Shown here: positions 1 through 64,000 of the stretch, one piece after another
How positions within the stretch are numbered: position 1 is the first letter of the stretch
Layout of the letters: each line of letters begins with the position of its first letter
Source of the DNA: Candidatus Latescibacterota bacterium
GTDB taxonomy: Bacteria; Latescibacterota; UBA2968; UBA8231
Direction of reading: 5' to 3'
Length of the DNA stretch: 64,000 nt
Assembly (NCBI GenBank): GCA_965215195.1
Contig: CBDCDC010000001.1
Location: 32,001 to 96,000 of the forward strand
Translations under genes and position numbers: made by a program
Notes under the pieces: model-generated
Seen by the model: only the letters and a program-made list of their open reading frames with translations
What the model was told of the DNA's origin: nothing
Databases searched by the model: none

Positions 1-456
1 GTAGCGAGGGCCGCAATGGGTGCAGTTGGTGAAGGGATACCGGTAGCGGCGATTTTTCGGATCGAAAAGGTCCGTCAAGCAATCCGCGCAGGTGGCGATA
101 TCCGGCAGGATTAGCGCTTTCTTGCGGCCCGAGCCAGTGCTTTGACGTATCTCAAACCTATTGTAGCCCACTGGATCGAGACAGGTGGGTTCGAGGCTTT
201 GAATGGAGGCGCGAGGGGGTTTTTCCTTTTCAATGCGCACGAGGAAAGCCTTTAGTCGTTCTTTGCTGCCCTCCACTTCGACGAGGACCCCCAAAGGCGA
301 GTTATGCACCCATCCGGTCAGGTCCAAGTCCCGAGCGAGGCGGTAGATGAATGGTCGGAATCCAACGCCTTGGACGGTGCCGCGGATGACAATGGACATC
401 CGTTGGATCGAGTCGGTGCGAGCGGTGCAAGAACCTCGGTCTAGTTTCTGTGTCAT
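1..456 (-). CDS. hypF: carbamoyltransferase HypF, N-terminal part (truncated by window edge)
   Basis: Not in ORF track; manual minus-strand translation gives ...IVIRGTVQGVGFRPFIYRLA (acylphosphatase domain) and PDIATCADC...RRYRYPFTNCTHCGPRY (HypF zinc fingers); ATG at 456 preceded by AAGGAG. Confidence 0.93.
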   Translation of the reverse strand, partial: MTQKLDRGSCTARTDSIQRMSIVIRGTVQGVGFRPFIYRLARDLDLTGWVHNSPLGVLVEVEGSKERLKAFLVRIEKEKPPRASIQSLEPTCLDPVGYNRFEIRQSTGSGRKKALILPDIATCADCLTDLFDPKNRRYRYPFTNCTHCGPRY

Positions 457-576
457 GGCTCCTTGGCGTTCTCCAGCAGTGTGCGGACCAAGTACCGGAC
501 AGCAGCGGTGCTTAGCGCACGAGCAGCACGGGGCAGACGACGGATTCCAGATTTGCTCCAAACTGGGCCATCTGGG

Positions 577-825
577 TCATTCTCCAATGGTGACGCTCTC
601 CAGCACAATCTCTTGGGCCTCTTCCGACAGTTCGACGAAAAGCCGGGCATCCTCGGCTATGGTGCCGCGAGCGGCGCGGGCAAAGTGGTCGCGCAAGTGC
701 CCCGGTGCGATGTGCGCCAGTGCGCCTAACTTCACGTTCACAGCTAGCACTTTGGTGGCCTTTTCGGCGGCGGCGATGGACTCGACCTTCTGCATCAAGT
801 CGGCCATGAGTGAAAGCTCATGCAC
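577..825 (-). CDS. hypA: short hydrogenase nickel incorporation protein HypA lacking the CxxC zinc motifs
   Basis: N-terminal MHELSL Ni-binding motif, VxVKLGAL, C-terminal EIVLESVTI; lies between the protease and hypF; 82 aa with no Cys. Confidence 0.8.
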   Translation of the reverse strand: MHELSLMADLMQKVESIAAAEKATKVLAVNVKLGALAHIAPGHLRDHFARAARGTIAEDARLFVELSEEAQEIVLESVTIGE

Positions 826-1327
826 GTTCCGCCTCGCTTCTCAGAAAGCTCGGTGTGGCCCATGGACCGATCTCCTGCAACACCGCTTCTACCGCCGTCT
901 CGACCGCACTATCGACAGCGGGAGAAAGGCCGCTACCCGTAGTAAAGTCGGCTCCTTCAACGCCTATGACGATGAATCGGTCGGGGAGTTGATCCACGGC
1001 GCGGGCTAGTTCGACAGCCTCGTTGAGCCCAAAGCCGTGGGTTGAGCACGTGGTGCCAAGATGTTGGGGCAAAGGCCGGGTGCTGGCGTCGAACCGGGAC
1101 ACGGTGCCGGCCGGAGCCCCCGAAGAAACCGCATCGACGACCACGACCGCCGACGCCCCTTTCCAAGTATCCATCAGCCCCAAGCCGCTGCCCCGGTGGC
1201 TGCGGACTTCGACCCCGGGTTGAACAAGCGCCTTTAGTTGCCGCGCCACGGACAACCCTACGCCGTCGTCGCGGCCGAGCGGATTGCCCATGCCGATGAC
1301 CACGATTCCACCCGGTTCGGCGTTCAC
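818..1327 (-). CDS. hydrogenase maturation endopeptidase (HycI/HybD family)
   Basis: [27 protein letters not shown] motifs; GTG start at 1327 overlaps the large-subunit stop (GTGA); the ORF-track extension to 1459 is unlikely. Confidence 0.9.
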
Positions 1328-2613
1328 AATCGGTCGACCTTGAGCTTGAGGAAATGGGTCGAACAGGAAATGCAGGGGTCGTAGTTGCGCACGGCCTGCT
1401 CGCACTGCCATTTCAACTCCTCGTCGGGCAGATCGACGCGCTCGGGAATGAACTGCCACAAATCTCGCTCTATCGTCTTCTGGTTGGCCGCTGTCGGGGA
1501 GACGATCTTGGCGTCGGTGATGGTGCCGGAGTCCTCTAGGGTGTAGCGGTGGTAGCAGATGCCGCGGGGAGCCTCGGTACAGCCGTACCCCGTGCCGGCC
1601 CTTGGCTCGACCGGAATCGCCGGCGCGTCGGGCATTTCGTAGGCATTGATTAGACGCAGGGCCTCTTCAAAGGCGTAGAGGATCTCAACGCTGCGGACGA
1701 TGATGCTCTTGAATGGATTGCAGCAGGTAGTACCCAAGCCTGCCTCCCGAGCAGCCTCCTGAGCCAGCGGCGAGAGCGCGTCGAAGTTGAGGCTGAAGCG
1801 GGCGAGCGGCCCGAGCACGCAGGAGCCGCGGCCGGCCACGACCGTGTGCAGGGCGGTAGAGTGGGCCACGTGCTCCTCGATCAGGTGATCGTCGTAGCCA
1901 CTGGCCGGGCAATCAATACCCTTGTTCGATTTGAGACGCCCATTGACGATGGCATACTCCTTTTCATCTCTCATGGCCACGTACTCGTACTCCTGCTCGA
2001 ACTCGGGGAAAGGCAAGGTGGCCACCCAACGGACCGTCTCCAAGGCCGCCTCTAGGCCCCATTGGAGATCCGCCTCCAAGGTCTGCAAATCCTTCTTGCT
2101 GGGAACCTTGTAGAAGCCGCCGACCCGCAGGTTTATGGGGTGGATCTCGCGGCCGCCCAAAAGGCCCATGATGTCGTTGCCGATCTTCTTGAGCCGCAGG
2201 CCTTGCTGCACCAACTCGGAGTGGTCCCGAGCCATCTGCACCGCGTCCTGATAGCCGAGAAAGTCGGGGGCGTGCAGCATGAACACGTGGAGGGCGTGGC
2301 TCTCGATCCATTCGCCGCAGTAGATGAGTCGGCGCAGCAGATTCAAAGGGCCGACGACCTCCACCCCGCAGGCGTCCTCCATGGCCTTGGAAGCGCCGAG
2401 CAAATAGGCGATCGGGCAGATTCCGCAGATGCGGGCGGTGATATCGGGTGCCTCGGTGAAGTCGCGGCCCCGCAGCAGGGCCTCGAAAAAGCGCGGCGGC
2501 TCGAAAATCTCGAGCCGGACATCCTCTACGGCGCGATCCTTCAACTTGATGTAGAGTGCGCCCTCCCCTTCGACGCGGGCCAAGTAATCGACTTTGATCG
2601 TCTTACGCTTCAT
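1324..2613 (-). CDS. group 3b [NiFe]-hydrogenase large (alpha) subunit
   Basis: ARVEGEG, L1 [11 protein letters not shown]2 [10 protein letters not shown] plus a short cleavable C-terminal tail; start MKRKTIKV at 2613 overlaps the delta-subunit stop. Confidence 0.95.
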
Positions 2614-3376
2614 GCCTTTCGCTCTCGCGACGAAACGGCTCCGCAAAGGCGTTGAATCCCCGAAAGGCCCGGAGCACATCCGTCTCGTCTGCCCCGAGCT
2701 GAATCCAGGTGCTGCTCAGGGAACGGGTGTTCGGGGTCTCCATCGGTCCGTAGCAGCCATAGCAGCCCCGATTGTAGGCCGGACAAAGGGCACCGCATCC
2801 GGCATGGGTCACCGGGCCGAGACAGGGCGTACCGCGGGTCACCATGACGCAGGGTGTACCCCGCTGCTTGCATTCCACGCAGACGCTATGGGCGGGGATG
2901 TTGGGGCGTCGGCCGTGCAAATACGCGTTCAAAAGCTCCAGTAGCTGGTCCTTGTTGATCGGGCAACCGCGCAGCTCGAAATCGACGTGGACGTGGTCGG
3001 CGATGGGCGTGGACTTGTCGAGGGTGCTGATGTATTCCGGGTGGGCATAGACCACACTGGTAAACTCCTCGACGTCTTTGAAGTTCCGCAAGGCCTGGAT
3101 ACCGCCGGCCGTGGCGCAGGCCCCGATGGTCACTAGGAAGCGGGAGGTGCGGCGGACTTTGCGGATGCGCTCGGCGTCGTGGGGCGTGGTGATCGAGCCC
3201 TCTACGAGTGAGACGTCGTAAGGGCCTTTTACTACGGCGCGGGAAGCTTCGGGGAAATTGGCGATCTCCACTTTTGCGGCGAGGGCCAGAAGTTCATCCT
3301 CGCAGTCCAGCAGGCTCAGCTGACAGCCGTCGCAGGAGGCGAACTTCCACACCGCCAATTTGGGTTTGCGTCCCAT
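2603..3376 (-). CDS. [NiFe]-hydrogenase small (delta) subunit
   Basis: [25 protein letters not shown]-terminal Fe-S Cys cluster (CVEC, CLGP, CGALCP, CYGCYG); no Tat signal, so cytoplasmic. Confidence 0.93.
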
Positions 3377-3377
3377 T

Positions 3378-4235
3378 TCAGAGCTCCGCTTTGCCGAAGG
3401 TGTCGGCGATCCGCTCGAAGGGAAAGACCGGCCCGTCTTTACAGACGAATTCAGGCCCGAATTGGCAATGCCCGCAGTGGCCGACAGCGCACTTCATGTT
3501 GCGCTCCATAGAGACGTACACATCGGCGGGATTCACGCCGCTGTCGAGCAATTCGCGCACCGCAAACCGCATCATGATCTCCGGGCCGCAGACCATGGCC
3601 AAGGAGCAATGGGGATCGAATTCAGTGCGCCCCAACAGGGTAGTTACGACGCCGACGTGTCCGCGCCAGTCGCTACCGCCGCTGTCCACGGTAACCTCAA
3701 CCTCCAGATCGAACCGACCGCGCCAACGCTGCAGCTCCTCGCGGTACAGCAGATCGCCCGGCGTCCGAGTGCCGTACAGCAGGACGATCCGACCGAACCT
3801 TTCACGTGCGGCAATCAGGGCGTACAACGCCGGCCGCAACGGCGCCAGCCCAATGCCGCCGGCCACGATCACCACGTCGCGGGTCGCGGCCCGCTCCACC
3901 GGCCAGGGTGTGCCGAAGGGACCGCGCACGCCCAGCATCTGGCCCTTCTTCATCTCGATGAGGGCCTCGCTGACCGTGCCCACGGTGCGCACCGTGTGGA
4001 CGAGCCGCTGCGGGCGAGCGGGATCGCCGCTGATCGAAACTGGCACTTCGCCCTTCCCAAAGACATAGAGCATGTTGAACTGACCCGGGGCAAAGGAAAA
4101 TCCCCGATCCTCGGTATCCAGTTCGAGCGTGTAGGTAGCGTGCGCGTCCTTCCGAACCCGCAGAATCCGCTGCGGGGTTGGGAGCATTGGTTGCACTGTC
4201 GGGCGAGCCGCAGGAGCCGTTGGGCTGAAAACCAC
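3378..4235 (-). CDS. hydrogenase gamma subunit (FAD/NAD(P)-binding, 2Fe-2S; AsrB/PyrK-like)
   Basis: [40 protein letters not shown]...VCKDGPVF; start uncertain (GTG 4235 or ATG 4187). Confidence 0.9.
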
Positions 4236-4242
4236 GTCGGGC

Positions 4243-4713
4243 CTACTTCCCGTACACGTCCATGAGTTGCAGCCGGGCCGCCTCCAGTCGTTTGACCATG
4301 ACGCCGGCAAAGCGGGAAAGGAGCCGATACCCTAGTTCGCGATTGTCGTCGCACTTGGCGCGCAAGCACTTGCCGTTTAGGCCGATCGCCCGCACGAGCT
4401 CGAGGGCCCGGCCATCGAAACGCCACCGGTGTGGCGGTATGAGCCAAGACCAGCCCAGCACCTCGCCCGCGCCAAGGGTTTGCACCGAGTGCGGCCCGCG
4501 GTTGGGCGTATTGATCTCGACGGAAATTTTGCCGAAGCGGATGACGTAGAACTGATCGGCCGGATCGCCCTCGCGGAAGATGTACTCTCCCGCACTGAAG
4601 CTCGCGTTTGCAGCACAGCCGGAAATCAGGTCTAGCGTCTCCGCGTCGAGATCGGCAAAAAAGGGATGTTGCGCCAGCACCGGGCCGAGGCTGGTCGAGT
4701 CAACTCTTGGCAT
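4243..4713 (-). CDS. stand-alone cyclic nucleotide-binding domain protein
   Basis: [33 protein letters not shown] cNMP-domain pattern; no C-terminal HTH. Confidence 0.85.
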
Positions 4714-5845
4714 GCGACGCCGGCTCACTCGCCCGGATGGCCGCCACTTCCTCGGTGATGTCGATACCTACCGGACACCAGGTGATACAGCGGCCACAAC
4801 CAACGCAGCCAGACTGGCCGAACTGATCGATCCAAGCGGCCAGTTTGTGGGTCAGCCACTGGCGGTAGCGGGCGGCCGTGGAACGGCGGATGCTGCCGCC
4901 GTGGATGTAAGAGAAGTCGAGTGTGAAGCAGGAGTCCCACTTTCGCCAGCGCTCGGCGCGGCTACCGTCGAGGTCAGTGACGTCTTCAGTGGTAGTGCAA
5001 AAGCAGGTCGGGCAGACCATGGTACAGTTGGTACAGGTCAGACATCTAGAGGCCACTTCCTCCCAGCGCGCGTTGTCGCGGTTGCGATAGAGCAGCTCTT
5101 TGATGCCCGCCGTTTCCATGCGGCGGCCCATCTGCCCTGCTGCTTGCTGAACGATCTGCTCTGCTGTTTCCATTTCCGCGTCGCTGGCATCTCGGTGGGA
5201 AATCTCCCGCATCAGCTCGGCACCGCGCTCGGAGCCCACTTCTACGAGAAAGCGGTGCCCATCCTGCTGCACGATTTCGGTAAGCGATAGATCGAATCCG
5301 TCAATGACCTTTGGACCCGTACCCATTGAGGCGCAGAAGCAGGTGCCACCGGCCTGCCCGCAGTTGACCGCCACGACAAAGGCCCTTTCGCGCCGGGATC
5401 GGTAGCTTGGATCGGCGTACTCGCCATCGAGGAACACGCGATCCTGCACGGCCATGGCCTGCAGATCACAGGCGCGGACGCCGATGAAGGCGTAGGTTGG
5501 TGCCTCTGGCTCGCCTTCGGTAAAGGTGAGATTCCCGGCGACGGATTCGATCTGCAACAGCCGCAGGGCAGGGGGGTGGAGGAACTGCTTCCACGAATGG
5601 GGGCCAACGTTGTAGCCGAACAGGGCCTCATCATCTCGCCTGATGAGGCGGTACGCGCCGGCCTCCTGCTGGTCCGACCAACCCGCCGGAAGATCGTCGA
5701 TCGAAGTCAGTTCATCGTAGATGATCGACCCCTCCTGCACTCTAGGGCCGATGGTCTGAAACCCTCTTGCCTGTAGGGCGTTGAGTAGTGCTTGGAACTG
5801 ATCCCTTTCAATTATTAGGCTGGTTTCTTCGCTCATTCCCGTCAT
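4700..5845 (-). CDS. hydrogenase beta subunit (4Fe-4S dicluster; AsrA-like)
   Basis: [53 protein letters not shown]. Confidence 0.92.
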
Positions 5846-5864
5846 CTGCTTGGCTGGAGTGCGC

Positions 5865-6320
5865 CTACGGCAGCACGAATTCGTGCTCTGGGTGTTTGAC
5901 GGTCAACACTGGGCAGGGGGCCATCTGCACGACCTTCTCGGCCACGCTGCCGATCAGGGCATGGGAGATTCCCGTGCGGCCGTGGGTGGCCAAGACGATG
6001 AGGTCAATGTCGTGGACTCTGGCATAGCGAACGATAACGACGTGGGGCACGCCGGTATCGACCGTAGCTTTGACATCAATACCCTCGATCTCGCTCTTCA
6101 CGGCGTTCAACTGGGCCTGCTTGTCCCGCTGGTATTGGGGCAGGGCATGGGTGACCACCCCTGGAAAATCAGCACCCGTGCCCAACCAGTGCAGTTCTAG
6201 CACGTGTAGCAGGTGCAGGCTCGCGCCGTAGGCCGAGGCAAATCCTCGCGCATAATTCAGTGCATATCCGGCATAGTCGGATAAGTCCGTAGGCATGAGA
6301 ATGTTTTTTATATTGATCAT
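5865..6320 (-). CDS. universal stress protein (UspA family)
   Basis: KNILMPTDLS, LLHV, DLIVLATHGRTG...GSVAEKVVQMAPCPVLTV; start taken at MINIKNIL. Confidence 0.9.
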   Translation of the reverse strand: MINIKNILMPTDLSDYAGYALNYARGFASAYGASLHLLHVLELHWLGTGADFPGVVTHALPQYQRDKQAQLNAVKSEIEGIDVKATVDTGVPHVVIVRYARVHDIDLIVLATHGRTGISHALIGSVAEKVVQMAPCPVLTVKHPEHEFVLP

Positions 6321-6388
6321 GGCGTCCTTCGTCGTTGGTTCTTCCTCAGTGTTCCTCATCAAATGAGGCGGGTTGGGAAATCCCATGC

Positions 6389-6422
6389 GAAAAGCCCCCG
6401 AGGAGGCGACCCCCAGGGGCTT
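6389..6422 (-). terminator. probable intrinsic terminator downstream of tRNA-Met
   Basis: Minus strand AAGCCCCTGGGGGTCGCCTCCTCGGGGGCTTTT: GC stem followed by a T run. Confidence 0.6.
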
Positions 6423-6461
6423 GCATTAAGCAACAAACTGCCAAAGCTGGCGGCAGGAATG

Positions 6462-6538
6462 TGGTAGCGGCGAAGGGACTCGAACCCCCGACCTACGGAT
6501 TATGATTCCGCTGCTCTAACCAACTGAGCTACGCCGCC
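6462..6538 (-). tRNA. tRNA-Met (CAT), elongator type
   Basis: GGCGGCGTAGCTCAGTTGGTTAGAGCAGCGGAATCATAATCCGTAGGTCGGGGGTTCGAGTCCCTTCGCCGCTACCA; cloverleaf, paired G1-C72, encoded CCA; Ile2 identity not excluded. Confidence 0.92.
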
Positions 6539-6553
6539 AGGAGCTTGTTTTAC

Positions 6554-6582
6554 AAGCTAGGCGGTGGGGGAAGCTTTGTCAA
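6554..6582 (-). promoter_or_regulatory. sigma70-type promoter for tRNA-Met
   Basis: TTGACA (6582-6577), 17 nt spacer, TAGCTT (6559-6554). Confidence 0.6.
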
Positions 6583-6590
6583 TAGAACTC

Positions 6591-6713
6591 CTAACTACAC
6601 GACACCAATACCTTGTCGTTGATGGGCGATGAGTCCGGGATCGAGGGCGTCCCGCCCTCGACGAGGGCAAGATGCCCTCGATCCGAGGTTAAGGCCCTAC
6701 TGTCGTGTAGTTA
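6591..6713. mobile_element. MITE-like non-autonomous element
   Basis: TIRs TAACTACACGACA (6592-6604) / TGTCGTGTAGTTA (6701-6713); direct repeat AATAGAACTC at 6581-6590 and 6714-6723; internal palindromes GAGGGCGTCCCGCCCTC and GAGGGCAAGATGCCCTC. Confidence 0.8.
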
Positions 6714-6721
6714 AATAGAAC

Positions 6722-9610
6722 TCAGAAGGCGAACAGATCCTCCAAGCCGAGTTCGACGATCTCGCCCTGCGCGGCTAGGGCCTCAAAGTCCATTTTGCTC
6801 TTGTCGCCCGTGATCGAAATCAGCTTGGGGCGGCCTTGGACGTGCTGGCGGTAGAATTCGAGCACCTCGTCGAGATCGCTGGCTTGGATCTGTGCAAAGC
6901 GCCCAGAGCGCGGGTCGCCGGCTAGCCCCTTGCGCTCCCAGCCGCGCACGGTCTCCAGCACCGAGCGGAACCCGAGGCGTTCAGTGCGGTACTTGTTGAG
7001 CACGGAAAGCTGGGCAGCGGCAAAGCGCTCGGGCGAGGCGGGGATGTCGTCGAGCAGGCCGACGAAGGCCGCAACCGCTTCGGGCGTCTTGTCGGCTTGT
7101 GTGCCCATGCCGCCGACCATGTAGTTGTAGTCGGCTTTGTCGCGGCCATTGAAGTAGAGAGCACCCACCGAGTACGCGAGGGCGCGCGCTTCGCGGATTT
7201 CTTGGAATACAATGCCGGCCATGCCGCCGTAGAAGTAGTCGTTGAACAGCTCGATAGCTGGCTCGAGCGCCGCTTGGTAGGGCACGTCCACGTATTCGAT
7301 CCTCACGAGGGCTTGGGCCATTTCCTTGTCAAAGAAGTAGAGCCGGGTTTTTTCGGGCTGGGTAAACTCCAAGACCTGATAGGGCGGCGGCTCGACGGGC
7401 GATGCCGGCAGCGGGTAGTGCTGGGCGAGGATGGCCTGTACGTCCTCAATGGGTTGCGACCCGGTGTAGCTGAGGGTCTGGCGATAGGAGAGCAAGCCGC
7501 TGAGTAGGTCGATAAGCTCTTGACGCCCCAGGGCGCGAACTTCCTCGTTGGACAACACCCGGCGGTAGTACGCCATGTCGCCCAAGCGGTGGTAGCGGTA
7601 GAGGGCTTCGTGGATGGTGCGGTGGTCCTTGAGCGCGTCGTCGCGCTTGGCGATGATGATGGCCTGAAGCTCGGCGAGCGTGGCGTCGTCCGTGGTCGGG
7701 CCGTGCATGAGCTCGGACAAAAGTGCGAGCGACGCGGCGAAGTTGTCGTCGAGGCCCGAAATGGAAATCGCGGTCTCTTGGTCGCCGACGCTCATCCTAA
7801 AGTTGATGCCCAGCTTGTACCACTCCTTTTTCAGCTCTTCGGAGGTAAAGCGCGGGGTGCCCGACTTGTCGAGCAGTTCGCGGGCCACGGGCAGGCGATT
7901 TTCGCTTAGGGAGCCGATGTCGATCGCGATGGAAAAGTCGAAGAGGTCGTTGAGCGGGTTGCGGGCGTAATAGAGCTTGTTGCCGCCGGCCAGCTCGCGG
8001 GTGGTAAAGTCGCGCTCGGGCACGAGGTAGGCCGGCTCAATCTCGGCAAAGGGCATGGCCATGACCTCGGCGAAAAAGGCCGATTGGCGCGAGGCGTCGA
8101 TGTCGATTTTGTCGATGGGCGGCTTGGCGATCTCGGGTATGTCCTGCTCGCCGTCGCGGCGGTAGCCGGCGACATACGCTCGGTTGAAGTACTTATTGGC
8201 GACTCTGACGATGTCTTGCTTGTCGAGCTCGGCCATGCGGTTGAGGGTCTGCACGGCGTGGGACCATTCTTCAAAGCCCAAGTAGGCATCGCGCATCATG
8301 GCGACTCGGGAGTCGTTGTCCTCCAAGCGCTGCTTCTCGCTCTTTTTGAAGTCGGTGACAATGGCCGGGATGATCCAATCCTCGAATTGCCCCTCCTTAA
8401 TCAGGTCGATCTGCTGCAAGAGCAGGGCTTCGACTTCCTCGAGAGTCTGGTCCTTTTTGGGGATGCCCCACAAGTACTGGGCGCCGTAGTCGTTGAGTAG
8501 ATAGGGGTAGGAGCCGGCTTCGCGCACCTTCTGCTGCTGATTGAGGTTGAGGTTGATCAGCCCGGCTGTGGCGTTGTCGAGGATCATGTCGAGGATCTGC
8601 AGGGCCTCGGCCTCCTCGTGTGTGCGCCGCGCCGTGCGAAAAGCCAAAAGCACGTATTCCTCGCCGGGGTAGCTGACCTCGACCCGTTCCGCCGCTTGGA
8701 TCGCCGGCTCTTTGTACTCGGGGAATGGGGGCAGTTCCCGGTGCTCCCAGAGAGAGAATTCGCGGTCGATAAGCTGGATGGTCGCCTCGATGTCGATGTC
8801 GCCTGAGATGAAAATCGCCATGTTGTTGGGCACGTAATAGGTGTGGTAGAACTCGTACATGCGCTCTAGCGAGGGATTTTTCAGGTGCTCTACTGTGCCC
8901 AGCGTGGTGATGCGATAGGGGTGGACCTTGTAGAACTGTTCCTGCACGGCCTTGCGGATGACGCGGCCTTTGTTGTCGAGGGAGCGGTTTTTTTCCTCAT
9001 AGACGGTTTCCAATTCGGTTTGGAAGAGGCGGAAGACGGGCTCGTGAAAGCGCTCGGCTTCGATCTTGGCCCATTGCGCTAGGCGATTGGCTGGCAGTTC
9101 CACCTTATACACGGTTTCCTCGACCCAAGTGTGGGCGTTGAGGCCGCGCTCGCCCATCGCAGTGTACAGGCGGTCGAGCTCGTTGGGGATGGCATAGGCA
9201 GCGGCGAGTTGGTTTTCGGCGTTGATCTGGGCGTAGATTGCGGCCCTCTTTTCTGGGTCGGTCTCGCCAAAGTGCTGCTCGTAGAGTTCCTCAATGCGGT
9301 CGAGGTGGACCTGCTCCTTTTCGTAGTTGAGAGTGCCGATTTTTTGGCTGCCCTTGAAGAGCATGTGCTCCAGATAGTGGGCAATGCCGGTGGCGTCTTG
9401 GGGGTCGTGCTTGGAACCGGCGCGGACGGCGATTTCGGCGTAGAAGCGCGGCTCTTCCCTGTTTTGAGTCAGATAGACCGTCAGGCCGTTGTCCAACTGG
9501 TAGATGTGGGCCTGCATGGGGTCTTTGGGGTCTGGGCCGTGGAGCAGTTTGTACTCGGCGGGAAGGGCCTCGGCCAAGACGAGAAAGCAAAGGGCGTATA
9601 GGAGGGGCAT
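6722..9610 (-). CDS. M16 (insulinase/PqqL-like) zinc peptidase, exported
   Basis: Signal peptide, LDNGLTV, GIAHYLEHMLFKGS (HxxEH), YYVPNNMA, duplicated clamshell architecture (EIREARALAYSV). Confidence 0.92.
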   Translation of the reverse strand: MPLLYALCFLVLAEALPAEYKLLHGPDPKDPMQAHIYQLDNGLTVYLTQNREEPRFYAEIAVRAGSKHDPQDATGIAHYLEHMLFKGSQKIGTLNYEKEQVHLDRIEELYEQHFGETDPEKRAAIYAQINAENQLAAAYAIPNELDRLYTAMGERGLNAHTWVEETVYKVELPANRLAQWAKIEAERFHEPVFRLFQTELETVYEEKNRSLDNKGRVIRKAVQEQFYKVHPYRITTLGTVEHLKNPSLERMYEFYHTYYVPNNMAIFISGDIDIEATIQLIDREFSLWEHRELPPFPEYKEPAIQAAERVEVSYPGEEYVLLAFRTARRTHEEAEALQILDMILDNATAGLINLNLNQQQKVREAGSYPYLLNDYGAQYLWGIPKKDQTLEEVEALLLQQIDLIKEGQFEDWIIPAIVTDFKKSEKQRLEDNDSRVAMMRDAYLGFEEWSHAVQTLNRMAELDKQDIVRVANKYFNRAYVAGYRRDGEQDIPEIAKPPIDKIDIDASRQSAFFAEVMAMPFAEIEPAYLVPERDFTTRELAGGNKLYYARNPLNDLFDFSIAIDIGSLSENRLPVARELLDKSGTPRFTSEELKKEWYKLGINFRMSVGDQETAISISGLDDNFAASLALLSELMHGPTTDDATLAELQAIIIAKRDDALKDHRTIHEALYRYHRLGDMAYYRRVLSNEEVRALGRQELIDLLSGLLSYRQTLSYTGSQPIEDVQAILAQHYPLPASPVEPPPYQVLEFTQPEKTRLYFFDKEMAQALVRIEYVDVPYQAALEPAIELFNDYFYGGMAGIVFQEIREARALAYSVGALYFNGRDKADYNYMVGGMGTQADKTPEAVAAFVGLLDDIPASPERFAAAQLSVLNKYRTERLGFRSVLETVRGWERKGLAGDPRSGRFAQIQASDLDEVLEFYRQHVQGRPKLISITGDKSKMDFEALAAQGEIVELGLEDLFAF

Positions 9611-9787
9611 AACCGATCCTCGTTTTAAGGGGTTAGGGAGTGTATTAGGCTCACTTTATTATATTGAACGGAAAATGATGAACTGTGGCAAAGGGCTAGG
9701 GGAGATTCCTAAGTTGCCGCAGCGGTGGACGCGCATTATTTTTGCGCGTCAGAAATATACGAAGCTACTCAGAGAGGAGGTTACTGA

Positions 9788-12535
9788 ATGGGTGCTCTTG
9801 ACCAAGTTAAAAGTTATCAAAGACTCGCCTACTACTACTACGCAAAGGGTGCATACGATCAAGCGATCGTCAATTACACTGAAGTGCTACGGCTCGATCC
9901 TGACCGTGCCTCAGCCTACAACAACCGAGGGGAGGCCTATCGGGGAAAGGGCGAGTATGACCAAGCGATCGCCGACTATGATCAGGCACTTCGGCTCGAT
10001 CCTGACCGTGCCTCAGCCTACAATAACCGAGGACTCGCCTATCAGGGAAAGGGCGAGTATGATCAAGCGATTGCTGACTATGATCAGGCACTTCGGCTCG
10101 ATCCGGGAGATGTCGTAGCCTACAACAACCGAGGGGACGCCTATTGCGAAAAGGGCGAGTATGACCAAGCGATTGCTGACTATGATCAAGCACTTCGGCT
10201 TGATCCTGACCGTGCCGTAGCCTACCACAACCGAGGATTCGCCTATTGCGAAAAGGGCGAGTATGACCAAGCGATTGCTGACTATGATCAAGCACTTCGG
10301 CTCGATCCTGACCGTGCCGTAGCCTACAGCAACCGAGGGGACGCCTATTACGAAAAGGGCGAGTATGACCAAGCGATCGCCGACTATGATCAAGCGCTTC
10401 GGCTTGATCCTGACCGTGCCGTAGCCTACAACAACCGAGGGGACGCCTATTGCGAAAAGGGCGAGTATGACCAAGCGATTGCTGACTATGATCAAGCACT
10501 TCGGCTCGATCCTGACCGTGCCGTAGCCTACTATAACCGAGGGGATGCCTATTGCGAAAAGGGCGAGTATGACCAAGCGATTGCTGACTATGATCAAGTG
10601 CTTCGGCTTGATCCTGACCGTGCCGTAGCCTACAGCAACCGAGGGGATGCCTATTACGTAAAGGGCGAGTATGACCAAGCGATTGCTGACTATGATCAAG
10701 CACTTCGGCTCGATCCTGATAGTGCCGTAGCCTACCACAACCGGGGACTTGCCTATTGCGAAAAGGGCGAGTATGACCAAGCGATTGCTGACTATGATCA
10801 AGCACTTCGGCTCGATCCTGATAGTGCCGTAGCCTACCACAACCGGGGACTTGCCTATTGCGAAAAGGGCGAGTATGACCAAGCGATTGCTGACTATGAT
10901 CAAGCACTTCGGCTTGATCCTGACCGTGCCTCAGCCTACAACAACCGAGGGGAGGCCTATCGGGGAAAGGGCGAGTATGACCAAGCGATCGCCGATTGTA
11001 CTGAAGCACTTCGGCTCGATCCGGGAGATGTCGTAGCCTACAACAACCGAGGGGATGCCTATCGGGGAAAGGGCGAGTATGACCAAGCGATTGCCGACTA
11101 TAATCAAGCACTTCGGCTCGATTCCAGCCTTGCCTTAGCCTACAATAGCCGAGGGGAGGCCTATCGGGGAAAGGGCGAGTATGACCAAGCGATCGCCGAC
11201 TATGATCAAGTGCTTCGGCTCGATCCGGGAGATGCCGTAGCCTACAACAACCGAGGACTCGCCTATTGCGAAAAGGGCGAGTATGACCAAGCGATCGCCA
11301 ATTGTACTGAAGCGCTTCGGATCGATTCCAGCCTTGACTCAGCCTACAGCAACCGAGGACTTGCCTATCACAAAAAGGGCGAGTATGACCAAGCGATTGC
11401 CGACTATGATCAGGCGCTTCGGCTCAATTCCAGCCTTGCCCTAGCCTACAACAACCGAGGGGATGCCTATCACAAAAAGGGCGAATATGATCAAGCGATT
11501 GCCGACTATGATCAGGCGCTTCGGCTCAATTCCAGCTTTGCCTTAGCCTACAATAACCGAGGACTCGCCTATTACGAAAAGAGCGACTATGATCAAGCGA
11601 TCACCGACTACGATCAAGCGCTTCGGATCGATTCCAGCCTTGCCGTAGCCTACAATAACCGAGGACTTGCCTATCACAAAAAGGGCGAGTATGATCAAGC
11701 GATTGCCGACTATGATCAAGCACTTCGGCTCAATTCCAGCCTTGCCTTAGCCTACAACAACCGAGGACTCGCCTATTACGTAAAGGGCGAGTATGATCGA
11801 GCGATCGCCAATTGTACTGAAGCACTTCGGCTCGATCCTGACCTTGCCTTAGCCTACAACAACCGAGGACTCGCTTATTGTGCAAAGGGCGAGTATGATC
11901 AAACGATCACCGATTGTACTGAAGCACTTCGGCTCGATCCTGACCTTGCCTTAGCCTACAACAACCGAGGACTCGCCTATTGTGCAAAGGACGAGTATGA
12001 TCAAACGATCACCGATTGTACTGAAGCACTTCGGCTCGATTCCAGCCTTGACTCAGCCTACAATAACCGAGGGCTTGCCTATCACGTAAAGGGCGAGTAT
12101 GACCGGGCTATCGAAGACTACGACAACGCCGTCAGATTTAAGCCTGACCATGCTACAATTTGTCTCAACAGGGGTGTCCTCTACCACGATCTAATAGATA
12201 ATTTAACAGACGCATATGACCGGGCTATTGAAGACTACGACAACGCCGTCAGGCTCTGCCCTAATTATGAGACCGACTTCATGGATCGTAACTTCGCATA
12301 CGGAGGCCAGGATTCGGTTGACAGGGCTATCGAACTATTGGAGAGCAAAATTGGGGATATCTATAACCCTGAAAGTGATGCCGACTACTACTACTTAGGA
12401 GTAGAATCACTATTCAGGAACGACCGGCTTACCGCCCAGAGGTGTTTCGAGTGGGCGGAGGAGCTAGGTTATGACGATGGGGCTAACGGGGTCAAGCTCG
12501 CAAAGCATCTTGAGAACTTGACGAATCCGGAATAG
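9788..12535 (+). CDS. tetratricopeptide repeat protein (~23 near-identical TPRs)
   Basis: 34-aa unit AYNNRGxAYxxKGEYDQAIADYDQALRLDPD; RBS GAGGAGG before ATG. Confidence 0.95.
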   Translation: MGALDQVKSYQRLAYYYYAKGAYDQAIVNYTEVLRLDPDRASAYNNRGEAYRGKGEYDQAIADYDQALRLDPDRASAYNNRGLAYQGKGEYDQAIADYDQALRLDPGDVVAYNNRGDAYCEKGEYDQAIADYDQALRLDPDRAVAYHNRGFAYCEKGEYDQAIADYDQALRLDPDRAVAYSNRGDAYYEKGEYDQAIADYDQALRLDPDRAVAYNNRGDAYCEKGEYDQAIADYDQALRLDPDRAVAYYNRGDAYCEKGEYDQAIADYDQVLRLDPDRAVAYSNRGDAYYVKGEYDQAIADYDQALRLDPDSAVAYHNRGLAYCEKGEYDQAIADYDQALRLDPDSAVAYHNRGLAYCEKGEYDQAIADYDQALRLDPDRASAYNNRGEAYRGKGEYDQAIADCTEALRLDPGDVVAYNNRGDAYRGKGEYDQAIADYNQALRLDSSLALAYNSRGEAYRGKGEYDQAIADYDQVLRLDPGDAVAYNNRGLAYCEKGEYDQAIANCTEALRIDSSLDSAYSNRGLAYHKKGEYDQAIADYDQALRLNSSLALAYNNRGDAYHKKGEYDQAIADYDQALRLNSSFALAYNNRGLAYYEKSDYDQAITDYDQALRIDSSLAVAYNNRGLAYHKKGEYDQAIADYDQALRLNSSLALAYNNRGLAYYVKGEYDRAIANCTEALRLDPDLALAYNNRGLAYCAKGEYDQTITDCTEALRLDPDLALAYNNRGLAYCAKDEYDQTITDCTEALRLDSSLDSAYNNRGLAYHVKGEYDRAIEDYDNAVRFKPDHATICLNRGVLYHDLIDNLTDAYDRAIEDYDNAVRLCPNYETDFMDRNFAYGGQDSVDRAIELLESKIGDIYNPESDADYYYLGVESLFRNDRLTAQRCFEWAEELGYDDGANGVKLAKHLENLTNPE
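9820..12270 (+). repeat. 102-bp tandem repeat array encoding the TPRs
   Basis: Recurrent AAGGGCGAGTATGACCAAGCGATTGCTGACTATGATCAAGCACTTCGGCT at 102-bp spacing. Confidence 0.95.
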
Positions 12536-12611
12536 CGGGCCGAAAATTCCGTTCTCGCGGCCCGTATTATCCGGCGCATTGGGACAGGCACATAAGGCGT
12601 TACGGCAGGAG

Positions 12612-14504
12612 TTAGCGGCGGGATGGCGGGCTTTGTATTCTCTGACGCAATTCCAAGGTTCTCTTGTAGCTCTCATCGGCAACAATGATGAGCATTGCCT
12701 TAGCCCGGCTCATGCCGGTATAGAGCATTTTTCGTAGATGTTTCTCGCGCGGTAGGGTGACATCTCCTCCTATAGTAACCGTTTGGCCGTCGGTTACAGG
12801 AATAACCAGAATAGCCACTTCGCTTTCCAAGCCTTGGAAGTCATACACATCGCTGTACCTGAGTATGTTGTTTGGAGAGGTATCTTTGGGAATCAGAACG
12901 TCTTCTTGGTCCCTGAAGGTTGCTCCTTCTGCCTCGCGTATATTTAATAGTTTCCAGCCACCATAGCTGCCGGCAGCATCAAACCCATCGTCGTCGCTGG
13001 ACAGTAGGATAAGCTGCCAAGAGCGGAACTCTCTCTCTTTGAGGTCGCTGACTAGGCGGTCTAACAGCTTCCGCAGGTCTTCCCCAGGTCCGAAGTATTC
13101 AATTTGAACGTCTGGCCCATGCACGCCGGAGATTGGGGGCGATTCAATATCGGTTAATTCGGCAACTTTCTTCGCTATCTGATGGGTATTCCGACAGTTA
13201 TTTCTCAACGTAATGCTAGGCAAGTCGCGGCTCTTGATAAAGTCTTTCAGTGCGTCTCTGCCGTCGTTGATGCGCTGATGGGAGACGATATCTTGATTAG
13301 TGAAATCGCCGAACATGGTAAAGCGTCCGGTGGTCAACCCACCTTTCAACAGCGCGTCCATCAACTTCAGAAATATCTCGTCGCACAGATTCTGGGCCTC
13401 ATCGACAACTAGATAATCGAAGATGATCCCTTGTCCCAAGTCTTTGACTGTCTCATCTACGAATGAAGACCATTTATCATCTAAGTAGCCGAATGTTAGC
13501 GATTTTTCGAGTTCGGGAGAATTGGCCAGTCTCTGCTGGTGCCTGTCCAAGGAGGCACTGTCCTCTCTGAATATCCAGGATGGCAGGGTCGCGGGCGTAC
13601 CCGCCACGATCTCGCCGCTGTTGTCGGCGGAAAGCTCCTTGGCCCATCGCTCAAAACGATGGCTTAGGTTAGGGTTGCTGCACAGCAGGGCGACGGTCTC
13701 GCCGGCCTCGCAGCGGCGTTTGGCGAGTTCCATGGCGAGAACGGTCTTACCCGTACCTGCCGCGCCGTTAATGGCGCAACGAGGGTTTTCTTCCGCTATA
13801 TCTAGGCTATTGATTTGATCGGCTGTCAGGCGCAACAACTGCGGGCGACGGGTCTCCAATTCAGAGCGGAATATCGTTTTCGGGTCTTCCGGTCCTATTT
13901 CCATATCAGGCTCCAAGTCATTTCGCAGTTTGTTCAAATCTATCTGTGCAAGTTGAAAGGACCAATCCTCGCTAAGAGCGTTGCTTACCTTTTTCCGGCG
14001 CATTTGGTCGGCACGATCTTTCAATATTCTGACGAGTTTATCGGGGTTCCGGGCGTTGCGGGAACCTATCGACAACGCTAGGTGTGAAGAAGTGGCAGCA
14101 TTGGAAATTTTCCCATCCGTGAACGCCACGGCACAGTCAAGCGAAAGCAGGGATTTTTCACGAAAATGGGTACGCTCAAATTGTTTTTTTAGAGCGAACA
14201 TAGCATCTTTGGACTGGTCGAGAGGAGAACGTAACGATTCGTCGGTGGATTTCTTGTACCACTGTCCCTTCCTTGTTTCGTAATGACCGCCTTTCACTTC
14301 TAAGCAGATAACTGAGCAGTACTCGGGGATGAGGATGACGAAATCAATCTCGCGAGGTCTTGTGCTATGGCTGGGATTTTCCACGTATTTTGAGTAAAAT
14401 ACCTCCCAATCTCTGGCTTGGGCAGCCTTTTTAAGATTATTGAATATGATTCTTTCCGACTCTGGGGCGTCTTCAGGAATTACATCGGGAATCATTATGG
14501 CCAT
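12612..14504 (-). CDS. NERD nuclease domain fused to a superfamily 1 (UvrD-like) helicase/ATPase
   Basis: NERD REIDFVIL...LEVKGG; Walker A GAAGTGKT; Walker B VVDEAQ; NCRNT; FQGLES; YTGMSRA; start MAIMIP at 14504 with AGAGGA upstream. Confidence 0.85.
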   Translation of the reverse strand: MAIMIPDVIPEDAPESERIIFNNLKKAAQARDWEVFYSKYVENPSHSTRPREIDFVILIPEYCSVICLEVKGGHYETRKGQWYKKSTDESLRSPLDQSKDAMFALKKQFERTHFREKSLLSLDCAVAFTDGKISNAATSSHLALSIGSRNARNPDKLVRILKDRADQMRRKKVSNALSEDWSFQLAQIDLNKLRNDLEPDMEIGPEDPKTIFRSELETRRPQLLRLTADQINSLDIAEENPRCAINGAAGTGKTVLAMELAKRRCEAGETVALLCSNPNLSHRFERWAKELSADNSGEIVAGTPATLPSWIFREDSASLDRHQQRLANSPELEKSLTFGYLDDKWSSFVDETVKDLGQGIIFDYLVVDEAQNLCDEIFLKLMDALLKGGLTTGRFTMFGDFTNQDIVSHQRINDGRDALKDFIKSRDLPSITLRNNCRNTHQIAKKVAELTDIESPPISGVHGPDVQIEYFGPGEDLRKLLDRLVSDLKEREFRSWQLILLSSDDDGFDAAGSYGGWKLLNIREAEGATFRDQEDVLIPKDTSPNNILRYSDVYDFQGLESEVAILVIPVTDGQTVTIGGDVTLPREKHLRKMLYTGMSRAKAMLIIVADESYKRTLELRQRIQSPPSRR

Positions 14505-14819
14505 ATCGCAACTTCCTCTTTTACTAAAAAATGCTTTAGAACTCTTAAAAACCACTCTATTTGCTCTCTTGTCAACCTCCGTACAGGGCCGCTTGTCGGG
14601 GCTTTGTAATGATGGCCGAGACGTACCAACTGTATCAACCGGGACGATGTGGGCCAAATTAAGCGTGGTATCGGAGGGGAGGAATGGGCCAGGTGAGCAA
14701 GCCGTTATTTTCGGAACCGCGCCAGATGCAAAGAGCACGGGCGTTGGTTTGGCACGATTTTTTCTGTGTTGTACACAACGCAGCGCAGCGCGCCCATGGC
14801 GTGACCCCGGAGGGACAGA

Positions 14820-15497
14820 ATGGGCAAAATGGAAACACTACAGACGTGGGGCCGCGCCCTGTTGGACTTTGCCTATCCGCCGCACTGCGCGGTGTGCGAA
14901 GCGGACATCGAAGCCGCCGACCTGCTGTGTGGGTCGTGCTGGGCGGAGATTGCGCCGGACCGCTCGCGTCCCCAAGCCGAGGACGGAGGAAGTCCGTTTG
15001 AAAAGGTCGTCGCCTTGGGGCCGTTCACCGGTGCGCTGCAACAGGCCATTTACGCGCTTAAATTTCGCAACCAAGTGCGGCTAGGGCGGGCACTGGGCGA
15101 GCGCATGGGGCAGTGCTTGGCCGAGCAACTTGCTCCGCTGGATTGCTTGTTACCCGTGCCCTTGCACCCGGCGCGGCTGCGGGAGCGCGGGTACAACCAG
15201 AGCGCGGAAATCGCCGCCGGGTTGGGGGCCGCGCTCGGCGTCCCTGTGTGCGATAGAGTCGTGCGGCGGCGGAGAAATACTCGACAGCAAGCCCTGTTGT
15301 CGGCCGAGGAACGCCGCGCCAATCTCCGCGGTGCCTTTGCGCTCACGGCCGCGCCGCCCGCAGGCACTCGGATCGGAATAGTAGATGACGTGTGGACGAC
15401 CGGAGAGACCATGGTCGCCTGTGCCCAAGCCGTGAGGGGCGACCGCCTGTGGGCCGTTGTCTTGGCGCGCTCGGGGCCGGGCGATCTATTGACCTAA
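14820..15497 (+). CDS. comF: ComF family phosphoribosyltransferase-like protein
   Basis: YPPHCAVC..LCGSC zinc ribbon, PVPLH, RERGYNQS, VDDVWTTGET. Confidence 0.88.
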   Translation: MGKMETLQTWGRALLDFAYPPHCAVCEADIEAADLLCGSCWAEIAPDRSRPQAEDGGSPFEKVVALGPFTGALQQAIYALKFRNQVRLGRALGERMGQCLAEQLAPLDCLLPVPLHPARLRERGYNQSAEIAAGLGAALGVPVCDRVVRRRRNTRQQALLSAEERRANLRGAFALTAAPPAGTRIGIVDDVWTTGETMVACAQAVRGDRLWAVVLARSGPGDLLT

Positions 15498-15517
15498 TTC
15501 TAATAATTGCCTACATT
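15489..15517 (+). promoter_or_regulatory. sigma70-type promoter of pfk-pgk-tpiA
   Basis: TTGACC, 17 nt spacer, TACATT in an AT-rich patch upstream of pfk. Confidence 0.55.
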
Positions 15518-15586
15518 TAGGCCCCTTTGGAATCCCCCATACTCCAATCCCTACACAGAGCTGACCGCGAGCCAAGGAGTCTGAAT

Positions 15587-16639
15587 ATGGCCGAAAAGAC
15601 GATCGGCATATTGACCGGAGGCGGCGACTGTCCGGGCCTCAACGCCGTCATTCGCGCTGTGGTGCGCAAGGGCATTACTGCATACCACTACCGCTTTCGC
15701 GGCATTCTCAAGGGCTGGAAAGGAATGATGGAGTGCGACTGGGAGCCTTTGGGTCTGGAGGAGATTTCCGGCATCTTGCCCAAGGGCGGCACCATCCTCG
15801 GCACGTCGCGCACCAACCCGTTCAAAGAGGAAGACGGCGGCGAAATCGTCGTCGATAACATGCGGCGGATGAAGTTGGGTGCGCTCGTGGCCATCGGCGG
15901 TGAGGACACGCTAGGAGTGGCCAACAAGTTGGCGAGCATGGGCGTGCCGGTCGTGGGCGTGCCCAAGACCATTGACAACGATCTGAACGGCACGGACTAC
16001 ACCTTTGGCTTTGACACGGCGGTCAATATCGTCACCGAGGCTATCGACCGAATTCACACCACGGCCGAATCCCACAATCGAGTGATGGTCATCGAGGTCA
16101 TGGGGCGGCACAGCGGTTGGATCGCCCTCTACGCCGGCTTGGCCGGTGGCGCGGATATGATCCTCATTCCCGAGCAGAAATACACCATCGCGGAAGTCGT
16201 CAACACCATCCGCAAGCGGCACGAGCGCGGCAAGGACTTTTCGATTGTAGTAGTGGCCGAGGGGGCGCAACTGATTTCTGCGGAAGGCGGGGCGGAAGAA
16301 TACGTGGTCTCCAAGGGGGGACTCGACGAGTTCGGCCACGTCAAGCTGGGCGGTATCGGCCAACTCGTCGCCAACGCGGTCGAGGAGGCCACGAGCTACG
16401 AGACGCGGGTTACGGTGCTGGGGCACTTGCAGCGCGGGGGGACGCCCACGGCCTTTGACCGCGTCTTGGGTACGCGCTTTGGCATTGCCGCCATCGACTT
16501 GGTGCATGCCGGCGACTTCGGCAAGATGGTGAGTCTGCAAGGCAATGAAATCGTGGCGATCCCGCTCGCCGAGGCGGTCAATCAGCTCAAGGTCGTTGAC
16601 CAAGAGCTATACGACCTAGCCACGGTATTTTTCGGTTAA
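15587..16639 (+). CDS. pfkA: 6-phosphofructokinase (PfkA family), probably PPi-dependent
   Basis: TGGGDCPGLN, GGTILGTSR, GGEDT, PKTIDND, EVMGRH, LGHLQRGG; AAGGAG RBS before ATG 15587. Confidence 0.93.
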   Translation: MAEKTIGILTGGGDCPGLNAVIRAVVRKGITAYHYRFRGILKGWKGMMECDWEPLGLEEISGILPKGGTILGTSRTNPFKEEDGGEIVVDNMRRMKLGALVAIGGEDTLGVANKLASMGVPVVGVPKTIDNDLNGTDYTFGFDTAVNIVTEAIDRIHTTAESHNRVMVIEVMGRHSGWIALYAGLAGGADMILIPEQKYTIAEVVNTIRKRHERGKDFSIVVVAEGAQLISAEGGAEEYVVSKGGLDEFGHVKLGGIGQLVANAVEEATSYETRVTVLGHLQRGGTPTAFDRVLGTRFGIAAIDLVHAGDFGKMVSLQGNEIVAIPLAEAVNQLKVVDQELYDLATVFFG

Positions 16640-16643
16640 TTTT

Positions 16644-17846
16644 ATGGCCAAGCGCACCATTAGGGAGCTCGATGTCGCTGGCAAGCGAGTGCTCGTGCGA
16701 GTGGATTTCAACGTGCCGCTCAACGAGACCGGCCGGATCGTCGACGACACGCGGATTCGCGCAGCCCTGCCAACGGTTGAGCACTTATTGGCGCAGGGTG
16801 CGTCCGCAATTTTGATGTCGCACTTGGGCCGCCCCCGCGGCCGACGAGTACCCGCGCTATCGCTGGCCCCGGTAGCCGAGCACTTGAGCGAGTTGTTGGG
16901 ACGCGCAGTGGGCATGGCTCCAGACTGCGTGGGGGCCGAGGTCGCGGCCCAAGCCGCTGCCTTGCAGCCGGGGCAGGTCCTGCTCTTAGAGAACGTGCGC
17001 TTCCACCCGGAAGAGGAGCAAAACGAGCGGACTTTTGCGCAGCACTTGGCCGCGTTGGGCGATGCGTACGTCAACGACGCCTTTGGGGCGGCGCACCGAG
17101 CCCACGCTTCGACCGAGGGGGTGCCGCGCTGGATGGGGACGGGAGTCAGCGGCCTGTTGCTGGAGCGGGAAATTGCCTATCTCGACGAGGCCCTGCGCCG
17201 TCCGCAGCGGCCCTTTATCGCGGTTTTGGGCGGGGCCAAGATCTCGGGCAAGATCGAGCTGATTGAGCACTTGCTCAGCCGGGTGGATGCCCTGCTCATC
17301 GGCGGCGGTATGGCCTATACCTTTTTCAAGGCCATGGGGCTGGAGATCGGGGATTCGCTGCTCGAAGAGGACCGCCTAGATACGGCCCGGCAGCTATTGA
17401 CCCAAGTCGCAAATGGGGGATTGGATCTCCAGCTTCCCGCGGATTGCGTAGTCGCCGACCGCTTTGCCGCCAACGCCGAGGCGCAAGTGGTCGCCCGCGA
17501 CGCCATACCCCGCGGTTGGCAGGGCATGGACATCGGCCCTCAGACCCGGCAGTGCTACGCCGACCAGATCGCCCGGGGAGGCACCATTGTGTGGAACGGC
17601 CCTCTCGGAGTGTGCGAGATGGTGCCTTTTGCCGAGGGGACCCAACAGGTCGCCCAAGCCCTAGCGGCCGCCACCCGCGAGGGTGCCTTGAGCATTATTG
17701 GCGGCGGGGACACGGCCGCGGCTGTAGTCCAAGCTGGCTTGGCCCCAGCGATGACCCACATCTCCACTGGGGGTGGGGCTTCGCTAGAGTGCATGAGCGG
17801 GCGGGTTTTGCCCGGGGTGGCGGCCTTGGACGACGAGGAAATCTGA
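16644..17846 (+). CDS. pgk: phosphoglycerate kinase
   Basis: RVDFNVP, SHLGRP, LLENVRF, NDAFGAAHRAHAS, GGGDT, HISTGGGASL. Confidence 0.97.
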   Translation: MAKRTIRELDVAGKRVLVRVDFNVPLNETGRIVDDTRIRAALPTVEHLLAQGASAILMSHLGRPRGRRVPALSLAPVAEHLSELLGRAVGMAPDCVGAEVAAQAAALQPGQVLLLENVRFHPEEEQNERTFAQHLAALGDAYVNDAFGAAHRAHASTEGVPRWMGTGVSGLLLEREIAYLDEALRRPQRPFIAVLGGAKISGKIELIEHLLSRVDALLIGGGMAYTFFKAMGLEIGDSLLEEDRLDTARQLLTQVANGGLDLQLPADCVVADRFAANAEAQVVARDAIPRGWQGMDIGPQTRQCYADQIARGGTIVWNGPLGVCEMVPFAEGTQQVAQALAAATREGALSIIGGGDTAAAVVQAGLAPAMTHISTGGGASLECMSGRVLPGVAALDDEEI

Positions 17847-17847
17847 G

Positions 17848-18600
17848 ATGCGCCGAGCCATTGTCGCTGGCAACTGGAAGATGCACAAGACCGCTGCTGA
17901 GGCCGTTGAGCTGGTCGCAGGGATCAAGCCGCTCGTCGCCGGGCTCGACGCAGAAGTAGTAGTCTGCCCGCCCTTCACTTGCCTAGAAGCCGTGCGCTTG
18001 GCCCTTGCCGACAGCGCCATTGGGCTGGGGGCCCAGAACATGCACTGGGAGCGGCAAGGAGCTTTCACCGGAGAAATATCCTCGGACATGCTCTTGGCGG
18101 CTGGTTGCTCTTATGTGCTGCTAGGGCACTCCGAGAGAAGACAGTTCTGCGGCGAAGACGACTCGCTGGTCAACCGCAAGCTAGCCTGCGCCCTCCAAGC
18201 CGGACTTTGCCCGATCATCTGCGTCGGCGAGACCCTGCAAGAGCGCGAAGCCGGCCGAATTGAGGAGGTCGTCCTCGGCCAAGTGGGCGGTGCCCTAGCC
18301 GGGATTGAGGCGAGCGCAGCCAGCGCGGTACTGTGGGCGTACGAGCCGGTTTGGGCGATTGGCACCGGCGCGACCGCAACGGCCGCGCAAGCCGAAGAGG
18401 TACATGCGATGATCCGCCACTTTCTCGCTCGGCACTTGGGAAAAGCAGCCGCTGACGAGGTGCGCATCCAGTACGGCGGCAGCGTCAAGCCCGCAAACGC
18501 AGCCGAGCTCTTTGCCCAAGACAACATTGACGGAGGCTTGATCGGCGGTGCCGCGCTGGATGCTGGGCATTTCGCCGCTATTGTGAAGGCCGCCCTTTAA
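17848..18600 (+). CDS. tpiA: triosephosphate isomerase
   Basis: AGNWKM, GAFTGE, GHSERR, AYEPVWAIGTG, YGGSVK. Confidence 0.97.
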   Translation: MRRAIVAGNWKMHKTAAEAVELVAGIKPLVAGLDAEVVVCPPFTCLEAVRLALADSAIGLGAQNMHWERQGAFTGEISSDMLLAAGCSYVLLGHSERRQFCGEDDSLVNRKLACALQAGLCPIICVGETLQEREAGRIEEVVLGQVGGALAGIEASAASAVLWAYEPVWAIGTGATATAAQAEEVHAMIRHFLARHLGKAAADEVRIQYGGSVKPANAAELFAQDNIDGGLIGGAALDAGHFAAIVKAAL

Positions 18601-18675
18601 CCTTAAATTTACTTTAATTGTGAATTGGGGGCGGCGAAATTCCCAATTCCTAGACTCGGAAGCTATCACAAGACT

Positions 18676-19059
18676 ATGTTTGAGATTCTATTTACGATTT
18701 TTCACGTGCTGATTTGCTTGCTCCTAGTCGTGACCGTGCTCTTGCAGGCGGGCAAGGGGGGCGGCTTGGCCGGATCGATCGGCGGCGGTTTAGCCTCTTC
18801 TTCGGTATTGGGCGGCCGCACCGCAGCCACGTTTCTGACCAAGGCCACGACCGTTTTGGCCACGGCCTTTATGCTTAGCTGTTTGGTGCAGTCGGTGGCC
18901 TTTCAGACGGCCGAGACCACCCCGACGACGGCAACGCAACGGACGATGACCGAGCAACAGGTGCCCGCGGTGCCCGCCATTCCGGAAGCAGAGCACCTGC
19001 TGGGCGAGAAGGAAGAGTCGGCCGAGGCCAGTGAGGAGCCGCCAGCCGAGGCTCCATAG
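18676..19059 (+). CDS. secG: preprotein translocase subunit SecG
   Basis: VLLQAGKGGGL...FLTKAT, two TM helices; canonical tpiA-secG-tRNA-Leu synteny. Confidence 0.9.
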   Translation: MFEILFTIFHVLICLLLVVTVLLQAGKGGGLAGSIGGGLASSSVLGGRTAATFLTKATTVLATAFMLSCLVQSVAFQTAETTPTTATQRTMTEQQVPAVPAIPEAEHLLGEKEESAEASEEPPAEAP

Positions 19060-19079
19060 CCGGCCAGCCTAGTTTTTGT

Positions 19080-19164
19080 GCCGAAGTGGTGAAATTGGTA
19101 GACACGCTGTCTTGAGGGGGCAGTGCCTTCGGGCGTCGGGGTTCGAATCCCCGCTTCGGCACCA
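19080..19164 (+). tRNA. tRNA-Leu (GAG)
   Basis: GCCGAAGTGGTGAAATTGGTAGACACGCTGTCTTGAGGGGGCAGTG...GGTTCGAATCCCCGCTTCGGCACCA; long variable arm. Confidence 0.95.
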
Positions 19165-19178
19165 TAATGTAGTTGGCA

Positions 19179-19212
19179 AAGGGACTGTATAAGCGCACAG
19201 TCCCTTATTTTT
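19179..19212 (+). terminator. intrinsic terminator after tRNA-Leu
   Basis: AAGGGACTGT-8nt-ACAGTCCCTT followed by ATTTTT. Confidence 0.7.
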
Positions 19213-19226
19213 ATGCGACGCGGTCG

Positions 19227-19475
19227 CTAGCGGAGTGGAATGGCCTCGTCGAGGAGCAGGATGGGGATTTCGTCTTGGATCGGATAGAGGTACGCGCCAT
19301 CTGCGCGCACTAGGCCACCGTCGAGTTTACCTTCTACGGTTTTGCCGGCCCGATTTTTGACTTCCCCGCGCACAATGCGGCTGTTGAGCGCGGCGATGAG
19401 TTCTTCCTCGGCGAGTGCCACTGGCTCTTTGGTCTCGGGGCAGGCGAGAATCGCCAGCAGTTCTTCGTCAATCAT
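19227..19475 (-). CDS. Trm112/YcaR family small protein
   Basis: LLAILACPETK...YPIQDEIPILLLDEA; GAGGAG RBS. Confidence 0.85.
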   Translation of the reverse strand: MIDEELLAILACPETKEPVALAEEELIAALNSRIVRGEVKNRAGKTVEGKLDGGLVRADGAYLYPIQDEIPILLLDEAIPLR

Positions 19476-19782
19476 CAGATATATCTCCTCGGCAAAAAAT
19501 TAAAGATAGACAGGTCTGTTTCCAGCGACAAGTGCGCGGCGCGGGCGGGGTCCGGCTCGTGCTGACAACGGCGCATAACAATTTTCTTTTGATTATAAAT
19601 ATAACAATAATAACATGTTATAAAAAAAACAATCCCTTCTGTCGGCCATTGACAGCCCTTTTTGGATTGGCTATGTTTCACCCGAGGCGATGCCCTTCCC
19701 CAAGGCAGTTGGCTAGTTGTTCGGCCGTGCTCTCTTAGTGTTCATTGGTTTTTTCTAGCGCATACAGGTAGCGGAGGTGGTC

Positions 19783-22700
19783 ATGGCTTCGGCTGATTTT
19801 GTCCATTTACACGGTCACAGCGAGTACAGTCTGCTCGATGGAGGGTGCCATATCGGCGAGATGGCCGGCTTGGCCGCAGAGCACAAAATGCCGGCCTTGG
19901 CCCTCACCGACCACGGCAACCTCTTTGGTGCCATCGGGCACTATCAGGCCTGCCAAGACGCCGGCATCAAGCCGATCATTGGCTGTGAAGTATATGTCGC
20001 GATCGAAAGCCGCCATCGGCGCCAAGCCGCCCGCGGCCTGACCCACGGATCGAACCACTTGGTCCTGCTGGCCAAAAACGACACCGGATACCGAAACCTG
20101 ACCAAATTAGTCTCCAAGGGGTATCTGGAGGGCTACTACTACAACCCCCGCATCGACAAAGAGCTTCTGCGCCAACACGCCGACGGCCTGCTGTGCCTGT
20201 CGGCCTGTGTCAGCGGCGAAGTCGCCCATCTCATTCAGCGCGAGGGCGTATCCTCGGCAGAAAAAGCCGCCCGCGAGTACATGGACATCTTCGGCGACGA
20301 CTACTATCTGGAGATCCAGCGCCACGCCAACGACGGCAGAGCAAAGACCAACGACAACCTCCCGAAAATCGAAGCAAAGGTCAACGACGGCCTCCTGAAG
20401 CTAGAAAAAAAGCTGGGCCTGCCCCTAGTCGCCACCAACGACTTCCACTTCCTGCGCGCCGAAGACCACGCAGCCCACGCAGCCTTGGTCTGCATCCAGA
20501 CCAACAAGCAAATCACCGACGCCAACCGCATGTGCTATCCCGACGGCCTGTACATGAAAACGCCCGAGGAAATGTACAAACTGTTCGGCGATATGCCCCA
20601 CGCCTTGGAAAACACCCTCGAAATCGCCGAAAAATGCGACGTGCAGTTCAAATTCGGCGACTTCAAACTGCCTACTTTTCCCAAGCCCGAGGAGTTTGAC
20701 GACGACGGCCAATATCTCACCTACCTCGCCAACGAAGGGCTCAAACGGCGCTATGACCACATCGACGATACGTTACAAGAGCGCCTCAACTACGAACTAA
20801 ACGTCATCATCGAGATGGGGTACGCCGGTTACTTCCTCATCGTGTGGGATTACGTCCACTTCGCCCGCAACAACGGCATTGCCGTGGGCCCGGGCCGCGG
20901 CTCAACTGCCGGCTGTTTGGTGGCATACTCCTTGGGCATTACCAATACCGATCCCATCAAGTACAATCTGCTCTTCGAGCGCTTTCTCAACCCCGAGCGG
21001 GCCGCCATGCCCGATATCGACATCGACTTTGCCGACACCGGTCGCGACCAGATCATCCGCTACGTCATCGACAAGTACGGCGAGCACAACGTCTCCCAAG
21101 TTATCACTTTTGCCACCATGGGGGCCAAGGCCGTCATCCGCGATGTGGGCCGCGTTTTGGGCATGGATTTTGGCGAAGTGGACCGCATTGCCAAACTGGT
21201 GCCCAACGAACTCAAGATCTCCCTCGACAAAGCCCTCGACAAAGTCCCCGAACTCGAGCAGATGGCCGCAGCGCCGGACGAAAAAGGCCGGCTCATCGCC
21301 CACGCCCGCAAACTCGAAGGGCTCGCCCGCCACGCCTCGGTGCATGCGGCCGCGGTCATCGTAGCTCCCTCGGACCTGACCGACTTCGTCCCCCTGTACA
21401 AATCCCCCAAAGACGGCCGGATCTCCACCCAGTTCGACGGCGAAACTTGCGACGCGCTGGGCCTGCTCAAAATGGACTTTTTAGGGCTCAAGGAACTCTC
21501 CCTAATGGACGAGGCCGTCCGCCTCATCCGCCTCCGCCTCTCCGACTTCGACTTGGAGAAAATTCCTTGGGATGACCGCGCCACTTTCGACCTGTTCGGC
21601 CGCGGCGAGACCATTGGCGTGTTCCAGTTTGAAAGCAGCGGCATGCGCGAGTACTTGAGCCAACTCGAGCCCGACAATATCGAGGACATCATCGCCATGA
21701 ACGCCCTGTACCGGCCAGGCCCCATGGATATGATCCCGCGCTATATCGCCCGCAAGCACGGCGCGGAACCCGTGGCTTACGACCATCCCGCGCTAGAGCC
21801 GATTCTCGCCGATACCTTCGGGGTACTGGTTTACCAAGAGCAGGTCATGCAGGTAGCCCAGGCCTTGGCCGGTCTGTCGCTGGGTGAGGCTTATATAATG
21901 ATCAAGGCCATCGGCAAGAAAAAGCCCGAAGAGATGGCCAAAATGAAAAAGGCCTTCATTGACGGGTGCCGGGCCAATGGGGTGGATCGCAAAACTGCGG
22001 ACAAGGTTTTTGCCGCGGTCGAAGTATTCTCGGGCTACGGCTTCAATCGCTCGCATTCGGCTCCTTATTCGGAAGTCGCCTACAAGAACGCCTATCTCAA
22101 GGCCAACTATCCCAAGGAGTACATGGCGGCCTCCCTGACCATCGCGCGCAACAACACCGATACGCTCACCGTGCTTTTGGATGAGTGTCGCCGTATGGAA
22201 ATCCCGGTCCTACCGCCCGATGCCAACGAGAGTACGCTCAACTTTACGCCCACCGATGGGGGCGTTCGCTACGGCCTAGCGGCGATCAAAAACGTCGGCG
22301 AGGGTGCGGCGCAGAGCATGGTCGATACGCGGATTGCAGACGGTTCTTTTACCACCCTCTTCGAATTCTGCGAGCGCATTGACCTGCGCGCAGTCAACCG
22401 GCGCGTGGTCGAGAGTCTGATTGCCGCTGGAGCATTGGACAGCCTTGAAGGCCATCGCGCCCAAAAAATGGAAGCCCTTGAATTGGCTTTCAAGGCCGCG
22501 AGCAAGGCCCAAGAAGACCGCGAAAAGGGGCAGATCAGCCTCTTCGACAGCGGCGGCTCGTCCGAGCTGGTGGTTCAGGATTTGCCCGAGGTTGAGGAGT
22601 GGTCCGAGCGCGAGAAGCTGGCCAAGGAGCGCGACCTATTGGGCTTCTATCTCTCCAGCCATCCGCTCAAGTCCTACGCCCGCGACCTGAAAAACTTTGC

Positions 22701-23271
22701 TCGGCCCCTAAGCGAGATAGAGGGTCAGCGCAACGGTGCGCCGCTGCGAGTCGGCGGCCTAGTCGAGGAGGTGCGCAAGCTCTTCGACCGCCGCGGCAAT
22801 CCCTTTGCCTTTGTCACGCTCAAAGACCTCAACGCCACGGGCGATATCGCGTTTTTCGCCGAAGCCTTCGCCAACCACCAACAGCTACTCGTAGAAGGCG
22901 AAACCATCCTCGTAGAGGGCCGCGTCTGCGAACGCAACGGACGCCTGAGTTTACAGGCCGACCGCGCCCTACCCCTCAAATCGGCGCGAGCGGAACTGAC
23001 CAAGTCCGTCACCTTGTCGCTGTCCTACCAGAAGGTGGGCGACCCCCTTCTCAGTCGGCTGCGCCACCTCTGCGAGCGCCACATGGGCGATTGCGAGCTG
23101 TGGCTCCAGCTCAAAAACGGCGACGAGCAGGACAAGATGGTGCGCTCGAAGACGATTCGCGTGGATCCCTGCGATGATTTGCTGCGCGGCATTGAGGAAT
23201 TGATTGGCCCCCGATCCACCCGGCTGACGCCCAAGGTGCAAGCGCCCGTGGGCTTCCGCCATTCCAGTTGA
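19783..23271 (+). CDS. dnaE: DNA polymerase III alpha subunit
   Basis: PHP FVHLHGHSEYSLLDG/TDHGN, GPGRGS, MPDIDIDF, GYGFNRSHS, OB fold; no intein seen. Confidence 0.97.
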   Translation: MASADFVHLHGHSEYSLLDGGCHIGEMAGLAAEHKMPALALTDHGNLFGAIGHYQACQDAGIKPIIGCEVYVAIESRHRRQAARGLTHGSNHLVLLAKNDTGYRNLTKLVSKGYLEGYYYNPRIDKELLRQHADGLLCLSACVSGEVAHLIQREGVSSAEKAAREYMDIFGDDYYLEIQRHANDGRAKTNDNLPKIEAKVNDGLLKLEKKLGLPLVATNDFHFLRAEDHAAHAALVCIQTNKQITDANRMCYPDGLYMKTPEEMYKLFGDMPHALENTLEIAEKCDVQFKFGDFKLPTFPKPEEFDDDGQYLTYLANEGLKRRYDHIDDTLQERLNYELNVIIEMGYAGYFLIVWDYVHFARNNGIAVGPGRGSTAGCLVAYSLGITNTDPIKYNLLFERFLNPERAAMPDIDIDFADTGRDQIIRYVIDKYGEHNVSQVITFATMGAKAVIRDVGRVLGMDFGEVDRIAKLVPNELKISLDKALDKVPELEQMAAAPDEKGRLIAHARKLEGLARHASVHAAAVIVAPSDLTDFVPLYKSPKDGRISTQFDGETCDALGLLKMDFLGLKELSLMDEAVRLIRLRLSDFDLEKIPWDDRATFDLFGRGETIGVFQFESSGMREYLSQLEPDNIEDIIAMNALYRPGPMDMIPRYIARKHGAEPVAYDHPALEPILADTFGVLVYQEQVMQVAQALAGLSLGEAYIMIKAIGKKKPEEMAKMKKAFIDGCRANGVDRKTADKVFAAVEVFSGYGFNRSHSAPYSEVAYKNAYLKANYPKEYMAASLTIARNNTDTLTVLLDECRRMEIPVLPPDANESTLNFTPTDGGVRYGLAAIKNVGEGAAQSMVDTRIADGSFTTLFEFCERIDLRAVNRRVVESLIAAGALDSLEGHRAQKMEALELAFKAASKAQEDREKGQISLFDSGGSSELVVQDLPEVEEWSEREKLAKERDLLGFYLSSHPLKSYARDLKNFARPLSEIEGQRNGAPLRVGGLVEEVRKLFDRRGNPFAFVTLKDLNATGDIAFFAEAFANHQQLLVEGETILVEGRVCERNGRLSLQADRALPLKSARAELTKSVTLSLSYQKVGDPLLSRLRHLCERHMGDCELWLQLKNGDEQDKMVRSKTIRVDPCDDLLRGIEELIGPRSTRLTPKVQAPVGFRHSS

Positions 23272-23284
23272 ATACAGGACGACT

Positions 23285-23842
23285 ATGTGCGCAATGGCGA
23301 TCAAAGGGCTTGTGAGCGGGTTGGCACTCCTAGCGCTGGGCTGTGGTTCCCCCGAGCCGCAAGGGGACAAGCTCTTCCCCCCGCAGTCTGTTCAGTGGAC
23401 GGACTATCAGGGCCAGAGCGTGGATTTGCGCGATTACGAGGGCAAGGTCGTCCTGATCAACTTCTGGGCTACTTGGTGCGGCCCGTGCCGCTACGAGATT
23501 CCAGCCTTGGTCGAGATGAGCAATGAGTACGACCCCGAGCAAGTGGCGATCATTGGCATTTCCCTAGATCAAGGCCCCACCGAGCGCGTCCTGCCCCTAA
23601 TAGGCGAGTTCGTCGAGCGCTTGGCCATCAACTACCCGGTGGTTCACGACAGTCAACAGGAGCTGCTCCGCGCCTTCTACAAAAAAAATTTGGCGAGAGT
23701 AGGCGTACCGCTCACCGTTGTTTTTGATCGCGCAGGCCGCGTGTACAAGACGCACGTAGGCGTACCGCGCGATAGGAGCGGCCGGCTCAATCCCCGCGGA
23801 GTATTCGGCGAGGATATCGAGACCCTGTTGGCCCGCTCGTAG
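23285..23842 (+). CDS. TlpA/ResA-like thiol-disulfide oxidoreductase lipoprotein
   Basis: Lipobox LALGC; NFWATWCGPC. Confidence 0.88.
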   Translation: MCAMAIKGLVSGLALLALGCGSPEPQGDKLFPPQSVQWTDYQGQSVDLRDYEGKVVLINFWATWCGPCRYEIPALVEMSNEYDPEQVAIIGISLDQGPTERVLPLIGEFVERLAINYPVVHDSQQELLRAFYKKNLARVGVPLTVVFDRAGRVYKTHVGVPRDRSGRLNPRGVFGEDIETLLARS

Positions 23843-23859
23843 GGCGTCGGCACATAGCA

Positions 23860-23897
23860 AAAGAAGGGATGGTCCGCAGTGGGACCATCCCTTCTTT
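23860..23897. terminator. bidirectional terminator hairpin
   Basis: AAAGAAGGGATGGTCC-GCAGTG-GGACCATCCCTTCTTT perfect 16-bp stem between convergent genes. Confidence 0.8.
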
Positions 23898-23921
23898 GCA
23901 TATAGGCGATTGCGCGTTGCC

Positions 23922-24215
23922 CTAGTGGTTTGAGTAGTGCTCCTCTAAGACTTGCTCGCCGTGGCGCTGGACCAGCACTTCTTTGAACTTGGCGATGGAG
24001 TCGCCGGCGCGCAGGTGCTTGAGCATCTCGCTTTTGGACATGACCATCAGCGTACCGCTCTTGTAGTCGGGGAAGCGACAAAAGCTGTATTCGATTGGCT
24101 CGCCAGTGACGCAGCAGGTGTCTTCCATTTCTAGCTCAACTTGCGTACCGGGGTCAAACGAAAATTCAGCGTTGTCGTCGTCGCTGTTGGACTGGATTTT
24201 TTTCGGCCGTGCCAT
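23922..24215 (-). CDS. hypothetical protein (97 aa)
   Basis: GAGGAG RBS, host-like codon use, fills the gap between map and the terminator. Confidence 0.7.
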   Translation of the reverse strand: MARPKKIQSNSDDDNAEFSFDPGTQVELEMEDTCCVTGEPIEYSFCRFPDYKSGTLMVMSKSEMLKHLRAGDSIAKFKEVLVQRHGEQVLEEHYSNH

Positions 24216-24272
24216 GTTGTTCTCCTCGTGAGATGAACTGAAAAAATAAGAAAATGCCGCCGCTGAGCAAGC

Positions 24273-25034
24273 TCAGTACGGCAGATCGGCAAAGCGCGAC
24301 AGCACGTCCGGCCCGTTGTGGGTGACGGCCACGGTGTGCTCGTATTGAGCCGAGAGTTTGCCGTCGGCTGTGACAGCCGTCCAGTCGTCGTCGAGCACGC
24401 GCGTGTCGTGCTCGCCCTCGTTGACCATCGGCTCAATGGTAAATACCATGCCGCTTTGCAGGCGGCGGCCCGTGCCGGCCTTGCCGTAGTGGAGCAACTG
24501 GGGTTCCTCGTGGAAGTTGCGGCCAATGCCGTGGCCGCAGTACGCACGCACGATGGAAAAGCCGTGCGCTTCGACGTAGCTTTGGATGGCGTGGCCAATG
24601 TCGCCGAGGCGTTGCCCGGGCGCACAGGCGGCCAATCCCGCCTCCAAGCTCTGGCGCGTGGCGTCGAGCAGGCGCTGGGCCTTAGGGGTCACGCAGCCGA
24701 CTTTCATGGTGACGTTCATGTCGCCGTGGAAGCCATCCTTTTTAACGGCAATGTCAACGGCGAGGATGTCTCCCTCCTGCAGGACGCGGTCTCCGGGGAT
24801 GCCGTGGACGACTTCGTCGTTGACCGAGATGCAGATGCTGCGGGGAAAGCCGCGGTAGCCCAAGGCACTGGCGACCGCCCCTTGGCTGCGGATGTAGCGG
24901 TCGGCTATTTGATCGAGGTGGAGGGTAGTGACTCCGGGCGCGAGGGCCTCTTCGACGCGGAGCATGGCTTCGGCGGCGATGCGGCAACTGGCGCGGATGC
25001 GGTCGATTTCCAAGGCAGATTTGAGATGTATCAT
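24273..25034 (-). CDS. map: type I methionine aminopeptidase
   Basis: CISVNDEVVHGIP, HGD, GHGIGRNFHEEP, FTIEPM, SAQYEHT. Confidence 0.96.
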   Translation of the reverse strand: MIHLKSALEIDRIRASCRIAAEAMLRVEEALAPGVTTLHLDQIADRYIRSQGAVASALGYRGFPRSICISVNDEVVHGIPGDRVLQEGDILAVDIAVKKDGFHGDMNVTMKVGCVTPKAQRLLDATRQSLEAGLAACAPGQRLGDIGHAIQSYVEAHGFSIVRAYCGHGIGRNFHEEPQLLHYGKAGTGRRLQSGMVFTIEPMVNEGEHDTRVLDDDWTAVTADGKLSAQYEHTVAVTHNGPDVLSRFADLPY

Positions 25035-25148
25035 AGGGATTAAAAATCGGGCATTGAGCGGAAAAATGTCAAGCTCTTATACATTAGAAGCTGTCTGCTT
25101 CACCGCGCCTTTAGGCGTGACAAACCCTCGGAGAGACCGCGTTGAGCC

Positions 25149-25234
25149 GCGGTCGGAGGCCCTCGGGGGGAGCGTTTTTCGCGGTCGAGAGGCCCTCGGG
25201 GGAGCATTTTTCGAGGGCGAGATGCCCTCGCTCC
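25149..25234. repeat. REP-like 32-bp tandem repeat (2 degenerate units plus 1 palindromic unit)
   Basis: Units start at 25149, 25181, 25213; third is GAGGGCGAGATGCCCTCG, matching the internal palindrome of the element at 6591-6713. Confidence 0.65.
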
Positions 25235-25307
25235 TAGCGCGTTTTCTCACACGAGGGACGGTCGCGGAATTTCAGACAGCTTCTAAAAACGCAACTAGCT
25301 AACGACC

Positions 25308-26330
25308 ATGCAAACGCCCCGCGTATCAGTACTACTCCCCGTGTTCAATGCAGCCGCCACGCTGGCGGAAACCTTAGAGAGTATCCAAGCGCAGAGCTGC
25401 GAAGATTTTGAGGTCATGGCCATAGACGACGGCTCGGAGGACGAGAGCGGGGACCTGCTCTTGGAATGGACTCTCCGCGACCGCCGCTTTAGGACGTTGA
25501 TATCCGACCACCGAGGCATTGTCGAGGCCCCCAACCGGGGCTTGGCCTTTTGTCGGGGTGCGTACGTGGCGCGCATGGACGCCGACGACCGGATGCACCC
25601 CGAGCGCTTGGAAAAACAACTCGCGTGGTTGGAAGGAGATCCTACGCTGAGCGTAGTGAGCTGCTTGGTGGAGATCTTTCCGCGCGAGGAGACCGGGGAG
25701 GGGATGTTGGTGTACGAGGCTTGGTTGAACGGCTTGGTGGATAGCGCGGCGATTGAACGAGAGTTTTTCGTCGAGAGTCCCATCGCCAATCCGTCGGCCA
25801 TGATGCGCCGCGAGGAGCTGGTGGCCTTGGGGGGCTACCAAGATCGGGGATGGCCGGAAGACTACGATCTGTGGTTGCGCTATCGGGCGGCGGGTCGGCG
25901 CTTTGCCAAGGTGCCGGAGGTCTTGCACTACTGGCGCGAGCATCCGCAGCGGGCCACCCACGTGCAGGGCCGCTACTCGGTGGAGAATTTCCTCCGCGCC
26001 AAAGCGCATTACCTTTGCGCCGGGCCCCTGCAAGAGCGGGACGGGCTGGCTGTCTGGGGCGCGGGCAAGACCGGCCGCCGGCTCGCCAAGCACCTGGAGC
26101 GCGAAGGCCGCGCTCCCGATGTATTTGTCGATATTGCGCCGCAAAAAATCGGCGGCACCTTGCGGCGCAAGCCCGTGATCGGGCCGGAGGACTTGCCGGC
26201 TTGGCGGGTGCGCCACGAGCGGCCGATCCTATTGGCGGCCGTGGCGTCGCGGGGTGCGCGGGCCCTGATTCGGCGGCATCTGCGGGAGGAGGGCTGGGTG
26301 GAGGGCGCGGACTTTTTATGCGTAGCTTAA
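25308..26330 (+). CDS. glycosyltransferase family 2
   Basis: VSVLLPVFN, IDDGSED, ARMDADD, PEDYDLW; C-terminal WGAGKTG Rossmann-like domain. Confidence 0.9.
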   Translation: MQTPRVSVLLPVFNAAATLAETLESIQAQSCEDFEVMAIDDGSEDESGDLLLEWTLRDRRFRTLISDHRGIVEAPNRGLAFCRGAYVARMDADDRMHPERLEKQLAWLEGDPTLSVVSCLVEIFPREETGEGMLVYEAWLNGLVDSAAIEREFFVESPIANPSAMMRREELVALGGYQDRGWPEDYDLWLRYRAAGRRFAKVPEVLHYWREHPQRATHVQGRYSVENFLRAKAHYLCAGPLQERDGLAVWGAGKTGRRLAKHLEREGRAPDVFVDIAPQKIGGTLRRKPVIGPEDLPAWRVRHERPILLAAVASRGARALIRRHLREEGWVEGADFLCVA

Positions 26331-26348
26331 AAAAGGAAAGGCAGCGAC

Positions 26349-27158
26349 ATGACAGTGCAGTACAGTCTCAACACATCGACGATCCGCCCGGCATCGCTGA
26401 TGGAGAAAATCCGCATCGCCGGGCAGACCGGCTACAAGGGCATTGAGCTATGGAACGATGACTTGACCGCGCACGAGCAACAGGGCGGCTCGCTCGCGGA
26501 CGTGCGGCAGGCCCTATCCTACTATGGGCTGGCGGTGCCGACCGTCATTGCACTCCACGGCTGGTTGGGGTCTGAAGGCACGGCGCGGGTGCAGGCATTG
26601 GAGGAGGTTCGGCGGCGGATGGCGCAGGCCGTAGCGGTGGGGGCCGAGTTTATCGTGGCCAGCCCGCCGCTGGATCCCTGCGACCTGAGCCGAGGCGGGG
26701 CCGATTACCGCGAATTGCTGGAGATCGGCAGAGAAATCGGCGTGCGGCCGGCCATGGAGTACCTAGGCTTTGTACAGAGCGTGTACACCATTGATCAAGC
26801 TTGGCAGATTGCCACCGACGCCGACCATTTAGATGCAAGTTTGATCATGGACCCGTTCCACATTCTACGCGGCGGCGGTCCCATTGCGAGCATCGCCAAG
26901 GTGCCCGGTGCCAAGGTCGCGGTCTGGCACTGGAACGATGCCCCCGGCGACAAGCCCTTTGCCGAACAAAGCGACGCCGACCGGGTGATGCCGGGCGACG
27001 GGGCCGGGCCACTGCGCGAGATCGAGCGGCTGGCGCGAGCGCAGGGATACGAGGGGTTTGTGTCGCTGGAGCTGTTCAATCCGAAGCTATGGGAGCAGGA
27101 CCTAGCGGAAGTTGCCCGGATCGGCTTGGAAAAGATGCGGGCGTATTTTGCCGGCTAG
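26349..27158 (+). CDS. sugar phosphate isomerase/epimerase (xylose-isomerase-like TIM barrel)
   Basis: GYKGIELW, MEYLG, MDPFH, HWND, RVMPGDG, VSLELF. Confidence 0.85.
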   Translation: MTVQYSLNTSTIRPASLMEKIRIAGQTGYKGIELWNDDLTAHEQQGGSLADVRQALSYYGLAVPTVIALHGWLGSEGTARVQALEEVRRRMAQAVAVGAEFIVASPPLDPCDLSRGGADYRELLEIGREIGVRPAMEYLGFVQSVYTIDQAWQIATDADHLDASLIMDPFHILRGGGPIASIAKVPGAKVAVWHWNDAPGDKPFAEQSDADRVMPGDGAGPLREIERLARAQGYEGFVSLELFNPKLWEQDLAEVARIGLEKMRAYFAG

Positions 27159-27177
27159 GACCTCAGCCGCAACCGCT

Positions 27178-27681
27178 CTACAGCCCCAGAATCTCGCGCG
27201 TTTTTTGCGGCAGTGCCCGCCAGTTGGCGATCAGATAGCGGTTGCCATCGACATCCTCGATGATGGCCCGGCCGCCGGAGAGTATGCGCACATTGGTGCG
27301 GTAGCCGCGGATTTCGAGTTGGCGGGGACCGCTGGTGGTTTCGATCTGTCCGCGCAGCACCCCGAATTCCTCGTCGAGGCTATTGAAAGCGAGGACCTGC
27401 GGTTGAAAGTAGATCTTGTCGAGCTCGTCTAGCAGCACTTGGCGGCTTTGGGCGTCGAGCTGCTGCGGGTCTTCGATTAGGCCGAGTTCTTGGTCTTCGG
27501 CGGCAAAGACGCCGATGTAGCGGTTGGCCTCTTCTAATGGGAAGGCGCGGCGGATCTTGAGGTCGGTGTGGTCCTCGCCATCGAGCGCGAGGATCAAACT
27601 GCCGCGCTCGGAGCGGCTGAAGCGCATCTTTTGCGGGTCGAGCAGAAAATCCTCGTACGAATAACCGCGTGCTTCGCTCAT
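27178..27681 (-). CDS. DUF1854 family protein
   Basis: RRAFPL, ELDKIYFQP, ETTSG, IEDVDGNRYLI; overlaps the ABC transporter stop. Confidence 0.8.
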   Translation of the reverse strand: MSEARGYSYEDFLLDPQKMRFSRSERGSLILALDGEDHTDLKIRRAFPLEEANRYIGVFAAEDQELGLIEDPQQLDAQSRQVLLDELDKIYFQPQVLAFNSLDEEFGVLRGQIETTSGPRQLEIRGYRTNVRILSGGRAIIEDVDGNRYLIANWRALPQKTREILGL

Positions 27682-29969
27682 AGGGCCCGTACTTTCGCCA
27701 TTTCGGTTTGCATATTGACCAGTCGGCGATAGACGCCGTCCTCCATATTGAGTAACTCTTCGTGGGTGCCGACCTCGGCGATGCGCCCTCTTTCCAACAC
27801 CAGCAGTCGGTCGGCGTTTTTGAGAGTCGAGAGCCGGTGGGCGATGGCAAAGGTGGTGCGGCCGGCAACCAGCCGCTCGAGCGCTTCTTGGATCTCGAAT
27901 TCGGTTTGGGTATCGACCGAGGCGGTGGCCTCGTCGAGGATGAGAATGCGCGGGTTGCCGATCAGGGCGCGGGCAATGGAAATGCGCTGGCGCTCGCCGC
28001 CGGAGAGCCGACCGCCGCGCTCGCCGACTTGGGTGTCGTAGCCATCGGGAAAATTCATGATGAACTTGTGGGCGTTGGCCGCGCGGGCCGCCTCGATAAC
28101 CTCTTGGCGCGTCGCGTTGGGATGGCCGTAGGCGATATTGCTGGCGATGGAGCCTTGGAAGAGCAGGGGCTCCTGCAAGACCACGCCGATTTGGTTGCGC
28201 AGGGCCTGCTGTTTGAGCCGGGTAATGGGCTGGCCGTCGATGCGGACTTGGCCGTCGGTGGCGTCGTAGAACCGCGAGATGAGGTTGACCAAGGTCGACT
28301 TGCCAGCGCCGCTGGGGCCGACGATGCCGATCATCTCGCCGGGCGCGGCCTTAAAGTGGATGCGGTCGAGAATGCGCGCCGAGCCGTCGTACGTGAAGCT
28401 GACGTTGCGGAACTCTACTTCGCCTTCGAGCGGGCCGGGGTCCATGGCGTTGGGGTCGTCTTGGACTTCGGGCTCGGTGTCGATGATTTCAAAGACGCGC
28501 TCGGCCGTTGTCGCTGCGCTTTCTAGCTGCTCGGTGAGGTTGCACAGCGAGCGCACCGGCGCGTAGAACATGACCATGTACGAGATAAAAGCCTGCAAAT
28601 CGCCCAAGGTCAGGGCGTTACTGAGCACCCGGTTGCCGCCGAACCACCACAGGATGATCGAGCCGACTGAGGTGATAAAGGAAATCGTCGGAATGTAATA
28701 GGAGCGCATCTTGAAGGCGGTCATCCGCGATTCGCGCAGATCGACGTTGCGCTCGTTGAAGCGTTCGAGCTCGCGGTCTTCTTGGGCAAAGGCTTTGACG
28801 ACCTTGACGCCGGGGATGGAGTCGGCGAGCATGGCGTTGAGGGTGGCAATGCGACGCCATATTCGGTGGAAAATCCAGTGGATGCGGTTGCGGTAGATAA
28901 TGGTGCCGATGATCATGAAGGGGATTGGCAGCAGCGACAAAAGCGCCAATTCCCAATTCATTATAAAGAGCATCGTGCAGATGCCGACGATGGTCAGCCC
29001 GTCGATGACGATGTCTTGGAATCCCGAGGTGATAAAGCTGCGCATGCGCTCGGTGTCGCTGGTAACGCGGGTCATGATCCGACCGGTGCTGAGCTTGTTG
29101 TAGAACGTCAGCGACAGCAATTGCAAATGTTGGAAAATTTGCATCTGCAAATCGTACACGATGCGCTGGCCGAGCCAACCTAGGGCGTACATGCGCACAC
29201 CGCTGATGATGCCGCGGCCGATGTAGATACCGAGCAGGCCGAGCACGACCCACAGCAGGAATTGGACGCTCGCGGCGGGGGGCGTGGTCGCCTCGCCCTC
29301 AGCGATGCGTGCGGCCTCGTATTTGACGAGGACCGGGATGATGACATCGTCGATGAGGATGCGGTTGAGCTGGGGCGGCAGCAGGCCAATGGCCGTCAGT
29401 ACAATCGTCAGCGTGAACCCGAGCAGTGCTTGGCTTTTGTAGGGCTTGATATAGGAAAACAATCGCCAGAAGGTCTCGGTCTGGCGCAGGCAGTTGGGGC
29501 AGACTTTAGAGCCGGAGCGGAGCGCTCGTCCGCAGGTGGGGCAATGTTCTACTACTTTGACCGGATCGACATGTAGCACCCCGTCCTCTTCTGCGTCTTC
29601 TTCCTCGACCAAGCCAGCGCCCTCAATGGCTTGGGGCACTCCGGAGAATTTGTAGTACGCACTCTGCGAAAAGCGCAGCAGCTCGACGGTTTCATCCTCT
29701 AGCTCGACGACGAGTGCGCCGCTACCCACGTAGTTGCGGGTCTGTATGCCTTGCACTTCGTCCAAGCCGAGGCGCACGGTCTCGGGCTTATCTGAGCCAT
29801 TGGGGTGAAAGACGAGCATCCGCTCGTCGGTAAGCGCAAACCAAGAGTCGCCGTACTGCCCATCGGGGCGAATGTCGGCGGCGAGGAGGACGATGAGCAG
29901 CTCGCCGGGTTGCAATTCGCCGCGGATGTGGGGCAATAGGCGTTCGGGTATAGGTTCGACTAGATCCAA
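27678..29969 (-). CDS. ABC exporter, fused permease/ATPase with extra N-terminal PH-like and zinc-ribbon domains
   Basis: TM domain, GPSGAGKST, LSGGERQR, ILDEATAS, IAHRLST; N-terminal CPTC..CPNC; TTG start. Confidence 0.92.
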   Translation of the reverse strand: MDLVEPIPERLLPHIRGELQPGELLIVLLAADIRPDGQYGDSWFALTDERMLVFHPNGSDKPETVRLGLDEVQGIQTRNYVGSGALVVELEDETVELLRFSQSAYYKFSGVPQAIEGAGLVEEEDAEEDGVLHVDPVKVVEHCPTCGRALRSGSKVCPNCLRQTETFWRLFSYIKPYKSQALLGFTLTIVLTAIGLLPPQLNRILIDDVIIPVLVKYEAARIAEGEATTPPAASVQFLLWVVLGLLGIYIGRGIISGVRMYALGWLGQRIVYDLQMQIFQHLQLLSLTFYNKLSTGRIMTRVTSDTERMRSFITSGFQDIVIDGLTIVGICTMLFIMNWELALLSLLPIPFMIIGTIIYRNRIHWIFHRIWRRIATLNAMLADSIPGVKVVKAFAQEDRELERFNERNVDLRESRMTAFKMRSYYIPTISFITSVGSIILWWFGGNRVLSNALTLGDLQAFISYMVMFYAPVRSLCNLTEQLESAATTAERVFEIIDTEPEVQDDPNAMDPGPLEGEVEFRNVSFTYDGSARILDRIHFKAAPGEMIGIVGPSGAGKSTLVNLISRFYDATDGQVRIDGQPITRLKQQALRNQIGVVLQEPLLFQGSIASNIAYGHPNATRQEVIEAARAANAHKFIMNFPDGYDTQVGERGGRLSGGERQRISIARALIGNPRILILDEATASVDTQTEFEIQEALERLVAGRTTFAIAHRLSTLKNADRLLVLERGRIAEVGTHEELLNMEDGVYRRLVNMQTEMAKVRAL

Positions 29970-30176
29970 AACGGCCCTATCCTATTGTTTAATGCGATTT
30001 GTATTGGGGAGGAATGAGGTTCCAAGGTGGGGCGGAGGCTATGTGGGCTTCACTATTAAAAGCTAAGGGTTTTTAGTAAAAGGGCAAACTCGGTGCGGCC
30101 CAAGCGAATTTGCCCAGTGGTTGTTTAATGGTTGTATTGAGACCGCACGGCAAAGCAAACGAGAAAGAGGAAGGCT

Positions 30177-31181
30177 ATGACTATTAGCCAAGAGGAACTG
30201 AAAGGGCGGTTGGCCCAATTGCCGCGGTTGCAGCTAGCGGCCTTGCCCACGCCCTTGGAAGCACTAAAGCGTCTCAGCGCCCACCTAGCCGGTCCGCAGA
30301 TTTGGGTCAAGCGCGACGATTTGACCGGCTTGGCCTTTGGCGGCAACAAGATCCGCGAGTTTGAATACCAGATCGCCCAAGCCGTAGAGCAGGGCTGCGA
30401 CGTGTTGGTACACTCGGCTGCTGCCCAGTCGAATCAGTCGCGGCAGACGGCCGCAGTGGCCGCAAAATTGGGGCTGTCTGCGGTAGTCGTCGGCCGCGAC
30501 GACGCCCACGCCCAGACCCAGGGAAACCTGCTGTTGACCCGTCTCTTTGGCGCGGAGGTGGACCTGCCAGCACCCGAGGAGCAGGCGCGGACTGTGGCCG
30601 CGAAAATGGCCGGGCTGACTGCGGCCGGCCACCGTCCCTTCCACACCAGCTCGGACGCGCGCATCTTCCGCAGTGTAGCGTACGTTGATGGGGCGCTAGA
30701 GCTTTTGGCCCAATGCGAAGAACAGGGCGTTGAGCCAGCGGCCATCTATCTGTGCTCTGGAGCTCATACCCACGTGGGTCTAGTGGTGGCGTTCAAGGCG
30801 CTGGGCATCAATATGCGGGTGGTGGGCATTAGCCCCTCGCCACGCGACGACCAGCAGGCGGCAAAGGGGCATCTCGCGCTGGGGCGGGAATGCGCCGAGC
30901 TCTTGGGGCTAGACCTCTCGCTGAAGGCGGAGGATTTCGAGAGCTACGCCGCATTTGTCGGCCCGGATTACGGGGTGGTCACTCCCGAGAGCCGCCAAGC
31001 CCTGCACTTGGTGGCCCAGCAAGAAGGGCTGTTGCTCGATCCGTCCTATACGAGCAAGGCCATGGCCGGGCTTTTGGCGCACGTCCGCGCCGGTTGGTGG
31101 CGTCCCGATCAGAGCCTTATCTTTCTCCACACTGGCGGCACCCCCGCGCTTTTTGCTTACGCCAAAGACTTGGGCTACTAA
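30177..31181 (+). CDS. PLP-dependent D-cysteine desulfhydrase family protein
   Basis: PTPL, KRDDLTGLAFGGNKIR, QSN; LLDPSYTSK and HTGG rather than the YEGK/HLGG of ACC deaminases. Confidence 0.85.
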   Translation: MTISQEELKGRLAQLPRLQLAALPTPLEALKRLSAHLAGPQIWVKRDDLTGLAFGGNKIREFEYQIAQAVEQGCDVLVHSAAAQSNQSRQTAAVAAKLGLSAVVVGRDDAHAQTQGNLLLTRLFGAEVDLPAPEEQARTVAAKMAGLTAAGHRPFHTSSDARIFRSVAYVDGALELLAQCEEQGVEPAAIYLCSGAHTHVGLVVAFKALGINMRVVGISPSPRDDQQAAKGHLALGRECAELLGLDLSLKAEDFESYAAFVGPDYGVVTPESRQALHLVAQQEGLLLDPSYTSKAMAGLLAHVRAGWWRPDQSLIFLHTGGTPALFAYAKDLGY

Positions 31182-32668
31182 TGCAACTTCCCACACCCGA
31201 CCCCACCCGCTTCAAGCGGCGCAAAGCCCTCATCGGCCGCCTGCGCGAGCACTTGCGCACCGACCAGATCATTCACCGCCGCGAGGACGTAGTCGCCTAT
31301 GAATGCGATGGCCTGTCAGCGTATCGCCAGCGGCCCATGCTGGTCGCCTTACCGGATAGCACCGAGCAGGTCGCGGCCGTGCTCCGGTCGTGCTCCCAAC
31401 TCGACATTCCCATCGTCCCTTGGGGTGCCGGCACCGGGCTTTCGGGCGGTGCCCTGCCGCGGGAAGATGGAGTGGTATTGAGCACGGCGCGGATGCGAGC
31501 GGTCCTCGACATCGACTTGCAAAACCGCACAGTGACCGTGCAGCCAGGCGTGACCAACCGAGGCGTGACTGAAGCGGTGGAGCGGAGCGGCTTCTACTAC
31601 GCGCCCGACCCTTCGAGCCAGATCGCTTGCTCGATCGGCGGCAACATCGCCGAGAATTCAGGCGGCGTACACTGCCTCAAGTACGGGACGACGACCAACA
31701 ACCTCCTCGGCTTAGAGGTGGTGTTGGCCGATGGCGAGATCGTGCGGGTCGGCGGCAAGGGCATGGACCAAGCGGGCTACGATTTGCTCGGGCTGCTGAC
31801 AGGGTCAGAAGGGCTGTTGGCCATTACCACGGAGGCCACGCTGCGCATCTTGCCCAAGCCGGAAGTGGCGCAGGCCGTGATGGCCGTGTACGATTCGGTC
31901 GCCGCGGCCGGGCAGGCCGTGGCCGAGATCATTGCCGCGGGCATGGTGCCGGCCGGCATGGAAATCATGGATCAGCTATCTGTTGAAGCGGTTGAGGGCT
32001 TTGTCGGCGCGGGCTATCCGCTTGGGGTCGCGGCACTCTTGCTGGTCGAATTGGACGGGCCGCAAAGCGAGGTTGAGTGCCACAGCCGTGCGCTGGAATC
32101 GCTCTTGCGGCAGACCGGCGCGACCGCGCTCTCCCGTGCCACCACCGAGGCCGAGCGGCAAAAGCTGTGGGCCGGCCGCAAAGCGGCCTTTCCGGCGATG
32201 GGCCGGATTAGTCCCGACTACTACTGCATGGACGGGACCATCCCGCGGGGGGCGCTGCCCCAGGTGCTAGAGAGAATCCGGGAGCTGTCGGCCGCCTATG
32301 GCCTGCGGGTGGCCAACGTCTTCCACGCCGGCGATGGCAACCTGCACCCGCTCGTGCTGTACGACGGCAATGTCGAAGGCGATCTGGAGAAGGCCGAGTC
32401 GTTGGGGGCCGAGATCTTGAAGCTCTGCGTGGAGGTGGGAGGCGTGTTGAGCGGGGAGCACGGGATTGGCATTGAGAAGCGAGATTTAATGCCGTGCATG
32501 TTCAAGGACGCGGATTTGGACGCCCAAGAGCGAGTCAAAGCCGAGTTTGACCCGCAGCAAGTATTGAATCCGGGCAAGGTGTTTCCCACCTTGCGGCGGT
32601 GCGCTGAGGGCGGGGCCATGCACGTGCATGGAGGCGAGGAAAAGTTCCCGGAGTTGGAGCGGTTTTAA
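31181..32668 (+). CDS. glcD: FAD-linked 2-hydroxyacid oxidase, glycolate oxidase subunit GlcD-like
   Basis: YECDGLSAYRQ, GAGTGLSGG, PDPSSQIACSIGGN, HAGDGNLHP, GEHGIG; ATG overlaps the previous TAA. Confidence 0.88.
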   Translation: MQLPTPDPTRFKRRKALIGRLREHLRTDQIIHRREDVVAYECDGLSAYRQRPMLVALPDSTEQVAAVLRSCSQLDIPIVPWGAGTGLSGGALPREDGVVLSTARMRAVLDIDLQNRTVTVQPGVTNRGVTEAVERSGFYYAPDPSSQIACSIGGNIAENSGGVHCLKYGTTTNNLLGLEVVLADGEIVRVGGKGMDQAGYDLLGLLTGSEGLLAITTEATLRILPKPEVAQAVMAVYDSVAAAGQAVAEIIAAGMVPAGMEIMDQLSVEAVEGFVGAGYPLGVAALLLVELDGPQSEVECHSRALESLLRQTGATALSRATTEAERQKLWAGRKAAFPAMGRISPDYYCMDGTIPRGALPQVLERIRELSAAYGLRVANVFHAGDGNLHPLVLYDGNVEGDLEKAESLGAEILKLCVEVGGVLSGEHGIGIEKRDLMPCMFKDADLDAQERVKAEFDPQQVLNPGKVFPTLRRCAEGGAMHVHGGEEKFPELERF

Positions 32669-32761
32669 GGCGGTGCGCTCGCCGCCAGTTGCAACCGCAC
32701 AATCACGCACGTAGGGGCCCGCGCCCATTGCAGAAGCGAAATCATGCTGAGGAGGCGATTC

Positions 32762-33490
32762 ATGGCTACGGCCTTTGCCCTAGTGGGCGACCGCTATCAC
32801 ACGTCTGATTACATCCGCACGGCTTTGGGCCGCACCTTGGTCCAAGGCATGGGATTGTCCGTTGACTTTACCGACGAGATCACCCTGCTCAACGCCCAAC
32901 ATCTGTCGAGCTACCGGCTGCTGATCGTCTTCCGCGACGGCATGATCTGGCCGAATGGCTACGGCCTAGAGGCTGCGCCCGTCAGCGAGCCGCCCGTCGA
33001 GGCCGCGGAATCCCGTCCCGTGCAGTGGATTACCGAGGCCCAAGGACGCGCCGTGCGGGGCTTTGTGGAGGCGGGCGGAGCGGCTCTTTTCTACCACAAT
33101 TCCACGTACATCGCCCCGGGCAGCCGCGACTTCCGCCACGTGCTAGGCGCCGCTACGCAAGGGCACCCACCGGTGCGTCCATACCGCGTTCACATCACGC
33201 GCACAGACCACCCCATAACGTGCGGCGTGGAGGACTTTGTCGTCGAAGACGAGCAGCACTTCATGCAGTACGACAAGGACCCAACCCATGTCTTGGCCGT
33301 CAGTGTCAACGACGACGGACACGCTTGGCAGGACTTGGGCACCACGTGCGAGGCGGCTTGGGCTTACGATTATGGCGCGGGCCGAGTGTGTTATTTATCG
33401 CCGGGGCACACTATCCCCGCGCTGTGGAACCCGGCCTACGAGAAGTTGCAGCAAAACGCCGTGCGCTGGCTGCTGCGCGACGCCTGCTAG
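32762..33490 (+). CDS. ThuA-like (class I glutamine amidotransferase-like) domain protein
   Basis: FVEAGG, HPP, DHPITCGV.DF...DEQH, YGAGRVCYLSPGH; GAGGAGG RBS. Confidence 0.8.
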   Translation: MATAFALVGDRYHTSDYIRTALGRTLVQGMGLSVDFTDEITLLNAQHLSSYRLLIVFRDGMIWPNGYGLEAAPVSEPPVEAAESRPVQWITEAQGRAVRGFVEAGGAALFYHNSTYIAPGSRDFRHVLGAATQGHPPVRPYRVHITRTDHPITCGVEDFVVEDEQHFMQYDKDPTHVLAVSVNDDGHAWQDLGTTCEAAWAYDYGAGRVCYLSPGHTIPALWNPAYEKLQQNAVRWLLRDAC

Positions 33491-33684
33491 GCAAGGCGCG
33501 TAAGCAACCCATCGGTGTGTGCTTTCCGACACAGTGTGCGCCCCCGCAAGCCACCTCTACCAGACTATCAGTGCTGGCATGTATATTGCTTATACGACGG
33601 GCCCGGCACCATGCAGCAACCTACATACCGGGCCTCGGTGCCAAGCCCCCCACTTTGTTGTTCCCCAACGAAGGAGAACCACCC

Positions 33685-34047
33685 ATGCAGCAACCCCCCG
33701 AAGTCAACTCCGATCCCGTGCAAGTGGAGTTGTCCAAGCGGTTAGACAGCTTTGAGCGTCGCCTTGACCGCATGGAGACCAACCAGCGCGAGGACAACGC
33801 CCAATTGCAGCAGGACAACGCCCAACTGCGGCAGGATATGCGGCAGGACAACGCCCAATTGCGGCAGGACAATGTCCAACTACGGCAGGATATGCAGCAG
33901 GACAACGCTCAATTGCGGCAAGATATGCGGCAGGACAACGCCGAGATTCACCGCCGCTTAGACGTGCTCAACGGCCGCATCTATTGGGTTATTGGAACGC
34001 AAATCGCGCTTATGGGCCTTTTGTTCGCCGCCCTGAAGCTGACCTAA
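33685..34047 (+). CDS. small coiled-coil repeat protein with C-terminal membrane anchor (DUF1640/Bdr-like architecture)
   Basis: AAGGAG RBS; QDNAQLR/QDMR repeats; C-terminal IYWVIGTQIALMGLLFAALKL TM helix. Confidence 0.8.
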   Translation: MQQPPEVNSDPVQVELSKRLDSFERRLDRMETNQREDNAQLQQDNAQLRQDMRQDNAQLRQDNVQLRQDMQQDNAQLRQDMRQDNAEIHRRLDVLNGRIYWVIGTQIALMGLLFAALKLT

Positions 34048-34084
34048 GTAAGTACGGCTCCCACCAGCGCGGCGGTTTGCGGAA

Positions 34085-36259
34085 TCAATCGCTCGGCCGT
34101 GTCGGTTCTAGCGGGACGGCTTGCCCTGCTTCCAACACCGCGCCGACCTCGCCGCACAGGCGCTCTTTGAGGGTGGTGTAACGCTGGGCGACCTTGTCGT
34201 TTGCAATGGCCAGCTTGAGGGCCTTGGGGGTGCCGACGATGACGATCATTTGCTTGGCGCGGGTAATGGCCGTGTAGAGTAGGTTGCGCTGGAGCATCAC
34301 GTAGTGCTGAGTCGTCAGCGGCAGCACCACCACGGGAAATTCCGACCCCTGAGAGCGGTGGATGCTGATGGCGTAGGCGAGGGTTAGCTGGTCGAGATCG
34401 ACTTGATCGTATTCCAAGGTGTAGTCAAAGCGCACGTAGAGCACCTGCTTTTCCGCGTCGAGCCGCTCAATTGTGCCGATGTCGCCGTTAAAAACGCCCT
34501 TGTCGTAGTTGTTTTTGACCTGCATGACCTTGTCGCCCACCCGGAACTCGGCCCCGCGATGGCGGAGTGCTTGGCCGTGCGGGTTGAGGCGCTGTTGCAG
34601 CCGCTGGTTGAGGTTGAGTGCGCCGGTCTCGCCGCGGTACATGGGCGAAAGCACTTGGATGTCGGCGCGTCGATCCCACTCTCGATAGCTGGGCAGCCGC
34701 GTGGCGCACAACTCCTCCACTAGCTCGACCACTCGCTCCGGGTCCCCCTCGCGGATAAAGTAGAAATCCGCGGCCGCATGGTTTTCGACAACGGGCATTT
34801 CGCCGCTGTTGATGCGGTGCGCGTTGCGGATGATGTGGCTTTTTTGAGCTTGGCGAAAAATCTGCGTCAGGCGCACCACCGGCACTTGGGCAGAGTCGAT
34901 GATGTCGCGGAGCACGTTGCCCGGCCCCACCGAGGGCAACTGGTCGATGTCACCGACTAGCACCAGCCGAGCGCGATCGGGCAGGGCGCGCAGGAGCGCG
35001 TTCATCAGCACCACGTCGATCATGGAAGCCTCATCGACGATCAGTGCGTCGAGTTCGAGGCGGTCGTCATAGCCCTTTTTGAATTGCCGCTCGCCCGGCT
35101 GAAATCCGAGCAGCCGATGAATGGTCTTGGCCTCGCGGCCGCTGGCCTCGCTCAGCCGCTTGGCGGCGCGGCCCGTAGGCGAGCACAGCGCGACCTTGAG
35201 GCCGCCTTCCTCCAACAGGCGCAAGATGCGCCGCGTAACGGTCGTCTTGCCGGTGCCCGGTCCGCCGGTCAGCACTAGCACCTTGCTCGTAGCGACCAAC
35301 TCCACGGCCTGTTCTTGCGCCGGGGCCAATTCCAGCCCGTCTTCAGCTTCTGCGGGCACGGCCAATTCTGCGGCCGATGCTTGCAAAAGCCGCTTTAGCG
35401 ACGATGCGGCACCCACTTCGGAGCGATGGAGCGGCGGTAAGTAGTAGTGCAGGTCTTCGGTGACTACGCCATCGCTGGCGCGCAGGGCCTCCAATGCCGG
35501 CGGCAGCAGCTCGGCGTTGATGTCCAAAATTTCGACCGCCCGCTCCATCATTTCGACCGCCGGCAGGTACACGTGCCCCTCGTTGGCCGCTTCGGAGAGC
35601 AGATAGCGGATGCCAGCCTGCACACGCTCGGGTGCATCGTGGCTCAGGCCCAAGCGCTGGGCAATGCGGTCGGCGATGCGGAAGCCGATCCCATCCACAT
35701 CGCGCTCTAGGCGATAGGGATCGCTGCGCACCTTTTGGATGGCCTCTTGGCCGTAGGTCTTGAAAATTTTTACTGCGTAGCCAGTGGTAATCCCGTGCGA
35801 CTGCAAAAAGACCATCACGTCCTTGATTTGCCGCTGCTCGTCCCAAGCCTCGGCAATGAGCTCGACCTTCTTCTTGCCCAGCTTGGGTACTTCCGCTAGC
35901 CGTTGGGGATCCGCGTCGATGACGTCGAGCGTTTCCTCGCCAAAGTGCTCGACGATGCGCTTGGCCGACCTCGGCCCGATGCCTTTGATCAAACCAGATC
36001 CGAGGTACTTTTGCATGCCTTCGAGGGTCGAGGGATAAACGGCCTTATAGCGCTCCACTTTGAGCTGTTTGCCGTATTTGGGATGATTGGTCCACACGCC
36101 TTCTACTTCGATGCTCTCGCCCTCTTGGATGGAGGCAATCGCCCCCACAATTGCGATTCGCTCCCGCTGGCCCTCTACTACTAAGCGCGCAATGGTATAG
36201 CCGTTTTCCGGGTTGTGGTAGGTCAGGCGATCTATAAAGCCTTTATACGATTGGTTCAT
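34085..36259 (-). CDS. recD2: ATP-dependent RecD2-like DNA helicase
   Basis: HPKYGKQ, YLGSGLIKGIG, HhH motifs, GGPGTGKTT, TIHRLL, VDEASM, QLPSVGPG, HRSQGSE, YTAITRA. Confidence 0.95.
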   Translation of the reverse strand: MNQSYKGFIDRLTYHNPENGYTIARLVVEGQRERIAIVGAIASIQEGESIEVEGVWTNHPKYGKQLKVERYKAVYPSTLEGMQKYLGSGLIKGIGPRSAKRIVEHFGEETLDVIDADPQRLAEVPKLGKKKVELIAEAWDEQRQIKDVMVFLQSHGITTGYAVKIFKTYGQEAIQKVRSDPYRLERDVDGIGFRIADRIAQRLGLSHDAPERVQAGIRYLLSEAANEGHVYLPAVEMMERAVEILDINAELLPPALEALRASDGVVTEDLHYYLPPLHRSEVGAASSLKRLLQASAAELAVPAEAEDGLELAPAQEQAVELVATSKVLVLTGGPGTGKTTVTRRILRLLEEGGLKVALCSPTGRAAKRLSEASGREAKTIHRLLGFQPGERQFKKGYDDRLELDALIVDEASMIDVVLMNALLRALPDRARLVLVGDIDQLPSVGPGNVLRDIIDSAQVPVVRLTQIFRQAQKSHIIRNAHRINSGEMPVVENHAAADFYFIREGDPERVVELVEELCATRLPSYREWDRRADIQVLSPMYRGETGALNLNQRLQQRLNPHGQALRHRGAEFRVGDKVMQVKNNYDKGVFNGDIGTIERLDAEKQVLYVRFDYTLEYDQVDLDQLTLAYAISIHRSQGSEFPVVVLPLTTQHYVMLQRNLLYTAITRAKQMIVIVGTPKALKLAIANDKVAQRYTTLKERLCGEVGAVLEAGQAVPLEPTRPSD

Positions 36260-36879
36260 AACAATCCAGATGCCCGGTACAATAACGCCGTACTCCCCGC
36301 GCCCAACGCGCCACCCGCGCCGAGCTGAAGCGGAGTATGGGCCCGCAAGTAAAGCCGCGCCCAAGCGACGGCTGGCCAACTCAGCAAGAAGGGCCACGCT
36401 GCGCTGCCGACGCTGATCAACAATATGTAGGTCGCTCCCCCGACGCCAGCCGCGTGAATGCTGATCTTATAAGAGCGATTGATCCACCAGACCAACAGCG
36501 TATTGACGACGCAAGACGCGGCCGCGACCAGCATCAGGGGCGGAGCACCGATCCCGTAGAGGGCCGCACTCCCCAAAGCGTAGCAAAGAGCACCCAGCAA
36601 GAGCAGGGTAGCGCGCTTGTTGCGGTCGTCTGTATAGGCTTGGTCGAGATAGCCCGAGCGCACCAAGTGCCAGAGTAGCAACCCGGGTACCACAGAGAAG
36701 GTGCCGATCGCCACTGCGCCGGCGAGCCAGTCGCCCAGTACGCGTGCTTGGACGCCGAAGACCAAGAGTGCCAACAGCGCGGGATTGAGCAAGTGCGAGA
36801 GGAAGTGTGCGGCTTGGTGCGGATGCAGACGAAAACAGGGACGAGCTAATTGCTCGCCCCTGTTTGTTTTTTTTGCCAT
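36256..36879 (-). CDS. PAP2-superfamily-like integral membrane protein
   Basis: About 6 TM helices, KISIH and WARLYLRAHTPLQ C-terminal PAP2-like motif; start MAKKTN. Confidence 0.65.
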   Translation of the reverse strand: MAKKTNRGEQLARPCFRLHPHQAAHFLSHLLNPALLALLVFGVQARVLGDWLAGAVAIGTFSVVPGLLLWHLVRSGYLDQAYTDDRNKRATLLLLGALCYALGSAALYGIGAPPLMLVAAASCVVNTLLVWWINRSYKISIHAAGVGGATYILLISVGSAAWPFLLSWPAVAWARLYLRAHTPLQLGAGGALGAGSTALLYRASGLL

Positions 36880-37292
36880 TTTTTTCCGCTGGCCGCGCCG
36901 CGATCGGGCGGCCTCTCGTCGTCTAGCACAAAGCCGATGAAGCGCTTCTGCCCAAGGGTCTTCAAGTATTGGAGCAGGGAGACCTCGGCCTCCTTGCGGT
37001 TGAGCTGGTACTTTTCGCTGAGCAATTCGATCATCTTGCCGACCGAGTTGCGGCCGTTGCACATCCGCCAGACCTCGCTGCCGACCTCGTCGAGGGTGAT
37101 TTTGCGCTGCTTGGGGATGTAGAAAAACTTGGACAGCAGCCGCACCTTCCAGGTCTCTTGGCGCTTTATTAAGACCCGCACCTCGTCGTTGTCGCTGAGC
37201 TCCCAGCTCAGGGACTCATTGCGCGTTGGCCGCGACGCCAACATGGCGGCCCGGCTCAGCTTGGGTGCCTTGTTTTTTGATAAAATGCCCAT
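36846..37292 (-). CDS. PqqD family / RiPP recognition element protein
   Basis: RKITLDEVGSEVWRMCNGRNSVGKMIELLSEKYQL...LLQYLKTLGQKRFI is a typical PqqD winged-helix pattern. Confidence 0.85.
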   Translation of the reverse strand: MGILSKNKAPKLSRAAMLASRPTRNESLSWELSDNDEVRVLIKRQETWKVRLLSKFFYIPKQRKITLDEVGSEVWRMCNGRNSVGKMIELLSEKYQLNRKEAEVSLLQYLKTLGQKRFIGFVLDDERPPDRGAASGKKWQKKQTGASN

Positions 37293-38208
37293 TTACTACC
37301 TTGGAGACTAAGTTGTCTTCTGCGTCTTTCTTGCGGTAGAGGTGCTCGACGATTGCGATCTTGTCGAGGTCGGTATCGCACCAGACGCGCCCCCGCAGAT
37401 ATAGGCGCGGCCTCGGGTTCATAAAGGGCAGGGGACGCAGCAGCTGACGCCAGCGGCTGCGCGGCCGCCCCTCAACGCGAATGCCCTCGTGCTCTTGCAC
37501 GGCTTCTGGAGCAATGTCCACCACGAAGTCGCGCAATTGCTTCTTAAAAAAAACCGGATACCAGTCTTGAACATACGCGTCTTTGAGCATGATCCGGGCC
37601 ATGCTCAACCGATGCACCCTTAGAACCTGTTTGCCGCGGGAAAACTCTAGCTGGATGTGGCCCGATTTGAGGGAATGGCTTTGCAGCTTGAGGTCGCTGG
37701 GCGCGAAAAACTGCAAGCCGTACACGCTCCACAGATGAGCGTCCTCAGCTTCTTGGTCGACGAGCGAGCTGAACACGGCCTCGGCTTGCTCGGGCAAAAA
37801 CTCGTCTAGCTTGGCCAGCACTCTCAGGAGCACTACCCGCCCGGACTCCAAGGCGAGCGCTAGGTTGTACGCGCGAAAGTCGGCTTCCCAGATGAAGACC
37901 TCGTATTCCCGGCCTTCGAGGAATTTCTTGTTTTTGAGGAATCGGGCGCGGCGCTGGACCTCAAAGGGGGCATCGACCTTTTGGGCCTTCTTTTGCAGGT
38001 TGGCCAAGTAGCGATCTACCAGCTCGGTCAGGCGCAGGGCCTCGCCGCGGCCTTTGAGACGCCGCCATTCGATCTCGGCGCGCACGATTTCGGCGTCGTC
38101 GAGGCGGGCATAGCCCTTTTCAAAGTCTCCGTCAACCCGGCCGAGATTCCAGTCGTCGGGCACGGACAGCCTCAGTCCTTGCCACGCGAAATCCACCCAA
38201 TCGCTCAT
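37216..38208 (-). CDS. hypothetical protein, two tandem PsbP/Mog1-like halves (tentative)
   Basis: Operon position; related segments WQGLRLSVPDDW and WSVYGLQFFAPSDL; no signal peptide. Confidence 0.7.
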   Translation of the reverse strand: MSDWVDFAWQGLRLSVPDDWNLGRVDGDFEKGYARLDDAEIVRAEIEWRRLKGRGEALRLTELVDRYLANLQKKAQKVDAPFEVQRRARFLKNKKFLEGREYEVFIWEADFRAYNLALALESGRVVLLRVLAKLDEFLPEQAEAVFSSLVDQEAEDAHLWSVYGLQFFAPSDLKLQSHSLKSGHIQLEFSRGKQVLRVHRLSMARIMLKDAYVQDWYPVFFKKQLRDFVVDIAPEAVQEHEGIRVEGRPRSRWRQLLRPLPFMNPRPRLYLRGRVWCDTDLDKIAIVEHLYRKKDAEDNLVSKVVNGHFIKKQGTQAEPGRHVGVAANAQ

Positions 38209-38209
38209 G

Positions 38210-40630
38210 CTAGAAGATCAACACGGAGACCGATTTCTGGATCAGGGCAATCCCCACCGATGCCATCCCCATCAGTGCCATGCCGCAGGAGAAGCCTACC
38301 GCCAGAATCGGAGCAAACTGCCGCCATTCCTGCCGCCCGTACTTGTTCCAAAAGTAGTAGCGAGCCAAGAGCGCACCGACGATCTCGGTGACGACCAAGT
38401 GTGGCAGAGTCGTCAGTGAGCGCACGAAACCAAAGATCAGCAGAATCGGCAGCCCGAGGATAGACAGCAGAATGAAACTCACCAGCCCAAAGCCGGCACC
38501 AAAGGCGATGACCTCTAGTTTCAGCGCCCTAAAGAGCCAAGGCACGTCGGTGGAGTGCTGGATCCAAGAGCTGGTAAAGAGCGGATCGGTATCGACCTCA
38601 AAGTAGAAGGACCATCCGGCCGGCACGGCACGCTCGACCTGCACTTCGAGGGTCGGGCGGGGATCGCGGATGATTGTGTCCATCGCTGGCCCCAGCGGCA
38701 CAATCGCCGGCAGGCCCTCGACAACTTCCTCTTCGGCTAGCTGCTCGTCGCGCAAGTAGCGCTCGGCGACGATGTCGGGTGCCCCCTGCTCAAAGTACGA
38801 GTAGAAAACTTGGGTCGGCATCCACTGCCCGACTTGGCCGCGCTTGCCGTTGGAGTCCAGCCACTCCTGATCCACTAGCCGCACCCGCCAGTACCACCAC
38901 TCGTTTTCGATTAGATTAGCCGGGGTCCATCCCGCCCGGTCGTTGTCTATGGCCAGTTCGCTGCGCATGGTGCCGGTGATAAACAGGCATTGCTGGTAGG
39001 CGCGCAGCCGCCACATTAGCTGGGCATAGGGGTAGGAGGCCGACGGAATGGGTGCCAGTTTCCAAATGTAGGAGCCGTAGAGAAAACTGGTAAAGAGTAC
39101 GATGGGCACCATGAAAATCTCGGCGCGGATGATGCTGGTAAACTGGGTTCCAGTCAATTCGATCTCGCGGAACTTCTGGGTCTGGGCACCGTAGTTGCCC
39201 AAGGGAAACGGAATGAACCAGATGTCAACGCCGCGATACCCAGAGAAGATAATCGTGGCCTCGCGCACAAAGGGGATCTCCACCGTCTGCCCCACCATCC
39301 CGACTAGGCGGGCGTTGACGAAGGACTGAAAGGGCGTGAATATGAAACCAAAAAAGAGAAAAAACCATATAAATTGGGCAATGCCCGGCAGCAGCCAGGC
39401 GGCGATGCCGATCAGGCCGGCCGTGGCCAAGACGTATAGGGCCAGCGCTACCCAGATGGGGAAATCGCCGCGGCCCACGGGGGTAGCGAAGCTGCGCTTG
39501 GGACTGCCATCATCTCCTGCGTTGGCCCTAGCACTGCGCACGCTCTGAAATACCTGATAGATGCCGATGACGGCGATGGCGATGGTGGTGCCGATGCCAA
39601 AGCTCATCCAGAAATCGACATTGTTGACGAAGAAGGTCTCGACCGTGCCCATGCCTTGCTGCCACAAATTCAGGTACGGCTCCTCGCGCCACGAAGGCGT
39701 CCAAGTATAGAGCAGCGGATTGGCAATGGAGGCGACGACCACGCCGAGAAAGGTGCCGACCACGCCCCAAAACGGCACCACTAGCCCGGTAAAGATCGGC
39801 CCCAAGTGCGCGGTAAATCCCAGCGGAGTGGCCGGGATGAAGTTACCGGTGACTTGCGTGAAGTCGACAAAGGGAATGGGTATGAGTTGGATCGGCTCAG
39901 TCAGCAGTGCGCCGGTAATCGCCGGCAAGGCCACGTAGATCGTGCCAAAGACCAAGCCGATCATCGCCCCGGCCGAGAATACTCGCCAGCGCCAAGTCTC
40001 AAGCCCTTGGGTGGTCTCGGCTAGGGCCGTAGCACCTTGGGCGTTTACGGGCGCGAAGGGAAAGGGCAGGCGCTCGTAGTCGGAGCTGAGCCGGAAGAGC
40101 GCGTACGACATGGTGAACCAGTTGATGCGCGAGATGATCATCCCCAAGACTAGGAGTACGATCGGCATCGCCCAATCCGAGTGTAGGAAGGTCCGCTCGA
40201 TGATGGCGGAGGAATTGAGCGGCGGTGCCACCCAAGTGGGAATCAGCTTGGTGATGCCGAACTGCTTGGCCGCTGGGGATTGCACCAAGTACTGGTTGTA
40301 GAGCAAACCCTCAAAGGCACCAGTCTCCGCGGCAATCAGGGAGGAGGCCACGTAGAACAGCACATAGACTTCTTGGCGCCGGAGGGAGGAAAAGGAGCGC
40401 TTGGTGATTTCGGCGAAGAGGATGATGGTCACCCACTCGGCCGCTGCCCCCAAAGAGCCACCGATCATCAGGCTCAAGTACATGTTGCCCGGCACCATGA
40501 TAAAGGCGACGAAGAATACGCCGAGGATGGCCTTGATCGTAAAGCCGTTCTCGAAGCGGTCCGGGACCTGCATTAGATCCCGATATTCTTCGATCTCTTG
40601 GTTCGGGTTTCTATTTTTTCTTCCGAGCAC
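38210..40630 (-). CDS. OPT/YSL-like oligopeptide transporter family membrane protein with a soluble beta-sandwich insert
   Basis: GFTIKAILG...YLSLMIG, AEWVTIILF.E, ERLPFPFAPV.AQGA.ALAE, many TMs; GTG start with GGAGG RBS. Confidence 0.75.
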   Translation of the reverse strand: MLGRKNRNPNQEIEEYRDLMQVPDRFENGFTIKAILGVFFVAFIMVPGNMYLSLMIGGSLGAAAEWVTIILFAEITKRSFSSLRRQEVYVLFYVASSLIAAETGAFEGLLYNQYLVQSPAAKQFGITKLIPTWVAPPLNSSAIIERTFLHSDWAMPIVLLVLGMIISRINWFTMSYALFRLSSDYERLPFPFAPVNAQGATALAETTQGLETWRWRVFSAGAMIGLVFGTIYVALPAITGALLTEPIQLIPIPFVDFTQVTGNFIPATPLGFTAHLGPIFTGLVVPFWGVVGTFLGVVVASIANPLLYTWTPSWREEPYLNLWQQGMGTVETFFVNNVDFWMSFGIGTTIAIAVIGIYQVFQSVRSARANAGDDGSPKRSFATPVGRGDFPIWVALALYVLATAGLIGIAAWLLPGIAQFIWFFLFFGFIFTPFQSFVNARLVGMVGQTVEIPFVREATIIFSGYRGVDIWFIPFPLGNYGAQTQKFREIELTGTQFTSIIRAEIFMVPIVLFTSFLYGSYIWKLAPIPSASYPYAQLMWRLRAYQQCLFITGTMRSELAIDNDRAGWTPANLIENEWWYWRVRLVDQEWLDSNGKRGQVGQWMPTQVFYSYFEQGAPDIVAERYLRDEQLAEEEVVEGLPAIVPLGPAMDTIIRDPRPTLEVQVERAVPAGWSFYFEVDTDPLFTSSWIQHSTDVPWLFRALKLEVIAFGAGFGLVSFILLSILGLPILLIFGFVRSLTTLPHLVVTEIVGALLARYYFWNKYGRQEWRQFAPILAVGFSCGMALMGMASVGIALIQKSVSVLIF

Positions 40631-40643
40631 TCGCTATCCTCCC

Positions 40644-43600
40644 TTACGCCGACACTTCGCTGCGCAGCCCTTGCAGAATTTCCGCGCCCTGTTGGCGGTA
40701 GCCTTCTTTGGCCTCGGCATCCACCGTGCGCCAGATGAGGAACTGCTTGCGGATGACGTTCATAAAGCGCTGGTTGACCCTTCGCCACGAGGCGTCCTCG
40801 CCGCTGAGTCGCTTGATTTGCAGGCCGACCGCGTAAATGTTGTGCTCGGCCTCTGGCATGGCCCGCACGGTGACGTGTTGGCTGACTCCGAGGTCAAAGG
40901 GAGCCAGCCAAATGTTCATGTCGATCAGATATCCCTCGCCGTTGGGCGTCTCCTCGCGTTTCAAGCTGGCACCGTCGGTGTAGAAAGTGCCGATGGACTC
41001 CTCGCTGTAGGAGTCGAAATAGCCGATGAGGAATACGCTCAAGCCCAAGACCTCGTGGCCGCTGACCGTAAAGGGGAACTCGAAATCCCACTGGTCGCCA
41101 TCGGGCGGCGGCAGCTTCCACTTGCGGGTCACGTCGGGCACGGCCATCTGCGATGCCTTGCGCGCTGGATAAATCGTCGAGAGCATGACCACGGCCATTA
41201 CCAGCATACAGGAGAGCACCGCGGCCACCGAGGAGTAGTTGAGGGTGAAGCCGCCCAGCAGGTCGAACTCAATGAGCACCTTGGCGATCACTTGGCCGCT
41301 GAGGTAACCGGCTACTACTCCGAGCACCGAGTACACGCAACTCTCGGCGATAAAGAGCCAAGAGATATGGCCGGGGGCTAAGCCCACTGAAGAGTAGATG
41401 CCGATTTCGCGGAAGCGCTCGTACACGCTGCCCATCATGGTGTTGAGCACGATCAGTGAGGCGATCAGCATGGGGATGAACAAGTTGCTCATGCCGGAAA
41501 AAGAGGTCATCCCCAGCGATGAATAGATCGACACCTTGATGTATTCGTCTCCGGGCTCCTTGACTCCGGCGAAGAGCGTCACCGCGAGGCGGGAGAGGAA
41601 CTCCTCGACCTCGCCGCGCACATCGCTGCCTGCTGGGAAGCGCACCGCTACCGACTGTAGCGGGTTGCCGCTGCCGACGTTGCGCAGCGTGTGGTAGGGC
41701 GTGATCAGGATGTTGGCCGGCTCTAGATGGACAAAGGGCTTGATGACGACCTTGGCGTCCTCCAAGCCCTGCTTCTCGCGCTTTTCTTCCTCGGCTATTT
41801 CCTGCACGGCTTGGCCGCCGGTGACGGCAAAGTCGGCCGGCGTCAGGATTTCGTCGTCGAGATCTTTGAGGTCCTTCATCCGCTTGGAGTCGAGGACGCC
41901 AACGACCGTGAACAAGTCGCCGAAGATCCGCACCTGCGCCCGGCCGACATCGGCGAGGTCGAGGTCGAGATGGGCCTCCTTGACCATGTCGATGGGCAGG
42001 ATGCAGACCTTGTCCTCGCCCGGCTCAAACCACCGCCCGGCAACTAGGGCTTGGTCCAGCCCGGTGACCTCGGTTTCATCCGGGGTCAATCCGAGGACGC
42101 CGAGCGCGTTATGGGCCTTGTCGCCGTGTTTTATTTTGATATGCGCCTTGGCTTTGTTGCTGTACCAACTGCGCGGCGCGACCGCGGCGCGACCGCCGAA
42201 GTTGCTGCGGGCGTATTCGAGCACGGAATCCTCCATCGGATTCCACGCCTTGCTGCGGATTAGGATGCCTTCGTAGAGGCCCTCGTTGTCGCGGCTGATT
42301 TGGTTGAATCGCAAGCCGGTGCGGATGGAGGTGAAAGAGAGGACCGTAAAGGTCAGCAGCAAGAGCGTGGTAAAGGTGAGGACCGTGCGCGTCTTGCGCC
42401 GCTTCATGTTGGAAATCCCGAGCTGGAAGGCCGTCAGCGAGGCCGAAGAGCGGCTGACGTCCGTGTCGTGAATCACGGCCACCTCGGTGCGCAGCTTCTT
42501 CATCTGCTCGTTGAAGCGGCCGGAAATGATCGACATTACGAGGACGGCCAGCGCGATGATGATGAAGGCCAATAGGATGACGAAGGGATTGGATAGCTGG
42601 AAGGCCGGATGCACTATCCACAGCACGATCCAGATCGCCAAGAAGACCCCGACGAATCCGATGATCTGATTGCGGATCGTGGCGGCCGTAAAAAGGAGCC
42701 GCTCGGTAAAAAAGGCGCAGGGAAGGACGAGGGCCATGAAGAAGATAATGCCCTGAATGACGTCGTTTTGGGTGGATTTGACGTCTGGATAGGCACGCGA
42801 CTCCAGCCCGAAGGCCGCGCGCGTGTGGCGCACGAAATCGCCCCAGCGCTGCTCGGTGCCAGCCGCTGCGGCTTGGTCTAGCTCGGTCTCGGCCCGGTAG
42901 TGGAGGTCGTTGAGGCGCTGGTTTTCAATGGCAAAGCTCCGCAACTCGCGCATCCGCGACTCGTCGAGATTCCACATGTCTTGGGCGGCTTGGAAGGTCG
43001 TGCGGGCAAAAGAGGTGCCGGGGCGGATCTCAAAGCCCTCGCCTTCGGCCTTGTCTTTGTTGGTGACGCTAGTGGCGTTGAGCAGCAGCGAGCGAAAGCC
43101 GAGCAGGCCCGCGCCAAAGCCCATCTTTATGCGCGAGCCGGGCCGCGCAAAGAGCACCCCAACCGGCTCGTTTTGGGCCGAGGGGCCTTCGCCGATGGTG
43201 TAACCGTACTCCACGGGTGCGCTGTTCGTCTCGTCGAAAACCTGCACGTTGGACAGCTTGGTGAGATAGCGCGGATCGACGATGTCGAAGAAGTTGTAGG
43301 GTACGCAGGGGAAGAGGATGACCATCCACTGCTTGTCGCGCCAGTCCATGGAGACCTTCATCGGGTAGCTCTCGTCGCCTTGCACGCCGCGGTCTGGGGC
43401 GTAGGTGATGCGGCCGGTGATCGGGTCCATGTAGTAGCCCTCGATCTGCACGTTGTTGACCCGCACCCGATTTACGTAAAAAGCCCCCCGATCATCGACG
43501 ACTTCGTAATACTCGCCGCGCACGCCTTTGTACGACTTTTTCTTGCCGTTGCGCACGACGGCCACTGCGTCGGCACGCGGCAGGTCGGGGATGATGCTGC

Positions 43601-45470
43601 GGCGCGGAAAGACCATGGTGCGGCCGCGCAGGGAGCGCAGATTGTCGCGCAGGCGCATCTTGAAGTCCGGGAAAAGCTCTGGGTCTGCAAAGGCCATCTC
43701 GAACATGCCGGAGAGCACCCGGATCTGTTTGGCGAGATTGGCGTGGTTGACGCGCTCGCCTTGGTCTAAGGGCGTATCGACGAGGAAGCGCGCGTCGTTG
43801 ACGGTGACAAAGGCCAACGCCGGCGTACCGGTCGCCAACACCAATTCGCTGTTGACCGATATTTCGCCCGGTACAAAAGTCTGCCAGCTCATCCCGCCTT
43901 CGGGGCTGATGCCATTGACCAGCACGTCGCGCTGTTGGTAGCCCAGTTCGCGGCTGATCTTGCGCGCATAAGCCATGAAGTTCTTGCCGAAGGGCGCGAA
44001 GTAGCGCTTGTAGTAAAAGCTGGTATTGCTATTCCACACCCCGAGCTCGTCGGTCTGCGAAGAAAGGTCGAGACTGATGAAGAGCTTGACCGCGAGCGAA
44101 TCGACTTTGGGATCGACCCAAGTTTTGTAGAGCGCGAGGCGCAAGTCGTCGTCCGAGCGCACCTGATCAACCAGTTCGCGGCGGTTTTTGAATCGCTCGC
44201 CGGCGAGGTGCAGGTCGCCTTCTTCTCGGCTCAGCAGCCCCTTGAGGCCCTCTACGGCTCTCTTCCACAAGCCCTGTGAACTGCTCGCTGCGCCTTCTTC
44301 TTGGCTCAGCAGCCCTTCGGCGAGCGCGGCGTCGGCAATGTCTGCGGCCAAGTCGGTGCGCCCTTCGGCAACGCTCCGCACGAGAGCTTCCTTGCCGGTG
44401 AACTCCTCCTCGCCGATGGCGTAGTGGATGCCGTCTTGGGCGATCATGTTCCGTGCGAGTGCGGCATCGACGACCCGCCTCACCAGCATGTGTTCGATAA
44501 AGGGATCCTCTTTGCGCAAATAGCGCTGGATGAAATCATCGACCCCGCGCAAGCCTAAGTGGTGGGCCGAAGTAGCGAGAAAGACGACCGTGCGCGCTGG
44601 CGGGTGCGCACGAAAATAGCGCGCCAGCTCCAACAGTGCAGTAATGCTGGAGGCCTGCTCGGCACCCGGGGTGAGGGCCGGCACGACCGACATGGCGTCG
44701 TAGTACGCTTCCAGCACGATCACGTCCTCTTTCATCAAGGGATCGTATCCGGGGATCGCGCCGAGGATATTCCAAGCGGGACGCCGCTCCCAATCCATGC
44801 GGTACTCCAAGTGCAGCGTCTGCTCGTCCCCTGCGGCCAATTGGCGGCGCAGGCGCTGGCCGGCTTGGCGATTGATCCAGAACCTCGGCAGGTCGAGCGG
44901 CATGGTGAGGAACTTCTTTTCGCCTTCCAAGTACACGGTGGAGTCCGGCTCGATAAAGACGATGGCCTGCGCCCCCAGATAGGCGGCATTGAGCCAAGCG
45001 TCGCCCGAATTGAAGTCCATCAGGGCGACGGCCCCTTCGACTTGTTGGCCATCCATGTCCGCGTATTCGCCCGCGCCGGCGTCTATCAAGCGCCCGGTCA
45101 CCCCGCCTTCGGGCAGCGTCGAAGTTTTGACTAGATTGGGCCAGAGGCCGTGGATTGGCACTTGTTCGCCGCTTTCGACGACCCGCAGGAATCCGCCCTT
45201 ATCGACGGGAATCGAGACGTCGTATTCGTGGACTGCGACGTCGTCGAGGCCGATTGCGCGGAAGTGCTCCTGCACGATCTGGGCCGCTTGGTCGGCCCCC
45301 GGATAGCCGGCGACCCTAGATCCCAAACCGGCAAAAGTGTCCATCGTCTGCTGTACGCGCTCGACCGGGGCCGTGCGCGCCAACTCGGCAAAATCGACCT
45401 CGGCTTGGGCCAGTGCCGCGCCGGCCAAAATCCAGCCGAGGGCCATCCACTTCACCGCGAACTTAGGCAT
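40644..45470 (-). CDS. large membrane protein: signal peptide, M28/nicastrin-like domain, TM bundle and MacB/FtsX permease
   Basis: SRVAGYPG, PA-like domain, AYYD..PGAEQA; NMKRRKTRTVLT; NTMMGSVYERFREIGIYSSVGL (FtsX motif); start MPKFAVKW. Confidence 0.85.
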   Translation of the reverse strand: MPKFAVKWMALGWILAGAALAQAEVDFAELARTAPVERVQQTMDTFAGLGSRVAGYPGADQAAQIVQEHFRAIGLDDVAVHEYDVSIPVDKGGFLRVVESGEQVPIHGLWPNLVKTSTLPEGGVTGRLIDAGAGEYADMDGQQVEGAVALMDFNSGDAWLNAAYLGAQAIVFIEPDSTVYLEGEKKFLTMPLDLPRFWINRQAGQRLRRQLAAGDEQTLHLEYRMDWERRPAWNILGAIPGYDPLMKEDVIVLEAYYDAMSVVPALTPGAEQASSITALLELARYFRAHPPARTVVFLATSAHHLGLRGVDDFIQRYLRKEDPFIEHMLVRRVVDAALARNMIAQDGIHYAIGEEEFTGKEALVRSVAEGRTDLAADIADAALAEGLLSQEEGAASSSQGLWKRAVEGLKGLLSREEGDLHLAGERFKNRRELVDQVRSDDDLRLALYKTWVDPKVDSLAVKLFISLDLSSQTDELGVWNSNTSFYYKRYFAPFGKNFMAYARKISRELGYQQRDVLVNGISPEGGMSWQTFVPGEISVNSELVLATGTPALAFVTVNDARFLVDTPLDQGERVNHANLAKQIRVLSGMFEMAFADPELFPDFKMRLRDNLRSLRGRTMVFPRRSIIPDLPRADAVAVVRNGKKKSYKGVRGEYYEVVDDRGAFYVNRVRVNNVQIEGYYMDPITGRITYAPDRGVQGDESYPMKVSMDWRDKQWMVILFPCVPYNFFDIVDPRYLTKLSNVQVFDETNSAPVEYGYTIGEGPSAQNEPVGVLFARPGSRIKMGFGAGLLGFRSLLLNATSVTNKDKAEGEGFEIRPGTSFARTTFQAAQDMWNLDESRMRELRSFAIENQRLNDLHYRAETELDQAAAAGTEQRWGDFVRHTRAAFGLESRAYPDVKSTQNDVIQGIIFFMALVLPCAFFTERLLFTAATIRNQIIGFVGVFLAIWIVLWIVHPAFQLSNPFVILLAFIIIALAVLVMSIISGRFNEQMKKLRTEVAVIHDTDVSRSSASLTAFQLGISNMKRRKTRTVLTFTTLLLLTFTVLSFTSIRTGLRFNQISRDNEGLYEGILIRSKAWNPMEDSVLEYARSNFGGRAAVAPRSWYSNKAKAHIKIKHGDKAHNALGVLGLTPDETEVTGLDQALVAGRWFEPGEDKVCILPIDMVKEAHLDLDLADVGRAQVRIFGDLFTVVGVLDSKRMKDLKDLDDEILTPADFAVTGGQAVQEIAEEEKREKQGLEDAKVVIKPFVHLEPANILITPYHTLRNVGSGNPLQSVAVRFPAGSDVRGEVEEFLSRLAVTLFAGVKEPGDEYIKVSIYSSLGMTSFSGMSNLFIPMLIASLIVLNTMMGSVYERFREIGIYSSVGLAPGHISWLFIAESCVYSVLGVVAGYLSGQVIAKVLIEFDLLGGFTLNYSSVAAVLSCMLVMAVVMLSTIYPARKASQMAVPDVTRKWKLPPPDGDQWDFEFPFTVSGHEVLGLSVFLIGYFDSYSEESIGTFYTDGASLKREETPNGEGYLIDMNIWLAPFDLGVSQHVTVRAMPEAEHNIYAVGLQIKRLSGEDASWRRVNQRFMNVIRKQFLIWRTVDAEAKEGYRQQGAEILQGLRSEVSA

Positions 45471-45487
45471 AGTTGTAAGTGCCTTTC

Positions 45488-47458
45488 TCAGATCCAGAAG
45501 ACCACATTGTCGGTCATGCCCGTAAAAAAATCGATAATCAACCAGAGCCCGGCGATGAAAAACTGGCCTACGATCAGGCCCAAAAAGAAGGGACGCGCCC
45601 GGCGAAAAAGGCTGGGACCGCCGTATTTCATTGCCATTAACTTTAAGAGCCAAGCGAGGGCAATGCTAAACCACAACTGGTCCATCAGCCATACGGCACC
45701 AATGGGGTATCCAATGGGATGCAGAGGCCACCACAAGAGCCGCTGGCGCACCCACATGAGCAGGGCCATGATGCCCCCGCCGACAAAAGTGTGAACCCAG
45801 CCATCTATGTTCGGCTTGGTGGGCGCGCTTAACTTGGTGGTAATATAATCAAAAGGGGCGCGAGTTCCACCACCAAAAAACCACCCGTTGAGGTTGATGC
45901 CACCGTATTCGTAGGCGAGGTACAAAATTGCTGCGACCGAGCCGACAATGCTGACGAAAATCGCCAGCAGCATGTACCAAAAAAGCGGGCGCAGCCGCGG
46001 CCCCAGTTCTTCGCCCAACTTGAGGCCGTGTGCGCAGGAAGCCATGACAAACGTGCGGATGTCCGCCGCCCACACGTAAGTGTAGGCGAGGCCGACCATG
46101 CCCGCCGGGCCGAGCACCGAAGAGCCTACGGCCGAGACCAAGACCGACGAAGAAATCATCGGCCCGACCGCCGCTGCCACGCCTCCCTCTACTACCACTC
46201 GGGTCAAGCCGACAAAAATAAGGATGGCCAGCATCAGGGTCAAAAAGGCCGCCCACAGCGGCAAGCCGGACTGCCACAGCCAGATGGTCATCACCGCGAC
46301 TCCGGCGAGCCAAGTTAAGACCGCCGCCCGATAGGAGAGCATCTCGCCGCGGTCGTCAATGCGGTCGTCGCCCACGAGGGCCTTGCGCAACACGTCGCGC
46401 AGGTGTTCGCGGCCGACCCACAGGCCGAAAAACACTAAGACGATCATCGCCCCCTGTCCTTGATGGGCGAGGATCGGCTCGCTAGGAGCACCGTAAATGC
46501 CCAGCTTTTCGGTGCTACCGACCCCTAAAACCCCCAGCCCTCCTCGAATCAGCTTGGCGATGGTGTTGAAAAACCACAGGCTGAAGGCAATGTCGAGATT
46601 GATTAGATAGGCGAACCCCACCATGGGAAAGCTCAGGCGGAAGATCAGGCTGACGGTGTTGCGCAGGATCGGCACAGAGGAGACGAGCTGGATGGCGGGG
46701 ATGAAGTTGAAGTACGCGTGTAGGGCGTTGAGACTGCTGACGAGCGCGGGCAGGGCAAAGCCGATCCACATGATCGGGTTTTTGAAGAAAGGCCCTAGGG
46801 CCTCTCCGCGGCTCCCGCTCTGCACCATGGCCAAGGGCACTTGCACCAGCGGGTAAACCAGCCGCTCCCGCTCCACCCACTGGCGGCGCAGAATGACCAT
46901 AGACGAGATCATAACCAAGTACAGGGCCACGATCAGCACGGCCCAATAGCACAGCGGGCCGCCCCAGACGGCCCAAGGCACCCCAGCGGTGCGCGGTGCC
47001 CCTTCGTAAAACCACTTGATCGACTCGGGATCCTGCGGCGCGATCCAGTCGGGAAGGTGCGGCAGGATGTGCAAGGCCCACTCGTTTTCCGGGGTGGCGT
47101 AGTACTGGGCACCGGTGATGATCGTCAGCCAGTACTCGCTGAGGCCCATCGTGGGGATGGCCGAAGCCGTGAGCATCATAATGTACGCGACGATGAGCTC
47201 GCAGCGCCCGAGGGCCACAGGAGTGGCGAAGCGAGTCAGCAAGGCGTTGAACGAGCCAGTCAGCACGAAGAAGAGGAACAGGGCACCTGCCGCGCTGAAA
47301 TCAATCGACATGTAGGAGCCGCGGATGACCATATTGCCGTAAGGTGCCCCCAAGGCAATGCACAGCGACCCCAAGGTCCCCGCCGTCAGCGCTTTGGCGC
47401 TGAAGACCGGCTCGGCTCGTACTGGGCCCTGAAAGGCAGACTCTTGCGGCAAATCCAT
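45488..47458 (-). CDS. DUF6785/DUF6784-type multi-pass membrane protein
   Basis: ELIVAYIM, ILRRQWVERERLVYPL, RVVVEGG, WWPLHPIGY, KYGG..LFRRARPFFLGLIVG. Confidence 0.8.
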   Translation of the reverse strand: MDLPQESAFQGPVRAEPVFSAKALTAGTLGSLCIALGAPYGNMVIRGSYMSIDFSAAGALFLFFVLTGSFNALLTRFATPVALGRCELIVAYIMMLTASAIPTMGLSEYWLTIITGAQYYATPENEWALHILPHLPDWIAPQDPESIKWFYEGAPRTAGVPWAVWGGPLCYWAVLIVALYLVMISSMVILRRQWVERERLVYPLVQVPLAMVQSGSRGEALGPFFKNPIMWIGFALPALVSSLNALHAYFNFIPAIQLVSSVPILRNTVSLIFRLSFPMVGFAYLINLDIAFSLWFFNTIAKLIRGGLGVLGVGSTEKLGIYGAPSEPILAHQGQGAMIVLVFFGLWVGREHLRDVLRKALVGDDRIDDRGEMLSYRAAVLTWLAGVAVMTIWLWQSGLPLWAAFLTLMLAILIFVGLTRVVVEGGVAAAVGPMISSSVLVSAVGSSVLGPAGMVGLAYTYVWAADIRTFVMASCAHGLKLGEELGPRLRPLFWYMLLAIFVSIVGSVAAILYLAYEYGGINLNGWFFGGGTRAPFDYITTKLSAPTKPNIDGWVHTFVGGGIMALLMWVRQRLLWWPLHPIGYPIGAVWLMDQLWFSIALAWLLKLMAMKYGGPSLFRRARPFFLGLIVGQFFIAGLWLIIDFFTGMTDNVVFWI

Positions 47459-47560
47459 TGAGACGATCCTTACCTGAGTGGGCGTTTTCTGGCGTCGCCT
47501 TGGGAGCGCGGGCTTCTGGCCCGCACGAGGGCGGGACGGGCGTGTACTTATAGGAAAGGT

Positions 47561-47589
47561 CTATTATAATAGTACTAGCCCTAGTCCAA
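47561..47589 (-). promoter_or_regulatory. candidate promoter of the 36.2-47.5 kb operon
   Basis: Perfect TATAAT (47568-47563) inside palindrome CTATTATAATAG; TTGGAC upstream but with only a 15-nt spacer. Confidence 0.35.
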
Positions 47590-48093
47590 CCAGCCTATTT
47601 TCTCTAGTTGTTCCAAGGTCCACCAAGCCAACAGGCCAATCGCCCCCCCGCTCACCAAAGCGCTGAACAAGGCCAGCGGCAAAAGCGCGAACAGACCGCT
47701 GTGGCCGATATAGCCAGCGGCGAGAACGAGCTGGCTGAGCTGGTGCGCCAACGCGCCCCAGATGCTCAGGCCCACGACGCTGAAAAGCCGCGCTCCCATG
47801 CGGCGGACCGCAACCATGACCAGCCAGCTCGCCAAGCCAGCCCCGCCGCCTATGACAAAGGCCGGACCGGCAAATCCCCCGCTGAGCAAGCCGCCGACTA
47901 CGAGCTTGATGGCACTAACGGCCAACGCCGGGCCGCCGCCAAAGCTCACCAGCGCGACCAAAACCGGCAGATTGCCGAGCCCCAACTTCATCCAAGGCAA
48001 GGGTTTGGGCACCAGCGATTCAAAGGCAAAGAGCACGATGGCCGCACTGGCCATAAGCCCCAAACGGGCCACGTCTCTAGGGCGCGCAAACAT
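47581..48093 (-). CDS. Gx transporter family (heptaprenyl diphosphate synthase component I-like) membrane protein
   Basis: ESLVPKPLPWMKLGLGN, GLSIWGALAHQLSQL; ATG overlaps the upstream TGA. Confidence 0.8.
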   Translation of the reverse strand: MFARPRDVARLGLMASAAIVLFAFESLVPKPLPWMKLGLGNLPVLVALVSFGGGPALAVSAIKLVVGGLLSGGFAGPAFVIGGGAGLASWLVMVAVRRMGARLFSVVGLSIWGALAHQLSQLVLAAGYIGHSGLFALLPLALFSALVSGGAIGLLAWWTLEQLEKIGWLD

Positions 48094-48482
48094 CAGCGAA
48101 TCATCGCGTCTAGGGGCGCGGCACCAGCGATCCTCAGCACTAGGCCGTTGGGTACGCACGCGGCCACGTCGCCCGCTCGCTGCATCCAGCCTTGCCGCAT
48201 GCAGATCTTGTGGACGCAGGGCGCGGAAAGTACGCGCACGCCCTTAGGGCCGATTTCGATCTCGCTCGCTCCCAAAGGCCCTACAACCGGCAAGACTCCG
48301 TAGTTGGAGAGGGCATGTGTGGCGGGCGCGGCCCCGGCCAACTCGACGATGAGCACGCCGCCGGCTTCGGCCGTATAGCGGCCGTAGAGCACCAGCCCGA
48401 GCGCGCTCAAGCTCACGACGAGCGCGAGGATTTTATCCGCTCGCGTCAGCGCCGGTGCGTTTTCGGTATTTAGCCGCCACAT
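48093..48482 (-). CDS. NusG domain II-containing (DUF1312) membrane-anchored protein
   Basis: N-terminal TM, GPLG..EIEI, SAPCVHKICMRQGW, ACVPN. Confidence 0.85.
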   Translation of the reverse strand: MWRLNTENAPALTRADKILALVVSLSALGLVLYGRYTAEAGGVLIVELAGAAPATHALSNYGVLPVVGPLGASEIEIGPKGVRVLSAPCVHKICMRQGWMQRAGDVAACVPNGLVLRIAGAAPLDAMIR

Positions 48483-48608
48483 CCTGCTCCCTTTTCTCTT
48501 TTCATTTTAATTTAAGTTCTACCAGACGTGCAAACGAGCGGGGAACTTCTGCTTGTATGTACTTGTTTTTTTTCTATATTGACGGGCAAATAGAGAACGA
48601 AGGACCCC

Positions 48609-50825
48609 ATGGCCGAAACCACTCCCACGCCTCTTTTGGCCCTCTCAAACACCTACTTGGACGAGCTCGTTGAGCAGGGGGGCGACGAACTGCATCTACA
48701 GATGCTGCTGATCGAGGTCTCTTCCTACGCCTGCGACGACCAAGCCGGTCGCAACGGTCTCAAGCTGCTCAGGTGCGCCTACTACTTCGCCAAGAAGCAT
48801 CACGAGGGCCAGATCCGCAAGTCCGGCGAGCCGTTCATAGCCCACTGCGTCGAAGTGGCCCGAATTTTAGCGCAACTCCGCATGGACCACACTACGGTCG
48901 CTGCCGGGCTGTTGCACGACGTCATCGAGGACACGCCGGCGACCGATGCGGAAGTCGCCGAACAATTCGGCGAAGAGATCGCCGAACTGATTAACGGGGT
49001 TACCAAAATCGATCAGACAACCTGCGAAAGCCGCGAGGAACGCCAAGCCGAGACCTATCGCAAGTTGCTGCTCTTCGTGTTCAAGGACATCCGCGTCCTA
49101 TTCATCAAGCTGGCCGATCGCCTGCACAACATGCGCACGCTCCAATACCTAAGTCCCCAATCCCGCGAGCGCACTGCGAGCGAAACGCTCGAAGTGTACG
49201 CGCCGCTGGCCCACCGCTTTGGGATGGCGCGGATCCGCTGGGAATTGGAGGACCAAAGCCTCAAGTTCCTCGAACCCGAAATGTACCAAGAGCTGCGCAA
49301 CAAGGTGGCCATGAAGCGCCAAGAGCGCGAAGACTATATAAACGAATTTAAGGTCCTGCTCGAGGAGAGCCTGCACGCCAATGGCATTAAAGCCGAGTTT
49401 ACGAGCCGCGCCAAGAACTTCTACAGCATCTACAATAAGATGAAGGTGCGCGGCAAGCCCTTTGAGGAAATCTACGACCTGTTGGCCATGCGCATCATCA
49501 CCGGCACCATGCGCGAATGCTATGACATCTTCGGCTTGGTCCACGACATTTACACCCCCATCCCCGGACGCTTCAAAGACTATATATCGACTCCCAAGAG
49601 CAACATGTACCAGTCGCTGCACACTTCGGTGAAAGGCCCCAAAGGTCAATACGTCGAAGTGCAAATTCGCACCGAGCAGATGCACAACACGGCCGAAATG
49701 GGCATCGCCGCCCACTGGCGCTACAAATCCAACGACAAGGCTCCCAGCGACTTAAACCAACACATGCGTTGGCTGCACCGAGTCATTGACTGGCAACAGG
49801 AGGCCACCGATCCGGTCGAGTTCATGGAAAACCTGAAGACCGAGCTCGCGTCTCAGGACGAGATTTTCGTCTTCACCCCCAAAGGCGACCTACACCAGTT
49901 GCCCAAGGGGGCCACGCCAATCGACTTCGCCTTTGCCATTCACACCGACATCGGGCTGCACTGCACAACGGCCAAAGTAAACGACCAAGTCGTGCCGCTA
50001 AGCGCGACTTTGAGCAGTGGCGAAACCGTGGAGATCGTCACCACGCCGCAGCAAAAGCCCAAACTCGCTTGGCTGGATCAAGTCAAGACCGCCAAGGCCC
50101 GCCAAGCCATCCGCCGTTGGCTGCGGGAGGAGCAATACGACCACAACGTGCGCCTCGGCAAGGAGGCGCTCGACAGGGAGTTGAAGCCCTATCGGGCTGC
50201 CGACTCACCCGACCTCAATGCCGTGGCGGCGGAGTTCGGGTTCAGCGACGCCGAGCACCTGTACGCGGCCTTGGGCAACGGGGATCTGTCCATCGGCAAG
50301 ATCATCAGCAAAATAGCCCCGCCCAAGCCCAAGCGGCGCACGCTCCGACCCCAAGACCGCAGAGACATCCGCATCCAAGGCATGCAAAACCTGATGATCC
50401 GCTTCGGCAAGTGCTGTGGTCCCATCCCGGGCGACGATATTGTCGGCTTAGTCACCCGCGGCCGCGGCGTCACGGTCCATCGCACCAACTGCCCCAACAT
50501 CGGCCGGATTTCCTCCGAGCCAGACCGCCTGCTCGCGGTTGAGTGGGAGCTGGGGGACGAACCGGCCTTTACCGTTCTGCTGCGCACCCGTAGTTGGGAT
50601 CGCACGTACTTGCTCGCGGACATCTCGCGGGCGATCAGCGACGCCGGCTTCAACATCCGCGGCTCCACTACCCGCACCGATGGCGGCATCGCCGAACAGG
50701 ACTTCTTGATCGATGTCGCCGATAGCGAGCAGTTGCGCCAAGCCATAGACCAAATTGAGCGCATCGAGGGCGTTTTGGAAGTGCTGCGCGTGGATGAGCC
50801 GGCAAACGGCGACCCGCTTCCTTAG
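48609..50825 (+). CDS. rel: bifunctional (p)ppGpp synthetase/hydrolase Rel (RelA/SpoT)
   Basis: RKSGEPFIAH, LLHDVIED (intact HD), KLADRLHNMRT, YQSLHT, EVQIRT, TGS (FTPKG..DFAFAIHT), KCC, ACT. Confidence 0.95.
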   Translation: MAETTPTPLLALSNTYLDELVEQGGDELHLQMLLIEVSSYACDDQAGRNGLKLLRCAYYFAKKHHEGQIRKSGEPFIAHCVEVARILAQLRMDHTTVAAGLLHDVIEDTPATDAEVAEQFGEEIAELINGVTKIDQTTCESREERQAETYRKLLLFVFKDIRVLFIKLADRLHNMRTLQYLSPQSRERTASETLEVYAPLAHRFGMARIRWELEDQSLKFLEPEMYQELRNKVAMKRQEREDYINEFKVLLEESLHANGIKAEFTSRAKNFYSIYNKMKVRGKPFEEIYDLLAMRIITGTMRECYDIFGLVHDIYTPIPGRFKDYISTPKSNMYQSLHTSVKGPKGQYVEVQIRTEQMHNTAEMGIAAHWRYKSNDKAPSDLNQHMRWLHRVIDWQQEATDPVEFMENLKTELASQDEIFVFTPKGDLHQLPKGATPIDFAFAIHTDIGLHCTTAKVNDQVVPLSATLSSGETVEIVTTPQQKPKLAWLDQVKTAKARQAIRRWLREEQYDHNVRLGKEALDRELKPYRAADSPDLNAVAAEFGFSDAEHLYAALGNGDLSIGKIISKIAPPKPKRRTLRPQDRRDIRIQGMQNLMIRFGKCCGPIPGDDIVGLVTRGRGVTVHRTNCPNIGRISSEPDRLLAVEWELGDEPAFTVLLRTRSWDRTYLLADISRAISDAGFNIRGSTTRTDGGIAEQDFLIDVADSEQLRQAIDQIERIEGVLEVLRVDEPANGDPLP

Positions 50826-50827
50826 TC

Positions 50828-51892
50828 GTGTCAGACCTGTTTCGTCCCAATATCGCCCGCCTGCACGGGTACGTCCCCGGAGAACAGCCCCGCGAAAAGG
50901 GCTATCTCAAGCTCAATACCAACGAAAACCCCTATCCGCCCTCCCCCTTAGTGCTGGAGCGGCTGCGCCATGCCTGCTCAGCTAATCTGCGCCTGTATCC
51001 CGACCCGGACGCTTGGGCCCTGCGCCGCAAGCTAGGCGAGGTGTTCGCCATTGCCCCCCAACAGATCATGGCCGGCAACGGCTCGGACGAGTTGCTCAAC
51101 GTCATCATCCGCAGTTTTGCCGGCGAGGGCGACAAAATCGCCTATCCCCATCCCACCTACGGCTACTACAAGCCGCTGATCGACATCCAAGGAGCCGAGG
51201 CGGTCCCGGTTGAGTTCGGCGAGGATTTCGCCTTGCCCGAGGGCTTGGCCGGGGCCGAGGCTCGCGTCACCTTTCTCGCCAATCCCAATGCTCCCTCGGG
51301 CACCCTCGTCCCCTACGACGAGGTCGCCGCGCTTTGTGCGCGGATTGCCGGCGTCTTGGTCGTGGATGAAGCGTATGTGGATTTTTCGCAGGGCGGCTGC
51401 ATTCAGCTCATCGAAGAACACCCCAACGCCATTGTGGTGCGCACCATGTCCAAGTCCTTTTCCCTCGCCGGCCTGCGCATCGGCTTTGCCTTTGCCCGGG
51501 CCGCGCTGATCGAGGGGATGTGGAAGGTCAAGGACCACTACAATCTCAATCGGCTGAGCTTGGTGGCCGCCGAGGCGGCTCTAGAAGATATAGACGCGAT
51601 GCGCGCCAACGCCGCCCGCGTCTGCGCGACGCGGGCGCACCTGTGTGCTGGGCTGCGGGGGTTGGGTTTTTACGTGTGGGATTCGCAGGCGAACTTTGTG
51701 CTCGCTAGGCTCGGCGAGCGCTGGGCCAATTGCGCCGCTGCCACGCTCTATGCCCAGCTCAAGGAGCGCCGGATCTTGGTGCGCTACTTTGCCGCGCCGC
51801 CGCGCTTGGCCAACTGCCTGCGCATCTCGGTGGGCACGGACGCCGAGATCGCCGCGTTGCTGGCGGCCCTAAAAGAGCTATCACCCGTTTAA
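50828..51892 (+). CDS. hisC: histidinol-phosphate aminotransferase
   Basis: YVPGEQP, KLNTNENPYPPS, GNGSDE, NPNAPSG, VDEAY, RTMSKSFSLAGLRIG. Confidence 0.93.
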   Translation: MSDLFRPNIARLHGYVPGEQPREKGYLKLNTNENPYPPSPLVLERLRHACSANLRLYPDPDAWALRRKLGEVFAIAPQQIMAGNGSDELLNVIIRSFAGEGDKIAYPHPTYGYYKPLIDIQGAEAVPVEFGEDFALPEGLAGAEARVTFLANPNAPSGTLVPYDEVAALCARIAGVLVVDEAYVDFSQGGCIQLIEEHPNAIVVRTMSKSFSLAGLRIGFAFARAALIEGMWKVKDHYNLNRLSLVAAEAALEDIDAMRANAARVCATRAHLCAGLRGLGFYVWDSQANFVLARLGERWANCAAATLYAQLKERRILVRYFAAPPRLANCLRISVGTDAEIAALLAALKELSPV

Positions 51893-52849
51893 GCGCTCGG
51901 CAATGCGCGGGGTGCGCCCGCCGCGCTGGTGCATGCTGGCGATCATGTCCCCTAAAAAGCCGATGGAGAAGCACTGAATGCCGACGATGATCAGCAGGAT
52001 GCCCAGCATGAGCAGGGGATGGCGATTTTGGATGTTGCCGTGCTCGTAGCGCAGCAAGGCCACATAGGCGCAGATGACCGATCCGCACAGGGTGGAGCCA
52101 AGCCCCAAGCTGCCGAAGACGTGCATGGGCGTGGTCATAAAGCGCACGACAAAGGTCACGGTCAGCAGATCCAAAAACCCGTTTAGCAGCCGCTTGGCCC
52201 CGAATTTGGAATGGCCGAAGCGGCGGGGATGGTGCTGCACCGGGATCTCGCCGACTCGATAGCCCATCCAGTGGGCGACAGCGGGCAAAAACCGATACAA
52301 TTCTCCGTAGAGGTACGGCAGCGCGTCTTCGGCCACCTCGCGTCGATAGGCCTTGAGGCCGCAGTTGAAATCGCGCAGGCGCACCCCGGAGACCAGCGAG
52401 GTAATCCAGTTGAACAAGCGGGAGGGGAGGGTTTTGCTCAACGGGTCGCGGCGCTTGGCCTTCCAGCCCGAGACCAAGTCGTAATCGCGGTTTAGCTCGG
52501 CCAGCAGCCGGGGGATTTCGCCGGGATCGTCTTGCAGGTCGGCGTCCATAGTGACGATGACTTGGCCGCGCGACTGCTTGAAGCCGGCGGCGAGGGCTGC
52601 GGCCTTGCGGTAGTTGCGGCGGAAGCGCAAGGCGCACACTTGCGGATGCTGTTTGGCCAACTCGCCCAAGACCGCAAACGAGGCGTCCGTGCTCCCGTCG
52701 TCCACGAAAATGGCCTCCCAAGGCCATTCCGCATTCGCGAGGGCGCGGTCGATTTGCACCCATAGATGGGGCAGGCTTTCCTCTTCGTTAAAAACGGGAA
52801 TGACGAGGGACAGAAAAACCTCTCCCGTCGCTTCTTTCTCTTGGCCCAT
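51881..52849 (-). CDS. GT2 polyprenyl-phosphate glycosyltransferase (ArnC/GtrB-like)
   Basis: VIPVFNEEE, VDDGSTD, TMDADLQDDP, DFNCGLKAY, two C-terminal TMs. Confidence 0.9.
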   Translation of the reverse strand: MGQEKEATGEVFLSLVIPVFNEEESLPHLWVQIDRALANAEWPWEAIFVDDGSTDASFAVLGELAKQHPQVCALRFRRNYRKAAALAAGFKQSRGQVIVTMDADLQDDPGEIPRLLAELNRDYDLVSGWKAKRRDPLSKTLPSRLFNWITSLVSGVRLRDFNCGLKAYRREVAEDALPYLYGELYRFLPAVAHWMGYRVGEIPVQHHPRRFGHSKFGAKRLLNGFLDLLTVTFVVRFMTTPMHVFGSLGLGSTLCGSVICAYVALLRYEHGNIQNRHPLLMLGILLIIVGIQCFSIGFLGDMIASMHQRGGRTPRIAERLNG

Positions 52850-52959
52850 TGGCTCCTCTCTTGCAAGCAATACCCCCACTATAAAACAATCGCCGATTGC
52901 CGCGCACAAACCGGCCCGATTCGCTTGACATCTGCGTCCCCCCAACGGTATATACGGAC

Positions 52960-54387
52960 ATGCCGCTTCCCTCGGGTTCCCACATTCATCTGATTGCCGC
53001 TTGCGGCACGGCCATGGGGTCTTTGGCCGGCATGCTGCGCGAGCGGGGATATCGCGTCACCGGGTCGGACAGCCGCGTCTATCCGCCGATGAGCACCATG
53101 CTCGCGGCCTTGGGAATCGACGTGCGGGCCGGCTTCTCGGCGGATCACCTCGTGCCAGCGCCGGATTTGGTCGTCATTGGCAATGCCGTCTCGCGCGGCA
53201 ACCCGGAGGCCGAGGCCGTACTCTCGCGCCGGATCCCGTACCTGTCGCTACCGGAAGTGCTGCGCGAGTTCTTCATCCGCGGCAAGCGCTCGGTGGTAGT
53301 GACCGGAACCCACGGCAAGACCACCACTACCGCGCTCATCGCCCACCTCTTCACCGCCTGTGGGCTCGACCCTTCCTTTCTCGTCGCCGGAGTGCCGCAA
53401 AACTTCGACCGCTCCTACCGGCTCGGCCAAGGCGCGCACTTCATCGTCGAAGGCGACGAATACGACAGCGCCTTCTTTGCCAAGTGGGCGAAATTTTTCT
53501 ACTACCTACCCGATGTACTAATCGTCAACAACATCGAATTTGACCACGCCGACATCTACCAAGACCTTGCCGACATCGTCAAAGCCTTCCGCCAACTCGT
53601 CAACATGGTGCCGCAAAACGGCCTGATTCTAGCCAACGGCACCGACCCCAATATCGCCGAACTCCTCCCCGCTGCGCCGGCACCGGTGGAGACCTTTGGC
53701 CTCTCAGAAGGCGCGTTTTGGCGCGCCACCAACCGCCGGGCCAGTGCCGAGGGCACGCGCTTTACCTTGTGTCGGGCAGGGCGCGCGGTGGGGGTTTTTG
53801 ACCTGCCGCTGAGCGGCGATTACAACGTCTGCAATGCGCTCGCCAGCTTGGCCGCTGGTTTCCACGCTGGCCTGACTGCCGACGACCTGCGCGCGGCCTT
53901 GGCCCGCTTTGCCGGCGTCAAGCGCCGTCAGGAGCAGCTTGGCCTCATCGACGACATTCTCCTCCTCGACGACTTCGCCCACCATCCCACTGCGGTCGCC
54001 CACACCCTAGAAGGGCTGCGCCGGTCCTATCCCGGCCGCCGGCTCGTCGCGGTTTTCGAGCCAGCCAGCGCGACCAACGCCCGCGCTATCTTTGAGAGCC
54101 GCTATGTCGAGGCATTCGCCTTGGCCGACGCTTTCGTCGCAACCGCGGTCCCCCGTCCCGAACGCGCCCGGGACGACGAACCCTTCTCGCCCGCGCGCTT
54201 AGTGGCGCGTCTTTGCGCCACCGGCAAATCGGCGCACTACTTGCCCGACACCGAATCGATGGCCGCTTTTTTAGCTGCGGAAGTTCGCCCGGGCGATTTG
54301 GTGGTTTTTATGAGCAATGGCGGTTTCGGCGGCCTGCAACAGAAGCTGTGCGCGGCACTCGCGGCCCGTGCGCCCTGTATCGACTAG
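52960..54387 (+). CDS. mpl: murein peptide ligase Mpl (MurC/Mpl family)
   Basis: HIHLIAACGTAMGSLA, YPPMST, GTHGKTTT, EGDEYDSAFF, NNIEFDHADIY, DDFAHHPTA, MSNGGF. Confidence 0.92.
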   Translation: MPLPSGSHIHLIAACGTAMGSLAGMLRERGYRVTGSDSRVYPPMSTMLAALGIDVRAGFSADHLVPAPDLVVIGNAVSRGNPEAEAVLSRRIPYLSLPEVLREFFIRGKRSVVVTGTHGKTTTTALIAHLFTACGLDPSFLVAGVPQNFDRSYRLGQGAHFIVEGDEYDSAFFAKWAKFFYYLPDVLIVNNIEFDHADIYQDLADIVKAFRQLVNMVPQNGLILANGTDPNIAELLPAAPAPVETFGLSEGAFWRATNRRASAEGTRFTLCRAGRAVGVFDLPLSGDYNVCNALASLAAGFHAGLTADDLRAALARFAGVKRRQEQLGLIDDILLLDDFAHHPTAVAHTLEGLRRSYPGRRLVAVFEPASATNARAIFESRYVEAFALADAFVATAVPRPERARDDEPFSPARLVARLCATGKSAHYLPDTESMAAFLAAEVRPGDLVVFMSNGGFGGLQQKLCAALAARAPCID

Positions 54388-54552
54388 GTGTCAGAACTGT
54401 TGCCGGACCGACGCACTGAGCGCGGGTAAGACGCGCAGTGTGAATTCTATATTTGTATATTTTACAATATGTTATAAAAAATAAAACCCCGCGGTACGCA
54501 TATTGCATTAAACGCATGGCACTTGCCATCTCACCCCAACCTGGAGGCTGCC

Positions 54553-55227
54553 ATGCGCTCTTTTATCGCCGTTGTCTTTTTCGCCCTCGCCGCACCGCTC
54601 TCGGCCCAATCCGGCCCGGTCGTCATCTCCGAACTGATGTGGCCGGGTAGTACAGCATCTACGGCCGACGAGTGGATCGAACTCTACAACCCCAGCGACT
54701 CAGCGGTTGATCTAGCCGGCTGGACCTTGACCTACCGCAGCGGCACCGAGGACAAGGTAATGCTCGTCCTCGAAGCCGGTGCGATCCCCCCCGGACAGAC
54801 CTTTCTCATCGCCAACTATGCCGCCGATCACAAAAACTCCCTTCTCGCTGTCCAGCCGCAGCGCGTTGACGCGGCCGTTTCCCTGCCCAACACCAAGCTG
54901 CTCTTACAGCTATACGATGGCGACCCACAAGCTGGGGGCCAGCTCATCGACACAGCCGACGATGGCCGCGGGGCCCCTTTCGCCGGTGACTCGGCCAGCA
55001 AAAGCGCCATGGTGCGCATTGCCTTTGACCAGCCCGGCGACCAGCCCAAAAGTTGGGCCACGGCGACCGAACAAAGCGGCTGGGATGCGGGTGCCAGCGA
55101 GTTGGGTACGCCGGGATCCATTCCCGCGTACCTGCTCCCGGACGCGGGCGAAGCACCCGAGCGCGTCATGGGGACGAACATTCTAGCGATGCCTTGGGCT
55201 TTAGTAAAAGCGCGTCTATCCCCATAG
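54553..55227 (+). CDS. secreted lamin tail domain (LTD) protein
   Basis: Signal peptide, VVISELMW..DEWIELYN...VDLAGWTL, GTPG; GGAGG RBS. Confidence 0.85.
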   Translation: MRSFIAVVFFALAAPLSAQSGPVVISELMWPGSTASTADEWIELYNPSDSAVDLAGWTLTYRSGTEDKVMLVLEAGAIPPGQTFLIANYAADHKNSLLAVQPQRVDAAVSLPNTKLLLQLYDGDPQAGGQLIDTADDGRGAPFAGDSASKSAMVRIAFDQPGDQPKSWATATEQSGWDAGASELGTPGSIPAYLLPDAGEAPERVMGTNILAMPWALVKARLSP

Positions 55228-55242
55228 CGCGGATTGCAGAAC

Positions 55243-55277
55243 AAAAGGCACCTACTTGCGGGTAGGTGCCTTTTTTA
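55243..55277 (+). terminator. intrinsic terminator
   Basis: AAAAGGCACCTAC-TTGCGG-GTAGGTGCCTTTTTTT. Confidence 0.8.
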
Positions 55278-55285
55278 TAGCCAAA

Positions 55286-55333
55286 AAGAAAAAGGCCGCG
55301 GAAGCTGAGATGCGCTTCGCACGGCCTTTCTTT
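55286..55333 (-). terminator. probable terminator downstream of tRNA-Val
   Basis: AAAGGCCG...CGGCCTTT stem flanked by A/T runs. Confidence 0.5.
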
Positions 55334-55338
55334 GCTGA

Positions 55339-55415
55339 TGGTGGGCAATCGCAGATTTGAACTGCGGACCTCCGGTATGTGAGACCGGCGCTCTAACCAA
55401 CTGAGCTAATCGCCC
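55339..55415 (-). tRNA. tRNA-Val (CAC)
   Basis: GGGCGATTAGCTCAGTTGGTTAGAGCGCCGGTCTCACATACCGGAGGTCCGCAGTTCAAATCTGCGATTGCCCACCA. Confidence 0.95.
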
Positions 55416-55453
55416 CAGAACATTTTCTAAGTTAGCCTCCAACGGCTACTGAG

Positions 55454-57646
55454 TCAATGTCCGTTGTGCTCGGCGGCAAAGTGGAATTTCGGCAGGGCTA
55501 CTTCAGTCGCCGATGGGTGGCCCTCGCGCAGGCGGTACGCTCGGTTGAGCTTCAGCCCCGGCCAGCGCTGTGTCTGATGGGTCGCCGGCCAAGTGATTTC
55601 CACGAACTCCAAGGCCACAGCGTCCCCCAGCCCGAGTTGCGGTGCGAGCGGGTTGGCTCCAAAGCTGCCGCCCGAGCCGATGAGGTGGTGGATGTCGCGG
55701 GTGCTGCCGTCCGGTCGCCGCACGCGCACGCGCACGCGGCCGCCAATAGCACCTCGGTTCGACTGCACACCTTGGGGAAACAGCCGCAGCCAGCGATGGC
55801 CGTGCCCGGGATTTTCGTAGAGCACGTTCTGGTAGAGGTCGCCTTCAAAGGCGCCGCCCATCACCTCGAAGACGTCTTGGTCCCCGTCGTTGTCGAGGTC
55901 GGCAAAGGACACGCCGTGCCCTTTCTGCACGTTGCCGAAGCCGCCGGTGGTGGTGACGTCCAAAAACCGCGTACCACCGTCGTTGCGCAACATGCGGTTG
56001 GGCGTGAGCGAGCGCAGATCGGGAATCCCGGTGCCCACGTAGCAGTCGGGGAATCCGTCATTGTCCAAGTCGCCGTAGTTGGCCCCCATGGCTAGGATGA
56101 CTCGGCCAAATCCCCCCAGCGATTCGGTGACCTCGGTGAAGGTCCCGTCGCCGTTGTTGCGGTACACGTGGGCGCGGTCGGCGGCAAATTCCTCGCCGAG
56201 GTACGCGCGCGCCATGTCGCCGAGGTCGTCCATGTTGTAACCGCCGGCAAACAGATCGAGCCAGCCGTCGTTGTCGTAGTCCCAAAACCAAGTGGGAAAG
56301 CTCTCGGCCGGCCCCGGCGCGACGACCGTCGCCGCAAAGCGCCAGCCCGCTGGTGTGTTGCCGAGGTTGCGGTAGAGGACGTTTTCTCGGTAGAACTGGG
56401 ATACGTACAGGTCGATTGAGCCGTCGTTGTCTATATCGCCCCAAGCAACTCCCTTCACAAAGCCCACGTGATCGACGCCGACCGCGGGGGCCACATCGAC
56501 AAAACGGCCATCCCCTTGGTTGCGAAACAACTGGCATGGGTGGGCCCGCTTGCCGGACTCATTGCCGACGAACAGGTCCAACCAGCCGTCGTTGTCGTAG
56601 TCGGCAAAGGCCGCTGCGTGGGTCGGGTGCAAGGAGAATAAGCCGGTGCGCCGCGTCACGTCCGCAAAGGTGCCGGTGCCGTTGTTGCGCAACAGGGAGT
56701 TGGGCATGCGGCCCTCTTCCCCCATCCAAGCCCCGCGTAAGACGAACAGATCGACATCGCCGTCGTTGTCGTAGTCGGCCTGCTCGAGGTTGATCCCCCC
56801 GATCTGCCCGGCCAGCCCAGCCGCTGTGGTGGCCTCGGCAAACGTGCCGTCGCCCTCGTTGTGAAAATAGCGCAGGGGATCGCGCAGCCCCCATGAGGAA
56901 ACCGCGATATCGAGCAGACCGTCGCCATCGAAGTCCTCGACCGCGCTGCCGCCCGCTAGGCCCACGGCCGCAACTCCAGCCGCCGGTGCCACGTCGCGGA
57001 AGCGCTGGATCCCGCCGCTGTCGCCATCGAATACGCGCGGGGGAATGCGATAGGGTTCCGGCACCCCTTCCGGGTATTCGCCCAAGGTCATGTACGCCAA
57101 GTTCAACAGCCAGCGCGTCCCCAGATCGCCTGGGCGCTTGTTCAAGTTTAGGGTGTAGTGCTCAATGGCGCGGCGGGAGCCTTCTTGCAAGCGGTGGACG
57201 CCGTCGCCGCGGATTGGCAGCAAGCAGGAATTCGTGGTGTGGTTGCGCAGGCAGTTTTCCTGCTCCCCGAGGCGCAGATAGGCAATGGCGAGCTGGTCGT
57301 GCAGCATGTAGACGAAGCCCTCGGTCGCCGGCACCTGCCCGGCTTCTACGGCCGCTAGAACGCTTTGCATCTCTTCGATGCCCGCGCGCAAATCCCCGGC
57401 CCGCACCCGCTCTTGGGCGATCCGCAGGCGCATGTTTAGCCGCTTGCCCGCGCTCATTGGTTGCCCCAGCAGGGAACTAAGGCCCTCGGCGCGGGCTTGG
57501 TTCAGATAGATGTTGGCAATGGGATCGGCCCGCTGGGCAAGGCGCGCCAGCACCGTCGCCATAAAACGCGAATCTCCGCGCTCGACGCCGGCTTCGACTT
57601 GCCCGCTGGCTGTGGCCCATAGCAGGACGGCTATAATGCTCTGCAT
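55454..57646 (-). CDS. secreted FG-GAP repeat protein with C-terminal ASPIC/UnbV domain (CRTAC1 family)
   Basis: Signal peptide; repeated DYDNDGxLDL / NNGDGTF motifs; SNRGAIGGRV..GSGGSFG..GLG..VEITWP. Confidence 0.88.
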   Translation of the reverse strand: MQSIIAVLLWATASGQVEAGVERGDSRFMATVLARLAQRADPIANIYLNQARAEGLSSLLGQPMSAGKRLNMRLRIAQERVRAGDLRAGIEEMQSVLAAVEAGQVPATEGFVYMLHDQLAIAYLRLGEQENCLRNHTTNSCLLPIRGDGVHRLQEGSRRAIEHYTLNLNKRPGDLGTRWLLNLAYMTLGEYPEGVPEPYRIPPRVFDGDSGGIQRFRDVAPAAGVAAVGLAGGSAVEDFDGDGLLDIAVSSWGLRDPLRYFHNEGDGTFAEATTAAGLAGQIGGINLEQADYDNDGDVDLFVLRGAWMGEEGRMPNSLLRNNGTGTFADVTRRTGLFSLHPTHAAAFADYDNDGWLDLFVGNESGKRAHPCQLFRNQGDGRFVDVAPAVGVDHVGFVKGVAWGDIDNDGSIDLYVSQFYRENVLYRNLGNTPAGWRFAATVVAPGPAESFPTWFWDYDNDGWLDLFAGGYNMDDLGDMARAYLGEEFAADRAHVYRNNGDGTFTEVTESLGGFGRVILAMGANYGDLDNDGFPDCYVGTGIPDLRSLTPNRMLRNDGGTRFLDVTTTGGFGNVQKGHGVSFADLDNDGDQDVFEVMGGAFEGDLYQNVLYENPGHGHRWLRLFPQGVQSNRGAIGGRVRVRVRRPDGSTRDIHHLIGSGGSFGANPLAPQLGLGDAVALEFVEITWPATHQTQRWPGLKLNRAYRLREGHPSATEVALPKFHFAAEHNGH

Positions 57647-58133
57647 CTTAGTACGCGACACTAAGGCTTCGACGACTCGACTGAGCTCAGCCGAAGAGTT
57701 TCCGCCGGGTGCGCGGGCAGCCTGCCCGCCAACCCAGAGCGATAGTAGAGCAGCAAGCGGCCAGCGTCAAACGATTCCCGCTTCTCCACGTTACGCCGGC
57801 GGCGGGGACGGACCGGCTATGCGGTCTCGCAAAGACCCCTACCCACCCAGCCGCCGCGAGACTGGTATCAACTGGCGTAAAGCGGATATTTTGCCCATTA
57901 TATCCGTTTTTAAGGGATATTAACCCAATATATCGTAGAAAATAAAAATGTCTTGTACTGCTCTTTCGCGTTGCAGTACCTAATCGGGGGAACGGATCGT
58001 GCGGTGCGCTCGGCGTCCGAGTACTCGCGTACAAATTCAAAGGGACTCACTACCAAAATGTTGACACGGTTCAATCAGTGGCCGTACCTCTGCACATGGC
58101 TTGATTTACTTCTACTCGAGCGATTGCCTTGAA

Positions 58134-59591
58134 ATGAGAGCCGACGGTCGTCACTATTGCGCCGCGAGCCGGTGCGCGATCACGGGCATGGCCATCACTT
58201 GGCTCCTGCTGGCCTGCGGCGTTGCGGCTTCGGAGATCGCGCAGCCCGGGGAAGAGTTGGTGCTGAGCATCGACGAGGCCGTGGCCTTAGCCTTGGAACG
58301 CAATCAGGAGTTGGCAGAGGCGCGACTGATCCAGACCGAAGCCAATGAGCAGGTCTCTGAAGCTTGGGGGGAGATTTTCCCGCAGCTCGACTTCTCCGCT
58401 AGCTACGTCCGCAACATCTCGCCTGCTGTCTCCTTCGTGCCGGCCAACATCTTCGATCCCACGGCACCAGAAGGGGAGTTCCTATCGCTGCAGTTCGGGG
58501 CCGACAACAGTTGGCAGAGCGCCCTCACCCTGCGGCAGCCCCTGTTCTACCCGGGTGCCGTGGTCGGTCTCAGTGTTGCCCAGCGCGCCTTGGGGATGCA
58601 GCGGGAGATGGTGCGCGGCCGCGCCCAGCAGGTGGTGACGCGGGTCCGTCTCGTCTGTTTTGACTTGCTGCTGCGCTCCGAAGAGGTGCGCCTCAGCGAA
58701 CGGTCCCTAGAGCGCCTGCGCCAAGCTCTCGAAGAGACGCGCGGCCGTGCCCGGGCGGGGCTGGCCTCCGAGTACGACGTGCTGCGGCTGGAGGTTGAAG
58801 TGGCAAATCTCGAGCCGCTCCTGCTGCGCGCCCGCAACGCCAAGGCGTCGTCGCGCCGCCAGCTAGCCATCGAGCTGGCCGTGGACGATCCCGGCCGCCT
58901 GCGACTGTCGGAGAGCGGGGCACTCACCGGGGCCACGGTGCTCCTCGCTCCGCCGCCGCCCGCCGCCGATCTCGTGAAGACGGCACTGACCCACCGCTCC
59001 GACGTGCGCCAGCTCGAGCATACGGCCGAGCTGCGCAGGATCCAGGTGCGGCGCGAGAAGGCAGAGTATTTGCCCAGTATCTCCTTGTTCGCTACTTGGG
59101 ACGTGCAGGCTCAGCAGAACGGGAGACCCGATTTCTTCGGCACTGAGAAGACGCGCGCCACCAGTAAGATCGCCGGCGTGTTGGTGGAGCTGCCGCTGTT
59201 CACCGGCCTGCAGCGCGACGCCCGCATCGACCGGCACCAAGCGGTGCTGCGCCAGGCGCAGATCCAAGCGCAGTTGGCGCGGCACCAAGCCACGGCCCAA
59301 GTCCGGGATCTAGCGGCGGCGCTGGCCGAGGCCGGTCAGCGGGAAAGGGGCCAACGGCTCGCCATATCCCAAGCTCAACGCGGTTTCGACATTGCCATCG
59401 CCCGCTACCGCGAGGGCCTCGGCAGCCAGCTCGAGGTCACCGATGCCGAGATGGCACTGCGGCAGAGCGAGTTCAACATGGCCCAAGCGGTACACGACCG
59501 GCTGGCCAGCCGAGCCCGGCTCAACTTGGCCATAGGGCGGGTCGCCCCTATCGACGAGGAGATCACAATTAATTTGGAGGAGATGGAGTGA
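58134..59591 (+). CDS. TolC family outer membrane efflux protein
   Basis: LSIDEAVALALERN, GLASEYDVLRLEV, YLPSISL, ELPLFTG, RYREGLGSQLEV; start uncertain (58134 or 58188). Confidence 0.9.
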   Translation: MRADGRHYCAASRCAITGMAITWLLLACGVAASEIAQPGEELVLSIDEAVALALERNQELAEARLIQTEANEQVSEAWGEIFPQLDFSASYVRNISPAVSFVPANIFDPTAPEGEFLSLQFGADNSWQSALTLRQPLFYPGAVVGLSVAQRALGMQREMVRGRAQQVVTRVRLVCFDLLLRSEEVRLSERSLERLRQALEETRGRARAGLASEYDVLRLEVEVANLEPLLLRARNAKASSRRQLAIELAVDDPGRLRLSESGALTGATVLLAPPPPAADLVKTALTHRSDVRQLEHTAELRRIQVRREKAEYLPSISLFATWDVQAQQNGRPDFFGTEKTRATSKIAGVLVELPLFTGLQRDARIDRHQAVLRQAQIQAQLARHQATAQVRDLAAALAEAGQRERGQRLAISQAQRGFDIAIARYREGLGSQLEVTDAEMALRQSEFNMAQAVHDRLASRARLNLAIGRVAPIDEEITINLEEME

Positions 59592-60691
59592 GAATCCCCT
59601 GCCCCCGATCGCGTCTCTTCCAGTGCGCCGTCCTACGCGCCGCCAGCGTCGCCATCCTCGCTCTCTGGGGCTGTGGTGATGGGGAAGGCGAGCCAAAGAC
59701 AGCGGGCGACGCTCGCCGCATCATCAACGTCGAAGTCGAGACCTTGGCGGTGCGCTCCTTCACCGACGTGATTCGCCTGACCGGTGTGGTCTTGGCCGAC
59801 CGCGCGGTGACGCTGGCCGCCGAGGAGAGCGGCACCGTGGTCCAGATTCTCGCCGACAAGGGCGAGAGCGTGAGCCGTGGACAGGCTCTGATCGGGCTAA
59901 ACGACGAACTCCTGCGCGTCCAGCGGAGCGAAGCCGAGGCGCAGGCGGCACTGGCCGCGGAGATTTGGCGGCGCAAGAAGCGGCTCTACGAAGAGGAGCG
60001 CATTGGCACCGAAGGGGAGTACCTCGAAGCGCGCTATACTGCCGACCAGACCCGAGCGCGGCTCAACCTGATCGAAGCGCGGCTGCGGCGCACTGTGGTG
60101 CGCGCTCCCTTCGACGGCCTACTCGACAGGCGTCTGGTCGACGTCGGCTCGGTCGTCTCCCCGGGCCAAGCAGTAGCCCATATTCTCGATCTGGAGCCGC
60201 TGAAGGTAGCCACCGGCGTCCCCGAGCGCTACGCGGCGGACGTGGGCGTCGGCACCCGCGCCGTGGTCGCTTTCGAGGCCCTCGCGGATACTTGCGCTGC
60301 CATCTTGACCTACGTGGGTGCCGCGGTCGACGGTGGCCATCGCACCTTCCCCGTCGAGCTGGCCCTCGAGCGTCCGGTGGCCAGTGCCAAGCCGGCCATG
60401 GTGGCCGAGGTGCATCTCGTGCGCCGCGTCTATCCGCAGGTCCTAATGGTGCCGCGCCAAGCCTTGGTGCGCACCGAGGACGGCTTTAGCGCCTTCGTCG
60501 CCATCGACGGGGAGGCCGGCCCTTTAGCCGAGGTACGCCCGGTCACTCTCGGTGCCTCCGGCGGCGACCAAGTGGTGGTCACCTCCGGCCTGTTGCCGGC
60601 GGATCGCCTGATCGTCGTCGGCCAGCAGCAGGTAGCGAATGGCGACCGCCTGAGCATTGTCTCTGAACGCCACCTCCGGATCTCCGAATGA
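59588..60691 (+). CDS. RND efflux periplasmic adaptor (MFP) lipoprotein
   Basis: LWGC lipobox, G.V.RGQ, RAPFDG, RTFPVE, VPRQAL, GLLPADRLIVVGQ. Confidence 0.9.
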   Translation: MRIPCPRSRLFQCAVLRAASVAILALWGCGDGEGEPKTAGDARRIINVEVETLAVRSFTDVIRLTGVVLADRAVTLAAEESGTVVQILADKGESVSRGQALIGLNDELLRVQRSEAEAQAALAAEIWRRKKRLYEEERIGTEGEYLEARYTADQTRARLNLIEARLRRTVVRAPFDGLLDRRLVDVGSVVSPGQAVAHILDLEPLKVATGVPERYAADVGVGTRAVVAFEALADTCAAILTYVGAAVDGGHRTFPVELALERPVASAKPAMVAEVHLVRRVYPQVLMVPRQALVRTEDGFSAFVAIDGEAGPLAEVRPVTLGASGGDQVVVTSGLLPADRLIVVGQQQVANGDRLSIVSERHLRISE

Positions 60692-63600
60692 CCGATCGCT
60701 CTGACAGCCGCATTGACGCGTTCAAGGAGTTGGCCGTCACCTCGTGGGCGGTGCGCCACGGCACCAGCATGCTGATGCTGTTCGCCATCATCGCTCTCGC
60801 CGGTACGCTGGCCTACCGCAGTGTTCCCAAGGAATCCTTCCCCGAGATCGAGATCCCCATGATCGCGGTGAACACGATCTATCGGGGGGCTTCGCCAAAG
60901 GACGTGGAGTCTCAAGTTACGCGGGTTGTGGAGCAGGAGCTGAACACCGTACCAGGTCTGAAGGTGCTGACCTCGACCTCGGTCGAGGGCTACTCGAGCG
61001 TGGTGGCTGAATTCAGCACTGAGGTCGACCTCGACGAGGCCCTGCAGCGAGTGCGGGAGAAAGTCGATCTGGCCAAGCCCGAGTTACCCGCCGACGCCGA
61101 AGAGCCCGGGATCTTCGAATTCGACTTCGAGGAGGTGCCGATCCTACAGGTGAACTTGTCCGGGGAATACGGGCTGGTGCGGCTCAAGCAGATCGGCGAG
61201 GAGGTGGAGGATCGCCTCGAACAGATCCCCACCGTGCTGCGCGTCGATCTGCGCGGCGGCCGCGAGCGCGAGGTGCAGGTGGATGTATCGCTGCCGCGTT
61301 TGCTCTACTACGGCCTGACCCTGAACGACGTAGTCGAGACCGTGCGCGACGAGAACGTAAACATCCCCGGTGGTGCCATCGACGTGGGGGAGATGAAGTT
61401 CCTAGTGCGCGTCGACGGCGAGATCGACGACCCGCTGTCGATCGGCGACCTCGTAGTAAACGCACCCGGCGGCCGGCCAGTGTACGTGCGCGATGTGGCC
61501 GACGTCGACTTCGGCTTTGCCGAGCGCGACAGCTACGCCCGCCTCGACGGCCGCTCGGTGGTGACCCTCGACGTGATCAAGCGCACGGGAGAGAATATCA
61601 TCGAGACCGCCGACGCAGTGCATGCTGTGATCGCCGGCATGGAGGTGGAGTTCCCGCCGACCACAGTGGTGAAAACGACCTCCGACATGTCCCGCGACAT
61701 CCGCATGATGGTCAGCAGCTTGGAGAACAACATCCTCTCCGGCCTGCTGCTGATCGTGAGTGTGCTGCTCTTCTTCCTCGGCGTGCGCACCTCGATCTTC
61801 GTCGGCATCGCCATCCCCACCTCAATGCTCCTCTCCTTCCTCCTCCTCGGGTTGCTCGGTGCGTCTATGAACATGGTGGTCCTGTTCTCGCTGATCCTGT
61901 CCCTCGGCATGCTGGTGGACAATGCCATCGTCATCGTGGAGAACACCTACCGCTACGTAGAGGAAGGCTGGGACCGGGCCGCGGCCGCGCGCAAGGCCAC
62001 GGGCGAGGTGGCCGTGCCGGTCATCGCCTCGACGCTGACGACCTTGGCTGCCTTTGGCCCGTTGCTGATCTGGCCCGGCATCATCGGGGATTTTATGAAG
62101 TACCTGCCCATGACTCTGATCGTCACCCTGTCGAGTTCCCTGTTCGTAGCCCTCGTGATCGTGCCGGTGCTGTGCAGCCGATGGCTGCGGCTGGAGGGCC
62201 AGCGCACCGCGTCCCTGCCGCGGTCGGGGCGCTGGATGCTAACTGGTCTAGCGCTGGCCATCGCGGCGTGGCTGGCGGCGCTCAACGCGTTCACCATGGC
62301 CCTGCTGGGGGCGACGGCCTTGGTGGCCATTCTGGTGCATCGACTCCTCCTCGGTCCCCTTGCCCGCCGTTTCCAGAGCGCGGGTCTGCCGTGGCTCGTC
62401 GACCGCTACGAGAGCACACTGAGCTGGGCCCTCGACCATCGCCTCATCGTCGTCGCCGGATCCTTCGCGGTCCTAGTGGCCATGGTGGTCGCCTTCGCCC
62501 GCTTCAATCACGGCATCGAGCTGTTCCCCGAGGACATTCCGCCGCGCCAAGTCTGGGTCGACATTGAGACGCCCGTGGGTACGCGCGTTGAGTTCATCGA
62601 CGGCATCGCCCGCAAGCTGGAGGAGCGAGTGCGCCGCGTCGAAGGCTACGACGACGCCGAATCGGCGGTGACCACGGTCGGCGGTGGTGGCAATGTGTTG
62701 ATGGGCGGTGCCCAAGGAGCCAACAGTGCCCGCTTGGTGGTGAGCTTGGCCGAGTACCAGGAACGCCGCTTCGACAGTTCCCTGACGCTGGTGCGCATGC
62801 AGAAGGTAGTGGGACGTCGCATCGCCGGTGCCGAGATTTCAGTGGAAAAGCCTCAGGAGGGGCCGCCGACGGGTGCCCCGGTAAACGTCGAGATCGTCGG
62901 TCGGAAGCCCGAGGTGCTCAAGGAACTGTCCGACCGGGTGTTGCAGATCCTGCAGAACTCCCCCGTCGGTGAAAAGCTCACCGGCCTAAAGAGCGACCTC
63001 GACGAAGCCCGTCCAGAGCTGGCCGTGCACGTCGATCGCGAGCGAGCCGCCCTGTACGGCTTGTCCACGGCGCAGGTGGCCGGCGTCGTGCGCACCGCTG
63101 TACAGGGCACTGAGGCGAGCCAGTACCGCACTGGCAACGACGAATACGACGTCATCGTCCGTCTGGCCGAGCCGTGGCGCCGCGACCTAGAGTCGCTGCG
63201 CGATCTGGCCATCGAGAACGACCCGGGCGAGCAGATCCCACTGGTGTCGGTGGCTAGCTGGACCGTAGGCGAGGGTCTCGGCTCAATCCGCCGCAAGGAC
63301 ATGGACCGCGTGGCCACGATCAGTTCGGAGGTGCGCGCTGGCCTGAACAAGAACGCCGTGCTCGGCGAGGTGCAGCAGAGCCTAGAGCCCTTCGTCCGCG
63401 ACGAGCTGCCGCCGGGTTACGCGATGCGCTACACAGGACAACAGGAGGAGCAGGCCGAGGCCGAGGAGTTTTTGACCAACGCCTTCCTAGCGGCCTTGGC
63501 CCTGATCGCCTTCATCCTCGTGACCCAATTCAACTCGGTGGTCAAGCCCGTCATCATCCTCACCTCGGTGGTGATGTCCACGGCCGGCGTCCTGCTCGGA

Positions 63601-64000
63601 CTGATGGTGTTCCAAATGCCCTTCGGGATCATCATGACTGGCGTCGGCATCATCTCGCTGGCCGGGATCGTGGTCAACAACGCCATTGTGCTGGTCGACT
63701 ACATCGACGTGCTGCGCCGGCGCGACGGTCTCGAGCGGCGGGCGGCGCTCATCCGCGGTGGCCGCACCCGCCTGCGGCCGGTGCTCCTCACGGCGATCAC
63801 CACCGCCCTCGGCTTGGTGCCGTTGGCCATCGGGCTCAATTTCGACTTTTTCGGACTTTACGGCCACCTCGATCCAGACCTGTATTGGGGTGGCGAGCAA
63901 GCTGCGTGGTGGGGCCCCATGGCTATCGCCGTGATCGTGGGGATCCTGTTCGCCACCTTCCTGACGCTGATCCTCGTGCCCGTGATGTACTCGCTCACCG
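60688..64000 (+). CDS. RND (AcrB/AcrD/AcrF family) efflux permease, runs off window
   Basis: Not in ORF track; manual translation MTDRSDSR...PKESFPEIEIP...GASPKDVESQVT, GMLVDNAIVIVEN, GIVVNNAIVLVD, RLRPVLLT; ATG overlaps the MFP stop. Confidence 0.93.
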   Translation, partial: MTDRSDSRIDAFKELAVTSWAVRHGTSMLMLFAIIALAGTLAYRSVPKESFPEIEIPMIAVNTIYRGASPKDVESQVTRVVEQELNTVPGLKVLTSTSVEGYSSVVAEFSTEVDLDEALQRVREKVDLAKPELPADAEEPGIFEFDFEEVPILQVNLSGEYGLVRLKQIGEEVEDRLEQIPTVLRVDLRGGREREVQVDVSLPRLLYYGLTLNDVVETVRDENVNIPGGAIDVGEMKFLVRVDGEIDDPLSIGDLVVNAPGGRPVYVRDVADVDFGFAERDSYARLDGRSVVTLDVIKRTGENIIETADAVHAVIAGMEVEFPPTTVVKTTSDMSRDIRMMVSSLENNILSGLLLIVSVLLFFLGVRTSIFVGIAIPTSMLLSFLLLGLLGASMNMVVLFSLILSLGMLVDNAIVIVENTYRYVEEGWDRAAAARKATGEVAVPVIASTLTTLAAFGPLLIWPGIIGDFMKYLPMTLIVTLSSSLFVALVIVPVLCSRWLRLEGQRTASLPRSGRWMLTGLALAIAAWLAALNAFTMALLGATALVAILVHRLLLGPLARRFQSAGLPWLVDRYESTLSWALDHRLIVVAGSFAVLVAMVVAFARFNHGIELFPEDIPPRQVWVDIETPVGTRVEFIDGIARKLEERVRRVEGYDDAESAVTTVGGGGNVLMGGAQGANSARLVVSLAEYQERRFDSSLTLVRMQKVVGRRIAGAEISVEKPQEGPPTGAPVNVEIVGRKPEVLKELSDRVLQILQNSPVGEKLTGLKSDLDEARPELAVHVDRERAALYGLSTAQVAGVVRTAVQGTEASQYRTGNDEYDVIVRLAEPWRRDLESLRDLAIENDPGEQIPLVSVASWTVGEGLGSIRRKDMDRVATISSEVRAGLNKNAVLGEVQQSLEPFVRDELPPGYAMRYTGQQEEQAEAEEFLTNAFLAALALIAFILVTQFNSVVKPVIILTSVVMSTAGVLLGLMVFQMPFGIIMTGVGIISLAGIVVNNAIVLVDYIDVLRRRDGLERRAALIRGGRTRLRPVLLTAITTALGLVPLAIGLNFDFFGLYGHLDPDLYWGGEQAAWWGPMAIAVIVGILFATFLTLILVPVMYSLT

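Follow-up and report, generated by a model that had tools for sequence, protein, structure and literature searches.

A proposed, apparently unstudied bacterial envelope machine with a giant FtsX-type subunit and OPT-like membrane partners

What is encoded by the six adjoining genes, A to F, that lie together in the window (the whole stretch of 64,000 nucleotides analysed here)? A preliminary description had proposed a membrane system made of all six and had named no characterised system of such composition; our literature search likewise found no paper describing the gene set or the machine. Genes A–E apparently specify the greater part of a large envelope machine that is widespread and seemingly unstudied; the gene for its ATPase is at another place in the genome. 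We take B, C, D and E to be the core, A an accessory partner and the motor a type VII ABC system (MacB/LolCDE/FtsEX fold), and we hold this composition and motor class with high confidence.

Results

Gene order at the locus

We verified the six co-directional open reading frames on the minus strand (Table 1), and their coordinates confirmed the spacing previously described: gaps of 17 nt between A and B, 13 nt between B and C and 1 nt between C and D, followed by overlaps of D with E and of E with F. By a hydropathy scan, D and E have no transmembrane (TM) segments and A, B, C and F have many, in agreement with the proposal of three large polytopic membrane proteins (A, B and C). A scan of the six genes and four flanking genes revealed neither an ABC ATPase nor a radical SAM or other RiPP enzyme. 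The lack of RiPP enzymes had been pointed out before; the lack of an ATPase, also pointed out, holds for the operon but not for the machine, for which distant relatives encode the ATPase in cis and the present genome encodes it in trans. The arrangement is not a matter of chance, because the order B-C-D-E is repeated in relatives. The two upstream genes precede B, or A and B, in orthologous loci; this synteny belongs to the window's clade only, and both genes are missing from paralogous and distant loci. RNA-library contigs from four studies, 92–95% alike, cover the operon, running across D-C-B (6967 nt) and across the junction of B with A; they come from runs selected by their match to the operon stretch itself and are consistent with the proposed machine.

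Table 1. Features of the locus, in window positions
Feature	Positions	Strand	Extent	Description
Two upstream co-directional genes	47581-48482	-		Hpre_diP_synt_I family, NusG_II domain (Pfam)
A	45488-47458	-	656 aa	DUF6785 + DUF6784, putative OPT-like permease
B, open reading frame	40644-45653	-	1669 aa	from TTG
B, preferred start	40644-45470	-	1608 aa	from M62; giant subunit
B, PA + M28-like domain	44394-45398	-	residues 86-420 of the 1669-aa frame	remodelled metal site
B, three extra TM helices + FtsX-type module	41169-42773	-	residues 961-1495	
B, C-terminal domain	40647-41168	-	residues 1496-1668	cytoplasmic, fold unassigned
C	38210-40630	-	806 aa	predicted OPT-fold membrane protein
D	37216-38208	-	330 aa	two PsbP/Mog1-like domains, cytoplasmic
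E	36846-37292	-	148 aa	PqqD/RRE-type, cytoplasmic
F, open reading frame	36256-37062	-		small membrane protein, weak PAP2 likeness
F, from internal ATG near 36879	36256-36879	-	about 207 aa if so	

B joins a degenerate peptidase head to an FtsX-type module

We prefer the later start of B because of the paralogue alignment and the signal-peptide-like start at M62. The signal peptide is followed by a periplasmic PA/M28-like head, a large unassigned ectodomain, three TM helices, a MacB/FtsX module (TM1, a periplasmic core domain and TM2–4) and a cytoplasmic C-terminal domain of ~170 aa. Matches to Pfam Peptidase_M28 (34.6 bits), MacB_PCD (35.3 bits, 1090–1276) and FtsX (56.7 bits, 1392–1503) were all over the cut-offs. 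In a profile search against PDB sequences the head matched 2ek8 (E 5.6e-15), YwaD 6hc6 (E 1.2e-12) and Nicalin 7tm3 (E 1.7e-5). In the alignments to 2ek8 and 6hc6 the His, Asp and Glu-Glu residues canonical for M28 are lost (HHDS reads YYDA, GAnDDASG reads GAeqasg and GAEE reads sahf). Residues Y318, D319, E332 and H364 are invariant across the six paralogues, from which the remodelled metal site is possibly altered rather than empty.

The closest PDB relatives of the FtsX-type module are YtrF (9o9x), MacB (5nik/5lil) and LolC (7arh). Among the paralogues TM2–4 is the best-conserved region with 58% mean identity, whereas the periplasmic parts are the most variable (34–37%). The C-terminal domain had no Pfam or PDB match; it is kept in six of six paralogues (44% mean identity) and covered in nearly all of the 150 matches listed. 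The FtsX and C-terminal part of B is matched by 1172 cluster representatives at E ≤ 1e-30; one relative carries LysM on its head and others carry Ig-like domains.

C and A are related membrane proteins

Sequence searches of Pfam, NCBIfam and the PDB gave no match to C. Its AF2 model (pLDDT 75.6, pTM 0.76) contains a beta-rich periplasmic insert at about residues 556–690, and the top Foldseek hits in the PDB were barley HvYS1 (7wst/7wsr, E 2.2e-6 and 3.8e-6, TM 0.58–0.60 on target) over about 600 residues, so that the model predicts an OPT-like fold. C adjoins B in 61 of 80 loci by tblastn and in 26/29 Armatimonadota loci; at the paralogous locus L009 the two genes overlap by 4 nt, compared with the 13-nt gap here, and the C protein carries a PDZ domain. 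We found no C-containing fusion proteins in a search that we count as weak evidence.

A matched Pfam DUF6785 (412 bits) and DUF6784 (106 bits), and neither the Pfam OPT model nor PDB sequence searches gave a match. Comparison of the C and A families by hhalign (probability 91.9%, E 6.8e-7, 213 columns) shows that the two are distant homologues. The genome holds 47 DUF6785 matches, 44 of them full-length copies of A, and a copy lies within 8 kb of each of its six B genes. Natural B-DUF6785 fusions (P0015 and P0046) account for two of the 150 matches listed. In about 12 orthologous loci no A intervenes between B and the upstream gene, and the B-linked copies do not group as a clade of their own (6 changes for 6 rows; shuffled mean 5.7).

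D and E as proposed core members, and F as a probable neighbour

D has no Pfam family. Foldseek with its AF2 model (pLDDT 84.7) returned the T6SS immunity proteins TplEi/Tli4 (5h7y and 4r1d, E 2e-5) as well as PsbP (1v2b, TM 0.66 on target), Mog1p and SciW. The gene is present in 34/80 loci, and near the machine in four Armatimonadota loci (190–207 bits). E scored 42.8 bits with Pfam PqqD (cut-off 23.4). It weakly matches lasso-peptide and PQQ chaperone models, all pathway-specific NCBIfam models remaining below cut-off (29.9 vs 80; 28 vs 46), and its alignment shows that an insert and the C-terminal tail ASGKKW are both conserved.

F reached 16.5 bits with PAP2, below the cut-off of 27.2. It lies directly before the RecD2 gene in all relatives that have it, is missing from distant loci, and is separated from E by an opposite-strand flagellin gene in at least six loci. 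F is probably outside the system, a mere neighbour travelling with the RecD2 gene.

The subunit assignments of the preliminary description thus largely stand: DUF6785 for A, an OPT-like C, PqqD/RRE for E and an inactive-looking peptidase domain in B, with the Foldseek comparison that it had suggested, run on C and D, giving YS1 and PsbP/Mog1-like folds. The PsbP-like fold of D was correct, with two such domains rather than one. "Nicastrin-like" fits B loosely, through Nicalin, the best relatives being bacterial PA-M28 aminopeptidases (E 6e-15), and the inclusion of the PAP2-like F was not upheld, as it is not conserved with the machine.

The motor genes are linked to B and C in distant relatives

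The neighbourhood survey suggested earlier, with a conserved core and possibly a linked ATPase as its expected outcome, gave both: B-C(-D-E) recurs, and in distant relatives the operon also contains a LolD/MacB-type ABC ATPase and sFtsX, a small 4-TM FtsX-domain protein without a large periplasmic domain. The pair shares one operon with B-C in L102 (order B C D E sFtsX ABC), L105, L108 (FtsY, then B C E sFtsX ABC) and L110, E being encoded in cis in L102 and L108. The same holds for 25/25 Armatimonadota loci with enough sequence upstream of B; of the remainder, L122 has the ABC gene at the contig edge and three begin inside B. The window's own genome has a single, unlinked pair, 1.3 Mb along the other of its contigs (G000:C2:1364212-1365705). 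Its sFtsX scored 216 bits against 50 for the next match and its ABC gene 398 against 275 bits, and the ABC protein is 73% identical to those encoded in cis. None of the equivalog cut-offs was reached (LolD 226.8/307.75, FtsE 205.1/264.85, lolCE 53.7/362).

Copy number and genomic setting

The genome has six B, five C, one D and one E besides its copies of A. Among 121 genomes of the phylum, B was found in 108, DUF6785 in 107 and sFtsX, always as one match, in 101. The three share one presence/absence pattern, the same 13 genomes, all of family f10, lacking every one of them, so that this co-occurrence rests on essentially one lineage lacking everything, and kin are not independent. The seven genomes with B and without sFtsX are all ≤ 89% complete, and none of the 121 has sFtsX without B.

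Copies of A and paralogues of B lie amid catabolic genes (Gfo/Idh/MocA, MR_MLE, SDR, PhyH, sulfatase, amidohydrolases, DHDPS-family and HpcH aldolases, BMC shell proteins). The window's clade and the single-copy distant loci have housekeeping and envelope neighbours (RelA, RecD2, FtsY, LepB, RodA, Lpt, Mla) rather than catabolic ones, a setting that speaks against uptake. Members of the phylum with small genomes (G005, G016 and G011, 1.8–2.6 Mb) keep the machine in single copy.

Discussion

We propose, with a probability of roughly 0.55, that a type VII ABC mechanotransmission motor is coupled to OPT-fold permeases and most likely serves the uptake of peptide-like oligomers; uptake as the function is by itself a tentative choice, at somewhat under even odds. 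B and sFtsX would pair in the membrane and dock the ATPase dimer, and ATP binding and hydrolysis would move the periplasmic core domain of B and its roughly 900-residue PA/M28-like head. This head, its canonical peptidase residues lost, would act as a binding or gating module. The work of the motor would be coupled to a membrane path formed by C and DUF6785 paralogues such as A, with D (double PsbP-like) and E (a PqqD/RRE peptide-binding fold) as cytoplasmic adaptors or receivers, and the likeliest role would be to import nutrients in the form of peptide-like oligomers. The six B heads may share a single motor set (sFtsX, ABC, D and E). We favour uptake because A copies and B paralogues lie amid catabolic genes, because the periplasmic parts of B are its most variable and because OPT/YS transporters are importers (PMC9691689).

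The same machine could instead work outward in envelope biogenesis or export, a possibility that we consider unlikely but take seriously. E would present a cytoplasmic peptide or tail, C would move or flip the substrate, and the motor and B head would extract it or hand it on in the periplasm, as in LolCDE, MacAB and YbbAP-TesA. The RRE domains of RiPP pathways bind peptides made in the cytoplasm, which would suit this direction. So would the retention of the single-copy machine in small genomes, the distant cis operons beside FtsY, signal peptidase, RodA/FtsW, pseudopilins, LptFG and Mla genes, and the LysM on the head of one relative and the Ig-like domains of others. In the literature searched, every characterised type VII ABC system acts outward or within the periplasm and none imports (for YbbAP-TesA, PMC12646458). 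Against export, there is no conserved membrane-fusion or outer-membrane partner (HlyD-like genes are near only four loci) and no conserved candidate cargo gene, the relatives of the OPT fold are importers, and the multiplication of B to six and of A to 44 copies in catabolic surroundings is a better fit to nutrient uptake.

It is improbable that the machine is a regulator resembling FtsEX-EnvC, in which the degenerate head of B would be a dead-enzyme activator switching a periplasmic hydrolase under ATPase control and C would be a scaffold, not a transporter. FtsY adjoins the operon in L108, and in the E. coli ftsYEX operon ftsY stands beside ftsEX. An FtsX-type module in control of a degenerate metallopeptidase domain would be analogous to FtsEX-EnvC (PMC7668044), and canonical FtsX was not found in the window's own family (0/40 genomes). 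However, canonical FtsX (145–248 bits, full length) occurs in 71/121 genomes, alongside B and sFtsX in most other families, which means that the machine does not replace FtsEX. The operon also lacks a conserved hydrolase gene, and a regulator would leave the fixed OPT-fold partner, the B-DUF6785 fusions and the PqqD subunit unexplained.

An ATPase-free machine, with an FtsX module lacking an ABC partner and proton-driven OPT subunits handing substrate to the RRE, would account for the absence of an ATPase gene in and beside all six B loci of the genome. This very improbable reading is contradicted by gene order, ATPase and sFtsX sharing the B-C operon in the four distant and the 25 informative Armatimonadota loci, and by the single orthologous pair in this genome and in all sampled genomes that carry B and are reasonably complete. 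Scarcely credible is a remnant or exporter of a RiPP pathway signalled by E with its PqqD and weak chaperone matches, since the pathway-specific models score far below cut-off, precursor, radical SAM, cyclase and protease genes were not found here or in the relatives' loci scanned, and E is conserved with the membrane machine across distant lineages.

Comparison with known systems

E resembles stand-alone RREs (PqqD, lasso-peptide B1 proteins) in its PqqD domain and differs in its insert, its tail, its linkage to a membrane machine and its lack of RiPP context. D shares its tandem PsbP-like architecture, by Foldseek, with two-domain PsbP/Mog1-fold proteins (Tli4/TplEi, PA3488; Eag/SciW chaperones) at a sequence identity of only 8–16%; unlike these it is cytoplasmic, without a signal peptide and outside any T6SS or lipase context. 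Like Nicastrin and Nicalin, inactive PA-M28 ectodomains, the head of B is devoid of the catalytic residues and is attached to a polytopic complex in the membrane, but B is nearer to active bacterial PA-M28 aminopeptidases (2ek8) and has no presenilin- or TMEM147-like partner.

The OPT/Yellow-Stripe-like transporters (TC 2.A.67; Pfam PF03169) are approached by the predicted fold of C, of which A is a distant homologue. We know of no OPT that works other than alone on a proton gradient, and none with an ABC partner. A and C differ further in escaping the Pfam OPT model and PDB sequence searches, and C in its beta-rich insert and, at L009, its PDZ domain. HvYS1 forms a dimer and works by an elevator-like mechanism (PMC9691689), by analogy with which an A-C or C-C pair is conceivable.

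The closest parallels are the type VII ABC systems (MacAB-TolC, LolCDE, FtsEX-EnvC, YbbAP-TesA, YtrEF). B has their FtsX permease module, in which TM1 and TM2 flank a periplasmic core domain, and among solved proteins it is nearest in sequence to YtrF, MacB and LolC; the ATPase is LolD/MacB/FtsE-like. The pairing of two different FtsX-type subunits recalls LolC/LolE, and the attachment of an enzyme-like periplasmic module to the motor is reminiscent of EnvC or TesA. The present machine differs in its 1600-residue B with pseudo-peptidase head, three extra TM helices and cytoplasmic tail domain, in an sFtsX almost without a periplasmic domain, in an obligatory OPT-fold partner accompanied by PqqD-like and PsbP-like cytoplasmic proteins, and in motor genes that are here unlinked from six paralogous B heads.

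The operon and its flanks

Six ORFs follow one another on the minus strand between window positions 36256 and 47458 (Table). They encode a DUF6785/DUF6784 membrane protein (A), a giant protein with an M28-like head and a MacB/FtsX module (B), an OPT-fold membrane protein (C), a double PsbP/Mog1-like protein (D), a PqqD/RRE-type protein (E) and a small membrane protein (F). We placed the start of B at M62 because a signal-peptide-like segment begins there in an alignment of its paralogues. With the starts chosen, the spacing given in the preliminary description (gaps of 17, 13 and 1 nt, then overlaps) holds, and scanning with Pfam and NCBIfam confirmed that the block encodes neither an ATPase nor a RiPP enzyme. 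Pfam placed a RecD2 gene directly downstream. On the upstream side lie an Hpre_diP_synt_I-family gene, a NusG_II-domain gene and a divergent relA/spoT. The NusG_II gene overlaps the Hpre_diP_synt_I membrane-protein gene, and this pair always lies directly upstream of B, or of A and B, in the window's clade and is absent from paralogous and distant loci. Promoter and terminator scanning of positions 34000–49000 gave counts close to shuffled expectation and defined no operon boundaries. Across the window Rfam found no RNA family beyond three tRNAs. A low-G+C stretch elsewhere in the window may be foreign DNA.

Coordinates of genes and other features in the window and in the host genome (G000, contigs C1 and C2)
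Feature	Position	Strand	Remarks
A	window 45488-47458	minus	656 aa
B	window 40644-45653	minus	1669-aa ORF; 1608 aa if starting at M62, position 45470
C	window 38210-40630	minus	806 aa
D	window 37216-38208	minus	330 aa
E	window 36846-37292	minus	148 aa
F	window 36256-37062	minus	268-aa ORF; ~207 aa counted from internal ATG
NusG_II/Hpre_diP_synt_I pair	window 47581-48482	minus	
tRNA Met-CAT	window 6462-6538		Rfam/tRNA scan; far from operon
tRNA Leu-GAG	window 19080-19164		Rfam/tRNA scan; far from operon
tRNA Val-CAC	window 55339-55415		Rfam/tRNA scan; far from operon
Low-G+C stretch	window 10000-14000		G+C 0.51-0.53 vs ~0.60-0.65 in rest of window
sFtsX-ABC pair	C2:1364212-1364913 + 1364935-1365705		adjoins GT2 glycosyltransferase gene; far from all B genes
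Lone LolD/MacB-type ABC gene	C2:3379883-3380635		beside uvrB; without adjoining permease gene
C paralogue (L009)	C2:643771-646998		1075 aa; PDZ domain near residue 860
DUF6785 cassettes (examples)	C2:278700-284739; C2:516615-523727; C1:656059-663604		

Six metatranscriptome runs contain 12–14% of the window's sampled words. Contigs 92–95% alike from four runs of four studies cover ~37.0–47.2 kb and include one of 6967 nt that spans D, C and the greater part of B, one bridging C and B, and one bridging B and A. They stem from close relatives, the runs were chosen with the window itself and DNA carry-over is possible; the contigs are consistent with expression as an operon.

A pseudo-peptidase head joined to an FtsX module

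B matched three Pfam domains above their cut-offs: Peptidase_M28 (34.6 bits vs 21.3, covering only profile positions 1–79 of 193), MacB_PCD (35.3 vs 27, residues 1090–1276) and FtsX (PF02687; 56.7 vs 25.5), the last matched by all six paralogues in the host genome. When a profile of the six was run against PDB sequences, the C-terminal part resembled YtrF, MacB and LolC, and the N-terminal part resembled PA-domain M28 aminopeptidases (2ek8, E 5.6e-15; also YwaD, 6hc6). The nicastrin likeness initially assigned to the head survives only as a weak match to Nicalin (E 1.7e-5), far behind the aminopeptidases.

In the printed alignments to 2ek8 and 6hc6, HHDS is replaced by YYDA, GAnDDASG by GAeqasg and GAEE by sahf, and the altered motifs (DD to e-q, EE to h-f) are common to all six paralogues. 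We take the H, D and EE motifs to hold the M28 zinc ligands and catalytic Glu. With these substitutions B has lost the usual His, Asp and Glu-Glu, the C-terminal ligands falling outside the alignable part. Y318, D319, E332 and H364 are invariant across the paralogues, which suggests that the site has been remodelled and has not merely decayed.

A hydropathy scan placed three TM helices at 965–1043, ahead of the FtsX module, and within the module TM1 at 1092–1110, a periplasmic core domain and TM2–4 within 1385–1494; a cytoplasmic domain of ~170 residues follows TM4. Conservation among the six paralogues is highest in TM2–4 (58% mean identity); it falls to 37% in the periplasmic core domain and 34% in the middle ectodomain, the lowest values. 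The head of some B relatives is extended by Ig-like (Big_5) or LysM domains. Searched against 1.84 billion proteins in 50% identity clusters, the FtsX module with the C-terminal domain retrieved 1172 cluster representatives at E<=1e-30.

The motor is probably completed in cis or in trans

Related loci were sought with the six-paralogue alignment of B. Of 580 candidate stretches, 566 encoded a relative, and the best 80 loci, nearly all from Latescibacterota MAGs, were kept. Clustering of neighbours showed that several of the 80 have an ABC_tran gene close to B. In the most distant loci a 214–236-aa FtsX-domain protein with four TM segments (sFtsX) directly precedes the ABC gene: in L102, B, C, D, E, sFtsX and ABC share a single strand, L108 carries B, C, E, sFtsX and ABC between FtsY and GGDEF genes, and L105 is arranged like L108. 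L110 also has the ATPase in cis with B, and a further scan that started from the L110 protein yielded 29 Armatimonadota/Zipacnadia loci. The order sFtsX-ABC-B-C was found in 25 of the 25 with enough upstream sequence; of the other four, L122 has ABC at a contig edge and three contigs start inside B. B-C(-D-E) recurs with sFtsX and ABC in distant loci.

The host genome has exactly one clear sFtsX-ABC orthologue pair. Its sFtsX scored 216 bits, where the next FtsX protein reached 50; its ATPase scored 398, the runner-up reaching 275, and shares 73% identity with the cis-encoded ATPases. The sFtsX has an FtsX domain (65.8 bits) and a TM1–TM2 loop of only ~55 residues. The initial view of a set without an ATPase is therefore right for the block in the window and wrong for the system, whose ATPase is encoded in cis in L102, L105, L108, L110 and the 25 Armatimonadota/Zipacnadia loci, and in trans in the host. 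The nearest NCBIfam models were LolD, MacB and FtsE for the ATPase and LolC/E and MacB for sFtsX, all under equivalog cut-offs. Judged by sequence, B is most probably a type VII ABC permease with a cognate LolD/MacB/FtsE-type ATPase.

Further ATPase genes of this type were seen. The lone LolD/MacB-type ABC gene beside uvrB encodes the second-best match in the host to the system's ATPase (275 bits) and might serve some B paralogues. One paralogue group (L079, L095–L099 and L103) has a second ABC ATPase, 57–59% identical to that of the system, ~3 kb upstream of A-B-C; it is without an adjoining sFtsX and stands beside a xylose-isomerase-like TIM-barrel gene.

C has the OPT fold and A probably shares it

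C matched no Pfam family at E<=0.01, A matched only DUF6785 and DUF6784, and the OPT model (PF03169 / TC 2.A.67) was matched by neither in the Pfam scan. An AF2 model of C (28 sequences, pLDDT 75.6, pTM 0.76) had as its only significant Foldseek matches in the PDB two structures of barley Yellow Stripe 1, 7wst and 7wsr (E 2.2e-6 and 3.8e-6; probability 1.00; TM 0.58–0.60 on target), so the OPT likeness proposed earlier stands. YS1 belongs to the OPT family, works as an importer and forms a homodimer that uses an elevator-like mechanism (PMC9691689). The N-terminus of C bears a conserved cytoplasmic peptide with the consensus EIEEYRDLLE.P.EFE.GF.

Comparison of the C family with the DUF6785 family by hhalign (probability 91.9%, E 6.8e-7, 213 N-terminal columns) indicates that A and C are distant paralogues, and through this link to C over the N-terminal 213 columns A would also have the OPT/YS1 fold. 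Profiles of the two families run against PDB sequences did not retrieve YS1: that of C had no match at E<=10 and that of A a single chance match (E 2.3). A protein atlas search with C returned only its own Latescibacterota clusters, one of them auto-named 'Peptide transporter family protein'. No fusions of C were found among longer homologous proteins, which is weak evidence.

At L009 in the host, the operon of the PDZ-bearing C paralogue continues with DnaJ-domain, YbjN/CesT-like, PspA/IM30 and spermidine-synthase-like genes, and spermidine-synthase-domain genes recur beside B or A in further loci.

D and E as putative cytoplasmic partners, and the position of F

D belongs to no family in Pfam or NCBIfam. 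Its model (pLDDT 84.7) and Foldseek resolved the reported PsbP likeness into two PsbP/Mog1-like domains in tandem. The two-domain T6SS immunity proteins TplEi/Tli4 matched best, followed by PsbP (1v2b and 2vu4, TM 0.66–0.68 on target), Mog1p (1eq6) and the Eag chaperone SciW. The PqqD/RRE assignment of E was upheld by Pfam PqqD (42.8 bits vs a cut-off of 23.4). NCBIfam pathway models all scored E below their cut-offs (lasso_PqqD 29.9/80, PQQ_PqqD 28/46, GeoRSP 25.8/100), and the scanned loci contained no RiPP or PQQ precursor or maturase genes. Neither D nor E has a TM segment or signal peptide, so both are cytoplasmic.

F resembled PAP2 with 16.5 bits (E 0.0074), below the cut-off of 27.2. 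We do not count it in the system because it always lies directly before RecD2, is parted from E by an opposite-strand flagellin gene in at least six loci and is missing from distant loci.

Co-occurrence and paralogy

By tblastn over the 80 loci, C followed B in 61, D and E were found in 34 each and A lay upstream in 53, several of the misses being contig ends. In ~12 orthologous loci A is missing between the upstream gene and B, and it is thus accessory in gene order. Among the 150 best representatives retrieved with the FtsX and C-terminal part of B, two are B-A fusions, P0015 (2120 aa) and P0046 (a fragment), both with C-terminal DUF6785+DUF6784 (Pfam 401 and 377 bits), which argues for a physical partnership of B and A. 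D was found a few kb downstream of C in four Armatimonadota loci (190–207 bits).

A B tree (FastTree, 53 rows after 40 of 93 were dropped as near-duplicates, rooted only at the midpoint) placed the window's B in a 13-row clade (local support 100) with D and E present in its loci; L102 and L105 fall outside this clade and the Armatimonadota are separate. Two close relatives, L051 and L067, have ~6–9 kb of extra genes (the unannotated family f29) between B and C, which suggests that a mobile or lineage-specific insertion has split the operon.

In a sample of 121 genomes of the phylum, B was present in 108, DUF6785 in 107 and sFtsX, always as a single match, in 101. Thirteen genomes, 64–97% complete and all from family f10, lack all three. 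B occurs without sFtsX in seven genomes, all <=89% complete, and sFtsX without B in none. This co-occurrence agrees with the prediction of a shared machine, and since kin are not independent it amounts to about a single loss or gain. sFtsX and B share a contig in the small genomes G005, G016 and G011, ~4 kb apart at most.

The 6.13-Mb host genome has 47 DUF6785 matches, 44 of them full length, together with six copies of B, five of C and one each of D, E, sFtsX and the orthologous ABC gene. All six B genes have a copy of A within 8 kb and five of the six have a copy of C; with one A per ~139 kb (simple arithmetic), the proximity of A to B is far from chance. We rejected the idea that the B-linked copies of A form a subfamily of their own: in a FastTree phylogeny of 44 rows (three fragments left out) the six are dispersed, and their label changes six times for six rows against a shuffled mean of 5.7.

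Recurring cassettes contain many of the 44 DUF6785 genes together with a 39-member family, whose proteins of 600–1000 aa end in FlgD_ig/CHU_C (T9SS-type) domains, a 15-member family of ~900 aa without a Pfam match, a family of ~305 aa, SurA-like PPIases, FG-GAP/ASPIC proteins and PMT_2+TPR proteins. These cassettes look like polymer-utilisation loci around OPT-like permeases.

A proposed mechanism and the direction of transport

We propose that B would pair with sFtsX as the transmembrane part of a type VII ABC motor, in which ATP hydrolysis would drive the periplasmic core domain and the pseudo-peptidase head of B. The head would bind or gate a periplasmic ligand, the path across the membrane would be supplied by the OPT-fold partners C and A, and E, with its peptide-binding RRE fold, would work together with D at the cytoplasmic face.

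Our tentative reading of the role is uptake of peptide-like oligomers, to which we give a probability of roughly 0.4–0.45. It is favoured because OPT/YS relatives are importers, because the periplasmic parts of B diversify while the motor interface is conserved, and because copies of A and paralogues of B, in the host and in relatives, have catabolic neighbours (Gfo/Idh/MocA, enolase-superfamily, SDR, PhyH, sulfatases, amidohydrolases, DHDPS-family and HpcH aldolases, and BMC shell proteins). Two points count against it: we know of no type VII ABC system that imports, and single-copy, presumably ancestral operons sit amid envelope and housekeeping genes. These same two points keep an outward-working envelope function a serious rival, which we nevertheless consider unlikely. 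That the machine replaces FtsEX in the phylum we rejected, as canonical FtsX (TIGR00439-like, ~290 aa) is present in 71 of 121 genomes, including most B-carrying families; it was not found in the window's own family f1 (0 of 40 genomes).

Taken furthest, the uptake reading describes a new class of hybrid transporter, in which one shared ABC motor (the ATPase, sFtsX and the PqqD/PsbP-like adaptors) would serve six interchangeable giant pseudo-peptidase heads, each feeding OPT-fold permeases drawn from the 44-paralogue pool. Latescibacterota and other uncultured phyla would take up oligomers mainly by this modular, ATP-assisted system, in place of SusCD/TonB or binding-protein ABC importers, and it would be the first inward type VII ABC system; we regard this full version as doubtful. 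If the machine does import oligomers, the view of type VII ABC systems as outward-only would be overturned, the feeding of abundant, uncultured degraders explained and a function given to two DUF families that reach at least 40 copies per genome. For annotation, the ATPase of 'orphan' FtsX permeases may be encoded in trans.

Comparison with known systems

Loci with this gene set come from Latescibacterota, Armatimonadota and unclassified MAGs. In the library searched, we found no paper naming DUF6785 and nothing relevant on OPT-fold permeases coupled to a type VII ABC motor or on FtsX with M28 and OPT; the papers retrieved for Latescibacteria and oligopeptide transporters were unrelated.

The motor belongs to the FtsX/MacB permease superfamily, yet it is the equivalog of neither Lol, MacB nor FtsEX; scores against the LolCDE and FtsEX equivalog models fell short of the cut-offs (LolD 226.8/307.75, FtsE 205.1/264.85, lolCE 53.7/362.45, FtsX_Gneg 26.3/255). 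C has the OPT fold, as A probably does, yet both fail the OPT sequence model. We rate the machine as a type VII ABC system of unprecedented architecture. It differs from every characterised type VII system found in our search in its giant head, its truncated partner subunit, its obligatory OPT-fold subunit, its PqqD and PsbP-like proteins and a gene arrangement of 'one motor, several heads'.
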